The notes under the pieces are model-generated. The model did not search any database, had not been told where the DNA came from, and was given only the letters and a program-made list of their open reading frames with translations. Below, piece by piece: positions 1 through 64,000 of a stretch of 64,000 nt of DNA. The position numbers and the translations under genes were made by a program. Each line of letters opens with the position of its first letter. The first letter of the stretch is position 1. Source of the DNA: Candidatus Omnitrophota bacterium (GTDB taxonomy: Bacteria > Omnitrophota > Gorgyraeia > 2-01-FULL-45-10); assembly GCA_023818895.1 (NCBI GenBank), contig JAMWCX010000003.1:219823-283822 (forward strand), written 5' to 3'.

Positions 1-1625
1 ACCGTCACAAAAGACGAAAAGATATTACCGAATCCCACATCCTTGGCCATGGTGTTAAAAGAATCGGCCATCGCCACGGTGGCAAGGCCGACGGCAAACA
101 GGCGTATGTAAGAGACGACATCCGTAAAACTGTTGACGAAATTGCCGGCCAGCGCGCCCACTCCATGCCCCACGCCCTTGATTATGTTCTTTGATGGACT
201 GGCAAAGAAGAGCACAAGCAAGGCCCCAACCATAAAAAGCCATAACACCTGAGGCGGAAAGTCCTGGCCGAGAATTAGGAGTCTGGCCAGAAAAAAACCT
301 CCCCACAATATCAGCGTCCACCCTATATCGCAAAGAGCCGCCACGGAAGGAATCTTAACCGTCGCCCTCCATAGATGTGCGATGCTTAGATGAAGAGCTC
401 CCATGAAGAAACAAAGCGATTGAACGTTCCTGTCGTCTCTAAGAGCCGGTAAAAGCGGCCTTACGACACCGTGCAGCCATTCCTGGCCGAAAAGCGCGCC
501 CGTCAGAATACCCCATATGATAGCACAACAGCTGAATATATAAAATAGGTAAAAGGCCGATTTGTCAGAGACGCGTTTACCTAATCGAGCGTTGGCAAAC
601 AATGTAATAGCAAGGAATACCGAGCCGTATCCAGCATCTCCTATAAGCATACCAAAAAATATGGATAAAAATATCAAAAACCATAGGCTCATATCAAGCT
701 CTTTATAACCGGGTACCACCTCTATCAGCTTGAAGACGGGGCTTATTATCGAAATCCACTTTGGATTCCTTATCAATGTAGGGACAGCATCGTCTTCCGA
801 AGGATCGGTCACCCATATCCCCCATCTATTACTACAAGCCGATTCCTTCAAAAAACTGACGCTGTCATATGGTACATAGCCAACCAGATATGCTATCTCG
901 CCGGAAGACCCCATGCCGTGAATCGCCTCGTGAAACTCAAGCTCTTTTGAAAATGCGTCACGTATCTTAATGAATCTTTCAAGATAAAATGTATACTTGC
1001 GCAAGGAATCCTTAAGGAGACGCATCATCTCCTTGTCCTCAGCAAGACGCGATCTCATCTCGGCAAGGCCCATGGCGGGAAGGGCCTTTTCTTTAAAAGG
1101 CAGACTTATCTCCTGTCTTGAGATAAGAGCGCAGCGCAAAAGCCCTTTATTACGCTGATCGCCTATCTTTTGCACGATTATGCCGGCAGGCACTTCATTT
1201 ATGCGGTCAGAAGGTATCTCGTAAAGTTTTACGAAGATGTCCTTTTTCTTCAGGTCTTCTATCGCTGCCGGATCGAAATCGCCCCACGGTTCCCACTCGG
1301 CTATTCTGGCGTTAAGGCCTATGCCATATTCCTCAAGGTGGTCTATTCTGGCTCTAATGTCAAGCACATGCTTGGCAACAAAGCGCCAATCCTGCAGGAT
1401 CTTAGCTGGTTTAAGGCCGCTTGATCCCTTCATCTCCGGAGATGATAATATGCCTATTACCTTGGAAAGAGTTGCTATATCTTCATAAAGTGAAGCTATA
1501 TCGGCGCCTTTCGGAACTTGCTGGTGTTCTATATGGAGGACCCCCATTGATCTCAATTTGGAAGCGGTTTCTTTAGAGTCTTCCGAGCGTACGATTATAG
1601 CCACCTTCTTCATCGGAACTATCAT
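1..1625 (-). CDS. atpI: V-type ATP synthase subunit I (membrane a-subunit), N-terminal ~540 aa; C-terminus lies beyond the window edge
   Basis: Reverse-complement of 1625..1560 translates MIVPMKKVAIIVRSEDSKETASKLRSMGVLHIEHQQ, typical subunit I N-terminus. The frame stays open to position 1, so the ORF track misses it for lack of a stop. Its position downstream of subunit D matches the Chlamydia/Treponema operon order E-hyp-A-B-D-I-K. Confidence 0.7.
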   Translation of the reverse strand, partial: MIVPMKKVAIIVRSEDSKETASKLRSMGVLHIEHQQVPKGADIASLYEDIATLSKVIGILSSPEMKGSSGLKPAKILQDWRFVAKHVLDIRARIDHLEEYGIGLNARIAEWEPWGDFDPAAIEDLKKKDIFVKLYEIPSDRINEVPAGIIVQKIGDQRNKGLLRCALISRQEISLPFKEKALPAMGLAEMRSRLAEDKEMMRLLKDSLRKYTFYLERFIKIRDAFSKELEFHEAIHGMGSSGEIAYLVGYVPYDSVSFLKESACSNRWGIWVTDPSEDDAVPTLIRNPKWISIISPVFKLIEVVPGYKELDMSLWFLIFLSIFFGMLIGDAGYGSVFLAITLFANARLGKRVSDKSAFYLFYIFSCCAIIWGILTGALFGQEWLHGVVRPLLPALRDDRNVQSLCFFMGALHLSIAHLWRATVKIPSVAALCDIGWTLILWGGFFLARLLILGQDFPPQVLWLFMVGALLVLFFASPSKNIIKGVGHGVGALAGNFVNSFTDVVSYIRLFAVGLATVAMADSFNTMAKDVGFGNIFSSFVT

Positions 1626-1674
1626 ACACTCACCGATCTTTCTGGCATACCGCTATATTCGGCCATTCTAACGG

Positions 1675-2298
1675 TCATACGGCTGCCCTTTCTACCGCTT
1701 CTATAGCCTTCTCTATCTTATTCTTGGCCATCTTGCTACGGCCAACGGCATTAGTCATCTGGTCGCCTATATATATCTTTATTCGCCTTATCGCATCTTC
1801 GGCTTCTGGGATCTTTATTTTTTCAAAAAGGTTCACTCTCTGAGTCGTGGTGCGAAGCTCCTGTTTAAGTATCTCCATGCCCTGGCGCAGGACCGCTATC
1901 TCCTCCCTCAATGCCTTTATGGCACGAAGGGCTTCCAGCCCTCCGTCCACCCAGAGGGGCATAAGAAATAGATCGTATTCTGCCTTGTCAAACTCGGCCC
2001 TTTCATAGACGGGAATATCGACACCGGCTATATTCTTGAAGGTAGTGATAATCTTGGACGGCGAAAGCCACCGACGGAGATCCACTTCGGGATCAGAGAG
2101 AAGTCCGGCCCAGATTTCCGCATCACGCATCTTCTGTTTTTCGCGCAATTCCGCCGCCTCTATGAAAGAGGCCTGATGGAGTATCTCGGTCTGGAGCTGT
2201 TGTTTTTTAAGCTGAAGTGTCGGCAGATACCTCCTGTATTGGCGCAAGGCGTCTCTCTGCTTCTTCAGTTCACCCTTTGTGTATTTTATTTTTGCCAT
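1675..2298 (-). CDS. atpD: V-type ATP synthase subunit D
   Basis: 207 aa, MAKIKYTKGELKKQRDALRQYRRYLPTLQLKKQQL..., coiled-coil central stalk subunit D pattern, in operon with A/B. Confidence 0.85.
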   Translation of the reverse strand: MAKIKYTKGELKKQRDALRQYRRYLPTLQLKKQQLQTEILHQASFIEAAELREKQKMRDAEIWAGLLSDPEVDLRRWLSPSKIITTFKNIAGVDIPVYERAEFDKAEYDLFLMPLWVDGGLEALRAIKALREEIAVLRQGMEILKQELRTTTQRVNLFEKIKIPEAEDAIRRIKIYIGDQMTNAVGRSKMAKNKIEKAIEAVERAAV

Positions 2299-2314
2299 TG
2301 TGCTTATATTCTGC

Positions 2315-3625
2315 CTATGATGTTTGCGTCGTCTTCTTGGGCCAGTACTTCTCTATGAGGGATTTTTTTATGCCGGTCTCTTCCGGAAGGAAGCATTCGG
2401 CCAAGATATCCCATCCGAGATCAAGAGCCTTCTCAAGAGGAATGTTTACTTCGAGCGACATCATATGCTTTTCGAAAAGTCGACCGTACTTCAGGAGTTT
2501 TTTATCCCATGAGCTCATCTGGAAACCCATGGCCCTCTTTTCAAGTGTCTCGCGGTAATTGGCAAATAGCTGAATCATGGTGTCCATTATCGTCCTATGG
2601 TCATCCCGCGTTTTGCCGTTCACCTGCTGCTTTAGGCGGCTTAAAGAACCGAATGGCTCTATGACATGATTTTTTAGATAGAATTGACCCTCGGTGATGT
2701 AGCCGGTGTTATCCGGCACCGGATGGGTGACATCATCGCCGGGCATTGTAGTGGCCGCAAGTATCGTTATTGATCCTGCTGTGTCAAAATCGACCGCTTT
2801 TTCATATCTGGCCGCAAGCTGGCTGTAGAGGTCACCTGGATATCCCCTGTTCGAAGGTATTTGTTCCATGGTAATGGCTATCTCCTTAAGGGCATCGCAG
2901 AAGTTTGTCATATCTGTAAGTAGCACAAGGACCCGCTTCCCTTCGAGAGCGAAGGCCTCCGCAACCGCAAGGCTTATATCGGGAACCAACAGACATTCGA
3001 CTGTTGGGTCGGCCGCTGTATGCATGAAAAATATCGACCTTGGCAACGCGCCGTGTTCCTCAAGAATGTCCCTGAAAAAAAGATAGTCGTCGTGTTTGAG
3101 CCCCATGCCACCCAGGATTATGATATCCACCTCAGCCTGTATCGCTATCCTGGCAAGCAGGTTATTGTAGGGCTCGCCCGCGACGGAAAATATCGGCAAC
3201 TTTTGGGATTCCACCAGAGAATTGAACAGGTCTATCATCGGTATGCCGGTACGTATCATCTTATTGGGTATGACGCGCTTGACGGGGTTAACCGGCGGAC
3301 CTCCTATGTCGATCATGTTTTCGGATAATGCCGGCCCGTTGTCGAGAGGGGATCCGCTCCCGTTGAAGATACGTCCTAAAAGATTGGGTCCGCTTGCCAC
3401 ACGCATTGGGTGGCCCAAGAATCTCACCCTGTCGCCCGTAGAGACGCCGCGGCTTCCGGCAAATACTTGTAAAGATACGTTCTTCCCGTCAATCCTTATT
3501 ACCTGGGCAAGAGAACTGCCGCGTTGGGTCTGGATATGCGCTATCTCATTATAGCCTATGTCTTCGGCCTCGACCATGATAACGTCACCGGCTATCTGAA
3601 GGATATTTGTGTATATTTTATGCAT
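2315..3625 (-). CDS. atpB: V-type ATP synthase subunit B (regulatory)
   Basis: 436 aa, strong similarity pattern to V/A-ATPase B subunits (…[16 protein letters not shown]…, lacks a canonical P-loop), 8-nt overlap with subunit A. Confidence 0.9.
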
Positions 3626-5372
3626 TAACCTTCTCCTGTCCGGCCTTCAAATAGGCCTTGAGCTTGGTTATAACTTCTGATTCTATTGATTCGAACTCGT
3701 TCGATCCCCACCCAGCAGAGTTCCAGCCGCGGAATAACTGTCTTAAGGCCTGAAAAAACTTCAACGCATCTTCCTTATCCTTAAAATCGAACTGGGATGC
3801 TAGTATGTTGTCGTGGATAAAATGCATCATGTATTTCTGCCGCTCTTCCGATGTCGCCTCATCGACCTTGTCAAAGGCGTTCTGCTGCAGGTAGACAAAA
3901 TCAAAAAATTCGCCTTTCAGATAGTCAACGTAATCTTCCAGAGATGTGCCTTCCTCGCCTATAACCTTCATCATCTGCGCAACGTCATTGGATCTGCGCA
4001 ACGCCATGTGAGCGGCTCTGACCTCTTTCTCTTCAACGAAGCTTTTGTATTTCGACCAGCTGGTGAGAGGATCTATCGCGGGATACTTGCGCGCGTCCGA
4101 ACGCTCGCGCGAAAGCCCGTGAAACGCGCCGACGACTTTAAGAGTCGCTTGAGTGACGGGCTCCTCGAAATTGCCGCCAGCCGGGCTCACTGTTCCGCCT
4201 ATCGTGACAGAGCCGGTGGAGCCATCGTGGAATTTCACTATGCCGGCTCGCTCGTAGAATGACGCTATCCTGGACTCAAGATAAGCCGGAAACGCCTCTT
4301 CGCCGGGTATCTCCTCTAGCCTGCCGGACATCTCCCTCATGGCCTGCGCCCACCGCGAAGTGGAGTCGGCAAGCAGAAGGACATTAAGTCTCATCTGACG
4401 GTAATATTCCGCGATTGTAACGGCTGTATAGACGCTTGACTCGCGCGCCGCGACCGGCATGGAACTTGTGTTGCAGATTATGACCGTCCTGTCCATCAGG
4501 GTCCGGCCGGTCCGCGGATCTGTTATGGTCGGAAAGGTCTTGAGCGTCTCTACGACTTCTCCTGCGCGTTCGCCGCATGCGGCTATGATAACAACATCGA
4601 CGTCCGCATGACGCGATGTAAGCTGCTGTAATACCGTCTTGCCGGCGCCAAACGGGCCAGGTATGCAGTATGTTCCCCCAAGGGCAACGGGAAACAATGA
4701 ATCTATAAGACGCATTTTTGTGACAAGCGTCCTTTCGGGTTTCAGTTTCTGGGAGTAGGCGCGGATCGGTATTTTGACCGGCCAGTTTTGCTTCAAATAG
4801 ACATCATGATGCCGGCCGGACGAATCCTTAAGCCGGGCTATGGGCCTGGTGAAATCATATCTGCCGCGTTCTTCTATATGCGTTACCTCGCATTCCTCTT
4901 CGATGCTGAAAGGAACCATTATATAATGCTTGAATATCTTCTCAGGCACCACTCCAAGTTTGTCGCCGGCGCGCACACAGTCGCCTTTTTTCGCGATAGG
5001 ACTAAAATCCCATTCCATCATATCAGGCAGCGCCTTCAGATAAACGCCTCTTCTAAGGAAAAAACCGCATTCCTTAGCGAGCTGCGGCAGTGGATTCTGT
5101 AATCCGTCGAATATCTGCCCCAGCAGCCCTGGCCCAAGTTCGACCGACAGAAGCTCTTCGCTGAATTCCACCTCCTCGCCCACCTTTAAGCCGCTGGTAT
5201 TCTCGTAAACTTGCGTCTCCGCGCATTTACCCCTGACACGGATAACTTCGGCCTTTAGGCGCTCGTTTCCGTGTATGATATAGGCCACTTCGTTCTGCAC
5301 AATGAAGGAATCGGTCTCGACCTTTACCATATTGCCATTTATGGCGGTTATCCGCCCTTTTCTCTTTGACAC
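3618..5372 (-). CDS. atpA: V-type ATP synthase subunit A (catalytic)
   Basis: 584 aa with P-loop GPFGAGKTV and the non-homologous insert typical of V/A-type A subunits. Confidence 0.9.
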
Positions 5373-5391
5373 CGCATCGCTCCTTAATTAG

Positions 5392-5937
5392 CTATTTTTC
5401 AGCGCTTCCTGCCAATACCTCCTCAAGAAGGCGCTTTCCGTCCGCCGTATTTATCCTATCCCACTTTTCCAGTATCAAAAGCTTTACACCGTATATCACG
5501 AGCGCATCCATATCGAAATAGTGGCCCACGGAAAATTCATCGAGTTTGCGCCAGCGCTCAAGATCAAGTTCCTTTTCGGCTTCGAATAAAGAGGGTTTGC
5601 GATAGGCATTTATCGCTATATGCGCCGCATGCGACGATTCCGGGCGGCCATCTGGCCTTAGATACTTAGCGGGATTAACCTTTTTTCTTGAGGCCCTTAT
5701 TTCAACCAGTTCGTTCCGCACCATGGCATCAAAGGCCCGCCACTTTCTTAATGTTGGGTTCTTTATCTTGTGGGATGGTACCACCTCCGCGTTCTTAAGG
5801 CCACTTAGCGCGGAAAATTCTTCGTCGGATACCAGCGTCTTGCAGGTCGCCAGAAATTTCTCGAAACTTAAAGGCGGTTTAGCCCCGAAGGAAAGCGCCG
5901 GCAGGCTTGAGATAAGATATATGAAATAGGAAGCCAT
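5392..5937 (-). CDS. hypothetical protein conserved between atpE and atpA in Chlamydia-type V-ATPase operons (DUF2764-like)
   Basis: 181 aa; position identical to the uncharacterised ORF between E and A in chlamydial/spirochaetal V-ATPase operons; no recognisable catalytic motif. Confidence 0.4.
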   Translation of the reverse strand: MASYFIYLISSLPALSFGAKPPLSFEKFLATCKTLVSDEEFSALSGLKNAEVVPSHKIKNPTLRKWRAFDAMVRNELVEIRASRKKVNPAKYLRPDGRPESSHAAHIAINAYRKPSLFEAEKELDLERWRKLDEFSVGHYFDMDALVIYGVKLLILEKWDRINTADGKRLLEEVLAGSAEK

Positions 5938-5961
5938 TTTTGGTCTCGAATTTCCTGTTTT

Positions 5962-6567
5962 CTAGACACTCTCTTTTAGTATTTCGGCCAGATACGGGCT
6001 CAGTTGCGATGAAAGATATTCGGCTAAAGCTTTTTCGGTGAAATCGAAATATGATTTGCCGCCGTCATAGCTGATGGTAAATCCACTCCGGATACCGGAA
6101 GAGCTTTTTAGCGTTATGCCCTTTTTGGCCTCCGCACCGAGCTCGGCGAAGAGCGTCTTTTCTACCTTCTCAAGATCCTCTTTCCTTAAGGATATGACAA
6201 CCTTCTCCCTGCTGTGAGGAGAACAACCCTTTATCATCGCTATCAGCATGCCGGCAAGTTCTTCCGGCGAGAGCGTCTTGTGGATGTGCAAAGTAATTAT
6301 CCTGTCAAGCATGGCTGCTATTTCTTTTTTTAAAGATATTAGGATGTCTCGGGAGGCCTGTTTGAGTGATTCTCTTGCACTTGCCTCAATCTTGGCCGCC
6401 TTTTCCGCGGCCTCACTCAGGATGCGCCTGGCCTCCTTTTCCGCCTGCTGTATTTTCTCCTCCGCGCGGCGCCTAGCCTCTTCCTCGATTTGCTCAGCTT
6501 TAGCCTGAGCGGCTTTTATGCCTTCTTCCTGTATCTTGGCTATAAGTCCTTTTAATTCTTCCGCCAT
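5962..6567 (-). CDS. atpE: V-type ATP synthase subunit E
   Basis: 201 aa, highly charged coiled-coil N-terminus (MAEELKGLIAKIQEEGIKAAQAKAEQIEEEARRRAEEK...), first gene of the V-ATPase block. Confidence 0.75.
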   Translation of the reverse strand: MAEELKGLIAKIQEEGIKAAQAKAEQIEEEARRRAEEKIQQAEKEARRILSEAAEKAAKIEASARESLKQASRDILISLKKEIAAMLDRIITLHIHKTLSPEELAGMLIAMIKGCSPHSREKVVISLRKEDLEKVEKTLFAELGAEAKKGITLKSSSGIRSGFTISYDGGKSYFDFTEKALAEYLSSQLSPYLAEILKESV

Positions 6568-6580
6568 ATTGCGCTCCTGT

Positions 6581-7150
6581 CTACTTGCGCGAGCCAGGCT
6601 TAATTACCGGCATGCCGGCCCTGCATAAGGGACAATCTTCCGATTTGTATGTTTCCACCTTTACTTTCGCCAGCGAGGCAAATTTTACTCCGAAATTAGG
6701 AGGCCTATCACTCCTGTCTATTATGCTCCCGACGCCAGCTATGATGCCGCCGCATGTTTTCACTACCTCTATGACCTCATTTGTAGACTTTCCGGTAGTA
6801 ACAACGTCCTCTACCACAAGGGTCCTCTCTCCTTCAGAGATAGAGAAGCCGCGCCTCAGCATCATAATACCTTCTTCTCTCTCGGTAAAGATACCCCTTA
6901 CACCCAGAGATCTCGCAACCTCGTAAGCGAGCGTCACGCCCCCTAAGGCGGGTCCGACGACCAGGTCTATCTTTTCCCCCACGAACCTTGCGACAAGCGC
7001 TTTCGCTAATTTTTCCGCTATATAGGGATATTGCAAAACGAGCGCGCATTGCAGATACTTTTCACTGTGTAGCCCGCTCGAAAGCTTAAAATGCCCTTTG
7101 AGGAGGGCCTTGTTCTTCTCAAAAAGATCCAATACGTCTTTTTCCGTCAT
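6581..7150 (-). CDS. pyrE: orotate phosphoribosyltransferase
   Basis: 189 aa, PRTase motif VVEDVVTTGKS, N-terminal HFKLSSGLHSEKY typical of PyrE. Confidence 0.85.
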   Translation of the reverse strand: MTEKDVLDLFEKNKALLKGHFKLSSGLHSEKYLQCALVLQYPYIAEKLAKALVARFVGEKIDLVVGPALGGVTLAYEVARSLGVRGIFTEREEGIMMLRRGFSISEGERTLVVEDVVTTGKSTNEVIEVVKTCGGIIAGVGSIIDRSDRPPNFGVKFASLAKVKVETYKSEDCPLCRAGMPVIKPGSRK

Positions 7151-7860
7151 TGCCCAATCTCTTTCAGGATGCGTCTTGCCGCCCCTGCCGGGTCCGGAGC
7201 TTCTATGACAGGCCTACCCACCACTATGAAACTGGCCCCATCGCGTATCGCGTCCGCCGGCGTGGCTATCCTTTTCTGATCCTGAGCCTCTGTCCACGTC
7301 GGCCGCACTCCCGGCGTCACTATAATAAAATCTTTACCAAGCTTTTGCCTGATGAGCGCGGTCTCTTTTGGCGATGCCACAACACCATCTAAACCCGCGT
7401 CCTTCGCCAATACGGCAAGGCGCAACACTTCTCGGTTTATATTATCATCTATACCGACTTTCTTCAACGCCTTTTCATCCATGCTGGTAAGAATGGTGAC
7501 GGCTATAAGTTTAGGTTTTTCTATCTTCATTCTTTGCGCCTCAATCATCACGCTTTCTGAGGCTTTTTTCATCATCTCATACCCGCCAAGAGCATGGACA
7601 TTGACCATAAAAACACCAAGCCTTGTAGCCGAAAGCACTGCCTTTGAAACGGTATTCGGTATATCATGAAATTTCAGGTCGAGAAAAACTTTAACGCCGT
7701 TCTTTATAACCGCCTCCACAACGGACGGCCCACACGATGAGAAGAGCTCAGAACCTATTTTGACTGCGACAACCTCGCCCTTCAGCTTGTCACAGAGGTC
7801 CAGTGCCTTCTTTTGTGTATCAACGTCTAACGCAACTATAAGTCTATTCTTCGGCCCCAT
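7147..7860 (-). CDS. pyrF: orotidine-5'-phosphate decarboxylase
   Basis: 237 aa, LIVALDV…KIG…FLDLKFHDIPNTV motif set of OMP decarboxylase. Confidence 0.85.
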   Translation of the reverse strand: MGPKNRLIVALDVDTQKKALDLCDKLKGEVVAVKIGSELFSSCGPSVVEAVIKNGVKVFLDLKFHDIPNTVSKAVLSATRLGVFMVNVHALGGYEMMKKASESVMIEAQRMKIEKPKLIAVTILTSMDEKALKKVGIDDNINREVLRLAVLAKDAGLDGVVASPKETALIRQKLGKDFIIVTPGVRPTWTEAQDQKRIATPADAIRDGASFIVVGRPVIEAPDPAGAARRILKEIGQ

Positions 7861-7867
7861 ACGTCCT

Positions 7868-8782
7868 TTATCCCATCTTTAAAGATCCGATGAGTGATTT
7901 TATATTCTTGATGCCTCGCTTTTTCATATATATTTCCAGTCCTTTGACAATCTCGGCTGGCGTCTGGGGGTTCACAAAGTTGGCTGTCCCTACCTGAACG
8001 GCACTTGCCCCGCAGAGCATAAACTCCACAGCATCCGAGGCATTCATTATACCGCCTATTCCTATTATTGGCACTGAAGTCTTCTTGGCCGCCTCCCAAA
8101 CGGCTCTCAAAGAAAGGGGTTTTATCGCCGGGCCGCTCAAGCCGCCTGTGACATTACCAAGTTTCGGTTTCCACGTATCTACATCAACCGCCATGGCGAT
8201 AAAGGTATTGGCGACTGAAAGGGCATCTGCACCCGCGGCTTCCGCGGCTTTCGCTATCTTGCCGATATCGGTAACGTTAGGGGACAATTTGACTATAACA
8301 GTAAGGTCTGTAGCGGCCCGGACAGCCTTTACAACCCGGTAGGTCGCTTTTTCATCTTGCGCTATAAGGCCTTCGCTGAGGCCGTATTTGATATTCGGGC
8401 AGGAGAGGTTAACTTCCAAAGCGTTTACTCTTGCGAACCTCGAAAGCGAGCGGGCGAGCCTGCTGAATTGTTTTTCGTCGTCACCTGCTATGCTTACGAC
8501 AATCGGCGCCTCCAAGCCGCTCATGGCCGGCAGCTTATTTCTTATGAAATCTTCAACCCCTTTGTTCTCAAGCCCTATTGAATTGAGCATGCCGGACGCT
8601 GTTTCAGCAATCCTTGGGGGCAGATTACCTGAACGCTCCTCCAGCGTTATGGTCTTGAGAACTACGGCGCCAATCAAATCTGTCTCGGTAAGTTCGTCGT
8701 ATTCTATGCCCCATGTGCCCGACGCCACCATCACAGGGTTTTTTAGTCTCAGCTTTCCAATCTTTACCGATAGATCTACCAC
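7868..8782 (-). CDS. pyrD: dihydroorotate dehydrogenase, catalytic subunit (class 1B)
   Basis: 304 aa, NPVMVASGTWG…LEVNLSCPN…GIGGI motifs; paired with pyrK. Confidence 0.9.
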   Translation of the reverse strand: MVDLSVKIGKLRLKNPVMVASGTWGIEYDELTETDLIGAVVLKTITLEERSGNLPPRIAETASGMLNSIGLENKGVEDFIRNKLPAMSGLEAPIVVSIAGDDEKQFSRLARSLSRFARVNALEVNLSCPNIKYGLSEGLIAQDEKATYRVVKAVRAATDLTVIVKLSPNVTDIGKIAKAAEAAGADALSVANTFIAMAVDVDTWKPKLGNVTGGLSGPAIKPLSLRAVWEAAKKTSVPIIGIGGIMNASDAVEFMLCGASAVQVGTANFVNPQTPAEIVKGLEIYMKKRGIKNIKSLIGSLKMG

Positions 8783-9633
8783 ACTATATCCTCCGCGTTA
8801 AAAACAGGGCCGTCTTTGCAGACCATTTTGTATAGAACTGCGGACGGCGCGGTTGTAACATCAGATTTTATCCTGACAGGACAGCCAAGACAAACACCGA
8901 TACCGCAGGCCATTCGTTCTTCGAGCGAAACCTGGCATGGCATACGCCCGGCCTTCGCTATGTCAGCAACCGCTTTAAGCATAGCGGTTGGGCCGCAGGC
9001 GTAGATGGCAGCCCTTTCAGCGAGCCTTCGAGCGAAGAGTAAATTTTTTAAAATATCTGTTGCCAGGCCCTTTTTCCCCTTGGAGCCGTCTTCGGTCGCC
9101 ACCAAAACCTCACATCCCAATAAACGGAATTCTTTTTCACAAAGTACGTGTGCCCTCGTTTTTGCCCCGATAATAACGACTATGTTTTTCTTTCGGTGCG
9201 ACATTCTATCAGCGCCTTTATTTATTCGCTCCGCCAGGGCAAGAAGTGGCGCAACCCCTATTCCGCCTGCCACGAGCAGCGCGTCGCCTTCTTCTGAAAC
9301 GGTGAAACCTTTGCCGAGGGGGCCTATGATATCGACATCCTCGCCGGCCCGTTTGGCGGAAAGGAGAGATGTCCCTTTGCCGACAACCTCGTAAAGCATC
9401 TCTATTCCGCCTTGCCATATTCTGTGCGCGCCGAGCGGCCTGCGTAGCAGAGGCTCTGTAGATAACGAACATCTTACCTCAAAAAATTGCCCGGGACTAG
9501 TCTGGCTGCCAAAATAGTCGGAGGCAACCCGCATCCTGTAGAACCCCTCGGCCACCTTTTCGTTTTTTAGTATCTTGACCTTTTGTTGTTTCATTTTCTT
9601 ACAGGTCCTATAAAAGATTCTCCTGTTTCTCAA
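8776..9633 (-). CDS. pyrK: dihydroorotate dehydrogenase electron-transfer subunit
   Basis: 285 aa, FAD/NAD-binding fold plus C-terminal CGIGVCLGCPV iron-sulfur motif; overlaps pyrD by 7 nt. Confidence 0.8.
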   Translation of the reverse strand: MRNRRIFYRTCKKMKQQKVKILKNEKVAEGFYRMRVASDYFGSQTSPGQFFEVRCSLSTEPLLRRPLGAHRIWQGGIEMLYEVVGKGTSLLSAKRAGEDVDIIGPLGKGFTVSEEGDALLVAGGIGVAPLLALAERINKGADRMSHRKKNIVVIIGAKTRAHVLCEKEFRLLGCEVLVATEDGSKGKKGLATDILKNLLFARRLAERAAIYACGPTAMLKAVADIAKAGRMPCQVSLEERMACGIGVCLGCPVRIKSDVTTAPSAVLYKMVCKDGPVFNAEDIVW

Positions 9634-10840
9634 AACTTAAGTCAAAGGCGCACAATACCTTCACCTTGCCATACTTACCGTCGTAGCCAGGCTCTATCTT
9701 GACGTTACCGTTGCGCACATTCATTATGCCCTCTGCTACTCTAGTGGGGCAGTTGTGGTAAAGATCATCCTCGGAGGCGTATAAAAGGGCATTCATCTCA
9801 TTTTTCAGATTCTTGATGATCCTCATATACTCCTTCTGCACGGCTAGTGAATCGGCTGATCTGCCTAATGCATTGGCCACTATCTCGGCAAGGGGAACAA
9901 CCTTTCTAAACGAAGGCCTGGCCTTAGGAACAAAACCCGCTTTTCTGTCAGCCAGCTCTTCGACGCGATGCATAACTCCTATGGTTACCTTCTTGCCGCA
10001 AACGGGGCACATATTGTTATTTCTGGAAGACTCCGCCGGCGAAAGGGCCACACCGCATAGCCGGTGGCCATCCCAGTGGTACTTTCCCTCCTCAGGAAAG
10101 AACTCTATGGTATAGAGAAATCTCTCGTCATTCTTACGCCTCAATATTTCGCAAAGGGCGGGATAATCTATCTTTTCCTTGAAAACATTAGCCTCTCTGC
10201 CTATCTTAGATGGCGAATGGGCATCTGAGTTGGACATCAGTGTGAAGCGGTCCAGGCTCGACCATCGCCAGTTCATCTCGGGATCGCTTGAAAGACCTGT
10301 TTCTATCGATAATATTTTAGGCGTCTGATCCTCAAAACATTCCTCGGCCGAATCGAAACCGGATCTCGAACCGAATATGCTGAAGTGCGGAGTCCAAGCG
10401 TGACTGGGAACGCATAATATATTTTCGTCTATGGCCGAAAGAAGCTTAACCATTCTGTCGCATTCAAGATTCAGCACCGGTCTTCCGTCTGAAGAAAGAT
10501 CACCGTATTCTGAAAGAAGACTGTTGATCTCGGCAGCGGTATTGAGATCGGGAGCGAAAATTATATTGTGCACTTTTCGTGTCCTGCCGGCCTTGAAATA
10601 TATGTTGGAGACCTCCGCTGTCAGCACAAAATATATGCCGTCGCGCCGATAGACCCCGCGCTCAGGACCTTCAAGCGAGGACTTAAGCTCCGCAAACCAG
10701 CTCGGGTGGGTAAAATCGCCGGTGCCAAGCATCGCGATGCCTTTAGCCGCCGCCCATTTCGTCAGGGAGGAAATATCCATGTCGTTTGACGTCGCTCGCG
10801 AATATCTTGAATGTATGTGGAAATCGGCGATGAAGCTCAT
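9608..10840 (-). CDS. PHP-domain metal-dependent phosphoesterase with C-terminal Zn-ribbon (COG1379/TIGR00375-like)
   Basis: 410 aa, N-terminal ADFHIHSRYSRATS PHP signature, internal CPVCGKK zinc ribbon; overlaps pyrK by 26 nt and the upstream Mut7-C gene by 4 nt. Confidence 0.6.
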   Translation of the reverse strand: MSFIADFHIHSRYSRATSNDMDISSLTKWAAAKGIAMLGTGDFTHPSWFAELKSSLEGPERGVYRRDGIYFVLTAEVSNIYFKAGRTRKVHNIIFAPDLNTAAEINSLLSEYGDLSSDGRPVLNLECDRMVKLLSAIDENILCVPSHAWTPHFSIFGSRSGFDSAEECFEDQTPKILSIETGLSSDPEMNWRWSSLDRFTLMSNSDAHSPSKIGREANVFKEKIDYPALCEILRRKNDERFLYTIEFFPEEGKYHWDGHRLCGVALSPAESSRNNNMCPVCGKKVTIGVMHRVEELADRKAGFVPKARPSFRKVVPLAEIVANALGRSADSLAVQKEYMRIIKNLKNEMNALLYASEDDLYHNCPTRVAEGIMNVRNGNVKIEPGYDGKYGKVKVLCAFDLSFEKQENLL

Positions 10841-11340
10841 GGGCTATTCTTTGGTTGTTCGCCATCTGGCCGATGCGCGCGCTCAGCAGGTAAGCCGACA
10901 AGATTGTCAAGAAACTGATTTACCAGCATCCAGTGTGTTCCGCGCCAGTACACCTTGTCGCATTTCAGACATTTCATAAAAGAGTCTTGAGTATCAAAAA
11001 CATATTCGGGGACCGATCCTTTTACCGATATCTTCTCAACGCTCTCCAATATCTCATTACAAAGAACGCACCTGCTAAACAATGACCTTCTGTCTATATT
11101 AATATCGAGTTCCCGTATAATCTGCTCGAGCTGTTTCTCGACAAAATCGCTTGAGACCCTGATCATTCTCGTTCCGCTAAAACGCGACATCTTCGAGTCG
11201 CGCGTAAGTATTATCCTATCCTCCCTCAAGCTCTGTAGTACGACAGCCGCGCTGTCCTTCTCGAGAACAGTATCAAATCCGAGTATGCGCAGCCACGTAA
11301 CGAGTCTTCCAAGTTCTGCGGTGACTATAAAACGCACCAC
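10837..11340 (-). CDS. Mut7-C RNase-domain (DUF82/COG1656, PIN-like) protein with C-terminal CxxC…CxxC zinc ribbon
   Basis: 167 aa, MVRFIVTAELGRLVTWLRILGFDT… plus CVLCN…CLKCDKVYW; family assignment from memory of the Mut7-C domain pattern. Confidence 0.5.
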   Translation of the reverse strand: MVRFIVTAELGRLVTWLRILGFDTVLEKDSAAVVLQSLREDRIILTRDSKMSRFSGTRMIRVSSDFVEKQLEQIIRELDINIDRRSLFSRCVLCNEILESVEKISVKGSVPEYVFDTQDSFMKCLKCDKVYWRGTHWMLVNQFLDNLVGLPAERAHRPDGEQPKNSP

Positions 11341-11382
11341 GCACCCTCTCGACCCTCACGCTTTTAACAGAAAGCGCAAGAA

Positions 11383-12672
11383 TCATACCATTATTTCTTC
11401 ATCCTTCATCGCCAGGACACCGCCCACAAAGACATCTATAGCCTTGCCTTTAAGACGCCATCCTATAAAAGGCGAATTTTTTGATTTCGACTCGACCAAT
11501 TCCTTTGTATAAACGTATTCCTTTTCCGGGTCTATCACCGTTATGTCCGCGGGCGATCCCTTTTTCAAGCTGCCGCCACAGCAACCCAGTATCTTGGCTG
11601 GATTGGTCGACAATTTCATGACGAGATCCGGCCAGGAGAGGACGCCCTTGTCCAGAAGCTCCATCACACACAGTGATAGCGCCGTCTCAAAACCTATTAT
11701 TCCGAAAGGCGCAAAATCAAATTCGACATCTTTTTCAGCATCCGTGTGCGGCGCATGGTCCGTGGCTATTACATCTATAGTACCATCGGCAAGGGCCTCC
11801 TTTATGAACTCAACATCCGCTTTTGTCCTCAAGGGTGGGTTCATCTTTGTGTTCGTGTCATAAGATACACAGCAGTCTTCGGTAAGACTGAAATAATGAG
11901 GCGCTGTTTCGGCTGTGACCGGCAGGCGCGCCTTTTTCGCCTTGCGTATCAACTCAATCGATTTGGCGCAGCTTACATGGGCTATATGAATTTTCGCGCG
12001 CGCTTTTTTAGCAAGCTCTATATCTCTTTTAACGAAGGTGCTTTCCGCCTCCGCAGGTATGCCGCGCAACCCCATCTTCGTTGAGATGAACCCTTTGTTC
12101 ATGACGCCACCGGCCGACATCTTTGGGTCTTCACAATGATCTATTACTAAAAGGCCGCTTTTTCTGGCGGCCCTAAGCGCTTGAAGCATGATAGAGGCCT
12201 TTTCCACCGATGAGCCGTCATCCGAGACAGCCACCACCCCCTCTTTTTTCATCCCGGAAAACGCCGCGACCTTCCTGCCAGTCCGCTTCAAAGTAATGGC
12301 GCCGACCATCGCAACATGGCATGCTGCGTCCCGTTTTATGATGCCGCTGAGCTTTCTCACCATCTCTGGGCTATCTATGGGCGGTTCCGTATTGGGCATA
12401 CAGGCTATCGTAGTGAATCCGCCGCGCAGGGCGGCGCGTGTACCCGTAGCTATCGTCTCCTCATCCTCCCTGCCTGGTTCCCTAAGATGAGAGTGCATAT
12501 CCACAAGGCCGGGTATGACGATCTTCCCTTTGGCGTTGATTTCGGTATCGCACTTTTCGTTAAGGTCTTTTGCAACCTTAGCTATTCTGTTTCCGTCAAT
12601 CAATATGTCGCTGGTATCATCGATCTTAGATACCGGATCTACCACCCTGCCGCCCTTTATAAGGTATCTCAC
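11383..12672 (-). CDS. pyrC: dihydroorotase
   Basis: 429 aa, VDMHSHLREPG metal-binding signature of cyclic amidohydrolases, in pyr operon. Confidence 0.85.
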   Translation of the reverse strand: MRYLIKGGRVVDPVSKIDDTSDILIDGNRIAKVAKDLNEKCDTEINAKGKIVIPGLVDMHSHLREPGREDEETIATGTRAALRGGFTTIACMPNTEPPIDSPEMVRKLSGIIKRDAACHVAMVGAITLKRTGRKVAAFSGMKKEGVVAVSDDGSSVEKASIMLQALRAARKSGLLVIDHCEDPKMSAGGVMNKGFISTKMGLRGIPAEAESTFVKRDIELAKKARAKIHIAHVSCAKSIELIRKAKKARLPVTAETAPHYFSLTEDCCVSYDTNTKMNPPLRTKADVEFIKEALADGTIDVIATDHAPHTDAEKDVEFDFAPFGIIGFETALSLCVMELLDKGVLSWPDLVMKLSTNPAKILGCCGGSLKKGSPADITVIDPEKEYVYTKELVESKSKNSPFIGWRLKGKAIDVFVGGVLAMKDEEIMV

Positions 12673-12714
12673 CTGTGTGCCTTCTTTATTAAATTTTCAG
12701 ATTTTTTGCGTTTC

Positions 12715-14409
<1,695 letters not shown>

Positions 14410-15516
14410 TCAACCCTTTTTGCTGCCCGCCCTCGTTCTCGAGCGCTCAACTACATCCCAAATCAGATACGCCATCTTCGGCGCGGTGACATTGATAGAA
14501 TAGACTGCCTCGGCCTTTCTGCGACCTGCTTTGCCCATTCTCTGGCGTAAAGCGACATCGTCTCTAAGCATTGATAGGGCGCGTGCCCAAGCCGTATTGT
14601 CAGACGCCAAAAATCCGTTTACTCCCTCCTCAACGATTTCCGCGTTTACGCCGATCGGCGAAACAACTACCGGAAGGCCGCAGGCCATATATTGGATTGT
14701 CTTAAGCCCGCACTTGCCTCTCTCCCATAGACCATTATGCAGAGGCATTATGCCAACATCGCAGGATTCAAGATCCGTCACTTCGCTTGGTTCTGACCAT
14801 GGCCTTGTCTCCACCGGCACCCCTGTAAGCTCAACTTTGCCCGCGCCTATCAAAACTACCTTGGCGCGCCCTCCATCGCAGACCTCCTTAAGCGCCGGCG
14901 ATATCTCAGTAAGATATTTAGTGGTCGACGGGGACCCTATCCAGCCTATTGTGAAAATCCTATTTGCGGCGGGCCGCCTGATAGGGTAACGCTTCAGGTC
15001 GACGGCGGTAGGAATTACTTCGACCCTCGAAGAACCGGAGTTCAATGCGTATTCGGCCAGAAAATTATTTCCCGCTATCACTAGGTCAGCCTGCCTCATA
15101 ACAATGTCGATCTTTCTGCCGAGAACTCGGCGAACAAAGCGGTTTTGATGCTGGCTGTATCTGTAAAAGACGGCGTCGTCATAATTTGCTATATAGGGGA
15201 TGCCCAGTGCGTTTAGCATATTTTCAAATACCGGAGGGGAAAATGGCAGTATTTCATATTCCACGATCACAACATCATATTTGCGCGCTCCACTGATGGC
15301 CCAAAGCCTTCTTGCAAGCGCCTTGGCATAGTCTAGGACGCTTCCTCTCTTCATAGAATAAAGATGGTTTAGATAGCGGGAGTCGGTAAGCGGTGAAAAG
15401 TCACATCTTATGCCCTGCGACTCAAGATATGGAAAATACTGTAGAAAGCGGTACCTACTTGAGGCGCCCTCACGCGAGTATTTGGTAAGAAATAACGCCT
15501 TTATCGTCTCTTTCAT
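14410..15516 (-). CDS. glycosyltransferase family 4 (GT1-type, RfaB-like)
   Basis: 368 aa, C-terminal EX7E-like region and overall GT-B fold pattern (…GWIGSPSTTKYL…LKTIQYMACGLPVVVS…). Confidence 0.6.
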   Translation of the reverse strand: MKETIKALFLTKYSREGASSRYRFLQYFPYLESQGIRCDFSPLTDSRYLNHLYSMKRGSVLDYAKALARRLWAISGARKYDVVIVEYEILPFSPPVFENMLNALGIPYIANYDDAVFYRYSQHQNRFVRRVLGRKIDIVMRQADLVIAGNNFLAEYALNSGSSRVEVIPTAVDLKRYPIRRPAANRIFTIGWIGSPSTTKYLTEISPALKEVCDGGRAKVVLIGAGKVELTGVPVETRPWSEPSEVTDLESCDVGIMPLHNGLWERGKCGLKTIQYMACGLPVVVSPIGVNAEIVEEGVNGFLASDNTAWARALSMLRDDVALRQRMGKAGRRKAEAVYSINVTAPKMAYLIWDVVERSRTRAGSKKG

Positions 15517-15524
15517 CTTTTTCT

Positions 15525-16187
15525 CTAAAGAATAACTATAAATTCGCCGCGGGGTCTTGATCTCGTAAAATGTTCCAACGCGGCCGATACCTTCTCCCTG
15601 CGAATCTCTTCAAATTTTTTGGTGAGCTCCCTTGCCAACACTACCTCCACATCGCCGTAGATCTCAAGGATATCGTATAAAAGCTTTGTTATCCTGTGAG
15701 GCGATTCGTAAAGAATAACTGTTCTGCCTTCGGCCTTTAGTTTGGCCAACTCGTTTTTGCGGCGTAATCCTTTGGGCGAAAGAAAGCCTTCGAAGGTGAA
15801 TGCATTGGTCGGTTTACCAGAAACGGTCAGTGCGGTTATTATGCCCGATGGTCCCGGTATAGGTACAACGGGTATGCCATTATCTATTGCCATACGTATT
15901 ATTCCCCATCCCGGGTCGGATATACCGGGGGTTCCCGCATCGGATACAAGAGCGACGGATTTGCCGTCCTTAAGAAACTTCAGCAAATATTCGGACTTTT
16001 GGGTCTTGTTATATTCAAAATAACTACTCGTGGGCGTCTTTATTCCATAGCGGGAAAGGAGTATCTTGGTATGACGTGTATCCTCAGCGGCGATCATATT
16101 CACTTTCTTTAACGTGTCGACCGCGCGGAATGTTATGTCTTCCAGATTTCCGATTGGGGTTGAAACTATGTAAAGGGTCCCCGGCAT
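15525..16187 (-). CDS. rsmI: 16S rRNA (cytidine1402-2'-O)-methyltransferase
   Basis: 220 aa, GTLYIVSTPIGNLEDIT…AEDTRHT motif of RsmI (tetrapyrrole-methylase fold). Confidence 0.85.
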   Translation of the reverse strand: MPGTLYIVSTPIGNLEDITFRAVDTLKKVNMIAAEDTRHTKILLSRYGIKTPTSSYFEYNKTQKSEYLLKFLKDGKSVALVSDAGTPGISDPGWGIIRMAIDNGIPVVPIPGPSGIITALTVSGKPTNAFTFEGFLSPKGLRRKNELAKLKAEGRTVILYESPHRITKLLYDILEIYGDVEVVLARELTKKFEEIRREKVSAALEHFTRSRPRGEFIVIL

Positions 16188-16191
16188 AATA

Positions 16192-18051
16192 TTATTCGAC
16201 AGTCACCGATTTGGCCAGATTTCTCGGCTGATCGATATCGTATCCGAATTCGAGCGCGACATAATAGGCCAGAAGTTGCAACGGTATGACCACTATTAGC
16301 GGCGAAAAAAACTCTTCTACGGCGGGTAATTCTACCAGGTAATTCACGCTATGATGCAAGATCTCCTCGTCACCTTCCGTGACTAATGCTATCACGATGC
16401 CCCCGCGCGCTTTTATTTCCTGTATATTAGATAGCATCTTATCGTACGTTTTTGAGCGTGTCGCGATGCAGACAACCCAAGGGTTTTCATCGATAAGGGC
16501 TATCGGGCCGTGTTTCATCTCGCCGGCGGGATAGCCTTCTGCGCTTATATATGAGATTTCCTTCAGCTTAAGTGCCCCCTCGAGGGCGTTAGGATAATTT
16601 ATGTTTCGGCCGAGATACAAAAAATATGATTTGTTATGCTTCTCGTGATAATACCTCTTGAACTCCTGGGCATACGCGGCGATTTTGTTGTAATCGGACT
16701 TGTATTCCGCCAGCAGGTCTTCCATTAGAGATGGCAATTTCTTAAATTGGCTGACCAGCGAATCAAGGCGCGATCGTTTTACAGTGTTACGCAAGGAGGC
16801 AAGGTACATGGTCAACAGATAAAATACGGCCAGCTGCGCCGTGTAGGCCTTAGTAGAAGCCACGGCTATCTCCGGGCCAGCGTGCGTGTAGATGACGCCG
16901 TTTGCTTCCCTGGCTATGGAGCTACCGAGAACGTTGCATATCCCAAGCGTCTTTGCCTTGCGCCTTTTGGCCTCCCTCAGCGCGGCAAGGCTATCGGCGG
17001 TTTCGCCAGACTGCGATACTATTATTACCAGCGTATCCTCGCCGACCAGCGGGTCCCTATAGCGGAATTCGCTTGATGTATCCACCCAGCATGGTATCCG
17101 GGCGTATTCCTCTATCATATATTTACCGGTGAGACCGGCATGATAGGCGGTCCCGCATGCCACAATCGCTATCCTTTTAATACACCGTAGGTCGGATTCC
17201 TTTAACTTGAGTTCGTCAAATACTATGCGACCACGTCTGATCCTTTCGTCTAAGATCCTTTGTAAGACATCGGCCTGCTCAAATATCTCCTTCAACATGA
17301 AATGTCTATAGCCGCATTTTTCAGCCTGGCTGATATCCCATTTCACTTTTGAGACTTTGGGCTTAACTACGCGGCCGGCGCCGTTGGTAATCTTGACGCC
17401 GCTTCTGGTCATAGTCACTATATCATGGTTTTCGAGGTAGATGACTTCTTTGGTGTAATCGAGAATCGCCGGCACATCACTCGCCAGAAAGTTTTCGCCT
17501 TTGCCGATACCAACGATAAGGGGGGAGTCGCATCTTGCCCCTACTATTCTTCCCGAATCCTTCTCATGTATGGCCGCTATGGCATATGACCCTTTAAGGA
17601 TAGCTGTCGTCTTGCGCACCGCGGCCTCAAGGTCACCCTTATAATTATCCTCGATCAAGTGGGATATCGTCTCTGTGTCAGTATCGGATATAAACCTGTG
17701 GCCTTTCTTTTTTAGGTATTTTTTAAGCTCGAGGTAATTCTCTATTATGCCGTTATGAACTACGGCTATCTTCCCCGAGCAGTCGAGATGGGGATGGGCA
17801 TTCGTGTCGTTGGGAACACCATGTGTAGCCCACCTTGTGTGACCTATTCCCATGGTTCCGCTCAAGGGATTGGATGCGAGCTCCCTGGCAAGGACGCTAA
17901 GTTTTCCCTGCCTTTTAACCGCGTTGATCCTACCATCCTTGAGTATCGCAACGCCGGCTGAATCATACCCTCTGTATTCGAGGCGGCTCAAACCCTTAAG
18001 CAGGACTTCCTGGGCTGTGCGCTCACCTATGTAACCCACTATACCGCACAT
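16192..18051 (-). CDS. glmS: glutamine--fructose-6-phosphate aminotransferase (isomerising)
   Basis: 619 aa, N-terminal MCGIVGY Ntn-amidotransferase start, two SIS domains, C-terminal …AKSVTVE. Confidence 0.95.
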   Translation of the reverse strand: MCGIVGYIGERTAQEVLLKGLSRLEYRGYDSAGVAILKDGRINAVKRQGKLSVLARELASNPLSGTMGIGHTRWATHGVPNDTNAHPHLDCSGKIAVVHNGIIENYLELKKYLKKKGHRFISDTDTETISHLIEDNYKGDLEAAVRKTTAILKGSYAIAAIHEKDSGRIVGARCDSPLIVGIGKGENFLASDVPAILDYTKEVIYLENHDIVTMTRSGVKITNGAGRVVKPKVSKVKWDISQAEKCGYRHFMLKEIFEQADVLQRILDERIRRGRIVFDELKLKESDLRCIKRIAIVACGTAYHAGLTGKYMIEEYARIPCWVDTSSEFRYRDPLVGEDTLVIIVSQSGETADSLAALREAKRRKAKTLGICNVLGSSIAREANGVIYTHAGPEIAVASTKAYTAQLAVFYLLTMYLASLRNTVKRSRLDSLVSQFKKLPSLMEDLLAEYKSDYNKIAAYAQEFKRYYHEKHNKSYFLYLGRNINYPNALEGALKLKEISYISAEGYPAGEMKHGPIALIDENPWVVCIATRSKTYDKMLSNIQEIKARGGIVIALVTEGDEEILHHSVNYLVELPAVEEFFSPLIVVIPLQLLAYYVALEFGYDIDQPRNLAKSVTVE

Positions 18052-19198
18052 GGATCGGCGCTCCTTTTTTCTGAAACATTATTTTACCACGCGCAAGAAC
18101 CAATTTTACATCAAAATCTTTATCAAATATTAATATATCGGCGTCCTTGCCATTCGCTATGGAACCTTTTCTCGAGTGCTCCCCCAACATCTTAGCTGGA
18201 TTATACGATGCGAGCCTCACCGCCTCCGGCAAGGTCAGCCCGCAACAAACGGCGTTATGCACCGCTTTTATCATCGTAAGGCATGAGCCGGCAAGTTTTC
18301 CGTCACTAAATCGGTAAGCCCCTTTAAATTTGCGCACTCCTTTCTGATCGCATGCCTTGACTGAATCTGTAATCAATACCACCTTACCCGGACCTTTGGC
18401 CCGCAAAAGAAGAAGGAACATGGCCGGGGGGACATGTATCCGGTCTAAGATCACTTCCGCCCATATCCTACCGTCGGATATGACGGCTCCCGCTACGCCA
18501 CCCTCCTTTCCTGCGGGAAGGCGCATGGCGTTAAAAAAATGCGTGGCATGGCGTATACCCGCCTCTACGCCTTTAATAGCTTGGATAGCGGTGGCATATG
18601 AATGACCTATCGATGGTATTATTCCTTTTTTGGAAAGCAGACTTATAAGCGGCAGGGCTCCTCCAAGCTCCGGCGCTATCGTCACCATCTTTAGGGCAGG
18701 TGTGCATCGCTTGATTATCAAAGCCAGTTCTCTTTTATCAGGACGTCGTATATAACGCTTGTCTTGCGCGCCAGCTTTTTTTATGTTTATATACGGCCCT
18801 TCCAGACGAAAACCCAGCACCTCGCATCCCAGCCGATCTTCCTTCATAAAAGTCTTTATCTTCTGCGCCGTTTTAAATATCTCGTCAAGAGACGCGCATG
18901 AGACCGCCACAACTATAGCTGTTGTGCCATGTTTAACCTCGTATGGAAAGATATCGGCTGGATCACCGTGAATATGTGTGTCGATAAAACCCGGCGAGAC
19001 GTAACAACACCGTGCATCTATTACAATATCGGCCTTCGTGCGGAGTATTTTCCCAACGGATTTTATCCTGGTGCCTTCTATCAAGACGGAAGAGCCTTTC
19101 AGCAGGCGGTCTTTAAGTATTATGTCTCCGTGATTAATCAGTATGGTGGGCATAAGTGGATAGAATTGCAAAAGAATGGCCGCGCCATCATGAAGCAT
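18023..19198 (-). CDS. nagA: N-acetylglucosamine-6-phosphate deacetylase
   Basis: 391 aa, GFIDTHIHG metal-binding motif of amidohydrolase NagA; overlaps glmS start by 29 nt. Confidence 0.8.
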   Translation of the reverse strand: MLHDGAAILLQFYPLMPTILINHGDIILKDRLLKGSSVLIEGTRIKSVGKILRTKADIVIDARCCYVSPGFIDTHIHGDPADIFPYEVKHGTTAIVVAVSCASLDEIFKTAQKIKTFMKEDRLGCEVLGFRLEGPYINIKKAGAQDKRYIRRPDKRELALIIKRCTPALKMVTIAPELGGALPLISLLSKKGIIPSIGHSYATAIQAIKGVEAGIRHATHFFNAMRLPAGKEGGVAGAVISDGRIWAEVILDRIHVPPAMFLLLLRAKGPGKVVLITDSVKACDQKGVRKFKGAYRFSDGKLAGSCLTMIKAVHNAVCCGLTLPEAVRLASYNPAKMLGEHSRKGSIANGKDADILIFDKDFDVKLVLARGKIMFQKKGAPIHVRYSGLHR

Positions 19199-19236
19199 GG
19201 TTTGACTTCGAGTCCCTCAGGCGCCCTGCCGCAAAC

Positions 19237-19314
19237 TGGCGTCCCCAACCGGATTTGAACCGGTGTTCTCAGAATGAAAATCTGATGTCCTGGACCGGAC
19301 TAGACGATGGGGAC
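19237..19314 (-). tRNA. tRNA-Glu (anticodon UUC)
   Basis: Reverse complement GTCCCCATCGTCTAGTCCGGTCCAGGACATCAGATTTTCATTCTGAGAACACCGGTTCAAATCCGGTTGGGGACGCCA folds as a cloverleaf with anticodon loop UUUUCAU, T-loop TTCAAAT and an encoded CCA. Confidence 0.8.
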
Positions 19315-19387
19315 GATAAAACCAAAATCCAAAAATATCAAAATTATGATAACGCCGCGCGGCGCAAATCAGGTTAAGGCTACTATT

Positions 19388-21979
19388 TTACTTCATCGGG
19401 TGTTTTTTTCCAGCCTTTTCTTTCGGGGCCGTCTTCTTTTTACTCTCTTCCTTCGTTTCCTTAGCAGGCTCCGCCTTCGGCTCGGTTTTTAGCGAAGTAG
19501 CCGGGCCAGCGTTTGTTCCGACGGTAGGGGCTTCTCCCGCCGCCTTATCTTCCTCTTCCTCCGGCACGATTTTGGCAACTGACGCAACCCTGTCGCCGGG
19601 ATCAAGTCTCATTAGACGAACCCCCTGTGTAGAGCGGCCGGTTGTCCTTATATCCTTTACTGGCGAACGGACTATCATGCCCTTTTCCGTTATGAGCATG
19701 AGTTCGTCTTTATCGGAGACGGCGTTAAGGCCGACTGCCTCACCGTTTTTACCGGTCACTTTTATATTGATAATGCCTTTGCCGCCGCGGGATTGCAACC
19801 TATATTCTTTGAAATCTGTGCGCTTGCCGAAGCCTTGGGCTGTTACCGTAAGAACGGTCTGTTCTGGCTTCACAACTTCCATGCCGATCACAGAATCCTT
19901 CTTCCCCAGCCCTATGCCCCGCACACCTTTTGCAGCCCTGCCCATTTCCCGGACTTGCGACTCCTTGAAACGGATCGCCTTCCCTTCCTTTGTAGCTATA
20001 AGGATCTCCTGATTGCCATCCGTCATTTTTACATCAATAAGCTCATCGCCGGGTTCGAGGCCTATTCCTATTATGCCGCCCTTGCGAGGATTTGAATAAG
20101 CGCTAAGCGCCGTCTTTTTGACAAGACCGGCTTTGGTTACCATCATAAGGAAGTAGCCCTCCTTAAATTCCCTCACCGGTACGAAAGCGCTTATCTTTTC
20201 GCCGCTTGCGAGCGAAAGAAGATTGACTATCGCCTTTCCTTTGGATGTCCTGCCGGCCTCTGGTATTTCATGGACCTTGAGCCAGTGGACATTTCCTTTG
20301 TCGGTGAAGAAAAGCATGTAGTCATGGGTGGAGGCGATGAAAAGATGTTCGACAAAATCCTCATCCTTTATCTCCGCTCCCGTGACGCCCTTGCCGCCGC
20401 GGCGCTGCTTGCGATAACTTGAGACTGGAAGCCTCTTGATATATCCTCCATGGCTCATAGTTATCACGACATCTTCTTCTGCTATCAGATCCTCTATCTC
20501 TAACTCTTCCGCTTCCGGTGCTATCTCGGTCCGGCGTTCATCACCGAATTTTTCGGCGAGTTCCCTGGTCTCCTGTTTTATTATTTCAAGCACCTTCTTT
20601 TCGCTGGCGAGTATCGACTTATAATATTCTATCTTCTTTATGAGCTCGAGATACTCTTTATCTATTTTGTCGCGCTCCAGACCCGTCAGTCGCTGAAGTT
20701 GCATCTCAAGGATCGCCTGCGCCTGCCTGTCGGAAAGCTCAAATTTTTTCATGAGCTCTTCTTTGGCAACCTGCGGATCCTTAGATTCTTTTATTATCTT
20801 GATGACCCTGTCGAGATTCTTTAAAGCCACTTTAAGCCCTTCGAGTATGTGGGCCCTTTCGAGAGCTTTATCCAGGTCGAAGCGCGTCCTGCGAATCACC
20901 ACATCCTTACGATGGCGGATAAATTCTTCTATAACTTCTTTCAGGTTGAGGACCTTCGGCCTTCCGTCAACGAGCGCTAGCATTATAACCCCGAAGGTCA
21001 CCTGCATTTGGGTGTGCTTGTAGAGCTGGTTCAGAACGACTCTCGCTATCGTGCCCCTGCGAAGCTCTATGACGATCCTCATACCATCCTTATCGGATTC
21101 GTCGCGCAGGTCTGTAATTCCGTCGATCTTCTTCTCCTGGACAAGATTGGCTATCGACTCAATAAGGTTGGCCTTGTTGACCATGTAGGGTATCTCTTTT
21201 ATGATGATGGCCTCTTTGCCGCTCTTCTGTTCCTCTATATACGCCTTGGCATGTATCTTTAAAAGGCCCCTGCCCGTCGTGTAGGCCCTGCGGATGCCCT
21301 CAAGCCCCCTAACGATGCCGCCCGTTGGGAAGTCGGGCCCTTTTATCTTTCTTATGAGCGCGCTTATGTCACAATCTGGCTCATCGATGACATGCGTAAT
21401 GGCCTCAGCGACTTCCTTCAAGTTGTGCGGCGGAATATTCGTGGCCATCCCGACCGCTATGCCGCTGGAGCCGTTAACAAGAAGATTGGGCAGGCATGAA
21501 GGAAGCACCTTCGGCTCCTCAAGAGACCCGTCGAAATTCGGCGTAAAATCAACGGTGTTTTTGTCTATATCAAGGAGCATCCAATCTGTAATGTGCTCAA
21601 GGCGCGCCTCTGTATACCTCATAGCGGCAGGTGCATCGCCGTCGATAGAACCGAAGTTGCCTTGACCGTCCACAAGGGGATATCGCAGGCTGAAATCCTG
21701 CGCCATCCTGACAAGCGTATCGTACACGGCAACATCGCCGTGGGGGTGGTATTTACCAAGCACCTCTCCGACGATACGAGCGCTCTTTTTATAGGGCTTG
21801 TTATGCTCTACTCCGAGCTCCCGCATAGCGTAGAGGACCCTCCTGTGAACAGGTTTCAGTCCGTCACGAATATCTGGGAGCGCCCTACCCACTATTACGC
21901 TCATTGCGTAATTTATATAGGAGTCCTTCATCTCCTCTTCGATGTATACTGGTAACACCTTTTCATTTAACGCGTACAT
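19388..21979 (-). CDS. gyrA: DNA gyrase subunit A
   Basis: 863 aa, active-site AMRYTEARL, GyrA box and six beta-pinwheel blades, with a Lys/Glu-rich C-terminal tail. Confidence 0.95.
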
Positions 21980-21987
21980 GTCTCTCC

Positions 21988-24594
<2,607 letters not shown>

Positions 24595-24978
24595 TCATTT
24601 AATATTACCGATTCTGAACCGCACGTCTTTTATCTTTTTGTTTGGGATGGCTTTCTCTAGCTTGTTAAGTATCTCTTTTTTCCTCATCGTCAGCTCATAA
24701 AGCCAGCTGGAGCTATCCACACTGACCGTTATAACCGCCTTCTTGAGCGTGGTCGGCTTGGAATGTTTGGCGGCGTCATCACCAGCCGCCCGACGCCAAG
24801 CCTCGTCGATCTCTTCGGCACTAACCCGTTCTCCCCCGCTTAGGTTTTTTATCACTTTCCCCAGAATCTCTGAGAGCGGATTTTTGGAAGCGGTGTTTTC
24901 AACTGGGCTGCCTTGGCATAACCACATATACGTATTCATCGCCAATCCTGACCACGCCCGGTTTTGCCGGATCAACAA
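24595..24978 (-). CDS. DUF721 (DciA-like) protein; true start probably internal or non-ATG near 24900-24940
   Basis: 127 aa ORF; LSEILGKVIKNL…W…A…V…S.L.L pattern typical of the DUF721 proteins found after dnaN/recF. As drawn the ORF overlaps the dnaN 3' end by 80 nt, so the N-terminus is over-called. Confidence 0.5.
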   Translation of the reverse strand: MLIRQNRAWSGLAMNTYMWLCQGSPVENTASKNPLSEILGKVIKNLSGGERVSAEEIDEAWRRAAGDDAAKHSKPTTLKKAVITVSVDSSSWLYELTMRKKEILNKLEKAIPNKKIKDVRFRIGNIK

Positions 24979-25999
24979 GCTCCATGTATATGTTTTCTTC
25001 GTCTATGTTTTTTAAAAGATTGATAAGGTAATCCGGGTTGAAACCTATTGAGATATCTTTACCCTTATACTGGGCCTCAAGCTCAACTCTTGCCTCCCCC
25101 ATATGGGGGTCGTTTTTAGAAAGTGTTATTTTGTCGCGTGAGACATCTATTTTTACAAACATCGAGTCATGGCTCGTAAAAAGCGCTGTCCTCTTTATCG
25201 CTGCCAATAGTGGCGCTCTTGCTACAACAATCTTTTCTTTGGCTTCTTCAGGTATAACCTTTTCGTAGTTTGGGAACTCTCCTTCGATCAGTCTTGAGAT
25301 AAGTTTTTTACTGCCTTTATCGAACGATACTTGTTTTTCAGCCAGAAACAACTTGATTTCCTCTTCGCTATCCGCAAGCATCCTGTCTAATTCGTCGACT
25401 GCTTTGGCTGGTAGGATGAACTTCGTTTCCGCTGTCTTTGGTAGCTGTATCTTGTCTTCTGTGACCGCAAGACATCTGCCGTCGGTTGCCGCCAACCTAA
25501 GGTAGGTAGGTTTTATTACAAAAAGTATGCCGTTCAACACATGGCGTATCTCATCATGTCCTATCGCGAAGCTTGTCCTGCGTAGCATAGTCTTTAGTTT
25601 GTTTTGTTTTAAGGTAATGTTGTTTTTGTCTTTGAATTCCGGCGGTTTTGAAAACTCCTCTTCTGGCAGGCCCATTATTTTAAATAGGCTTTTCCCGCAT
25701 TCTATGCTAACAAGATTATTTTTTTTCACAGACACGGATATCGTTTCGTTGTCTGGAAGCTCTTTTACTATTTCCAAGATCTTTTTTGCGGGTATTGTTA
25801 TCGCGCCGGTCATGATCGGTTTTATAGGGAGTATAGATACTATGCCGATATTGAAATCTGTGGCTGTTAACACAATGTTATCGTTTTTTGATTCGATTAA
25901 TATATGTGACAGAATTGGTTGAACGGCTTTTGGGTCTATAACTGTTTGAACTCCTTGAATTCCTTTTAATAAAACCTCTTTGGTGGAAGTAAATCTCAT
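24899..25999 (-). CDS. dnaN: DNA polymerase III beta sliding clamp
   Basis: 366 aa, three-domain clamp pattern, immediately downstream of dnaA. Confidence 0.9.
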   Translation of the reverse strand: MRFTSTKEVLLKGIQGVQTVIDPKAVQPILSHILIESKNDNIVLTATDFNIGIVSILPIKPIMTGAITIPAKKILEIVKELPDNETISVSVKKNNLVSIECGKSLFKIMGLPEEEFSKPPEFKDKNNITLKQNKLKTMLRRTSFAIGHDEIRHVLNGILFVIKPTYLRLAATDGRCLAVTEDKIQLPKTAETKFILPAKAVDELDRMLADSEEEIKLFLAEKQVSFDKGSKKLISRLIEGEFPNYEKVIPEEAKEKIVVARAPLLAAIKRTALFTSHDSMFVKIDVSRDKITLSKNDPHMGEARVELEAQYKGKDISIGFNPDYLINLLKNIDEENIYMELVDPAKPGVVRIGDEYVYVVMPRQPS

Positions 26000-26159
26000 T
26001 TTAAATCCTTTTCTTTTAATTTATTAGATTAGCCAGTAAAAGCATACGTAAAGGTTGTTGATAAGTTAGTAGTTTTTTAACCGAAACAAAATCAAATATT
26101 TACGGAAAAACAAATCCAAAACACAAAACAAAAAATATCCACAACACCAACAAAACGCC
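26000..26159. other. dnaA-dnaN intergenic AT-rich region with DnaA-box-like 9-mers (ATATCCACA 26135-26143; TGTTGATAA 26056-26064); possible second half of a bipartite oriC
   Basis: Two 8/9 matches to TTATCCACA (one in each orientation) and an A/T-rich CAAAACACAAAACAAAAAATAT run, seen directly in the sequence. Confidence 0.4.
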
Positions 26160-27545
26160 TCAATTTTTGATGCTTTCAATAACTTTATCAACAATTGCCT
26201 TTAGCCCCCTTTTGTTTTTCAGATCATTTTCTATTTTATCATAAGCGTGAATCACTGTTGTGTGGTCCCTACCACCAAACTGTTCGCCGATCTCTGGTAG
26301 CGAATAATCTGTGAGTTGCCTTGCCAAATACATCGCTATCTGGCGAGGATAAGCTATTGCTTTAGAGCGCTTCTTTGCCCTCATATCCGAAAGTTTTATA
26401 TCAAAATATTCACTCACTTTTTTCTGAATCAATTCTATAGTGACTTTTTTCTCCCCCTCTATGATCATATCCTTAAGAACTTCTTTTGCGAGTTCAACCG
26501 AAACATCCTTCCCAACAAGTTTGGCATATGCAACAACACGTATTAATGCACCCTCAAGCTCGCGTATATTGGTTCTTATCTTCTCAGCCAAGAAGTAAAA
26601 GACATCCTCAGGCAAAACTATAGTTTCTTTCTCGGATTTCTTCTTTAGTATCGCAATTCTCGTCTCAAAATCAGGCGGTTGTATATCAGTTACAAGCCCC
26701 CACTCAAACCTGGAAACAAGCCTTTCTTCCAACCTCTCTATCTCTTTAGGCGGCCTATCGCTTGAGACAACAATCTGTTTGTGGGCGTCATAGAGCGCAT
26801 TGAAGGTATGGAAGAATTCCTCCTGCGTGGCCTCCTTGCCAGCGATGAAGTGTATATCATCTATTAGAAGTATGTCGACGCTTCTGTATTTTTCCCTGAA
26901 TTTCAAGGTGGTCCGATTCTGGATGGCGCTTATCAGCTGATTAGTGAACTCTTCGCTTGAGATGTAAAGCACGCGGGCCTTCGGAGATTTTTGTAAGACC
27001 CGGTGTCCTATAGCGTGCATCAGGTGTGTCTTGCCGAGGCCGACGCCGCCGTATATAAAAAGAGGATTGTATGCCTTTGCCGGCGAATCCGAAACCGCAA
27101 GCGCGGCGGCATGCGCGAAGCGATTGGATGGCCCTATAACAAAATGGTCAAACGAGTATCTCTCTTGTAGTCCTATTTCCTTCGCTTGGTCCGAAACCGA
27201 TCGTGAAAAAGGCCAAATGCCACGACCCCCCTTCTCTTTTCTAGATGATGCTTCCTGGGCCGATTGCACACCACCGGCCTCCGCAAGCACAAAGTCTATT
27301 TTTAAATCTGAACCACAGGCCTGACGAATAGCGGCATTAAGCGGCTCCATGTAGTGATCCAAAAGCCATCCTCTAAAAAATTCATTAGGTACTTCAAGAA
27401 CGATCGCGTCGCTCTTTAGGGCCAGGCATTTTATCGGTTCGAACCATATATTGTAGGTTCGCTCGTTATCCAGATTCTTCTTAAGTATCTCTTTTGCGCG
27501 AACCCAAGAAGCGTTTCCAGAATCAGACATCAAGCACCCATTCAC
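26160..27545 (-). CDS. dnaA: chromosomal replication initiator DnaA (GTG at 27545, or more likely ATG at 27530)
   Basis: 461 aa, AAA+ Walker A GGVGLGKTHL, sensor and C-terminal DnaA-box-binding domain (…AYPRQIAMYLARQLT…). Confidence 0.95.
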   Translation of the reverse strand: MNGCLMSDSGNASWVRAKEILKKNLDNERTYNIWFEPIKCLALKSDAIVLEVPNEFFRGWLLDHYMEPLNAAIRQACGSDLKIDFVLAEAGGVQSAQEASSRKEKGGRGIWPFSRSVSDQAKEIGLQERYSFDHFVIGPSNRFAHAAALAVSDSPAKAYNPLFIYGGVGLGKTHLMHAIGHRVLQKSPKARVLYISSEEFTNQLISAIQNRTTLKFREKYRSVDILLIDDIHFIAGKEATQEEFFHTFNALYDAHKQIVVSSDRPPKEIERLEERLVSRFEWGLVTDIQPPDFETRIAILKKKSEKETIVLPEDVFYFLAEKIRTNIRELEGALIRVVAYAKLVGKDVSVELAKEVLKDMIIEGEKKVTIELIQKKVSEYFDIKLSDMRAKKRSKAIAYPRQIAMYLARQLTDYSLPEIGEQFGGRDHTTVIHAYDKIENDLKNKRGLKAIVDKVIESIKN

Positions 27546-27911
27546 TTATCCACAATAGTTCGGAGCAAATTCAAGGGAAATTCGGAGGTTATTCACAAGT
27601 TGTTCACAAGCCAAAATTGCCAAAATAGACGATATCACGCGCTATTATATTAAAATATGCTTTAGATTGCAAGAGAAAACATCCCTTGTAACAAAAAAGA
27701 AGGGTTTGATTTTGTCGCACAATAGAATTGCGTAAAAAGGTTATATAACAAAAGGCCTCCAAAGAGGTTAGTGAAAGGTAGTCAAAGACCTTAATCAAAA
27801 GGCGCAGCGATATTATTGTTGTAGATAAAAATTATACTAGACCGGGTAAATAATATTGACTCAACCTTTCTTTATGTTATAATCTACAACGCGAATTTTT
27901 AAAGGAGCGTT
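27546..27911. other. oriC / divergent dnaA-rpmH control region: DnaA boxes TTATCCACA (27546-27554), TTATTCACA (27589-27597), TTGTTCACA (27600-27608), TGTAGATAA (27820-27828) and an AT-rich putative DUE (~27640-27900)
   Basis: One perfect consensus DnaA box plus three 7-8/9 boxes within 366 nt between dnaA and rpmH. The window shows a complete gene-strand switch at this locus, and the surrounding gene order is the canonical one for an origin. Confidence 0.7.
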
Positions 27912-28049
27912 ATGAAATATACACTAAAACCCGGATCAAACATTAAGCGGAAGCGCACGCACGGTTTCCGAAAAAGGATGAAAAGCCGCTGGGGGCGCCA
28001 GGTTCTTTCAAGGCGCAGAAAAAAGGGCCGTCATAAACTGACTGTGTAA
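27912..28049 (+). CDS. rpmH: 50S ribosomal protein L34
   Basis: 45 aa [45 protein letters not shown], a textbook L34; too short for the ORF track. Confidence 0.85.
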
Positions 28050-28114
28050 TTGCCGTCGGCATATCAGAAAGGCCGCGCCCGGCAAAAGAGGCGCGGAAGG
28101 AAAGGTCTGGCAGG

Positions 28115-28474
28115 ATGATCTCCGACGGAGATTTCCGCAAAAAAGAGCGCATACTCAAGACGAGAGACTTTAGGATAGCGTATAAGAAAGGACGGTCTTT
28201 AAGAAAAGATGGACTTGTCCTTTATTTTCTTGCCAACGGTCTTAGTTATAATCGGGTGGGATTTTCAATAAGTTCCTCCACCGTAAAGTTAGCAACACTT
28301 CGTAACCGCATCCGGAGACTTTTCCGGGAAGTATATCGCAGAAAAAAAACCTCGATGAAGACCGCCTTTGATATTATATTAATAGTGAGAAAAAACCCAG
28401 GCAAGGCCACCTCATATAAATGGGCCGAAGAGACCTTTTCAGCGCTGCTGAAGCAAGCGGGGATAATGTTGTGA
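28115..28474 (+). CDS. rnpA: ribonuclease P protein component
   Basis: 119 aa, basic, RNR-motif region (…LRNRIRRLFRE…); classic rpmH-rnpA pair. Confidence 0.85.
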   Translation: MISDGDFRKKERILKTRDFRIAYKKGRSLRKDGLVLYFLANGLSYNRVGFSISSSTVKLATLRNRIRRLFREVYRRKKTSMKTAFDIILIVRKNPGKATSYKWAEETFSALLKQAGIML

Positions 28475-28677
28475 GAAAGGTCATTATTGAGGCAATAAAA
28501 TTTTATCGTAACTATTTGTCGTGTATGAATATACAATGTTGTAGATTTTATCCTTCCTGCTCAGAATATGCCATCGAAGCACTTCAAAAATATGGGGTTG
28601 TGAAAGGGTTATTTAAATCTATCGGCCGGATAACACGCTGCCATCCTTTTTGCAAAGGCGGCTATGATCCGGCCTGA
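28471..28677 (+). CDS. yidD: membrane protein insertion efficiency factor YidD (GTG start overlapping rnpA stop)
   Basis: 68 aa from GTG 28471: VRKVIIEAIKFYRNYLS…RFYPSCSEYAIEALQKYG…RCHPF, the canonical YidD motifs. Confidence 0.8.
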   Translation: MRKVIIEAIKFYRNYLSCMNIQCCRFYPSCSEYAIEALQKYGVVKGLFKSIGRITRCHPFCKGGYDPA

Positions 28678-28686
28678 CAGGACGAT

Positions 28687-30279
28687 ATGGAGAAAAGACT
28701 TATTCTAGCAATAGCGTTATCGATCTTCATAATAATGTCATTTCAGATAATGGCGCCGAAAGGCCCCCATTCCCCGTCGGTTACGGTTGTGACGAAAGAA
28801 GCACCGCCGACAGTTTTGCCGAAGGATACAATTATCAGCGCACCGTCGGCGGCAGAAGTAGCTATACAGGAGAAAGAGCTAAAGGTGGATACCGATCGTT
28901 ATATCTTAACCTTCAGCAATATGGGTGGCGCGATAAAAAATATATGGTTAAAGGAATATAAGGACATCCACACTGGAGGGCCTCTTTGGCTCGCCGACAT
29001 ACGAAATCCAAAAGAATATATATTCACTATATCAAGTGCCGATATCCCGGGTATTGACATAGCCGCCTATTCTCTAACAAGATCCGACAATACGATTACG
29101 TATTTTCTTTCCACTAAAGATTTTGAAATATCCAAGCGATATACATTACATAACTCCAAATATGGCATAGAGTTAGAAGTGTCGATAAGAAATATCTCCG
29201 ATTCGCCGCGGTCTTTCAATTATAATATAATCGGTGGGGCCGGAATAAATGAGACTAAACACGAAGACAAACGGTTCTTAGAAGTCACCTCGGTAGTGGA
29301 TGGGAAATACATCGGATTCAAAAGACCGAAGGATAAAAGGATAACAAATCTCGGCATTGTTGCATGGACAGCCCTGAAGAGCAAGTATTTTTCATTAATT
29401 CTCAAGCCTCTATTCACAACGAGAGGCCAGTTTTACAAAGAAGACAACACCGGCCTATTGACCATGGGAGTAGATGTCGGTGAAACGGTTATACAACCAA
29501 AATCCGTTTTAATTAATAAATATCTTCTATATGCGGGACCAAGCCATATACCAGCCTTAAAAGAATTCGGATACGGTTTAGAGTCGACGGTAAGCTATGG
29601 ATTCTTCGGCGGCATAAGCAAGGTAATGATATCGGTGATGAGATTTTTCCATTCGATAGTACAAAGCTGGGGACTATCGATAATACTACTATCCGTGTTT
29701 CTTAATTTTATTCTATTTCCTTTGACAATGAAGAGTTTCAGATCGATGCAAAAGATGCAGGAACTACATCCAGAAATGGAGAGATTGAAAAAGCAATATA
29801 AAGATAACCCACAAAAGCTGAATAAGGAGATAATGGATTTATACAGAAAGTACAACATCAATCCATTTAGTGGCTGTCTCCCCATTCTTCTGCAGATGCC
29901 GATATTCATAGCACTCTACTCAGCGCTAATGAGATCTATAGAACTTCGTAACGCCAGTTTTTTATGGATAAGAGACCTATCTGCTCCGGACGCTGTGAAA
30001 CTACCATTTGCGCTTCCTATAATCGGTAACAACATTAATATTCTCCCATTGGTAATGGTTCTGGCGATGGCGTTACAACAGAAGATCTCCACCAAATCTA
30101 TGGGCGGAGCAGTTACTGTTGAACAAAAAGAACAGCAAAGACTTATGATGATAATGATGCCTATCGTATTTGGGTTTGTATTTTATAATATGCCGTCAGG
30201 TCTAGTGTTATATTGGTTGGTCAATACGGCACTGACAATATTTGAGCAAGGGGTGATATTGAAAAAATCAACGACATAA
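28687..30279 (+). CDS. yidC: membrane protein insertase YidC
   Basis: 530 aa, N-terminal TM plus periplasmic domain, C-terminal five-TM Oxa1 core (…MQELHPEMERLKKQYKDNPQKLNKEIMDLYRKYNINP…). Confidence 0.9.
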   Translation: MEKRLILAIALSIFIIMSFQIMAPKGPHSPSVTVVTKEAPPTVLPKDTIISAPSAAEVAIQEKELKVDTDRYILTFSNMGGAIKNIWLKEYKDIHTGGPLWLADIRNPKEYIFTISSADIPGIDIAAYSLTRSDNTITYFLSTKDFEISKRYTLHNSKYGIELEVSIRNISDSPRSFNYNIIGGAGINETKHEDKRFLEVTSVVDGKYIGFKRPKDKRITNLGIVAWTALKSKYFSLILKPLFTTRGQFYKEDNTGLLTMGVDVGETVIQPKSVLINKYLLYAGPSHIPALKEFGYGLESTVSYGFFGGISKVMISVMRFFHSIVQSWGLSIILLSVFLNFILFPLTMKSFRSMQKMQELHPEMERLKKQYKDNPQKLNKEIMDLYRKYNINPFSGCLPILLQMPIFIALYSALMRSIELRNASFLWIRDLSAPDAVKLPFALPIIGNNINILPLVMVLAMALQQKISTKSMGGAVTVEQKEQQRLMMIMMPIVFGFVFYNMPSGLVLYWLVNTALTIFEQGVILKKSTT

Positions 30280-30364
30280 ACTTGACTTTTTGTTGAAAGT
30301 AGTGTAATCTTTTATCAAAATAATCAAAAGAATTTTCAGTGTTTCACGGGGAACATTTTTTATA

Positions 30365-31213
30365 ATGTCTAAAGTAATAGCTATATGCAACCAAAAAGGT
30401 GGCGTAGGCAAGACGACAACCGCTATTAACCTCGCGACATTTCTCGCATTCTCTGGTAAAAAGACGCTACTCGTAGATATTGACCCTCAGGGTAATGCCA
30501 CAAGCGGCCTCGGAATCAATAAGCACAATATTAAGACGAGCGTATACGATCTTCTTATTGAAGAAATCGATCCAAAGTCCATCTTTGTGACCAGCGGAAT
30601 AGATAATTTTATTCTGTTGCCATCAACACTTAGTCTTACTGGGGCTGAAGTTGAACTTGTTGGAGTGATGGGGCGCGAGTATCGACTTAAGAAAGCGCTA
30701 GCGGCTATTGCCGAAGACTTCGATTACATATTTATTGATTGTCCTCCATCATTAGGCCTTCTCACGATTAACGCACTTGCAGCAGCACATTCAGTATTGA
30801 TACCAATTCAATGTGAGTATTATGCTCTAGAAGGCTTGAGTCAGCTAATTAAAACTATAAATCTCGTCAAAGAAAATATAAATAACAGCCTTACCATAGA
30901 GGGTGTTTTGCTTACAATGGCAGATTATAGGACAAAATTGACTAACGAAGTGATAAATGAAGTAAGAAATTTTGTAAAAGGAAAAGTTTACAATACGGTT
31001 ATACCAAGAAATATTAAGCTTACTGAGGCGCCAGGTTTTGGTAAGCCTATCGCACTTTATGATAGGAATTCTATTGGATCACAAAAGTATCAAGAATTTG
31101 CAAATGAGTTATTAGGGGTTAAAAAAGAAACACAGCTTAACAGCATATCAGAAAATCATAACATCAATATTAATAATCAGTTAGAGAAAGTCGGAGACTT
31201 GGAGGTTAAATGA
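30365..31213 (+). CDS. parA: chromosome partitioning ATPase ParA/Soj
   Basis: 282 aa, deviant Walker A KGGVGKTT. Confidence 0.85.
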
Positions 31214-32070
31214 TGGAAAAGCGAGCCTTAGGAAGAGGATTGGAAGCTTTACTTACACCAAAGGCGGTTGAAACAGCAACAGCGGTATCGACAAACACAC
31301 AGGAACAGGTGTTGCAGATCCCATTGTCGCAGATAAAGATGAATAAATACCAGCCGCGGATAGCGTTTAACAGAGAAAAGCTCAACGAGCTCATTAATTC
31401 GATAAAGGAAAAGGGGGTTGTACAACCAGTTCTTGTTAGAAAGATACCAGATGGATATGAGTTGATAGCAGGAGAAAGACGACTGCGCGCTGTAAAGGAA
31501 TTGGGGCTCGATAAGATACCGGCGATAGTGAAGAACGTTTCCGACATTGACATGTTGGAAATATCGCTGATAGAGAATATACAAAGGGAAGAGCTCAACC
31601 CTATAGAAGAGGCTCACGCCTTCCAGAGGTTCGTGACCGAATTTAATTACACACAAGAGGATATAGCAAAAGTTCTATCAAAGGACCGATCAACAATAGC
31701 GAACACAATAAGACTTCTGGCCCTTCCCAAAAAAATACAGGATTTTATCGCCTCCAACACGATAACCGCTGGGCATGCCAAGGCGCTTCTCGGCCTTCCA
31801 TCTGAGATGGAGCAGCTCAGGGTGTGCAATCTTATAATAAAGAAAGGGCTTTCCGTACGAGAAACAGAGTCTATCGTTTCCAGGCGCTCCTTCGGGGAGC
31901 GCAAAAGCCCTCCACGTAAGGATCAGAATATAAGTGAGATAGAATCAAGCCTACAGCAGTTATTCGGAACGCGAGTGAGAATCATCCATGGCAAAAAGAG
32001 GGGGAAGATACAGATTGAATATTACTCACTCGAGGACATGAACCGCATCCTTGACCTACTCAAACGCTAA
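31210..32070 (+). CDS. parB: chromosome partitioning protein ParB/Spo0J
   Basis: 286 aa, ParB box GERRLRA, HTH; 4-nt overlap with parA. Confidence 0.85.
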
Positions 32071-32184
32071 AAAGTCTTGACGAGCGCCCGCCTTATTTAT
32101 TAAAATATCATAATACTATCCATAAATCTAAAATGGGATAGTGTAATTATTTTATCAATACTGCTTAATATTAAGGGGTTAGGC

Positions 32185-32682
32185 ATGATTCAGCAAACAC
32201 TTGTTTTAATCAAGCCGGATGGGTTGAAAAAATCGCTCACAGGAAACGTCCTGACGCGGCTTTCCGAGACAAAACTTGATATAGTGGCCGCGAAAATAGT
32301 CCGCGTATCCCGAGAGTTGGCCGAGGAGCATTACAAGCAGCTCAAGGACAAGCCATTTTTTGAAGAGCTTCTTAAATATATCATGGGAGAATATCATAAA
32401 AAGAAGGTTATGGCACTTGTATATTGGGGTGAAAACGCGATTGATAAAGTAAGACAGATATGCGGAGCTACGAATCCCGAAGAGGCCGATCCCGTCTCTA
32501 TACGTGGGGCGTACGGCAGAATAACAACTAAGGGGGTATACGAAAACGTCATACATGCGTCTACGAATGAGGCCGAAGCGGAGCGGGAAATAAAACTATG
32601 GTTTCAGCCGGATGAGATAATAGTCGACCTTTATCCTACCAAGACAGTGAAAAAAAGCATAGAGGTAAGGGTCTGGGCATGA
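32185..32682 (+). CDS. ndk: nucleoside diphosphate kinase
   Basis: 165 aa, TLVLIKPDG…NVIHAS active-site His region. Confidence 0.85.
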   Translation: MIQQTLVLIKPDGLKKSLTGNVLTRLSETKLDIVAAKIVRVSRELAEEHYKQLKDKPFFEELLKYIMGEYHKKKVMALVYWGENAIDKVRQICGATNPEEADPVSIRGAYGRITTKGVYENVIHASTNEAEAEREIKLWFQPDEIIVDLYPTKTVKKSIEVRVWA

Positions 32683-32694
32683 AGGGAGGTTGAG

Positions 32695-33573
32695 GTGGTA
32701 AGGTCCATGACTGGATTCGGCCGGGCTGAGGTCAGGTTCGGAAACGGTAAGATAACCGTGGAGATAAAGACCGTAAACCACAAGTTTTTCGACGCCACCC
32801 TTAAGTTGCCCAATGGCATAATGGCATTTGAGGACAAGATAAAAGAAGTGCTGCAAAAAAATATCCTCCGTGGCAAAGTGAATCTGAGTCTGACATATGA
32901 CGGAAAGCCAATAAAACAGGAGAGGATCAGCGTAAACAGGGATATCGCGAAAAATTATTACAAAGAGTTTAGTAGGATGAGAAAAGCCCTGGGGCTTAAG
33001 GATGATGTCACAATTACCTCCCTAATAACCCTCCCAGGTGTTCTTAACTATGAATCTGGGGCAGGGCGCATATCGCGGATGTGGCCGAAACTTAAAGAGG
33101 CTATCGAAAAAGCTGTCGAACGCCTTATCGCTGACAGAGAAAAGGAAGGCAGGCACCTCTACAACGATCTGATGTCAAGAGCTCGCCATATCGAGACGAT
33201 GCTTTCGCGTATAAAGGCAAGGTCCCATCTGAACATAGAGGAATACCGTAGCAAGTTTGCTGATAGGATAAAAGCCCTCACCGGCGGCCGGGATATTGAC
33301 ACGGGTAGGCTCGAGATGGAGGTCGCGATATTCGCGAAGAACAGCGATATCTCAGAAGAGATAACAAGACTTAAGAATCATCTGGCGAATTTCAAAAAGA
33401 CGATGTCGTCCGATGGCGATGTTGGCAAGAAGATTGACTTCATAGCGCAAGAACTGCACAGGGAAATAAATACGATAGGCTCGAAAGCCTGCGATTTCAA
33501 TATCTCGAAGAACGTCATTGAGATAAAGAGCGAAATAGAGAAGATACGCGAACAGGCGAAAAACCTGGAATGA
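32695..33573 (+). CDS. yicC: YicC-family stress-induced protein (endoribonuclease-like)
   Basis: 292 aa, N-terminal MVRSMTGFGRAE and C-terminal DUF1732 region. Confidence 0.75.
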   Translation: MVRSMTGFGRAEVRFGNGKITVEIKTVNHKFFDATLKLPNGIMAFEDKIKEVLQKNILRGKVNLSLTYDGKPIKQERISVNRDIAKNYYKEFSRMRKALGLKDDVTITSLITLPGVLNYESGAGRISRMWPKLKEAIEKAVERLIADREKEGRHLYNDLMSRARHIETMLSRIKARSHLNIEEYRSKFADRIKALTGGRDIDTGRLEMEVAIFAKNSDISEEITRLKNHLANFKKTMSSDGDVGKKIDFIAQELHREINTIGSKACDFNISKNVIEIKSEIEKIREQAKNLE

Positions 33574-34163
33574 TGGCGAAGCTCAAAAATGGCAGAGCGA
33601 AACTTTTTGTTATATCCGCGCCGTCGGGGACAGGTAAGACGACGCTTTGTAACAAGTTGCTAAGAGACGGATTGGGGCTGGTAAATTCGGTCTCAATGAC
33701 CACCCGCAAGCCAAGGCCGGGCGAGAAAGAAGGGGTTGATTATTATTTCGTAACGAGGAAGCGCTTCGAGGATATGATATCTAAAAAGGGCTTTCTCGAA
33801 TATGAGGAGAATTTCGGGAACCTATACGGCACACCCAGAGATTTCGTCGAGAAAAACCTAAAAAAAGGCAGGAATGTTCTTCTCTCGATAGATGTCAAAG
33901 GCGCGATGAAAGTGAGGCGCGCATATCCGGCCAGAAGCGTCCTGATATTTATACTGCCTCCGTCGGCGCGTGTTCTAAAAACTAGGCTACATCTGAGGCG
34001 TTCGGACTCGCCCGAGGAAGTGGCGCGAAGGCTCGCTCTGGCGAAAAAAGAGCTGTCCTATAAGGATAAATATGATTACCGAATCGTCAACAACAGGCTT
34101 GACGCATCTTACAGGAGATTGAGGAAGATCGTGGAAAAGGAATTGGAGGATTGTGAGCGATGA
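33570..34163 (+). CDS. gmk: guanylate kinase
   Basis: 197 aa, P-loop SAPSGTGKTT, typical yicC-gmk-rpoZ arrangement. Confidence 0.9.
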   Translation: MMAKLKNGRAKLFVISAPSGTGKTTLCNKLLRDGLGLVNSVSMTTRKPRPGEKEGVDYYFVTRKRFEDMISKKGFLEYEENFGNLYGTPRDFVEKNLKKGRNVLLSIDVKGAMKVRRAYPARSVLIFILPPSARVLKTRLHLRRSDSPEEVARRLALAKKELSYKDKYDYRIVNNRLDASYRRLRKIVEKELEDCER

Positions 34164-34360
34164 ACGTGGATATAGCGGACCTTTTGAATAAGACAGGAAG
34201 CGTCTACAAGCTTGTCATTCTAGCTTCCAGACGGGCGATAGAGTTAAGCGAGGGGGCAGCCAAGCTTGTTGACGCACCACCGGAGGCCAAAGTGACAAAC
34301 GTGGCCATACAGGAGATTGCCGAAGGCAAGATATCGTACAAAGTCAAGGAAGCTAAATGA
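34160..34360 (+). CDS. rpoZ: DNA-directed RNA polymerase subunit omega
   Basis: 66 aa, …YKLVILASRRAIEL… omega signature; follows gmk. Confidence 0.8.
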   Translation: MNVDIADLLNKTGSVYKLVILASRRAIELSEGAAKLVDAPPEAKVTNVAIQEIAEGKISYKVKEAK

Positions 34361-34902
34361 CACAACCCTCAAAAACCGTCCTTTTGGGAATCACAGGAAG
34401 CATAGCCGCCTACCGCGCATGTGATATAGCAAGCGCGCTGAAAAAAAGCTCGCTTGACGTCCAGGTGGTTATGACAAAAGAGGCACTTGAATTTATAACA
34501 CCGCTTACCCTTCAGACCATCTCGCAGAACAAAGTCGTCAGCGATATGTTTGCTTTGCCGGAAAAATGGGAGGTTATCCACACCTCTCTTGCGGACAGGG
34601 CGGATATTGTCCTGATAGCTCCTGCCACCGCTAATATAATAGGCAAGCTTGCAAGTGGTGTTTGCGATGACATACTAAGTTCAGTGGTATTTGCCACAAC
34701 AGCGCCCGTGGTGATAGCACCGGCCATGAATGAGAAGATGTACAAACATCCAGTCACTCAGAGGAATATCGATACTCTAAAAAAGATAGGTTATCATTTT
34801 ATAGGTCCCATAAAAGGGCGCCTTGCCTGCGGCCACGAGGATATCGGTCATATAGCGGATACGGCCGAAATAGTGAAAGAAGTAAAAAGGCTTCTTAAGT
34901 GA
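34357..34902 (+). CDS. coaC: phosphopantothenoylcysteine decarboxylase (flavoprotein, CoaC half of Dfp)
   Basis: 181 aa, GITGSIAAY flavin-binding start, PAMN…M motif. Confidence 0.8.
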   Translation: MTQPSKTVLLGITGSIAAYRACDIASALKKSSLDVQVVMTKEALEFITPLTLQTISQNKVVSDMFALPEKWEVIHTSLADRADIVLIAPATANIIGKLASGVCDDILSSVVFATTAPVVIAPAMNEKMYKHPVTQRNIDTLKKIGYHFIGPIKGRLACGHEDIGHIADTAEIVKEVKRLLK

Positions 34903-35564
34903 TCAAGCCCGCTTCCGTTAAAAAAAGGAAACCGGCGATTATCATAACCGCCGGCCCGACCCGCGAGAAGATAGATCCCGTAAGATTCATATCAAACTAT
35001 TCGACAGGATTTTTCGGTTATGAAATAGCAAAACAGGCTTTTGCGAGAGGGTTCCGCACCACCCTCATAAGCGGGCCGACACACCTTAAGCCACCATCAG
35101 GCGTTAAGTTCATTGCGGTGGAAAGCGCTCTCGATATGCGGCGCGCCGTTTTGAATGAGTTGAGAAGAACCGACTATCTAATAATGGCGGCGGCTGTCTC
35201 TGACTGGCGGCCGGCAGCCTTTGCTAAGAACAAAATAAAAAAGAATGGGCCGGTCTTTACGCTAAAGTTGAGAACGAACCCAGACATCGTTGCTGAGGCG
35301 GTGAAGATAAAAAAGCCAGCCATGGTTGTGGGATTTTCTCTGGAAACGGAGAGCCTTGCGCATAACGCGTCAGAAAAGCTAAAAGAAAAAGGCCTTGACA
35401 TTATAGTGGCAAACAGGATCTTGCCGGCCGCATCTCCTTTTGGAGATAATATTAATGATATAATGATAATAGACAGGTTTGGCAACAAGCATCTTTACCA
35501 CCGGAAATCCAAGCAGACCATGGCCAAGATTATCCTTGACAAGGTGTTGAGATTTAATATATAG
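34899..35564 (+). CDS. coaB: phosphopantothenate--cysteine ligase (CoaB half of Dfp)
   Basis: 221 aa, IITAGPTRE…D.VRFI.N.S.G motif of CoaB; GTG start overlapping the coaC stop by 4 nt (GTGA). Confidence 0.75.
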   Translation: MIKPASVKKRKPAIIITAGPTREKIDPVRFISNYSTGFFGYEIAKQAFARGFRTTLISGPTHLKPPSGVKFIAVESALDMRRAVLNELRRTDYLIMAAAVSDWRPAAFAKNKIKKNGPVFTLKLRTNPDIVAEAVKIKKPAMVVGFSLETESLAHNASEKLKEKGLDIIVANRILPAASPFGDNINDIMIIDRFGNKHLYHRKSKQTMAKIILDKVLRFNI

Positions 35565-35599
35565 TTAAAAATTTAAGAAGAGCTAGAGGTGAAGATAGA

Positions 35600-36043
35600 G
35601 TGTTTTCGATCTGCGAGAATAGGAAAGGCTTTACGATAGCGGAACTACTCATAGTGACGGGCATGTTCCTTCTTATATTCTCCCTTCTGGCGCCCTTTGT
35701 AAACATGGCAAAGGGGCGTTCACGCAGGTTAGGGTGCGCAAATAACCTTAGGGAGATAAGCCTGGGCCTGCACAAATACGCCGCGGATCATAACGACCTG
35801 TTCCCGCCAAAGCTTGGCGACCTTTACCCCCGTTATGTTTCTCATGAGAAAGTATTTGATTGCCCGGCGATAAAAAATGTTGGGACCAAGGAAGCGCCGG
35901 ATTACGAATATACTGTGGGATTGTCAGAGATATCGTCGCCCAGAGAGATAATAGTAAGAGACAAAGACGGTAACCATAAAAAGTCTGGGATGAATATAGT
36001 CAGGGTCGATGGGACGATTGAGTGGGTATGTTTTAGACATTGA
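35600..36043 (+). CDS. prepilin-type N-terminal cleavage/methylation-domain protein with C-terminal H-X9-DG-like motif (DUF1559-type, PVC-superphylum pilin-like)
   Basis: 147 aa; KGFTIAELLIV class III signal peptide (FT/E+5), hydrophobic helix, and C-terminal HKKSGMNIVRVDG; ends 1 nt before tRNA-Cys. Confidence 0.6.
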   Translation: MFSICENRKGFTIAELLIVTGMFLLIFSLLAPFVNMAKGRSRRLGCANNLREISLGLHKYAADHNDLFPPKLGDLYPRYVSHEKVFDCPAIKNVGTKEAPDYEYTVGLSEISSPREIIVRDKDGNHKKSGMNIVRVDGTIEWVCFRH

Positions 36044-36044
36044 T

Positions 36045-36119
36045 GGCGCGGTAGCCAAGCGGTAAGGCAGGAGTCTGCAAAACTCTTATACAGCGGTTCG
36101 ATTCCGCTCCGCGCCTCCA
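36045..36119 (+). tRNA. tRNA-Cys (anticodon GCA)
   Basis: GGCGCGGTAGCCAAGCGGTAAGGCAGGAGTCTGCAAAACTCTTATACAGCGGTTCGATTCCGCTCCGCGCCTCCA; anticodon loop CUGCAAA, discriminator U, encoded CCA. Confidence 0.85.
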
Positions 36120-36261
36120 TCTTACTTCGCCCCTAGAAGATGTTCAGGGCTAAATACAATAGGTCTTGCTGGGCAGATCCGATTTGGGAAGGTAGAAATA
36201 TAGACTTTGGAAGGATTTTCCCTACGAAGTAACGCGTTGTTTGATAATGGAATGCGTAGCG

Positions 36262-36338
36262 GGGCAGTTAGCGCAGTTGGTTAGCGCACCACGTTGACAT
36301 CGTGGGGGTCAGAGGTTCGAGTCCTCTACTGCCCACCA
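36262..36338 (+). tRNA. tRNA-Val (anticodon GAC)
   Basis: GGGCAGTTAGCGCAGTTGGTTAGCGCACCACGTTGACATCGTGGGGGTCAGAGGTTCGAGTCCTCTACTGCCCACCA; anticodon loop UUGACAU. Confidence 0.85.
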
Positions 36339-36477
36339 TATTGCTCATTGTCTGACTGAAATTTATAAGGTTGGTTGAGTGGGACTCGAAGCCAATTTAC
36401 GCTGACGAACAGGAAGAAAAGTTCTCTGGACGTAAGCAAATAGGCCGGTCTGAAGCGAGCTATGCGAGCGAAAGACA

Positions 36478-36497
36478 GAGTCCTATACTGCCCATCA
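36478..36497 (+). repeat. 18/20-nt direct repeat of the tRNA-Val 3' end (GAGTCCTaTACTGCCCAtCA vs 36319-36338)
   Basis: Direct sequence comparison; the copy lacks the T-arm and 5' half, so it is a 3'-terminal fragment, not a tRNA. Confidence 0.5.
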
Positions 36498-36623
36498 TCC
36501 TTCGCCTCGATCGGTTGGGTTATTTAATGAATGCGGGTTTTGGATGGCAGGCCGGTTTGAATACGCTCCTGAGGGTTGAATGACCGAGCCCTCTATTGTC
36601 TTGAGAAAAGTATTAGTGCGGGT

Positions 36624-36711
36624 GCCGGGATGGCGGAACTGGCAGACGCAAGGGACTTAAAATCCCTCGGCCCCAAAGGCCATGTGGGTTCGACCCCCGC
36701 TCCCGGCACCA
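36624..36711 (+). tRNA. tRNA-Leu (anticodon UAA)
   Basis: GCCGGGATGGCGGAACTGGCAGACGCAAGGGACTTAAAATCCCTCGGCCCCAAAGGCCATGTGGGTTCGACCCCCGCTCCCGGCACCA; long variable arm, anticodon loop CUUAAAA. Confidence 0.85.
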
Positions 36712-36822
36712 TCCTGCTTCGCTTGTATGAGCAGGCTCGAGGAGATTTTTAAGATAAATCCAGCTTCGCTTTATATGAACTGACGGAAGCGGGCTACGAA
36801 AAACGACTTTAAAAGGAAAACG

Positions 36823-38538
36823 ATGGATCTATCGGCATTACGACATAGCGCATCCCATGTTATGGCTCAGGCGGTAAAGATGCTCTGGCCGGAAGTCAAG
36901 CTTGGCATCGGCCCGGCAATAGAGGACGGCTTCTATTACGATTTCGACAAGCCAGATCCCTTTGAGCCGGAAGACCTCGACCGCATAGAAGACAAGATGC
37001 GCGACATCATCAGGGCTAATTATAAATTCGAGCGGCAGGAGATCTCCAAGGAAGAGGCGATTAAGATATTCAAGAAAAGAGGCGAAAAATACAAGCTGGA
37101 ACTTATACAGGAGATCGCCGATGACAAAGTAAGCATATATAAAGACGGTGACTTCATAGATCTTTGTCGTGGCCCTCATGTCGAATCGACCGGTAAGATA
37201 CGGGCCTTCAAACTGCTTTCCATAGCGGGCGCCTACTGGCACGGGCTGGAGACCAATCCTATGCTGCAGAGGATATACGGCACAGCCTTTGAGACGGAAG
37301 AAGAGCTTAACGACTATCTTGTTTTGGTCGAAGAGGCGAAAAAGCGCGACCATAGATTGGTTGGCAAACAGCTCGGATATTTCAGCTTAAACGAAGAAGT
37401 TGGGCCAGGCCTTGTCTTATATCATCCGAAAGGCGCCATGCTGAGATTCCTCATAGAAGACTATATCCGTCGGGAACATCTCAGGCGCGGCTACCAGCTT
37501 GTTCTGGGCCCGCATATTATGAAAAGCGATATATGGATACAATCAGGCCATTTTGAGTATTACAAGGAGAATATGTATATCTTCAAAATAGAAGGGCAGG
37601 AATACGCGATAAAGCCTATGAATTGTCCTGGCCATATACTCGTTTACAAGTCGAAGACGCGAAGCTATCGGGATCTGCCTATAAGATATTTTGAGCTCGG
37701 TACCGTATATCGCAATGAGAAATCCGGCGTCCTTCACGGCCTTTTGCGTGTTAGAGGGTTTACGCAGGATGACGCTCACATATTCTGTCTCCATCAACAA
37801 GTCGAGGAAGAGATCATCAAGGTTATAGATTTTGTCATCGACACACTGAACGTTTTTGGCTTTGAGGACTTTGCGGTGGAGATATCAACGAGGCCGGCTA
37901 AATCTATCGGTAAAGATGAGGATTGGGATGCGGCTCATCACGCTCTTTCCAACGCTCTAAAGCGTAAATATATACGTTACAGCGTAAACGAGGGGGAAGG
38001 TGCTTTCTACGGCCCGAAGATCGATATAAAGCTTAAGGATGCCCTCAAGCGGGAGTGGCAGTGCGCTACCATACAATGCGATTTCGCGCTTCCGGAAAGG
38101 TTCGATCTGACCTATATAGGCGAGGATGGAAAGGAACATAGGCCTATAATGCTTCACCGCGTCATTCTCGGCTCTGTGGAACGCTTCACCGGAGCGCTTC
38201 TTGAGCACTTCGGTGGGGCGCTGCCGCTATGGCTTTCGCCTTGCCAGGTGATGATAATTCCCATATCTGAAAAAGTGATGAGCTATGCGAAACGGGTTGA
38301 GAAGCTTCTCATCGAAAACGGAATTAGGGCCGAACTCGATTATCGCAACGAAAGGCTCCAGAAGAAGATAAGGGACGCCGAGCTGGAGAAGGTCCCGTAC
38401 ATGGTGATAATTGGCGAGAAAGAGGCCGCGGAGAATTCGCTTTCCATACGCTCTAAGGCACAAGGTGAGATGGGCCGCCTGATGATAGAAGAGTTTATGC
38501 AGATGCTTCAAAAGGAAATAAAAGAGAAGGTGAGGTGA
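36823..38538 (+). CDS. thrS: threonine--tRNA ligase (short form lacking the N-terminal TGS domain)
   Basis: 571 aa; second-additional-domain start HSASHVMAQA, class II core motifs, C-terminal anticodon-binding domain. Confidence 0.9.
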   Translation: MDLSALRHSASHVMAQAVKMLWPEVKLGIGPAIEDGFYYDFDKPDPFEPEDLDRIEDKMRDIIRANYKFERQEISKEEAIKIFKKRGEKYKLELIQEIADDKVSIYKDGDFIDLCRGPHVESTGKIRAFKLLSIAGAYWHGLETNPMLQRIYGTAFETEEELNDYLVLVEEAKKRDHRLVGKQLGYFSLNEEVGPGLVLYHPKGAMLRFLIEDYIRREHLRRGYQLVLGPHIMKSDIWIQSGHFEYYKENMYIFKIEGQEYAIKPMNCPGHILVYKSKTRSYRDLPIRYFELGTVYRNEKSGVLHGLLRVRGFTQDDAHIFCLHQQVEEEIIKVIDFVIDTLNVFGFEDFAVEISTRPAKSIGKDEDWDAAHHALSNALKRKYIRYSVNEGEGAFYGPKIDIKLKDALKREWQCATIQCDFALPERFDLTYIGEDGKEHRPIMLHRVILGSVERFTGALLEHFGGALPLWLSPCQVMIIPISEKVMSYAKRVEKLLIENGIRAELDYRNERLQKKIRDAELEKVPYMVIIGEKEAAENSLSIRSKAQGEMGRLMIEEFMQMLQKEIKEKVR

Positions 38539-38544
38539 GATAAT

Positions 38545-39054
38545 ATCGCAAGGCAGGAACTAAGGGTAAATAACAGGATAAGGGTAAGAGAAGTAAGGGT
38601 TATAGGCGAAAACGGCGAGCAATTGGGCGTCATGCAGACGCAAGAAGCCTTAAGGCGCGCTGAAGAAGCAGGGCTCGATCTTGTTGAGGTTGCGCCAACA
38701 GCCACACCTCCAGTCTGCAGGATTATAGACTACTCCAAGTTCAAATACGAACAGGAAAAGAGGGAGAGGGAGGCGCGCAAGAAACAGAAGATAATTCATA
38801 TCAAAGAGATCAGGATGGGGCCTAAGATCGGCGAGCATGACTATCAGTTCAAGATCAGATACCTGGAGGATTTTCTGAAGAGGGGCGACAAGGTTAAGAT
38901 CACGATGATGTTTAAAGGTCGCGAGATGGCGCATATCGACCTCGGCAGGAAGATTCTCGACAGACTCGCAAGCGACATATCAACAATAGGCGAGATAGAG
39001 GAAGCGCCTAAACTCGAAGGCCGCTTTATCACGATGGTGATAAGGGCAAAGTAA
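38545..39054 (+). CDS. infC: translation initiation factor IF-3 (probable non-AUG AUC/AUU-class start at ~38545; the ORF-track Met at 38623 is internal)
   Basis: The frame is open from the thrS stop; the region upstream of the ORF-track Met reads …IARQELRVNNRIRVREVRVIGENGEQLGV, the conserved IF3 N-domain. IF3 genes classically use AUU-type starts for autoregulation. Confidence 0.75.
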   Translation: MARQELRVNNRIRVREVRVIGENGEQLGVMQTQEALRRAEEAGLDLVEVAPTATPPVCRIIDYSKFKYEQEKREREARKKQKIIHIKEIRMGPKIGEHDYQFKIRYLEDFLKRGDKVKITMMFKGREMAHIDLGRKILDRLASDISTIGEIEEAPKLEGRFITMVIRAK

Positions 39055-39162
39055 TTTTAGCCGGTACCAGCTAATTCATAGACCACGCCAAATAGCCTAT
39101 TCGTGGCAGGGTTGGGATTATTCTGGGCGGTTTATCGATATATTTTTTAAGAGGAGAATAAA

Positions 39163-39363
39163 ATGCCCAAACTCAAGACGTTGAAGAGCGCCAAAAAGCG
39201 CATAAGGATCACAAAAAAAGGAAAGGCAAAACATTTCAAGGCCTCTAGGAGCCATCTCCTTACTTCGAAAAGATCAAAAAGGAAAAGGCTTCTGGGGCGT
39301 CCCGGCTACATTTTCGAAGGCGAACTAAAGAGCATATACAAGATGTTGCCTTATGGAGCATAA
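39163..39363 (+). CDS. rpmI: 50S ribosomal protein L35
   Basis: 66 aa MPKLKTLKSAKKRIRITKKGK…, L35 signature. Confidence 0.85.
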   Translation: MPKLKTLKSAKKRIRITKKGKAKHFKASRSHLLTSKRSKRKRLLGRPGYIFEGELKSIYKMLPYGA

Positions 39364-39386
39364 TATAGCCAACGAGGAGAAGGACA

Positions 39387-39734
39387 ATGTCTAAGGTAAA
39401 ACACGCTGTTGCGACAAGAAAACGGAAGAAGAGAGTCTTAAGAGCCGCCGAGGGGCAATATGGCGGCAGATCACGCTTTTATAAGCGCGCGAAAGAATCT
39501 GTTGCGAAAGGGATGTATTACAGCTATAGGGATAGAAAAGCCAAAAAGAGGGATTTCAGAAAACTCTGGATAGCCAGGATAAACGCCGCCTGCAGAGAAC
39601 ACGGCCTTTCTTATTCACGATTCATCGCAGGTCTAAAGAAAGTTAAGATCACGCTTGACAGGAAGATTCTGGCGGACCTGGCGGTGACCGACAAAAATGC
39701 CTTCGCGAAGCTGGTCGAAGCCGCCAAGGCCTAA
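39387..39734 (+). CDS. rplT: 50S ribosomal protein L20
   Basis: 115 aa, …[12 protein letters not shown]… L20 signature. Confidence 0.9.
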
Positions 39735-39859
39735 AGAAAACGATATTATTGTGTAATGGATGTGTAGTTCGGCCTGATGGCTTATTTTTTTGAGGCGCGC
39801 GGTTTTTCCCATTACACTATCTTTACGCATTATACCTTAAGCAATACAGAAGACGGCAA

Positions 39860-40891
39860 ATGAAAGAAGACATCCGTCGCATAAAAGACGCGGCTATCGC
39901 AGAGATAGACGCAGCACCAGGTCCTGACGCTCTCGAAAGTATTCGTATAAAATATCTCGGCCGCAAGGGCATAATAACGGAGCTCTTTAAGAAGATGAGC
40001 TCCGTTCCCGCCGAAGAGAGGCCTCATCTTGGAAGCCTCATAAACGAAGTAAAAGACGAAGTTACCTGTGCGCTCGCCTCGAAAACCAAAGCCGTTTCGG
40101 GCTACGAGGAAGAGCATGCCGAAAAGATCGACGTTACACTTCCTGGCGTGCCGGTACGCGCCGGTAAGATACACCCCCTGACAAAAACGATTGATGAAAT
40201 ATGCGGTCTTTTCATTTCTCTTGGTTTCAGGGTAGTGGAGGGGCCGGAGATAGAGACCGAACATTATAACTTTGAGACTCTAAATATACCATTGGAACAT
40301 CCATCCCGCGACGCTTTCGATACTTTCTACCTTTCCCGAGAAAAGAGGTATCTCTTGAGAAGCCATACCTCACCTGTGCAGACCCGTTTCATGGAAAAAA
40401 ACTCACCGCCTTTTTCCATTATAGTGCCGGGGAAAGTCTTCAGACCCGACGCAACCGATGCCTCACATTCTTTTATGTTTCACCAGGTCGAGGGGTTGGT
40501 GGTAGGAGAAAAGGTACGTTTTTCCGATCTGAAAGGCATTCTTGAGATATTCGCAAGGCAGATGTTCGGCCGGAATACGCGTATGCGTTTCAGGCCGAGC
40601 TTTTTTCCATTTACGGAACCAAGCGCGGAAGTGGACATATCATGTATCCTTTGCGGCGGAAGAGAATTTACTGCCAAAAGATGTTCCATGTGCGGCGGCA
40701 AAGGATGGCTAGAGATACTCGGAGCCGGTATGGTGAACCCAAAGGTTTTCGAGGCCGTCGGATACGATACCGAGAGAGTGACTGGATTTGCCTTTGGAAT
40801 GGGTGTCGAAAGGATCGCTATCCTTAAGTACGGTATTACGGATATCAGATTATTTTTTGAGAATGATATCAGATTTTTGAGACAATTCTAA
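39860..40891 (+). CDS. pheS: phenylalanine--tRNA ligase alpha subunit
   Basis: 343 aa, class II motifs 2/3 (…FRPSFFPFTEPS…GMGVERIAILKYGI…). Confidence 0.9.
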   Translation: MKEDIRRIKDAAIAEIDAAPGPDALESIRIKYLGRKGIITELFKKMSSVPAEERPHLGSLINEVKDEVTCALASKTKAVSGYEEEHAEKIDVTLPGVPVRAGKIHPLTKTIDEICGLFISLGFRVVEGPEIETEHYNFETLNIPLEHPSRDAFDTFYLSREKRYLLRSHTSPVQTRFMEKNSPPFSIIVPGKVFRPDATDASHSFMFHQVEGLVVGEKVRFSDLKGILEIFARQMFGRNTRMRFRPSFFPFTEPSAEVDISCILCGGREFTAKRCSMCGGKGWLEILGAGMVNPKVFEAVGYDTERVTGFAFGMGVERIAILKYGITDIRLFFENDIRFLRQF

Positions 40892-40893
40892 TC

Positions 40894-42942
40894 ATGAGAA
40901 TCTCATACGACTGGTTAAAGAAATACGTAGATGTTAAGCTATCGGCCGAGAAGCTCGCTGATCTTTTGACAATGGGAGGGTTAAGCGTTGAATCTATCGA
41001 AAAGTTCGGAAACGATTATATCCTTGAGATAGAGATAACCGCCAATAGGCCTGACTGGCTTTCAATAATAGGTGTTGCAAGGGAGGTTGCTGCCATGACT
41101 GGAGCCCGCCTTGAAATACCGGCTGTAACGCAGCAACACCGCAGCCCTTCGAATAAAAAAGCTAAAGCTGTTTTTATAAAAGTTGAGGATAAGAAGCTCT
41201 GCCCGAGGTATACCGCGCGGCTGATAACCGATATTAAGGTGGCTCCCTCTCCGGCTTGGCTTAAGGCTCGACTCGAAGCCGTAGGCCTGAGAAGCGTTAA
41301 CAATATAGTTGACATTATAAACTTCTGCCTATTTGAAACAGGCGAACCCATGCATGCCTTCGACTTCGACAAAATCGCTGGCGGCCAGATAATAGTACGT
41401 AAAGCCCGCTCCGGAGAAAAGATAACGGTAATTGAGGGTGCGGAAAAGACCCTTGATGAGTCGGTTCTTGTGATAGCAGATAGCGATAAACCTATCGCGA
41501 TAGCCGGTGTGATGGGCGGCCTTAATACTGAAGTAACAGAATCTACAAAGAACATTCTTTTAGAGGCAGCTTTTTTTGATCCGATATCAATCAGGAGGAC
41601 ATGCCGCAAGCTCGGCATATCAACTGAATCAAGCTATAGGTTCGAAAGAGGCGTTGACCCCGAAAATATCGTATGTGCCTCTTACAGAGCTCTCGGACTG
41701 ATCCTTGAGCTCGCTGGCGGCCAACCAGGTGAATTTACAGATATCAACTATTCGCAAACACAAAAACGCATCATAGATCTCAGGCCGGAGAAAGTGAACG
41801 CCGTTCTAGGTATCGATATACCGGTTGAACGGATGAAAAAGATATTGATATCTTTGGGGATAGGCATCCCTATGGAGTCAAAGAGTAGACTTTCTTTGCA
41901 AGTCCCTTCTTTCAGGAATGATTTAAGATATGAGATCGATATAGTAGAAGAGATCTCAAGGATATTCGGATATCAGAACATACCTTCCACTATACCTTCT
42001 ATAGTAGAACAGCCCGTCAGGATGGAGAAGGAACTTTTGCTACGAGGTTCGGTACGCTCGGCCATAGCCGGCGCTGGGTGTGATGAAATAATAACATATA
42101 GTCTTCTTAGTAGAAAGTCTGTCGCCTCAGCAGGATTGGCCCCACAAGCCCTTGTTGATATCGAGAACCCCCTGACGAGCGAACAGGAGGTGATGCGACC
42201 AAGCCTTATTCCCGGGATGCTCGGCGCGATGGCGCGCAATATGAACAGGAAATTGAAAGACCTGAAACTTTTTGAGATCGGCAACATCTATCTGAAGAAA
42301 CCCGGAGGTGAATATTCTGAAAAAAATCATCTCTGTGTCGGAATAGCAGGCACTTCTTTTGCGCATTGGGCATCATCATCCAGACAGGCCGATTTCTTCG
42401 AGCTGAAAGGAATATTGGAGCGCCTGTTTGCCTGGCTCGGAATACGTGAGGCCGCCTTCCAACAAACAAGACATGAAAGTTTCGCACTGGCCGAATGCGC
42501 AAGCATAGAAATAGGCGGAAGGCCCATAGGGGTGATGGGAAAACTCGCCACAAGGGTGCTGACCTCTTTCGATATTAAGGAAGCCGTTTATCTGGCCGAG
42601 ATGAATCTGGAGGAACTCTTCAAATATGTACCAGTCGAAAAAAGATTTGAGGAATTGCCGCGATATCCTTCTGTATGGCGGGATATCTCTATCATAGTCG
42701 CTAAGGAGACAGTCAATGCCGATATTCTGTCGATCATGAAAAAGACCGCGGGCGCGCTCCTTAAAGATGCTTATCTTATCGATAGATATTCCGGAAAACA
42801 AGTGCCAGAAGGCAAGGTGAGCCTTACCTACAGGCTGGAATATCAGGATCCGACAAGAACTCTCGAAGAAAAATACATCTCAGATATACATTCCAAAGTA
42901 CTGCATTCTCTCGAAGAGAGATTTGGTGCGAAGCTGCGATAA
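40894..42942 (+). CDS. pheT: phenylalanine--tRNA ligase beta subunit (short form, apparently lacking the N-terminal OB-fold tRNA-binding B2 domain)
   Basis: 682 aa; B1 start MRISYDWLKKYV runs directly into the ILEIEITANRPD B3/4 region; B5, catalytic-like and C-terminal FDX-ACB domains present. Confidence 0.9.
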   Translation: MRISYDWLKKYVDVKLSAEKLADLLTMGGLSVESIEKFGNDYILEIEITANRPDWLSIIGVAREVAAMTGARLEIPAVTQQHRSPSNKKAKAVFIKVEDKKLCPRYTARLITDIKVAPSPAWLKARLEAVGLRSVNNIVDIINFCLFETGEPMHAFDFDKIAGGQIIVRKARSGEKITVIEGAEKTLDESVLVIADSDKPIAIAGVMGGLNTEVTESTKNILLEAAFFDPISIRRTCRKLGISTESSYRFERGVDPENIVCASYRALGLILELAGGQPGEFTDINYSQTQKRIIDLRPEKVNAVLGIDIPVERMKKILISLGIGIPMESKSRLSLQVPSFRNDLRYEIDIVEEISRIFGYQNIPSTIPSIVEQPVRMEKELLLRGSVRSAIAGAGCDEIITYSLLSRKSVASAGLAPQALVDIENPLTSEQEVMRPSLIPGMLGAMARNMNRKLKDLKLFEIGNIYLKKPGGEYSEKNHLCVGIAGTSFAHWASSSRQADFFELKGILERLFAWLGIREAAFQQTRHESFALAECASIEIGGRPIGVMGKLATRVLTSFDIKEAVYLAEMNLEELFKYVPVEKRFEELPRYPSVWRDISIIVAKETVNADILSIMKKTAGALLKDAYLIDRYSGKQVPEGKVSLTYRLEYQDPTRTLEEKYISDIHSKVLHSLEERFGAKLR

Positions 42943-43086
42943 GAGACAACGCCGCGATAGGCCCGGCTTTTCTTTTTGCGGATTCCGTGGTATACTTTAG
43001 TCGAGAACGATATCCGCCCTAACCTTTTAACGATGAGCGATGGTAAGAATTTGGCGGATATCGTGCCGGTAGGGTGACAAGAACGA

Positions 43087-43252
43087 AAAATCCCTGCGGT
43101 GCGCGTGATCGGAATGAAGAATCTTGAGCCATTAGCACTAAACTAGGGAGCCTAACTGAGCATACGCCTTGGCGTATGACCGAGGGCACCCACCTGTTCA
43201 TAACAGGGTCAAGATAATTCATATCACAACGGCATTGCGGGGATTTTTTATG
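43087..43252 (+). ncRNA. candidate structured RNA of unknown class (strand uncertain), closed by a 12-bp long-range helix AAAAAUCCCUGC/GCGGGGAUUUUU and followed by a U-tract
   Basis: Seen in sequence: 43087-43098 pairs with 43238-43249. Inside are the hairpins CATACGCC-UUGG-GGCGUAUG (43161-43178) and CCUGUU-CAU-AACAGG. The whole lies in a 457-nt gap with no ORF other than a spurious 79-aa reverse ORF. Confidence 0.25.
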
Positions 43253-43400
43253 GCTCAACTTTTTGGCTTGCCGCCATTAAGATTTCGATAACTGGTCCTC
43301 GGTTGGTATGAGGTATCAAATTTTAAAGAATCGCTAAAGAAGACGCCTAAAAAGTTTTATTGAGCGTTGGTTTGATAAATATCAGGAATAGACAAATACA

Positions 43401-44714
43401 ATGGACCTATTTGAGAAGAAGTCCAACGATACTCTAGATGAGCCGCTGGCGCTGAGGATGAGACCGAAGACACTCGATGATTTCGTAGGCCAAGATCACG
43501 TGTTGGGCAAGGATAAGCTACTGCGCCGCCTCATCGAGACCGACCGAATAATGTCTTTGATACTTTACGGCCCCCCAGGATGCGGGAAGACGACGCTCGC
43601 GCTTATTATAAGCGATAAGACAAGATCCCATTTTGAGCGCATAAATGCCGCTTCCCACAACGTCGCTGATATGAGGCGCATTATCGACGCGGCGAAACGC
43701 CGTCAGGCTATAGAAGGAAGGCGCACGATATTGCTCATCGACGAAATCCACCGTTTTAACAAGGCCCAGCAGGATGTCCTCATGCCCGATGTGGAGGCAG
43801 GCAATCCCGTCCTCATAGGCACTACTACTCATAACCCATTTTTTTATGTAAATTCCGCGCTTCTTTCGCGCTCTCAAGTCTTTGAATTCAAGAAGCTCTC
43901 TGATGAAGACGTAGTTATTATTTTAAAACGCGCCCTTGAAGATAAAGAACGCGGCCTTGGCAAGATGGCGATAGATATGGAAGAAGAGGCGCTTAAACAC
44001 CTCGCCAAAGTTTCAGAGGGCGATGCCAGGCGGGCCCTCTCGGCGCTGGAAGTCGGTTGCCTTTCGACAAAGGCCGGTAAGGATAAAAAGATACATTTCA
44101 CAGTCAAGGTAGCCGAGGAATCGATACAGAAGAAGGCCGTGGTATATGACAAGGACGAGGATGGCCACTACGATACGATATCGGCGTTCATAAAGTCTAT
44201 GCGGGGCTCCGATCCGGACGCTGTGTTATACTGGCTCGCTAAAATGATATATGCCGGCGAGGATCCGAGGTTCATTGCTCGCCGCATAGTGATTTGCGCC
44301 GCCGAGGATGTAGGCAACGCAGATCCTCAAGCGCTCGTTGTGGCTAACGCTGCCCTCCAGGTCTCGGAATTTGTCGGCATGCCGGAAGCGAGGATTCCTC
44401 TTGCCCAGGCCGCGGTCTATGTGGCGTGTGCCCCAAAATCAAACGCCGCGTATCTTGGCATCGAAGCCGCACTTAAGGATGTTGAAGAGGGGCGACTACT
44501 TGACGTCCCAGATCATCTTAAGGATGCAACCCTCGATGGAACCGTGTTTGGTCACGGCAAGGGCTATAAATACGCACATGATTTCAAGGATCATTACGTA
44601 AAACAGCAGTATAAGCCATCGGATACCAAGTATTACATCCCGACGAATATGGGCTATGAAGCGAAAATAAAAGAGTGGCTAGAAAAGCTGAAGAATACAA
44701 CCCCGTCCCCTTAA
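43401..44714 (+). CDS. rarA: replication-associated recombination protein A (AAA+ ATPase RarA/MgsA)
   Basis: 437 aa, Walker [10 protein letters not shown], Walker [13 protein letters not shown]-terminal MgsA domains. Confidence 0.85.
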
Positions 44715-44748
44715 AGGAAGGGCTATATGGGCGAAAAGAGGGCGCGAT

Positions 44749-45741
44749 ATGACCAAAAAAGCGGTCGTTCTATTCTCTGGAGGACTAGACTCGATACTGG
44801 CAACACGGCTTATGATGGAGCTGGGCATAGAGGTTGCGTGCGTTCACTACTATATCGAGTTTGCTGCCTGCGGAGGAGGGGAAACATCGGCTGTTAATGC
44901 CGCTAAAATGCTCGGCGTTCCGATCAAGATATTCGATATCACTGCAGAATATCTTGAAATGTTCAGAAATCCAAAACATGGTTATGGCGCGAATATAAAT
45001 CCCTGCATCGACTGCAAGATACTTATGCTTAAGAAGGCAAAGGAATATATGGCCGAAATTGGCGCTTCGTTTCTTGTGACCGGCGAGGTCCTCGGCGAAA
45101 GGCCGATGTCGCAGCGCAGAGATGCTCTAAACATTATAGAAAAAAACAGCGGCGTGCGCGGCATTCTCCTTAGGCCGCTTTCAGCAAAGTTGCTGGTGCC
45201 GACTATTCCGGAAGCAAAAGGCGTCGTTGACCGCGAAAAGCTTCTCGATATACAGGGCCGTAGCCGCAAGATACAGATGGAGCTTGCCGCGCGTTTCGGC
45301 ATAAAGGAATATCCAAATCCATCAGGAGGATGTCTTCTCACCGACCCAGGTTTTACAAAAAGAGTCAAAGACCTCATAGCGCACAACGACCTGAGCCTTG
45401 AAAGCCTGCGGCTTTTGAAGGTTGGCCGCCACTTCAGGCTGTCAGACAAGTCGAAACTTATCATAGGACGAGACAAAAATGAGAACAAATATATGCAGAG
45501 CCTCGCCAAAGACGGCGATGTCTGCATAAGGCTTAAAGACAGGCAGGGCCCATTTTCGATAATTCGCGGCTTTGCCGACGAGCCTCTTATAAAACGGGCA
45601 TGTGAAATAGTGGCGCAGCATACTAAATTCCGAAGCGAAGAATTTCTCAATATCCTTTGGTGGCGAAAAGGGGGTGATGAAAGGCAGATAGTTAAGGCCA
45701 GGGCGGCGTCCGCCGAAGAAATCAGCAAAAGCAGGATTTGA
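44749..45741 (+). CDS. ThiI-like PP-loop ATP pyrophosphatase (no THUMP/rhodanese domains) with uncharacterised C-terminal domain; putative sulfurtransferase
   Basis: 330 aa; PP-loop LFSGGLDS at residues 8-15; LVTGEVLGERPMSQRRDALNII…ILLRPL aligns with the ThiI catalytic region (VVTGEALGQVSSQTL…ILRPL); CIDCK motif. Confidence 0.5.
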   Translation: MTKKAVVLFSGGLDSILATRLMMELGIEVACVHYYIEFAACGGGETSAVNAAKMLGVPIKIFDITAEYLEMFRNPKHGYGANINPCIDCKILMLKKAKEYMAEIGASFLVTGEVLGERPMSQRRDALNIIEKNSGVRGILLRPLSAKLLVPTIPEAKGVVDREKLLDIQGRSRKIQMELAARFGIKEYPNPSGGCLLTDPGFTKRVKDLIAHNDLSLESLRLLKVGRHFRLSDKSKLIIGRDKNENKYMQSLAKDGDVCIRLKDRQGPFSIIRGFADEPLIKRACEIVAQHTKFRSEEFLNILWWRKGGDERQIVKARAASAEEISKSRI

Positions 45742-45766
45742 CATATCGATTGACATATGTTCTAAT
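45738..45766 (+). promoter_or_regulatory. putative sigma70-type promoter for the riboswitch-thiE-thi4 transcript (-35 TTGACA 45738-43, 17-nt spacer, -10 TCTAAT 45761-66)
   Basis: Hexamers and spacing seen in sequence; the -35 is part of a direct repeat TTGACATAT-CGA-TTGACATAT. Confidence 0.4.
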
Positions 45767-45778
45767 ATACACGCAAGT

Positions 45779-45867
45779 TCAGGGGAGGTTGTAAGGCAGC
45801 CTGAGAGTTCCGCGCAATAAGCGGATTACCCGAAGGACCTGATCCGGATAATGCCGGCGTAGGGAAG
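45779..45867 (+). promoter_or_regulatory. TPP (THI-box) riboswitch aptamer
   Basis: …AGGGGAGG…CAGCCUGAGAG…AUUACCCGAAGGACCUGAUCCGGAUAAUGCCGGCGUAGGGAAG… matches the conserved CUGAGA and ACCUGAUC.GGAUAAUGCC.GCGUAGGGAA cores of RF00059; upstream of thiE. Confidence 0.85.
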
Positions 45868-45880
45868 AAACATCAAGGCT

Positions 45881-45906
45881 CTTATGCATCGGCATAAGGG
45901 TTTTTT
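45881..45906 (+). terminator. riboswitch expression-platform intrinsic terminator (CUUAUGC-AUCG-GCAUAAG + GGGUUUUUUAUUU)
   Basis: 7-bp perfect hairpin followed by U6 immediately after the aptamer; the ORF-track ATG at 45884 lies inside this hairpin. Confidence 0.6.
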
Positions 45907-45931
45907 ATTTACAGGCGAGGTGAGCGCTATA

Positions 45932-46576
45932 ATGAGAAAAATAAAAGACCGTAGCCTATACCTTGTGATAAGCGAGGAATATTCGGATGGCAGGCCGGCA
46001 ATTTGGATCGCCGAAAGAGCGGTTGCCGGCGGTGTCGATATAATCCAGATGCGGGAAAAGAATAAATCGATGCAGGAGCTTGTTGAAATCGGCAGCAAGA
46101 TGCGTGATATCTGCCAGAAATCAAGCGCCCTCTTCATCGTAAACGACGATCCGACGCTCGCTCTACAACTGCGCGCAGATGGGGTTCATCTTGGCCAAGA
46201 AGATATAGCCCGTTTTCCGATAAAAAAAGCGAGAGATATTCTCGGCCCCGAAAGGATAATAGGCGTTTCCACGCACTCAATTGAGGAGGCGAAAGAAGCC
46301 TGCGCAAAAGAAGTGGATTATATAGCTTTTGGGCCTATATTTCCAACCGAGGCCAAGGGCTATCATATAGGCAAAGAAGGCATAAAAGAGGTCTTGGCGC
46401 TGGTAAAAAAACCCGTATTTTTCATAGGGGGCATAAATCTGTCAAATATAGCAGAAGTCCTGGCTGAGGGAGGTCGTAATATCGCTCTCATAAGACCGAT
46501 AACTCAGGCGGTGGATGTTGAGTCTGCGGTAAAAAAGTTTAAGAAGGCTCTTATACGGCCGGAAGGAGCAAGATGA
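45932..46576 (+). CDS. thiE: thiamine-phosphate synthase (start re-called to ATG 45932, downstream of the riboswitch terminator)
   Basis: 215 aa from [16 protein letters not shown]…; GAGGT RBS 8 nt upstream; ThiE motifs (…VQLREK-like IQMREK, …GVHLGQED…, …VSTH…). Confidence 0.8.
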
Positions 46577-47346
46577 AACTGGATGAGATAAAGATATCTA
46601 AAGCGATAATAGAAACCTATAAGGACAAGCTTGTGTCCGCCCTGGACATAGATGTAGCTATAGTTGGGGCCGGCCCCGCCGGCATGGTTTGTGGTTATTA
46701 TCTCGCCAGGAATGACAGGAGGGTTGCGATATTCGAGCGGAAGCTTTCCGTCGGAGGCGGGATGTGGGGCGGCGGCATCATGTTCAATGAGATAGTGGTG
46801 CAGGAAGCGGCGAAGAGGATACTGGACGAATTCGGCGTCAGGACGAAAAGCTACGAGAAAGGCTATTATACCGCCGATTCAATCGAAGCCGTCTCTACCA
46901 TATGCTCAAGGACCGTCAAGGCAGGGGTCAGAATATTTAATCTCATGAGCGTCGAGGATGTGATGGTAAGGAAGAACAGAATCTGCGGGCTTGTTCTGAA
47001 CTGGACAGCCGTTGAAATAGCGGCCTTGCATGTTGACCCCATCTCAATGGCGGCGCGCTTTGTAGTAGATGCGACAGGACACGCCGCGGAGGTTGCCCGC
47101 ATAGCAGAAAAAAAGTCCGGACTGAAATTAAAGACAAAAACAGGCAGGACAATAGGCGAAGGCTCCATGTGGGCGGATGTCGGCGAGGATACGATCGTGA
47201 AAAACTCTAAAGAGGTTGCCCCAGGCCTTTATACCTGCGGCATGTGCGCCAACGCTGTTCTCGGCGGTCCGCGCATGGGACCAATATTTGGCGGGATGCT
47301 TCTTTCAGGCGAGAAAGTGGCAAAGGATATCCTGCAGCGTTTATAA
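46573..47346 (+). CDS. thi4: thiazole synthase Thi4 (archaeal-type, His in place of the yeast suicide Cys: [11 protein letters not shown])
   Basis: 257 aa; FAD dinucleotide fold [10 protein letters not shown], Thi4 family pattern; 4-nt overlap with thiE. Confidence 0.85.
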
Positions 47347-47370
47347 TCTTCCATAGAAATAATAAAATTC

Positions 47371-47398
47371 TTGACAAAAATGAATATTGGTGTATAAT
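47371..47398 (+). promoter_or_regulatory. near-consensus sigma70 promoter (-35 TTGACA 47371-76, 16-nt spacer, -10 TATAAT 47393-98) for the Rrf2-cysK operon
   Basis: Perfect hexamers seen in sequence, 88 nt upstream of the Rrf2 GTG start. Confidence 0.65.
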
Positions 47399-47486
47399 CA
47401 CTACTAAAATAATCATATTTATCGGAATTTATATGGTAAACCAAGTTGCCAGTTTGAAAGAGCAAAAAGCTGTGAGGTGACAGCGG

Positions 47487-47951
47487 GTGAAGATAACATA
47501 TAAAGGCGATTACGCTCTCAAGGCTATATTCCAACTCGCCCTGCACTATGGTAAGTCGGATGAGTGTGTGATGTCCATTTCCGAAATAGCCAAACTTGGT
47601 GATATGCCTGTTAAATTTCTTGAGCAGATACTCCTTGCGCTTAGAAGGGGCGGTTTCGTGAAATCAAGACGCGGAGTGAAAGGCGGTTTTCTTTTGGCCA
47701 GGCACCCGAAAGAGATAAAGGTGGGTGAAGTGATAAGGTTTATGGAGGGGCCCATAGAGCCCATAGCCTGCGTTGAAAAGGAATCATACAAAGGATGTAA
47801 GGATGTTGCGGGATGCATATTTCGCGATATTTGGAAAGAGGTTAAAAATTCTGTATGCGCCATAGTTGATGCGCTGACCTTCGAAGACCTGATAATTCGT
47901 TATAAGGAAAAGAGCTTAAAAAAATCATCCATGCTTGAATACAATATATAG
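47487..47951 (+). CDS. Rrf2-family transcriptional regulator (CymR/IscR-like, Cys-x8-Cys-x5-Cys; GTG start)
   Basis: 154 aa; N-terminal w[21 protein letters not shown]…, putative Fe-S ligands in [18 protein letters not shown]. Confidence 0.8.
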
Positions 47952-47959
47952 AGGAAAGT

Positions 47960-48889
47960 ATGAGTATGAATATAGCCAACAATGTAATAGAACTTATAGG
48001 GAAAACGCCCATGGTGCGTTTAAGGCGCCTTATTACCTCCGGTATGGCCGAGGTTGTTGCTAAGCTTGAGTATTTCAACCCAGGCGGAAGCGTAAAAGAT
48101 AGGATATGCCTCGCCATGATAGAGGACGCAGAGAAAAAGGGGCTTCTCAAAAAGGGCGCGACCATAATAGAGCCAACGAGCGGTAATACGGGCATAGGCC
48201 TTGCCATGATAGCCGCCGCAAAAGGATATAAGTGCCTTCTTACCATGCCAGACACCATGTCAGTGGAGCGCCGCCAGATTCTCAGATCATACGGCGCTGA
48301 GATAGTGTTAACACCGGGCACTGAAGGAATGAAGGGCGCTGTGAAGAAGGCGGAAGAATTATGCAAAAAAACAGCCGACAGCTTCATGCCTCAGCAGTTC
48401 GAAAATCCGTCGAACCCGGCCGCCCACCGGCGTACCACCGCCGTAGAGATACTTGAGCAGACAAAGGGAATGCTCGATGCTTTTGTGGCAGGAGTTGGGA
48501 CAGGGGGAACCATTACCGGTGTCGGTGAAGTCTTGAAAAAGCACAATGCCGGCATAAAAATAGTCGCTGTTGAACCGAAAAAAAGCCCGGTACTATCAGG
48601 CGGACCGGCCGGACCTCACCGTATACAGGGTATAGGCGCAGGTTTTATTCCGCGCGTCCTTAACCGTAGCGTTATTGACAGAATAATCCAGGTGGAAGAT
48701 AATGATGCGTTTCTTGTCGCAAAGGCCTTGGCCAAAGACGAAGGCCTTTTTGTGGGGATATCGAGCGGCGCCGCCGTTTACGCAGCTCTTAAGATAGCAA
48801 AGGAGATGGGTGAAGGTAAGAGGGTGGTCGCTATTCTACCGGATACAGGCGAACGTTATCTATCAATGGAAGAGCATATTAAGGCATAG
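47960..48889 (+). CDS. cysK: cysteine synthase A (O-acetylserine sulfhydrylase)
   Basis: 309 aa; PLP-lysine motif [27 protein letters not shown]. Confidence 0.9.
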
Positions 48890-48915
48890 GTTCGGGATAT
48901 GGAGGGTAAGACAGC

Positions 48916-50133
48916 ATGGCAAAGACGATAAAAGAGATAAACGAAAAGATAAAACGCGGCGAGGCGGTAGTAGTGACAGCCGAAGAGGTCATCGACCTTG
49001 TCGAAAAGAAGGGCCTTAAAGAAACGGCAAGGCATGTCGATGTCGTTACAACAGGGACATTCGGGCCGATGTGCTCGTCCGGCGTTTACTTGAATGTGGG
49101 TCACGCCAAACCGAAGATAAAGTTAGGAGGAGGTCATGTGACTTTAAACGGCGTGCCGGCGTATACGGGCTTCGCCGCCGTGGATATTTACATAGGCGCA
49201 ACCGCTATGCCTGACGACGACCCGCGCAATAAGGTCTATCCAGGCGAGTTTAGATATGGAGGCGGTCATGTAATAGAAGAGCTTGTGTCAGGTAAGGATA
49301 TAGTGCTCGAAGGCGCCGCTTACGGCACAGACTGTTATCCGCGCAAGCATATAAAGACTTATATAAATATAAAGGACTTGAACGAGGCCGTGCTTTTGAA
49401 TCCGCGCAACTGCTACCAGAACTACAATGTGGCGGTGAATGCATCTGACTCAAAGACAATCTACACATACATGGGCGCGCTCAAACCGGGCTTCGGCAAC
49501 GCTAACTATTGTTCGGCAGGGCAGCTTTCGCCGCTTCTTAAAGATCCGCTATACAGGACCATCGGAGTGGGTACCAGGATATTTCTTGGCGGCGGCGTCG
49601 GCTATGTCTACTGGCATGGCACCCAGCATAATCCTTCGGTGAAGCGCAAGGATAACGGTGTTCCGCAGGTGCCCGCCGGCACAATCGCAGTCATGGGCGA
49701 TCTCAAGCAGATGAGCCCTTCCTGGCTTAGGGGAATATCGTTTCAGGGATACGGCGTTAGCCTTACCGTCGGTCTCGGAATTCCGATACCTATCCTAAAT
49801 GAGGATGTGCTCAAGGATGCGGCCATAAAGGATGAAGATATCTGGACCCAAATCGTCGACTATAGCGAAGACTATCCACAGGGAAAACCAAACTCGCTCG
49901 GCGAGGTGAACTATAAACAACTCAAGAGCGGCTCTATTAATATTAAAGGTAAAGAGGTCCCGACGTCTTCTCTTTCGAGCTATGTGAAAGCGCTCGAAAT
50001 CGCAGAGGAACTCAAAAAATGGATAAAGGATAGAAAGTTTTTTCTGACAGAATATGTTCAAAGGCTGCCTGGAGCCGAATCAGGGTATTCTTTTAAGCCG
50101 CTGAAAGAAAGACCAGTTAAAGAGGAGGAATAA
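48916..50133 (+). CDS. DUF39/COG1900-family protein (putative sulfide-incorporating homocysteine biosynthesis enzyme)
   Basis: 405 aa; family assignment by recalled similarity to the methanogen COG1900 protein pattern, lacking CBS domains; immediately downstream of cysK. Confidence 0.5.
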   Translation: MAKTIKEINEKIKRGEAVVVTAEEVIDLVEKKGLKETARHVDVVTTGTFGPMCSSGVYLNVGHAKPKIKLGGGHVTLNGVPAYTGFAAVDIYIGATAMPDDDPRNKVYPGEFRYGGGHVIEELVSGKDIVLEGAAYGTDCYPRKHIKTYINIKDLNEAVLLNPRNCYQNYNVAVNASDSKTIYTYMGALKPGFGNANYCSAGQLSPLLKDPLYRTIGVGTRIFLGGGVGYVYWHGTQHNPSVKRKDNGVPQVPAGTIAVMGDLKQMSPSWLRGISFQGYGVSLTVGLGIPIPILNEDVLKDAAIKDEDIWTQIVDYSEDYPQGKPNSLGEVNYKQLKSGSINIKGKEVPTSSLSSYVKALEIAEELKKWIKDRKFFLTEYVQRLPGAESGYSFKPLKERPVKEEE

Positions 50134-50144
50134 CATTTCGAGAA

Positions 50145-51050
50145 ATGGAACATTTTTTTCACATATTTTTACATTATCTTGCAGAGATACTACCGGCACT
50201 CGCTATAGGATTTTTCATAAGCGGCCTGGTACATGAACTTGTCCCAGAAGAATCGGTTCTGAAATACCTGGGCTCGGGTGGCATAAAACCGATACTGGCC
50301 TCCACCGTTATCGGAACAATCCTTCCGGTCTGCTGTATTGGGAGCCTCCCGATAGCGGTTAGTTTCTACAAAAAAGGAGCTAAGCTCGGTCCTGTGCTCG
50401 CCTTTCTCGTTGCTACCCCTGCAACGTCTGTGAGCGCGCTACTCGTAGCCTACAGTGTCTTGGGCCCGCTTTTTACAGTCTATATTTTCTTCGCGGTAAT
50501 ATTAATGGGTGTCGCTATGGGATTTATAGGTGACGCTATAAGGTATACGCCAAGGACTGCGCCTGCCAAAGAAGTCTGCCCACATTGCGAGATAGACTCA
50601 ACGCATATTCACAAACACATGAAAAAGTCGCCGAAAGAGAGAATCGTCTCTGCTCTTAAATATGCGTACTTAGAATTGCCAAGGGAAATAGGCCTAGAGC
50701 TTCTAGCCGGAATACTGCTCGCCGCATTTGTGGCCACTTTTGTGCCTGTGGGGCGGCTTATAAAGATATATCTCAGCGGACCGCTAGGGTACGCCTTTGC
50801 TATCATATTTGGCATAGTTATGTATATTTGCTCAACCGCCACAGTGCCTCTGGTAGACAGCCTCATGAGACAGGGAATGAATTCCGGCGCCGGCATGACG
50901 CTTCTTCTTATCGGCCCGGTCACAAGCTATGGAACTATTCTTGTCCTTAGGAAAGAATATGGCCCGAAGGTTCTTGCCATATTTATCATTTCGCTTATAA
51001 TACTATCATTGATACTGGGTTTAGGCTTTTACGCTATAAGACCCACTTGA
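50145..51050 (+). CDS. DUF318/COG0701-type permease with paired Cys (LPVCCIGSLP), ArsP-like
   Basis: 301 aa, 8-9 predicted TM helices, conserved CC in a TM segment. Confidence 0.5.
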   Translation: MEHFFHIFLHYLAEILPALAIGFFISGLVHELVPEESVLKYLGSGGIKPILASTVIGTILPVCCIGSLPIAVSFYKKGAKLGPVLAFLVATPATSVSALLVAYSVLGPLFTVYIFFAVILMGVAMGFIGDAIRYTPRTAPAKEVCPHCEIDSTHIHKHMKKSPKERIVSALKYAYLELPREIGLELLAGILLAAFVATFVPVGRLIKIYLSGPLGYAFAIIFGIVMYICSTATVPLVDSLMRQGMNSGAGMTLLLIGPVTSYGTILVLRKEYGPKVLAIFIISLIILSLILGLGFYAIRPT

Positions 51051-51113
51051 GGTTGGAAATACGTTTGAGGTCAGGTGGCTCTTGGCGAGAGACGAGTTAT
51101 GGAGGATTAATAA

Positions 51114-51275
51114 TTGGATAAAGTTCGTCCTGTCTTCATCAGGCTGCTAATCGCGGCAGCCACCGTATATGTAATCGGAACAACTTTTATATTGTCAGAA
51201 CTGATAGAAAAAATCGGCAGGCTGGAGTTTGAGATGATTCATCTTACCGGAAAATGCACCGCGCACCATAAGTGA
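51114..51275 (+). CDS. unannotated small membrane ORF (53 aa, TTG start) with C-terminal CxxHH
   Basis: Translation LDKVRPVFIRLLIAAATVYVIGTTFILSELIEKIGRLEFEMIHLTGKCTAHHK; GGAGG 8 nt upstream; follows an in-frame TAA-TAA; below the ORF-track size cut-off. Confidence 0.3.
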   Translation: MDKVRPVFIRLLIAAATVYVIGTTFILSELIEKIGRLEFEMIHLTGKCTAHHK

Positions 51276-51291
51276 TTGAAAGATTAAGATC

Positions 51292-52554
51292 GTGAAACCG
51301 CTGGTGATATTAATATTTTTGGCGGCATATACGCTCATAGTCCTTAAAAAAGGTAACCCATTCGTTGTCCTCGCCTCGGCAATAGGCGCATTCCTTGCGA
51401 TAGGCGCGCTTAGTTTTCGCGAGGCCTTCCTTAGCATAAACTTCAATGTGTTGGGAGTCTTTTGGGGCACGATGGTCCTTTCAGGATTATTTATCTTTTC
51501 AAAAGTTCCCGCTTTTTTGGCCACAATGCTCGTTGACAGGGCACGCTCCATAGGGACAGCGATGCTCTACGTATGCTTTTTATCTGGTTTCATTTCGAGT
51601 TTTGTCGAGAATGTCGCCACCGTCCTCATCGTGGGCCCTATAGCGCTTGAGGTTGCCAGAAAACTTAAGGCAGATCCAGTCCCTTTCCTTATAGGGCTCG
51701 CCGTCTCATCGAACTTGCAGGGCTGCGCCACAATGGTTGGTGACAGCCCTAGCATAATACTCGCCATGTCGAGCGGGATGAATTTTATGGATTTCTTTTG
51801 GATGAAAGGGAGGCCCGGCATAACGTTCGCCGTTGAGCTGGGAGCGCTCGCCTCATTCTTGGTGCTCTGGCTAATGTTCAGGAAATACAAGGAGCCTGTC
51901 AGCCGGGTTGAAGAAACGAGTGTCAAGACATGGATTCCGACCATTCTAATGACCATGATGATGTTGACGCTCGGCCTTTCCAGCTTTATTCCTGATAAAC
52001 CACCTTATACGGTAGCCGGTATCTGCGTCATATACGGCATCGTGGGCCTTCTCTGGCACGAGCTGCGTCACAAAGAATCAATATCTATTTTTAGAGATCT
52101 CGACTGGCATACCTTCTTTTTCCTGATAGGCATATTTATATTAGTCGGCACTCTTACGCAGCGGGGGATAGTAGACGACATAGCGAAATATATCATAACC
52201 TACACAAAGGGCAATGTATTTATTGCCTTCACAATTATCGTCTGGGTTTCGGTAATACTATCAGCCTTCATCGACAATATTCCATATACGATAGCGATGA
52301 TACCTGTCGCCAAGATTGTCGCAAGCTCTATGGGTATAGGGTCGGAACTTTTTCTATTCGGGCTTCTGGTGGGCACCTCTTTAGGCGGCAATATAACACC
52401 TATCGGGGCTTCTGCGAATATCGTCGCCGTTGGCATGCTTCGGAAAGAGAAATATCAAGTCAGCTTCGGCGACTTTGTGAAGATAGGACTGCCTTTTACT
52501 ATAGCGGCCGTTGGCACGGCCTATCTTTTTCTTTGGGTCGTGTGGGGAAAATAA
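51292..52554 (+). CDS. ArsB/NhaD-superfamily anion permease (GTG start)
   Basis: 420 aa, ~12 TM helices, internal duplication typical of ArsB/NhaD/citrate-transporter fold. Confidence 0.6.
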   Translation: MKPLVILIFLAAYTLIVLKKGNPFVVLASAIGAFLAIGALSFREAFLSINFNVLGVFWGTMVLSGLFIFSKVPAFLATMLVDRARSIGTAMLYVCFLSGFISSFVENVATVLIVGPIALEVARKLKADPVPFLIGLAVSSNLQGCATMVGDSPSIILAMSSGMNFMDFFWMKGRPGITFAVELGALASFLVLWLMFRKYKEPVSRVEETSVKTWIPTILMTMMMLTLGLSSFIPDKPPYTVAGICVIYGIVGLLWHELRHKESISIFRDLDWHTFFFLIGIFILVGTLTQRGIVDDIAKYIITYTKGNVFIAFTIIVWVSVILSAFIDNIPYTIAMIPVAKIVASSMGIGSELFLFGLLVGTSLGGNITPIGASANIVAVGMLRKEKYQVSFGDFVKIGLPFTIAAVGTAYLFLWVVWGK

Positions 52555-52592
52555 TTACTCTTTAGCAGTGGCTGCTGTGATATAATCTAAAG

Positions 52593-52847
52593 TTGCATAA
52601 CGAATGGAGAAATGCCATGCCGATCCGCAAGATGCTGTTATTAGGCCTTACAGCGCTTTTGATAGCCACCGGGCTCATCGCATTGACATGTGCGGTCACA
52701 AGCGCTCAAGGGCCCGCTTCTCAGGGTGAAGAGCTTTTGGCTAAGATTAATGAAATACTAGCTAATCAGAAAGATATCATCGAAGATTTAGCCGCCATCA
52801 AGGAAGAACTGCGGATAATAAAGATAAGGGTTACCCAGCAGTTGTAG
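52593..52847 (+). CDS. small secreted coiled-coil protein (signal peptide; start possibly at MPIRKM 52617)
   Basis: 84 aa; hydrophobic LLLGLTALLIATGLIAL followed by AQG cleavage-like site and heptad-rich tail. Confidence 0.35.
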   Translation: MHNEWRNAMPIRKMLLLGLTALLIATGLIALTCAVTSAQGPASQGEELLAKINEILANQKDIIEDLAAIKEELRIIKIRVTQQL

Positions 52848-52866
52848 CGCGAAAGGACTATGTGAC

Positions 52867-53592
52867 ATGGCTACCGAAAACGTCTCTTATCTGGTTGCGT
52901 TCACAGCCGGAATTCTGACATTTCTTTCACCCTGCATATTGCCTTTAGTGCCCTCATTCATCGCCTATATAACAGGTGTTTCATTCGGCGATCTTAAAGA
53001 CGGACACAAGAGCGAAAAGATACGTTTCAGCATACTGAGCCATACCATACTATTCATACTCGGTTTCTCTATCGTGTTTATAATTCTCGGTCTTACCGCT
53101 ACAGCTATAGGCCAAGCGCTCTTTCACTATCAGAGACCTATCAGGATAGGAGGGGGTGCGCTGATAGTGATTTTTGGTCTTACGCTGGCCGGCATAATAA
53201 AGATACCGTTTTTGCAGAAGGAACATCAGTTCCATGTGCACGCGAAAAAGGCCAGCTACGTCGGTTCATTTTTGGTGGGAGTGACCTTTGCCGCCGCATG
53301 GACACCTTGCGCCGGTCCGATACTCGGTTCGATACTCGTGATGGCCGGCACAGGGGAGAGCGTTGCCGAAGGAGCGAGGTTACTAACTTTATATTCGGCC
53401 GGTATAGCGATACCGTTTCTCTTCACAGCGCTTGCGACGCATTCTTTTTTGGGGTATTTTAATCGCTTCAAGAGGGTAATGGCCGGCGTCAATGTGATAG
53501 CGGGTATATTCCTGATCATAATAGGTATCCTTATAATGACCGATTACCTCAATGTTCTATCGGAAAAGATGCTCAGTATCTTTTCGAAATAA
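52867..53592 (+). CDS. ccdA: cytochrome c-type biogenesis / thiol-disulfide transporter CcdA (DsbD beta-domain family)
   Basis: 241 aa, two conserved Cys in TM1/TM4 (FLSPCILPL…WTPCAGP). Confidence 0.8.
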   Translation: MATENVSYLVAFTAGILTFLSPCILPLVPSFIAYITGVSFGDLKDGHKSEKIRFSILSHTILFILGFSIVFIILGLTATAIGQALFHYQRPIRIGGGALIVIFGLTLAGIIKIPFLQKEHQFHVHAKKASYVGSFLVGVTFAAAWTPCAGPILGSILVMAGTGESVAEGARLLTLYSAGIAIPFLFTALATHSFLGYFNRFKRVMAGVNVIAGIFLIIIGILIMTDYLNVLSEKMLSIFSK

Positions 53593-53678
53593 TAGTTAAG
53601 GAGACGTTTCCATGATAGCGCGCCGGCACTTTGTCAATAGCTATCGTAGTATATATTATAAAATAGGGAAAAGCGCAT

Positions 53679-54173
53679 ATGAATAAAAGGATATTTTTTA
53701 AATCGCTTGCGCTCATGCTGGCCGTGTTTGTTCTGAGTGCATGCGCCCCAAGAGGCTTGCGCGTGGCGGACGCAGCGCCCGATTTCAGGCTTCGTGACAT
53801 AAATGGGAATATTGTCCAGCTGTCTGACCACAAAGGAAAGGTCATAATACTTGACTTCTTCGCCACGTGGTGTCCACCGTGCAAGATGGAAGTCCCGGAT
53901 TTTGTGGAATTGCAGCGGCGCTACGGCGATAGAGGCTTCACGATAATAGGAGTATCGCTTTCAAGACTGGGCGATACGCAAGGCTTCGTGCAGGCTTTCG
54001 GCGTCAATTATCCGGTTCTTATAGCCGATAGTGCCGTAGCGGAGGCATATGGGCCAATAAGGTCGATACCGGTCACTTTTGTTATAGACAAGGATTTCAA
54101 TATTGCCAGGAAGTATATAGGTTACAGGCCTAAAGAGGTCTTCGAGAACGATATAAAACAGCTGCTCAAATAG
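53679..54173 (+). CDS. TlpA/ResA-family periplasmic thioredoxin (thiol-disulfide oxidoreductase)
   Basis: 164 aa, signal peptide plus WCPPC active site. Confidence 0.8.
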   Translation: MNKRIFFKSLALMLAVFVLSACAPRGLRVADAAPDFRLRDINGNIVQLSDHKGKVIILDFFATWCPPCKMEVPDFVELQRRYGDRGFTIIGVSLSRLGDTQGFVQAFGVNYPVLIADSAVAEAYGPIRSIPVTFVIDKDFNIARKYIGYRPKEVFENDIKQLLK

Positions 54174-54187
54174 AAAAGAAAGGAAAT

Positions 54188-54412
54188 ATGACGGACGATA
54201 AGATAAAGAAAGCACTCGAGAAGATCAGGACAGCGCTTCAGCAAGACGGCGGTGATATAGAACTTGTGAGCGTAGAGGATGGGGTGGTCAAGGTGCGCCT
54301 TGTGGGCGCTTGTGCGGGTTGTCCGATGAGCCAGATGACGCTCGCGAACTTCGTCGAAACTAAACTTAAGGAAGCGGCGCCGGAGATAAAGCGAGTCGAG
54401 CCCGTGCAATAA
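54188..54412 (+). CDS. nfu: NifU-like C-terminal domain protein (Nfu-type Fe-S carrier)
   Basis: 74 aa, CAGCPMS (CxxC) motif in the …VKVRLVGACAGCPMSQ… context. Confidence 0.7.
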   Translation: MTDDKIKKALEKIRTALQQDGGDIELVSVEDGVVKVRLVGACAGCPMSQMTLANFVETKLKEAAPEIKRVEPVQ

Positions 54413-54451
54413 ACTGGACAAAATCCGCGCTTGCGCACCTTCTGGCGCTGA

Positions 54452-55141
54452 ATGCCGGCCGGCGACATCCCCAGAGCCGCGGGAAACCAAATCATGATAG
54501 TAACAAGACAAAAAGGGATCAAGGAAATACTCAAGTATATTGAGGGACGGAAAAATATATTTGTGGTCGGATGCGGCGAATGTTCTACGACTTGCAAGAC
54601 AGGGGGCGAGGAAGAAGTGAAGGCTTTGAAGGACACCCTAGAAAAGGAGGGTAAGTTTGTTACCGGCTGGTGCGTTCCGGAGGCTCCTTGTATCGCCGCT
54701 AAAGTGAAGATCGAGCTTGCCAAACACAGGGCTCAGATAGAATCTTCGGATGCCATACTTGTGATGGCGTGCGGCCTGGGTGTACAATCGGTGAAGGAGA
54801 ACTTGCGCCTCGAGAGAGAGGTCCACGTAGGTTGTGATACCCTTTTCATGGGGGCCATCGACCCTGCCGGGTCTTTCTTGGAAAAGTGCGCGGCATGCGG
54901 CGACTGCGTACTCGAACTCACCGCGCTCATATGTCCGGTTACGAGGTGCGCAAAATCGCTTTTGGACGGTCCTTGCGGCGGCCAGGATAAGGGCAAGTGC
55001 GAGGTCGATAAGAACAAAGACTGCGCATGGATACTTATTTATAATGAGCTCAAGAAGCAGAATAAGCTTCAACTGCTTAAAGAGCGAAAACCGCCCAAAG
55101 ACCATTCCAAAAACATAAAACCGCGTTCACTCACGTTATAA
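54452..55141 (+). CDS. Cys-rich protein resembling the methylene-tetrahydrofolate reductase C-terminal (MTHFR_C/MetV-like) Zn/Fe-S domain; start possibly MIVTRQ at 54494
   Basis: 229 aa; motifs VVGCGECSTTC, CAACGDC, ICPVTRC, GPCGG…GKCEV…DCAW. Confidence 0.4.
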   Translation: MPAGDIPRAAGNQIMIVTRQKGIKEILKYIEGRKNIFVVGCGECSTTCKTGGEEEVKALKDTLEKEGKFVTGWCVPEAPCIAAKVKIELAKHRAQIESSDAILVMACGLGVQSVKENLRLEREVHVGCDTLFMGAIDPAGSFLEKCAACGDCVLELTALICPVTRCAKSLLDGPCGGQDKGKCEVDKNKDCAWILIYNELKKQNKLQLLKERKPPKDHSKNIKPRSLTL

Positions 55142-55167
55142 CCGGCATATGCTGCCAGAGGAAACCT

Positions 55168-55626
55168 ATGCGCAGAATATGCGGCGCTGTCTTTCTGATC
55201 GTGTCCATAGCAGCTTTCAGCTCTCTTTCTTCTGAGCCCACTTTTGAGGAATGGCAGAGCCTTACCGACGAGGCGCTCGACCATTACTATTACCATCGGT
55301 ATAAGGAGGCCGTCGAAGTGGCCCGGGAAGCGCTTAAGGTTGCCATAGAACTGTTCGGTCCCGAAGACCTGAAGGTAGTCGGCTCGCTTGATAATCTTGC
55401 CTCGTATCTAGCGGCAACCGGCGAATATGAGGAAGCCGATGAGCTGTATCAACGGGCTTTTTCCATACTCCAGAAAAAGCTGCCAGCCGATGATGGCTAC
55501 CTTGCTATCTTCATGGATTACTTGGCGATATTCTACGAGAAGATAGGCCGCGTCGAATACGCGGAAGAGCTGAGATCGCGCGCCAGAAGTATCAGGTTAA
55601 AAAAAACTAAGCAGGACCAAAAATGA
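55168..55626 (+). CDS. secreted TPR-repeat protein
   Basis: 152 aa, signal peptide then helical repeats (…YKEAVEVAREALKVAIELFG…YEEADELYQRAFSI…). Confidence 0.5.
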   Translation: MRRICGAVFLIVSIAAFSSLSSEPTFEEWQSLTDEALDHYYYHRYKEAVEVAREALKVAIELFGPEDLKVVGSLDNLASYLAATGEYEEADELYQRAFSILQKKLPADDGYLAIFMDYLAIFYEKIGRVEYAEELRSRARSIRLKKTKQDQK

Positions 55627-55638
55627 GGATAATGTCTT

Positions 55639-58224
55639 ATGTTGAATTTCGATAAAATGACGCTGAAGGCGCAAAGCGCCGTCCAGTCGGCTCTTGATAT
55701 CGGTCGTCGCTACTCAAATCAGGAAATAGGCCCGGAGCATCTTATTCTGGGGCTTCTCGCTGTAGACGGAAGCATTGCCGTCTCCATACTCGAAAAGATG
55801 GACGTCGATATAGCCGCCTTCAAAAGGGATATAGAGGCCTTGATCGCCCAAAAGCCCAAGGTCGAAGCCTCGGAAAGTCAGCAATATTTTTCCAGGGACG
55901 CCAGAGAGCTGCTCGAAGGGGCCGCACGACAGGCCCACGCTCTTCGCGATGAATATATCAGTGTTGAGCATATCCTTCTGGCCGCCGCCGAATTTAACCG
56001 CAAAGGGGAGCTTGGGGCTATCCTGCGAAAATACGGTATAAATAGAGAGGCTATTCTCAATGTGCTGCGAGAAGTAAGGGGTTCGCAAACGGTGACAGAT
56101 CAGAACCCGGAAGATAAATACAACGCTCTCGAAAGATATGGTAGAGACCTTACGAAGCTTGCTCGCGAAGGTAAGCTCGATCCAGTCATAGGCCGCGATG
56201 AGGAGATACGCCGCGCTATCCAGGTGCTTGCCCGCAGGACCAAAAATAATCCGGTTCTCATAGGCGACCCCGGTACGGGGAAGACCGCTATAGCAGAAGG
56301 CCTTGCCAGACGTATAGTAAGCGGTGATGTACCTACGACTCTGAAGAATAAAAGGATAGTGGCGCTTGATATCGGTGCGCTCGTGGCGGGGGCCAAGTAC
56401 CGAGGAGAGTTTGAAGACCGGCTTAAAGCGGTATTGAAGGAGATTCAGACAAAAGCTGGAGAGATCATTCTGTTTATCGATGAGCTCCATACGCTTGTTG
56501 GCGCGGGCGGGGCGGAAGGCGCCGTTGATGCCTCAAATATGCTCAAACCGGCTCTTGCGCGCGGTGAGCTACGATGTATCGGAGCCACGACGCTGGATGA
56601 GTACCGCAAGTATGTGGAGAAGGATAAGGCGCTTGAGCGCAGGTTCCAGCCGATATTTGTAGGCGAGCCTTCGGTGGAGGATACCATAGCGATATTGCGT
56701 GGATTAAAGGAACGCTATGAAATTTACCATGGCGTAAAGATAAAGGACGATGCCTTGGTGAGCGCCGCCGTTCTTTCCGACCGGTATATATCGGATAGAT
56801 TTCTGCCGGACAAGGCGATAGATCTTGTTGATGAGGCCGCCGCAAAGCTGCGTATAGAGATAGACAGCCTTCCTACTGAGCTTGATGAGCTGGAGCGCAA
56901 AATAATGCAGTATGAAATAGAGCGCGAAGCGCTTAAAAAGGAAAAAGACGCCTCATCCCGCGAAAGGCTTAAGAAAATGGAAGAGGAGCTCGAAGGCCTA
57001 AAGAAGAAATCCGCTGAACTTAAGAGCCACTGGGAAAAGGAGAAACAGACCATAGATAGGATCCGCAAGATAAAAGAGAGGCTGGAGCAGGCCAGACTGG
57101 ATGAGGAAAGGTTCGAAAAGGAGGCGCGGCTCGACAAAGTCGCGGAGATACGCTATGGAGTGATAAGGGATCTCGAAAGAGAGCTTGATGCGGAGAATAA
57201 GAAGATGCGGGAGATCCAGAACAAGAATAGGATGCTTAAAGAAGAGGTAGATGAGGAGGACATTGCTGAGATAGTATCAAAATGGACGGGGATACCGGTA
57301 TCGAAACTGATGGAGGGTGAGAAAGAAAAACTTGTCCATATGGAAGAGCGTCTCAGATCCCGCGTTGTTGGCCAAGATGAGGCGGTTACGCTCGTATCCA
57401 ACGCGGTGCGTCGGTCGCGTTCAGGACTTTCCGACACTAACAGGCCGATAGGCTCGTTTTTATTTCTCGGGCCAACAGGCGTGGGGAAGACATATCTTGC
57501 GAAGACGCTGGCATGGTTTCTTTTTGACGACGAGAACGCCATAGTACGAATAGATATGTCGGAATATATGGAGAAGCATTCGGTGTCGCGTCTAATCGGC
57601 GCCCCGCCGGGCTATGTGGGATACGAGGAGGGAGGGCAGCTCACTGAGCGAGTGCGGCGCAGGCCGTACTGCGTGATCCTCTTTGACGAGATAGAGAAGG
57701 CGCATCACGATGTATTTAATATACTTTTGCAAATACTTGACGACGGCCGTCTTACCGACGGGCAGGGGCGGGTTGTGAATTTCAAAAACACCGTTATTAT
57801 CATGACCTCCAACATAGGCAGCACCTATTTCCAGGACGATTCCATTTCGAAAGAAGGTTTGAAGCGCGCTGTGCAGGATGAGGTGCGCAAACATTTCAGG
57901 CCTGAGTTTGTAAACCGACTGGACGAGATAGTCATATTCAATAAATTGTCCGAAAATGATATCGAAAAAATAGTTGACCTCCAGCTCAAGGAACTTTCAG
58001 AACGCCTTGCATCGCAGGGCATAAAGCTAGAGATCGACAAGAAGGCGCGCGAAAAACTCGCCAAAGAGGGGTTCGACCCCGACTTCGGCGCCAGGCCGCT
58101 TAAACGCTTAATACAGCGGGAAATAGAAGACAAGCTTGCCCTCGAACTTCTCGAAGGTAAGTACAGCGACGGCAGCAAGGTCACTGTAAGTATCGATCCC
58201 AAGAGCGGCAAATTCACCTTATAA
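55639..58224 (+). CDS. clpB: ATP-dependent chaperone ClpB
   Basis: 861 aa, two AAA+ modules ([17 protein letters not shown]), long middle coiled-coil domain. Confidence 0.95.
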
Positions 58225-58268
58225 TAACGATCCCAGAAAGCGGTTAGCAACGGGTTTTTAATAAAATA

Positions 58269-58293
58269 ATAGTTGACAAAAATAGTCAGGTAT
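58269..58293 (+). promoter_or_regulatory. IscR type-1 operator ATAGTTGACAAAAATAGTCAGGTAT overlapping the -35 (TTGACA 58274-79) of the iscRSU promoter
   Basis: 24/25 match to the type-1 IscR consensus ATASYYGACTRWWWYAGTCRRSTAT (consensus recalled from the E. coli literature); internal TGAC…GTCA dyad; 17 nt upstream of the iscR start. Confidence 0.55.
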
Positions 58294-58309
58294 GATATCT
58301 TATTTACGT

Positions 58310-58750
58310 ATGAAGCTTTCAACGAAATCTACATACGGATTAAGGGCGATGCTTGCGATTGCTATGAAAGATAAGAATACGGCAACGTCTATAAATGATA
58401 TATCAGGCGCCGAAGGCATATCGGTGGCGTATCTTGAGCAGCTTCTCAACAGGCTCAGAAGGCATGGGCTTGTCGAGAGCGTCCGTGGTCCAAAAGGCGG
58501 TTATATATTATCAAGGCGCCCTTCTGAGATAACCGTCGCTGACATAGTAAAGACGCTCGAAGGCAATATTTATCCGGTACACTGTGTATCACCGAAGAAC
58601 GGCCCTTTGAGCGCCTGCTCTAGAGGAGCGTCATGCGTTCCGAAAATAGTATGGCACAAACTAGCCAGGGCCATAAGCGATTGTCTTGAATCCATCACCC
58701 TGGAAGATCTGTGCGCCGAAGCGATAAGGATTAAACGAAGAAAATCTTAA
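58310..58750 (+). CDS. iscR: Rrf2-family Fe-S regulator IscR (start re-called to MKLSTKSTYG)
   Basis: 146 aa from 58310; wHTH and Cys-x10-Cys-x5-Cys-x6-His (HCVSPKNGPLSACSRGASCVPKIVWH); directly upstream of iscS-iscU. Confidence 0.8.
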   Translation: MKLSTKSTYGLRAMLAIAMKDKNTATSINDISGAEGISVAYLEQLLNRLRRHGLVESVRGPKGGYILSRRPSEITVADIVKTLEGNIYPVHCVSPKNGPLSACSRGASCVPKIVWHKLARAISDCLESITLEDLCAEAIRIKRRKS

Positions 58751-58758
58751 GGAATACC

Positions 58759-59928
58759 ATGCGAAAAGTATACCTTGATAATAACGCCACCACGAGGATG
58801 CGTGAAGAAGTTCTTGAGGCTATGCTACCATATCTAAAGGATATCTACGGAAATGCCTCAAGCGTTCACCAATTCGGCCGAGCGGCGCGCGCGGCACTTG
58901 ACAATGCGCGTAACCAGGTCGCCTCATTTCTTGGGGCAGCAAGCCCTGAAGAGATAATATTTACCTCCGGCGGAACAGAGTCAGACAACCTGGCGATAAA
59001 AGGCGTAGCACACGCAATGCGCTCAAAAGGAGATCACCTCATCACAACCGCAATAGAGCACAGCGCTGTTTTAAATACTTGCCGGGCGCTCGAGAAAGAT
59101 GGCTATAAGGTTACATATCTGCCTGTAGACGAATACGGCTTGGTTTCAGTGGATAGCTTGCGTAAGGCTATAGGCCCCCAAACAGTACTTATTAGCATAA
59201 TGTATGCCAACAATGAGGTTGGAACGATCGAGCCGATAACCGAACTCGCTGAGGTGGCAAAAGAAAGAGGGGTTTATTTCCATACGGACGCGGTGCAGGC
59301 ACTAGGAAAGATATCTTTTGACCTTAGTTCTCTTCCGGTGGACCTTTTGTCGATGTCCGGCCACAAGATTTATGGCCCGAAGGGCGTGGGAGTTCTTTAT
59401 ATAAGGAAGGGAACACGTATAGATGCCATTGCTCACGGCGGCCATCATGAGATGAATAAAAGGGCCGGTACCGAAAATGTGCCTGCCATTGTAGGGCTTG
59501 GCAGGGCTTGTGAACTCGCCAAAAAAGAACTGCCAGACGAGTGGCGGAAGTTGATAGCGCTTCGTGACAGGTTATACCAGGGCATAATGTCAAAGATACC
59601 GCACGTTAGTCTGTTCGGACATCCGGAAAAGCGGCTTCCCAATACCCTAAATGTCGGATTCAAATATCTTGAAGGGGAGTCAATCCTTCTCAATCTCGAC
59701 ATGGAGGGCATAGCGGTCTCCACAGGCTCAGCCTGCACTTCCGGCACCCTTGAGCCTTCGCACGTTCTAACCGCTATGGGCATAGACCCGGCGGACGCTC
59801 AAGGGGCGATACGGTTTTCTCTCGGCAGGGACAATACAGAGGAGGACATTGATTACGTTCTTACGATGCTGCCTCCTATAATACAGAGACTAAGGGATAT
59901 GTCGCCTCTTTACGAGAAAGGAAATTAA
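58759..59928 (+). CDS. iscS: cysteine desulfurase (NifS/IscS)
   Basis: 389 aa; PLP Lys in SGHKIYGPKG, active-site loop SGSACTS. Confidence 0.9.
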   Translation: MRKVYLDNNATTRMREEVLEAMLPYLKDIYGNASSVHQFGRAARAALDNARNQVASFLGAASPEEIIFTSGGTESDNLAIKGVAHAMRSKGDHLITTAIEHSAVLNTCRALEKDGYKVTYLPVDEYGLVSVDSLRKAIGPQTVLISIMYANNEVGTIEPITELAEVAKERGVYFHTDAVQALGKISFDLSSLPVDLLSMSGHKIYGPKGVGVLYIRKGTRIDAIAHGGHHEMNKRAGTENVPAIVGLGRACELAKKELPDEWRKLIALRDRLYQGIMSKIPHVSLFGHPEKRLPNTLNVGFKYLEGESILLNLDMEGIAVSTGSACTSGTLEPSHVLTAMGIDPADAQGAIRFSLGRDNTEEDIDYVLTMLPPIIQRLRDMSPLYEKGN

Positions 59929-59929
59929 G

Positions 59930-60373
59930 ATGGAAGGCCAGTATTCAGAAAAGGTTATGGAACATTTCAGGAACCCCCATAATGTTGGCGAGATACCGGA
60001 TGCCGACGGCGTAGGAAATGTAGGCAATCCTGTTTGCGGCGACATCATGAGGCTTTATATAAAGGTCGATGAAAACGAGGTTATAACAGACGCTAAATTC
60101 AAGACATTCGGCTGTGGGGCAGCTATAGCCACCTCTAGTATGGTGACCGATCTCGTTAAAGGTAAGACCATAACCGAGGCACTTAGGATATCCAACCGGG
60201 CGGTGGCCGAAGCGCTCGGAGGACTGCCAAAGATAAAGATGCACTGCTCGGTTCTTGCCGAACAGGCTCTTCGTAGCGCGATTAATGATTATCTTGCCAA
60301 ACACGGCAAGCCTACAATTAAGGAGCCTCGCTCGATCCATGAGAATTCTGGTGAACCTAATCTGGGGGATTAA
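59930..60373 (+). CDS. iscU: Fe-S cluster assembly scaffold (NifU/IscU)
   Basis: 147 aa; three cluster Cys (GNPVCGD, GCGAAIA, MHCSVLA). Confidence 0.9.
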   Translation: MEGQYSEKVMEHFRNPHNVGEIPDADGVGNVGNPVCGDIMRLYIKVDENEVITDAKFKTFGCGAAIATSSMVTDLVKGKTITEALRISNRAVAEALGGLPKIKMHCSVLAEQALRSAINDYLAKHGKPTIKEPRSIHENSGEPNLGD

Positions 60374-60430
60374 GGTAAGCCCCGTCGGCCCAAAAAGTTC
60401 GGCGCGGTAAAATAAAAAAGGTTCCGCAGG

Positions 60431-60979
60431 ATGAAGCACAAGATACGCATCCATATCAAGGAAAAGCATAAATCCTATTCCTTGCTTGAAAAAGCAGCCA
60501 AAAGTGATATAATAAAAAATAAGCTTTTTAATGAGGAGGAATTTAAAAAGGCAAAGGTTGTGATGTTTTACGTCTCGTTAAAGGATGAAGTCAACACGAT
60601 TTCCATGATAGACGAGACTATTAAGATGGGAAAGAAGGTCTGCGTACCGGTGATACTGAAGGAAGATAAGAGGCTTGTAGCAGGCGAGATCAAAGATAGG
60701 GAAAAAGATTTGGAAAGACAGCATTTCGGAATCTACCAGCCCAAAGCTGGACATGTTAGGGAGGTTCCTTTAGACGATATAGATCTGGTTGTGGTGCCCG
60801 GCGTAGCCTTCGACAGAAATAATGTCAGGCTGGGCCGCGGTCACGGTTATTACGACCGGTTCCTATGCGGTCTTCCCGAAAAGACAAAGACCATAGGTCT
60901 TGCCTTTGATTTTCAGGTAGTCGAACATCTTCCCAAAGACTCACACGATATTCCCGTCTCCAAAATCATCACAGCTTAA
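60431..60979 (+). CDS. 5-formyltetrahydrofolate cyclo-ligase
   Basis: 182 aa; …VPGVAFDRNNVRLGRGHGYYDRFL… signature. Confidence 0.8.
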   Translation: MKHKIRIHIKEKHKSYSLLEKAAKSDIIKNKLFNEEEFKKAKVVMFYVSLKDEVNTISMIDETIKMGKKVCVPVILKEDKRLVAGEIKDREKDLERQHFGIYQPKAGHVREVPLDDIDLVVVPGVAFDRNNVRLGRGHGYYDRFLCGLPEKTKTIGLAFDFQVVEHLPKDSHDIPVSKIITA

Positions 60980-61085
60980 AATAATCAATATCCAGAAGTC
61001 CGTAGCCAATTTAAGCTAAGAAAGCGCCAATTGACTACAGAACATGCGCTATTGACTTCTGATTCTAACCACGGAGGATACAAAC

Positions 61086-62657
61086 ATGCATCAGGATACT
61101 ACAATAATTTACATAGGGCTAGCAGGACTGGCAGCGATCTTCTTCTTCGCTCTCGGGTATTTTATAAGGAAGATTCACGCCAAAGGCAAAGTCAAAAACG
61201 CCGAAGATAAGGCTAGGAAAATTACAGAAGAAGCCAAGGTTGAAGCGGAAAAGATAAGACATGAGGCAGAGCTGCAGGCGAAAGACCTTCTGCTTAAATT
61301 AAGGACGGAATTTGAGAGGGAAACGAAGGACCGGCGGCAGGAACTTATCGTTCTGGAAAAGAGGCTTATACAGAAAGAGGAGAATCTGGACAGAAAAGTC
61401 GATATACTGGAACGAAAGGACAAGGACATTGAAAGGCGCGAACACTCTCTTTCGGATAAAGAGAAGCTCGTTATCTCTAAAGAAAAGGAACTTGAGAAAC
61501 TGCTGCAGGAAGAGAAGGAAAGGCTCCAGAGTATATCCGGAATGACTCGCGATGAGGCTAGGCAGCTTCTGTTGAAAAAGCTGGAAGACGAGGTTAAGCA
61601 AGAGGCCGCGCTTATGATAAAAAGGACTGAGGAGGAAGCCAAGGAAAAGGCCGACAAAGAGGCGCGTAAGATAATAGGACTTGCGATACAGCGGTGCGCC
61701 GCTGATCATACCGTCGAGACAACCGTAAGCGTGGTAAACCTGCCTAATGACGAGATGAAGGGCAGGATAATCGGCCGCGAGGGTAGGAATATCAGAGCTC
61801 TTGAAATTGCTACTGGCATAGACGTCATCATAGACGATACGCCGGAAGCCGTGATACTTTCCGGATTTGATCCGATAAAGCGCGAGATAGCTAAAATAGC
61901 GCTCGAGCGGCTCCTTGAGGACGGGCGTATTCATCCTGGCAGGATCGAGGAGATAGTCGAGAAGGTTAAGAAGGATATGGAGAATACCATCCGTGAAGAG
62001 GGTGAAAAGGCCCTTTTCGATACCGGTTTACATGGGCTACACCCCGAGATAATCAAACTCCTCGGCAGGCTTAAATACAGGACGAGCTACGGCCAAAACG
62101 TGTTGCAGCATTCTGTGGAGGTCGCTCATCTTATGGGTGTTATGGCGAGTGAGCTTAAGCTGGATTTTAATCTCGCCAAACGTATAGGCCTTCTGCATGA
62201 TATAGGAAAAGCCGTAAGCCATGAAATGGAAGGCACGCATTCAAAACTGGGGGCAGATCTGGCCAGGAAATACGGAGAAAGCGAAAATATCTGCCATGCG
62301 ATAGAGGCACATCATCAGGATATAGAACCCAAGACGCTTTTAGCCGTACTTGTCCAGGCGGCCGACTCTATAAGCGCAACGCGGCCAGGCGCAAGGCGCG
62401 AAACACTTGAAACCTATGTTAAAAGGCTTGAAAAACTCGAAACGATAGCCGATTCCTTCAAAGGAGTCGCCAAGGCGTATGCCATACAGGCGGGCAGAGA
62501 GATACGAGTTATGGTGCAGCCGGATAAGGTATCAGATGCTCAAGCTGCCGTACTAGCGCGCGATATTACCAAAAAGATAGAAGAAGGCCTTGAGTATCCG
62601 GGCCAGATCAAAGTGACAGTGGTAAGAGAGACCAGGGCAGTGGAATATGCTAAATAG
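61086..62657 (+). CDS. rny: ribonuclease Y
   Basis: 523 aa; N-terminal TM, coiled coil, KH domain ([15 protein letters not shown]), HD domain (HSVEVAHL…LLHDIGK). Confidence 0.9.
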
Positions 62658-62731
62658 TTGGTAGTCAAGAACCAATAGTTCATAGACAGGTTTATTACTA
62701 ACCTCCTGGCTGTTAAATAAAACGAGGTGTT

Positions 62732-63520
62732 TTGATGAAGATCCTATTCATTGGCGATATTGTGGGCGAGCCCGGTAGGCGAGCTGTCGAGAAACTTTTG
62801 CCAAAGATAAAAAAGCGGGAGGGCTTAGAGTTCGTGGTGGCTAACGGCGAAAATGTTGCTGGGGGAAGTGGGGTTACACCGGCGCTCGCGGACGAACTTT
62901 TTGAGCATGGCGTTGATGTCCTGACCTCAGGAGACCACATCTGGAAGCGTAAAGAGATCGTGGAGAAACTTGATTCTGACAGAAGACTCTTAAGGCCGGC
63001 TAACTATCCCTCCAGTGTGCCCGGTTTCGGCTCAACAGTGATAGCTTCATCCTCCGGCACGAGCGTAGGGGTTATTAATCTGGTTGGCAGGGTCTTTATG
63101 CAGCCGGTCGAATGCCCCTTCAGGGTTGCCAGAGAAGAGATCGAAAGGATGAAGACCAAGTCACGTGTGATAATCATTGATATTCATGCTGAGGCTACAA
63201 GCGAGAAGATCGCCCTCGGCTGGTACCTCGACGGGATGGCGAGCGCTGTCATTGGAACGCATACGCACGTCCAGACCGCCGATGATAAGATACTGCCGGG
63301 CGGCACAGCTTTTATTTCGGATGCGGGAATGACAGGACCTTTCGACGGCGTAATAGGCCGCAAGAAAGAACAGATACTAACGCGTTTTATAACCCAGATG
63401 CCGGCGCGTTTCGAAATGGCAGAAGGCGATATACAGATGCACGGAGTTGTCATTGATGTAGATGACAAGACGGGCAGGGCCGAGTCGGTCAGGCGCATCC
63501 AAGAAAAACTTTGCGACTGA
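62732..63520 (+). CDS. ymdB: YmdB-family metallophosphoesterase (TIGR00282; 2',3'-cyclic-nucleotide phosphodiesterase)
   Basis: 262 aa, MKILFIGDIVG…NGEN…GDH calcineurin-like motifs; conserved rny-ymdB pair. Confidence 0.8.
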   Translation: MMKILFIGDIVGEPGRRAVEKLLPKIKKREGLEFVVANGENVAGGSGVTPALADELFEHGVDVLTSGDHIWKRKEIVEKLDSDRRLLRPANYPSSVPGFGSTVIASSSGTSVGVINLVGRVFMQPVECPFRVAREEIERMKTKSRVIIIDIHAEATSEKIALGWYLDGMASAVIGTHTHVQTADDKILPGGTAFISDAGMTGPFDGVIGRKKEQILTRFITQMPARFEMAEGDIQMHGVVIDVDDKTGRAESVRRIQEKLCD

Positions 63521-63539
63521 TCTTTTCAGCAGAAATCAG

Positions 63540-64000
63540 ATGAGCGTGAACAATCAAAAAGAAAAACACATATACACTGTTTCGGAGCTTACCAAATATA
63601 TACGCGTCATACTCGAAGATTCATTCCCCGCCCTTTGGGTTGAAGGCGAGATATCTAACTACACGCTCCATTCATCCGGCCATATGTATTTCAGTCTGAA
63701 GGACGCAAACTCCGTTATACCTTGCGCGATGTTTAAGCGCGCTAACGAGAAACTCAAATTCAAGCTAAAAGACGGCCTGAAGGTCATAGCGTTTGGGAAG
63801 GTCTCGGTATATGAACCGCGTGGAAGCTATCAGCTCATCGTTGAGGAGATGGAGCCAAAAGGTATAGGCGCGCTGCAGCTTCAGTTTCAGCAGCTTAAGG
63901 AGAAGCTCCAGAAAGAGGGTCTCTTTGAGCAGTCGCACAAAGTGGCGATACCGCACCTGCCAACAAGGATCGGTGTGGTGACAAGCCCGACGGGGGCGGC
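63540..64000 (+). CDS. xseA: exodeoxyribonuclease VII large subunit, N-terminal 153 aa (runs off window)
   Basis: ATG 63540: MSVNNQKEKHIYTVSELTKYIRVILEDSFPALWVEGEISNYTLHSSGHMYFSLKD…, canonical XseA OB-fold N-terminus; no stop in window. Confidence 0.8.
   Translation, partial: MSVNNQKEKHIYTVSELTKYIRVILEDSFPALWVEGEISNYTLHSSGHMYFSLKDANSVIPCAMFKRANEKLKFKLKDGLKVIAFGKVSVYEPRGSYQLIVEEMEPKGIGALQLQFQQLKEKLQKEGLFEQSHKVAIPHLPTRIGVVTSPTGA

Follow-up and report, generated by a model that had tools for sequence, protein, structure and literature searches.

Locus Setting and Gene Content

A run of genes from a Candidatus Omnitrophota bacterium raises the question of whether its sulfide-consuming enzymes, permeases and thiol-redox proteins form one pathway, or a core operon to which other gene sets have been added. 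The stretch of DNA analyzed, hereafter the window, was 64 kb in length. With moderate confidence, the locus is read here as a conserved core operon followed by a lineage-specific extension of accreted gene sets. On this reading the extension is a lineage-specific mosaic, not a new sulfur-import pathway, and the locus combines sulfur fixation, metal handling and Fe-S assembly in one island close to an Omnitrophota replication origin.

The eleven gene identities named in a first-pass annotation were all recovered by Pfam and NCBIfam profiles and by motifs in the translations (Table 1). The same annotation had counted thirteen co-directional genes between 47371 and 55141; only 11 lie inside, and 13 is reached if the TPR protein and ClpB are added. 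The genes do share a strand, but this is uninformative: the replication origin lies inside the window (dnaA at 26160-27545, GC skew sign change near 28 kb), and all genes between ~28 kb and 64 kb have the + orientation. The tight gene run extends past 55141 up to IscR-NifS-NifU. On the upstream side, the separately regulated thiE-thi4 unit stops 25 bp short of the Rrf2 promoter; since this unit carries a TPP riboswitch, the promoter marks a genuine boundary between units. The proposed theme of sulfide passing to cysteine, homocysteine and Fe-S clusters was supported, and the flanking Thi4 and ThiI-like PP-loop enzyme, Nfu and NifS/NifU are consistent with it.

Table 1. Features of the locus, with positions in the window.
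Feature	Position	Strand	Evidence
ThiI-like PP-loop/NFACT-R_2 protein, then TPP riboswitch, thiE, sulfide-dependent thi4	44749..47346	+	Pfam, NCBIfam; Thi4 family TIGR00292
TPP riboswitch 5' of thiE-thi4	45771-45883	+	Rfam, 61.9 bits vs 54.3
Sigma-70 promoter, TTGACA-16 nt-TATAAT	47371..47398	+	Consensus match 12/12
Operator-like element CACTACTAAAATAATCATATTTATCG, directly 3' of -10 box	47399..47424	+	Candidate Rrf2 binding site
Rrf2-family regulator, ligand motif C95-x8-C104-x5-C110	47487..47951	+	PF02082, E 7e-32
Cysteine synthase A (CysK, O-acetylserine sulfhydrylase)	47960..48889	+	TIGR01139, 469 bits vs cutoff 351
COG1900a/DUF39 (HcyBio) large subunit, L-aspartate-semialdehyde sulfurtransferase (homocysteine synthesis)	48916..50133	+	PF01837, 517 bits
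DUF318/ArsP_1 permease, LPVCC motif, central loop CPHCEIDSTHIHKH	50145..51050	+	PF03773, E 1e-44
53-aa single-pass membrane mini-protein, Cys/His-rich C-terminus CTAHHK	51114..51275	+	Translation
Putative ArsB/NhaD/CitMHS-superfamily permease	51292..52554	+	CitMHS 197 bits, ArsB 50 bits
Small secreted coiled-coil protein, 76-84 aa, C-terminal IKIRVTQQ motif	52593/52617..52847	+	Signal peptide read from sequence
CcdA-type DsbD_TM thiol-disulfide electron transporter	52867..53592	+	PF02683, E 2e-20
TlpA/ResA-like periplasmic thioredoxin lipoprotein, lipobox LSAC, active site WCPPC	53679..54173	+	AhpC-TSA and Redoxin Pfam matches
Nfu (NifU C-terminal domain) Fe-S cluster carrier, CAGC motif	54188..54412	+	PF01106, E 3e-30
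MetV-like Cys-rich Fe-S protein, DUF5981, DGPCGG motif	54452/54494..55141	+	PF12225, E 8e-33
TPR protein	55168-55626	+	Pfam
ClpB	55639-58224	+	Pfam
Second Rrf2 gene (IscR-like), NifS cysteine desulfurase, NifU/IscU scaffold	58292..60373	+	NCBIfam models: IscR 124 bits, under cutoff; NifS TIGR03402, 597 bits vs 531; NifU_clost 205 bits vs 188

The Core Operon

The promoter, described earlier as near-consensus, was conserved in orthologous loci. Across 17 aligned orthologous promoters the -35 and -10 boxes were kept and the spacer varied freely, yet ~28 bp 3' of the -10 box were kept although the spacer was not. The alignment gave a conserved candidate Rrf2 operator after the -10 box. The 64-kb window contains a single copy of this element, where shuffles give an expectation of 0. 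Each related locus likewise has one copy, upstream of the Rrf2 gene in every case, and this includes L124, where MetY stands in for COG1900. The element is most likely the Rrf2 binding site.

The regulator carries three cysteines in ligand positions, as the first-pass annotation had noticed, a motif seen in those Rrf2 proteins that bind clusters, and this C-x8-C-x5-C triad is kept in most Rrf2 genes 5' of cysK-COG1900. The regulator fell under every NCBIfam equivalog cutoff (CymR 99.8 bits, IscR 83.4 bits). Its best solved relative was 4cic (E 4e-29), named by its depositors only as 'BadM/Rrf2 family', which we take to be the IscR of the Gram-positive Thermincola potens. The operon is probably controlled by an iron-sulfur-type repressor.

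The cysK gene follows the Rrf2 gene after a gap of 8 bp. The COG1900 assignment held over the full length of the profile (positions 1-349/349 of PF01837), and the 405-aa protein is stand-alone, with no fused NIL, ferredoxin or CBS domain in the Pfam profile match. The gene for its NIL-ferredoxin partner is absent from the locus, as the first-pass annotation had observed, and from the entire window by HMM search; it is likewise missing next to COG1900 in 22/22 loci of one monophyletic Omnitrophota COG1900 clade, beyond which it adjoins COG1900 in nearly all loci. Comparison with homologues, which occur in many phyla at 68-90% identity, showed C53, C140, C166 and C199 to be invariant. Genetics of the COG1900/DUF39 family have been published (PMC5764234, PMC4045070, PMC12068725). 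Assignment of the protein as MMP16 was rejected (111 bits vs cutoff 364).

The first-pass annotation had considered the operon undescribed. The pairing of CysK with COG1900 was indeed not described in the literature searched, where ferredoxin and COG2122 are the only neighbors reported, but it is common in nature, with cysK directly 5' of COG1900 in 39/68 loci. Rrf2 was located 5' of cysK in 26/37 loci, and the loci came from the Omnitrophota, Desulfobacterota, Elusimicrobia, Saganbacteria, Margulisbacteria and Spirochaetota. Rrf2-cysK-COG1900 is thus a real core unit, conserved across many phyla; the remaining genes vary by lineage. Within this core (47371-50133), one strong promoter would drive all three genes. 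CysK would fix sulfide into cysteine (O-acetylserine + HS-), and COG1900a would fix it into homocysteine (aspartate semialdehyde + HS- + 2 e-). Rrf2 most likely acts as an autorepressor that binds the element 3' of the -10 box. A shortage of the Fe-S cluster, and so of sulfur or iron, would lift this repression.

COG1900 is an exchangeable homocysteine module. In four sister loci (L105, L110, L112, and L124) its slot is occupied by MetY-CysK-MetX-MetW, and all four share the downstream DUF318...CcdA-TlpA-Nfu-MetV-like genes; L124, the only one of them to include the region upstream, shares its Rrf2 gene, promoter and element with the window. The downstream block is therefore not a private partner of COG1900. 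A canonical homocysteine route in the genome had been proposed as a sign that the block is redundant, but such a route is uninformative, given MetY/MetX/MetW in the place of COG1900 in these sister lineages and both routes in L044.

The Lineage-Specific Extension

The extension (50145-60373) would consist of four accreted sets instead of further steps of one pathway. Judging solely from the short gaps between genes (8-86 bp) and the absence of convincing terminators, transcription from the core promoter probably continues into at least part of it.

The first set, the Cys/His-rich DUF318 permease and the mini-protein, is most likely a soft-metal transporter. The closest named relatives of the permease are soft-metal/metalloid exporters (SO_0444 Cu/Zn, SaoE, and ArsP), and its motifs are kept in 5 orthologues, including a CPHC...HxHxH loop with lysine/arginine flanks, of a kind typical for metal binding. 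Assignment to metals is by analogy only, since the permease scored below the SO_0444 Cu/Zn efflux cutoff (193 bits vs 300; SaoE 139) and shows CST in place of the CSC of that family. The mini-protein had no family match in Pfam or NCBIfam; its orthologues in L002, L082, L084, L086, and L113 (identity 41-60%) keep the His-rich tail but not the exact CxxHH pattern. DUF318 lies directly after the homocysteine genes in nearly every sub-clade member, despite ~40% protein divergence and many nearby insertions. This fixed place speaks for a functional link with the synthesis of thiol amino acids, for which the accreted-mosaic reading does not account.

The second set is a variable transporter slot, which occupies the stretch from the homocysteine genes to CcdA. 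Between mini-peptide and secreted protein, the window and L082 have the ArsB-like gene (every NCBIfam match far under cutoff), L002, L105, L106, L108, L112, and L113 have a PMR1-type P-ATPase of Ca/Mn type (TIGR01522, 809 bits vs 798), and L084 and L086 have nothing. Also inserted in this region are FeoAB/DtxR genes (L110 and L113) and CsoR-YHS-RND genes (L082).

The third set, the secreted mini-protein with CcdA and TlpA, may supply reducing power to periplasmic thiols, as CcdA/TlpA proteins send electrons outward and reduce periplasmic protein disulfides. The secreted protein is encoded directly 5' of CcdA in L002, L003, L010, L082, L084, L086 and several metagenome loci, and was not detected before CcdA in L118, L137, L144, L152, and L153. 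The CcdA translation has two cysteines, in LSPCILP and WTPCAGP, and the TlpA-like protein scored 98.7 bits with the ResA subfamily model (cutoff 170). In metagenome loci CcdA and TlpA stay paired upstream of the MetV-like gene. The targets of TlpA, like the substrates of both permeases, are inferred.

The fourth set would comprise Nfu and, past the MetV-like folate-linked Fe-S protein, TPR protein and ClpB, the IscR-NifS-NifU genes. Other Omnitrophota have nfu immediately adjacent to COG1900 (-0.2 or +1.3 kb). The MetV-like protein has 13 invariant cysteines in alignment, and its gene was never next to metF in the loci examined; its positions in relatives are between MgsA and MTHFS, beside FolE, or upstream of IscR-NifS-IscU. 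In more distant Omnitrophota it is bracketed by MgsA and MTHFS-RNase Y-YmdB, the same backbone that flanks the island of the window. The MetV-like gene is thus a synteny anchor adjoining folate genes, and IscR-NifS-NifU comes after it in most related loci.

Alternative Readings

The locus might instead be an Fe-S and thiol stress regulon, an explanation that we regard as unlikely though the strongest of the alternatives. An IscR-like Rrf2 would lose its cluster upon iron or sulfur shortage or exposure to oxidants or Cu(I), derepressing one long transcript that raises Cys/Hcy supply, soft-metal efflux, periplasmic thiol reduction, Nfu, the ClpB disaggregase and the Isc machinery. Nfu, ClpB and IscR-NifS-NifU do lie within the same tight run, but TPR and ClpB stand between the MetV-like and isc genes only in the window (L001) and L086, and the isc genes are probably under their own control because the second Rrf2, with the better IscR score, is directly before nifS-nifU. 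The presumed IscR 4cic has the same cysteine spacing as the core regulator; however, Rrf2 genes 5' of cysK-COG1900 in Saganbacteria and Margulisbacteria lack the cysteines. Copper-efflux and FeoAB/DtxR insertions in relatives, and an RseC-like redox protein in the DUF318 position in L010 and L153, would suit such a regulon, whereas the single operator copy in the window does not.

Import of an oxidised sulfur compound by DUF318 and the ArsB-like permease, with reduction by CcdA/TlpA and Fe-S proteins and delivery of sulfide to CysK, COG1900 and Fe-S assembly, as first proposed, appears improbable. The flanking enzymes all consume sulfide (CysK, COG1900, MetY in sister loci, and Thi4 and NifS/NifU nearby), but searches of the 64-kb window found no enzymes for sulfate, sulfite, thiosulfate or polysulfide, including their reductases, and no rhodanese, Sat or CysH; where relatives assimilate oxidised sulfur, they do so through a separate CysH-PiT-sulfite reductase-ThiS/ThiF cluster. 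The DUF318 gene stays in position behind either homocysteine module, and a Cys-lined pore like that of YeeE, which carries sulfur species, could by analogy do the same here; against this stand its metal-exporter kin and metal-binding loop, the dispensable or ATPase-swapped ArsB-like gene, and the protein-disulfide targets of CcdA/TlpA.

It is very improbable that the MetV-like protein, perhaps together with Nfu or membrane proteins of thiol redox, replaced NIL-ferredoxin as electron donor to COG1900. In its favor, the ferredoxin gene is missing beside COG1900 throughout the clade and from the window, the sub-clade with CcdA-TlpA also carries the MetV-like gene downstream, and MetV serves as a subunit for electron transfer that contains [4Fe-4S] clusters (PMC8515935). 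Against it, the same DUF318...CcdA-TlpA-Nfu-MetV-like block trails MetY-CysK-MetX-MetW, which requires no reductant, the MetV-like gene also occurs alone at its folate-gene positions, a sister sub-clade (L006, L013, L022, L032, L041, and L046) has neither gene near COG1900, and NIL-ferredoxin could sit elsewhere in these genomes.

Comparison With Known Regulons

A conserved core with an accreted extension remains the preferred reading. The core regulator of the window, with its cysteines, differs from the Saganbacteria and Margulisbacteria regulators in the same position, which lack them as CymR does. In Bacillus, CymR, also of the Rrf2 family, controls cysK together with importers of sulfur sources, and since CymR-type regulons pair these genes, the permeases may have a role in sulfur uptake.

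Gene Content and Extent of the Block

Gene identities were established from the ORF listing and profile searches, and every gene named by the first-pass annotation, which had proposed a sulfur-import operon of thirteen genes at 47371–55141, was recovered. The count itself did not stand: 11 genes lie within these limits, and only by adding ClpB and the TPR gene does one arrive at 13. Close gene packing continues beyond this block, up to the IscR-like Rrf2 gene, NifS and NifU/IscU. Shared gene direction, noted at first reading, is uninformative and was rejected as evidence of an operon, because the window spans a replication origin and the whole replichore is co-directional. The origin region lies at about 24900–32100, with dnaN and dnaA on the - strand and rnpA, yidC, parA and parB on the + strand. 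The sign of the GC skew flips near 28 kb, no gene is oriented against its replichore, and all genes to the right of the origin are on the + strand.

Upstream, thiE and thi4 have their own TPP riboswitch, so the Rrf2 promoter opens a separate unit. A search for RNA control within the block (Rfam, gathering threshold; E ≤ 1 over 47300–60500) returned only this upstream riboswitch. No MetY, MetX, MetW, CysE, FeoB or TusA was found in the window, and the other large window ORFs scanned were housekeeping genes. An identical COG1900 protein is encoded on contig JAMWDH010000001.1 of GCA_023818765.1 (NCBI label Candidatus Omnitrophica). In Omnitrophota and Desulfobacterota loci, relatives of the PP-loop ThiI/MnmA-like protein with an NFACT-R_2 domain are encoded no more than a few kb from COG1900, at 46–57% identity; a role in tRNA thiolation is probable.

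Features of the sulfur gene block and its surroundings (window positions)
Feature	Position	Strand	Remarks
6S/SsrS RNA gene	43088–43247	+	72.4 bits vs gathering score 46.4; between pheT and mgsA/rarA-like gene
ThiI-like PP-loop protein	44749–45741	+	C-terminal NFACT-R_2 RNA-binding domain
TPP riboswitch	45771–45883	+	over Rfam gathering score; directly 5' of thiE and sulfide-dependent thi4
Sigma-70 promoter	47371–47398	+	12/12 consensus positions
Rrf2 regulator	47487–47951	+	profile search
CysK	47960–48889	+	TIGR01139, over cutoff
COG1900/HcyBio	48916–50133	+	PF01837, E 3.5e-155; not fused to a NIL, ferredoxin or CBS domain
DUF318/ArsP_1 permease	50145–51050	+	LPVCC motif
53-aa peptide, C-terminal CTAHHK	51114–51275	+	
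ArsB/CitMHS-like permease	51292–52554	+	
Small signal-peptide protein	about 52617–52847	+	
CcdA	52867–53592	+	
TlpA/ResA-like lipoprotein, WCPPC	53679–54173	+	
Nfu	54188–54412	+	
MetV-like DUF5981 protein	54494–55141	+	
Second Rrf2 gene (IscR-like; gene itself 58292–58750), NifS, NifU/IscU	58292–60373	+	

Promoter, Operator-Like Element and Rrf2 Regulator

The promoter, first described as near-consensus, in fact matched the consensus throughout. Alignment of 17 orthologous promoters, suggested by the first-pass annotation as a search for an Rrf2 operator, yielded a candidate just 3' of the -10 box: both promoter boxes (-35 and -10) were kept, the spacer was free, and about 28 bp right after the -10 box were conserved. 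In the window this element is CACTACTAAAATAATCATATTTATCG (47399–47424), present once, against no copies in shuffled sequences, and every related locus had a single copy, each time 5' of the Rrf2 gene. A simple inverted repeat was not detected in the Rrf2 promoter at seed 6; dyad symmetry of the element is weak in the window and clearer in the related loci L124 (GACTAA-N10-TTAGTC) and L005 (CTCTA-N9-TAGAG).

The regulator contains the Rrf2 winged-helix domain (PF02082, 110.8 bits; TIGR00738, 107.5 bits vs 73.3) and, as first reported, three cysteines, located in its C-terminal half (C95-x8-C104-x5-C110). Orthologues share the triad, as do most Rrf2 genes before cysK-COG1900 in other phyla; those of Saganbacteria and Margulisbacteria are without the cysteines. 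These residues are the ligands expected of Fe-S Rrf2 regulators (IscR/NsrR/RsrR type), and the protein is a predicted cluster binder. It scored below all curated NCBIfam equivalog cutoffs (IscR, CymR, NsrR, RirA, SufR), with 99.8 vs 195 for CymR and 83.4 vs 207.6 for IscR. The best solved relative was 4cic (E 4e-29), named "BadM/Rrf2 family" by its depositors, followed by Bacillus CymR, which works in complex with CysK. We take 4cic to be Thermincola potens IscR, the cysteine spacing of which is presumably also C-x8-C-x5-C. Given the promoter and cysteine features and known family behavior, we infer that Rrf2 would repress its own expression via the promoter-proximal element, and that repression would be lifted upon loss of the Fe-S cluster.

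The two Rrf2 paralogues of the window, 10 kb apart, are ~33% identical (tblastn cross-match in the related locus L002). Cysteine spacing differs in the second (C98-x12-C111-x5-C117, counted by hand in the translation), and outside Omnitrophota the Rrf2 proteins encoded 5' of cysK-COG1900 are slightly nearer to this second paralogue.

COG1900 and the Core Across Phyla

The COG1900 assignment held, with a full-length match to PF01837 (HcyBio; profile positions 1–349 of 349). The MMP16/COG1900d type was not supported (TIGR03287, 111 bits vs a cutoff of 364; no Fer4 Pfam match), and COG1900 had no sequence match among solved structures. Two cysteines, C53 (in GPMCSS) and C140, were invariant in 21 sequences of the Omnitrophota clade to which the protein belongs; they can be related by position only to MA1821, in which Cys54 (essential) and Cys131 are conserved and fit these positions (PMC12068725).

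A scan of one genome per species gave 80 loci with a related COG1900, in Omnitrophota, Desulfobacterota, Dehalococcoidia, Spirochaetota, Elusimicrobia, Saganbacteria and Margulisbacteria, at a strikingly high 68–90% identity to the window protein. Neighborhood conservation, proposed as a check in the first-pass annotation, was evident for the core (Rrf2-cysK-COG1900, 47371–50133) across phyla: among the 68 loci whose sequence reached far enough upstream, cysK immediately preceded COG1900 in 39, and an Rrf2 gene was directly 5' of cysK in 26/37. Further common neighbors were nfu, thi4, nifS/iscU, a PP-loop protein and a LarE-like PP-loop ATPase. The earlier statement that this is not a described operon agrees with the searchable literature, which gives ferredoxin and COG2122 beside DUF39, and neither cysK nor Rrf2. 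Stand-alone COG1900a (48916–50133 and the related loci L002–L081) is unusually conserved, at 68–75% identity between different phyla, which suggests strong constraint or lateral spread.

Absence of the NIL-Ferredoxin Partner

NIL-ferredoxin (~135 aa; a NIL domain and a two-[4Fe-4S] ferredoxin) directly followed COG1900 in 59/80 loci, and COG2122 adjoined COG1900 in 13/80. In Desulfovibrio vulgaris, homocysteine synthesis depends genetically on both, as it does on NIL-ferredoxin in M. acetivorans, and NIL-ferredoxin is viewed as the subunit through which L-ASST receives electrons (PMC5764234, PMC4045070, PMC12068725). The absence of the ferredoxin partner noted at first reading was confirmed with HMMs from neighbor genes, which found no match at the locus or in any of six reading frames of the 64-kb window. 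A search for COG2122, also advised then, gave no HMM match in the window.

In a neighbor-joining tree of COG1900, the loci without an adjacent NIL-ferredoxin formed one clade, 22 of 22 loci having no adjacent copy, and outside this clade NIL-ferredoxin adjoined COG1900 with about six exceptions. One branch of the clade has Nfu after COG1900, often with an ArsB-like gene; in the other, to which the window belongs, CcdA-TlpA and the MetV-like gene are present. None of the best 120 of about 7,900 NIL-ferredoxin homologues was placed on the known long contigs of the clade, which is weak evidence.

A stand-alone 79-aa NIL protein, encoded 5' of COG1900 in two related loci (L082, L168), was considered as a split COG1900 partner and rejected, because in three others (L169–L171) the same protein ends a separate cluster without COG1900. 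That cluster includes Rrf2, CysH, a PiT permease, JAB, ThiS/CysM, sulfite reductase, TusA, ThiS and ThiF, together with a ThrC-like PLP enzyme, and is closed by the NIL gene; its gene content suggests synthesis of Cys and Hcy by way of protein thiocarboxylates, under its own Rrf2. Stand-alone NIL genes (L169:10001–10240, L170, L171, L082:9743–9982) are abundant in Omnitrophota (1,735 matches).

Exchange of COG1900 With MetY/MetX/MetW

At four sister loci (L105, L110, L112, L124), NCBIfam models identified MetY-CysK-MetX-MetW at the COG1900 position. The only one of the four including the upstream region, L124, had the same Rrf2 gene, promoter and post--10 element, and all four kept the downstream DUF318, secreted mini-protein, CcdA, TlpA, Nfu, MetV-like gene and IscR-NifS-IscU. 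Another related locus, L044 (4493–12445), had both homocysteine routes in one cluster, which comprises Rrf2, MetY, CysK, MetX, MetW, Nfu, COG1900, NIL-ferredoxin and a LarE-like gene. The exchange supports COG1900 here as a putative homocysteine module that can be replaced by direct sulfhydrylation, and thus supports its assignment even without a partner gene. Since MetY needs no reductant and is followed by the same block, the downstream genes are not a COG1900-specific partner. The MetV-like protein was also rejected as electron donor for COG1900, given that the block follows MetY too and that the MetV-like gene has folate-gene synteny.

DUF318 Permease, Mini-Peptide and Variable Slot

Gene order in the clade was kept as DUF318, mini-peptide, a variable slot, secreted protein, CcdA, TlpA, Nfu and MetV-like gene, despite just 53–74% identity of Rrf2, CcdA and TlpA between members. 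The slot was occupied by an ArsB-like permease gene in L082 as in the window, and by a gene for a Ca/Mn P-ATPase of PMR1 type, which passed the TIGR01522 cutoff, in L002, L105, L106, L108, L112 and L113; it was empty in L084 and L086. Insertions in the same region comprised FeoAB with a DtxR-like gene (L110, L113), and a response regulator with CsoR, a YHS protein and an RND efflux pump (L082). In L010 and L153 an RseC-like protein was encoded in place of DUF318 and its peptide. In nearly every member of the sub-clade that holds the window, the DUF318 permease gene stayed attached to the homocysteine genes.

PF03773 (ArsP_1) spans residues 2–293 of the 301 of DUF318. The nearest curated families were the SO_0444 Cu/Zn efflux transporters and SaoE, with scores below both family cutoffs (192.8 vs 300 and 138.9 vs 325), and characterized relatives handle zinc, copper or organoarsenicals. 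DUF318 has ICST where the SO_0444, SaoE and ArsP families have CSC, and the LPVCC motif lies in its first half. A central loop, CPHC-x4-5-HxHxH, was conserved, as was the His-rich tail of the mini-peptide. By analogy with the nearest efflux families, and from this Cys/His loop and the His-rich tail, we read the middle part (DUF318, mini-peptide and slot) as putatively concerned with metal-ion handling.

CcdA/TlpA, Secreted Mini-Protein and MetV-Like Gene

CcdA and TlpA have the features of a reductant pathway: PF02683 (DsbD_TM) with membrane cysteines in LSPCILP and WTPCAGP in the former, and a lipobox (LSAC) and WCPPC active site in the latter. The secreted coiled-coil mini-protein (52617–52847) matched no known family. 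Its relatives are ~70–84 aa long, share a C-terminal (I/V)K(I/V)RVTQ motif and are usually encoded directly 5' of CcdA; without CcdA, they occur as a tandem pair (L155:3453–3892) and beside an RseC-like gene (L143:1488–1691).

The MetV-like protein matched PF12225 (E 8e-33), with a DGPCGG motif and 13 invariant cysteines, and had no sequence match among solved structures. Pfam scanning of window ORFs yielded no metF, and none adjoined the MetV-like gene in related loci. In a metagenome scan, closer relatives had CcdA-TlpA(-Nfu) before the MetV-like gene and IscR-NifS-IscU after it; in more distant Omnitrophota it stands alone between PheT-MgsA and MTHFS-RNase Y-YmdB, at one locus beside FolE. 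The same backbone is present in the window (PheS/PheT, MgsA at 43401, MTHFS at 60431, RNase Y, YmdB), which implies that the sulfur and Fe-S genes accreted around a pre-existing gene. The MetV-like gene is probably folate-linked, and synteny best accounts for its place in the block.

Interpretation and Significance

With moderate confidence, we interpret Rrf2-cysK-COG1900 as a conserved operon for which autoregulation is probable, and to which this lineage has added genes (50145–60373) that may be co-transcribed and do not form one pathway. The extension genes would act in metal transport, periplasmic thiol redox and Fe-S assembly. The theme first proposed, sulfide directed to Cys, Hcy and Fe-S clusters, is thereby retained; import and reduction of an oxidized sulfur compound, the other half of that proposal, gained no positive support and has several points against it. 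It is improbable that the COG1900a of the clade shed its NIL-ferredoxin subunit, as a rule obligatory, and is fed sulfur and/or electrons via DUF318 and its mini-protein, CcdA/TlpA, Nfu and the MetV-like protein, with the DUF318 pair a transporter of sulfur species or thiols and not a metal pump. If so, membrane-linked feeding of COG1900a would be a new way to supply reductive sulfur insertion, and the transporter would serve sulfide-dependent Cys and Hcy synthesis; a conserved DUF318 and mini-protein are tied here to thiol amino-acid genes.

The DUF39/COG1900 route is the main methionine pathway in many strict anaerobes, and its enzymology is not yet settled as to sulfur donor, electron donor and what NIL-ferredoxin and COG2122 do. 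COG1900 is usually co-operonic with cysK behind Rrf2, and the promoter-proximal element is conserved in Omnitrophota loci; together they make a candidate sulfide-assimilation regulon of uncultured anaerobes. The clade-wide absence of the ferredoxin subunit gene at the locus is a natural experiment on the essentiality of that subunit, and the swap with MetY/MetX/MetW at one chromosomal position is clean comparative evidence for route equivalence. Current views are not overturned; the gain is chiefly a sharper annotation of Omnitrophota and related candidate phyla.

Comparison With Known Systems

Like IscR and CymR, the window regulator has the Rrf2 fold, and it likewise heads a cysteine-synthesis operon, abutting cysK, with an operator-like element overlapping the promoter as a common feature. 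The element is not known to resemble IscR or CymR sites, and the window has a second, more IscR-like paralogue over nifS-nifU 10 kb downstream.

DUF318 shares the PF03773 fold, vicinal membrane cysteines and a metal-type Cys/His loop with ArsP, SO_0444 and SaoE, but is paired with a 46–54-aa His-rich mini-protein, and its linkage is with genes of sulfur amino-acid synthesis instead of ars, czc or sao genes. CcdA and TlpA have the same two-Cys DsbD_TM protein and exported CxxC lipoprotein as the CcdA-ResA/TlpA systems (System II cytochrome c maturation; TlpA-ScoI copper-site maturation). However, ccsBA/resBC, sco and msr genes are not nearby in the window, and most clade loci have the secreted coiled-coil mini-protein before CcdA, and Nfu and the MetV-like gene after. 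The MetV-like protein (~215 aa) resembles MetV, the Fe-S subunit of the acetogen MetVF methylene-THF reductase, in PF12225, (N/D)GPCGG, CxxCxxxC and CxxCxxC, whereas in >100 loci its gene has no adjacent metF and neighbors MTHFS, FolE or IscR-NifS-IscU.

With the DUF39/COG1900a (L-ASST) systems of homocysteine synthesis, represented in Methanosarcina by MA1821 and MA1822, the window COG1900 shares full-length PF01837 and a sulfur amino-acid operon setting, and probably the conserved cysteines. Bacterial examples are Dde_3007 and DvMF_1464, DvMF_0262 and DvMF_0044 in Desulfovibrio, and DET0921–0919 in Dehalococcoides; like the bacterial members it has no CBS domain, and its identity to the homologue in Dehalococcoides mccartyi (L043) is 70%. 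It differs from published L-ASST loci in being preceded by Rrf2 and cysK, a linkage absent from searchable papers. Compared with metY-metX-metW operons, the sister loci share cysK and the downstream genes with the window, which is without MetY/MetX/MetW; its predicted route starts from aspartate semialdehyde, and the metYXW route from O-acetylhomoserine.
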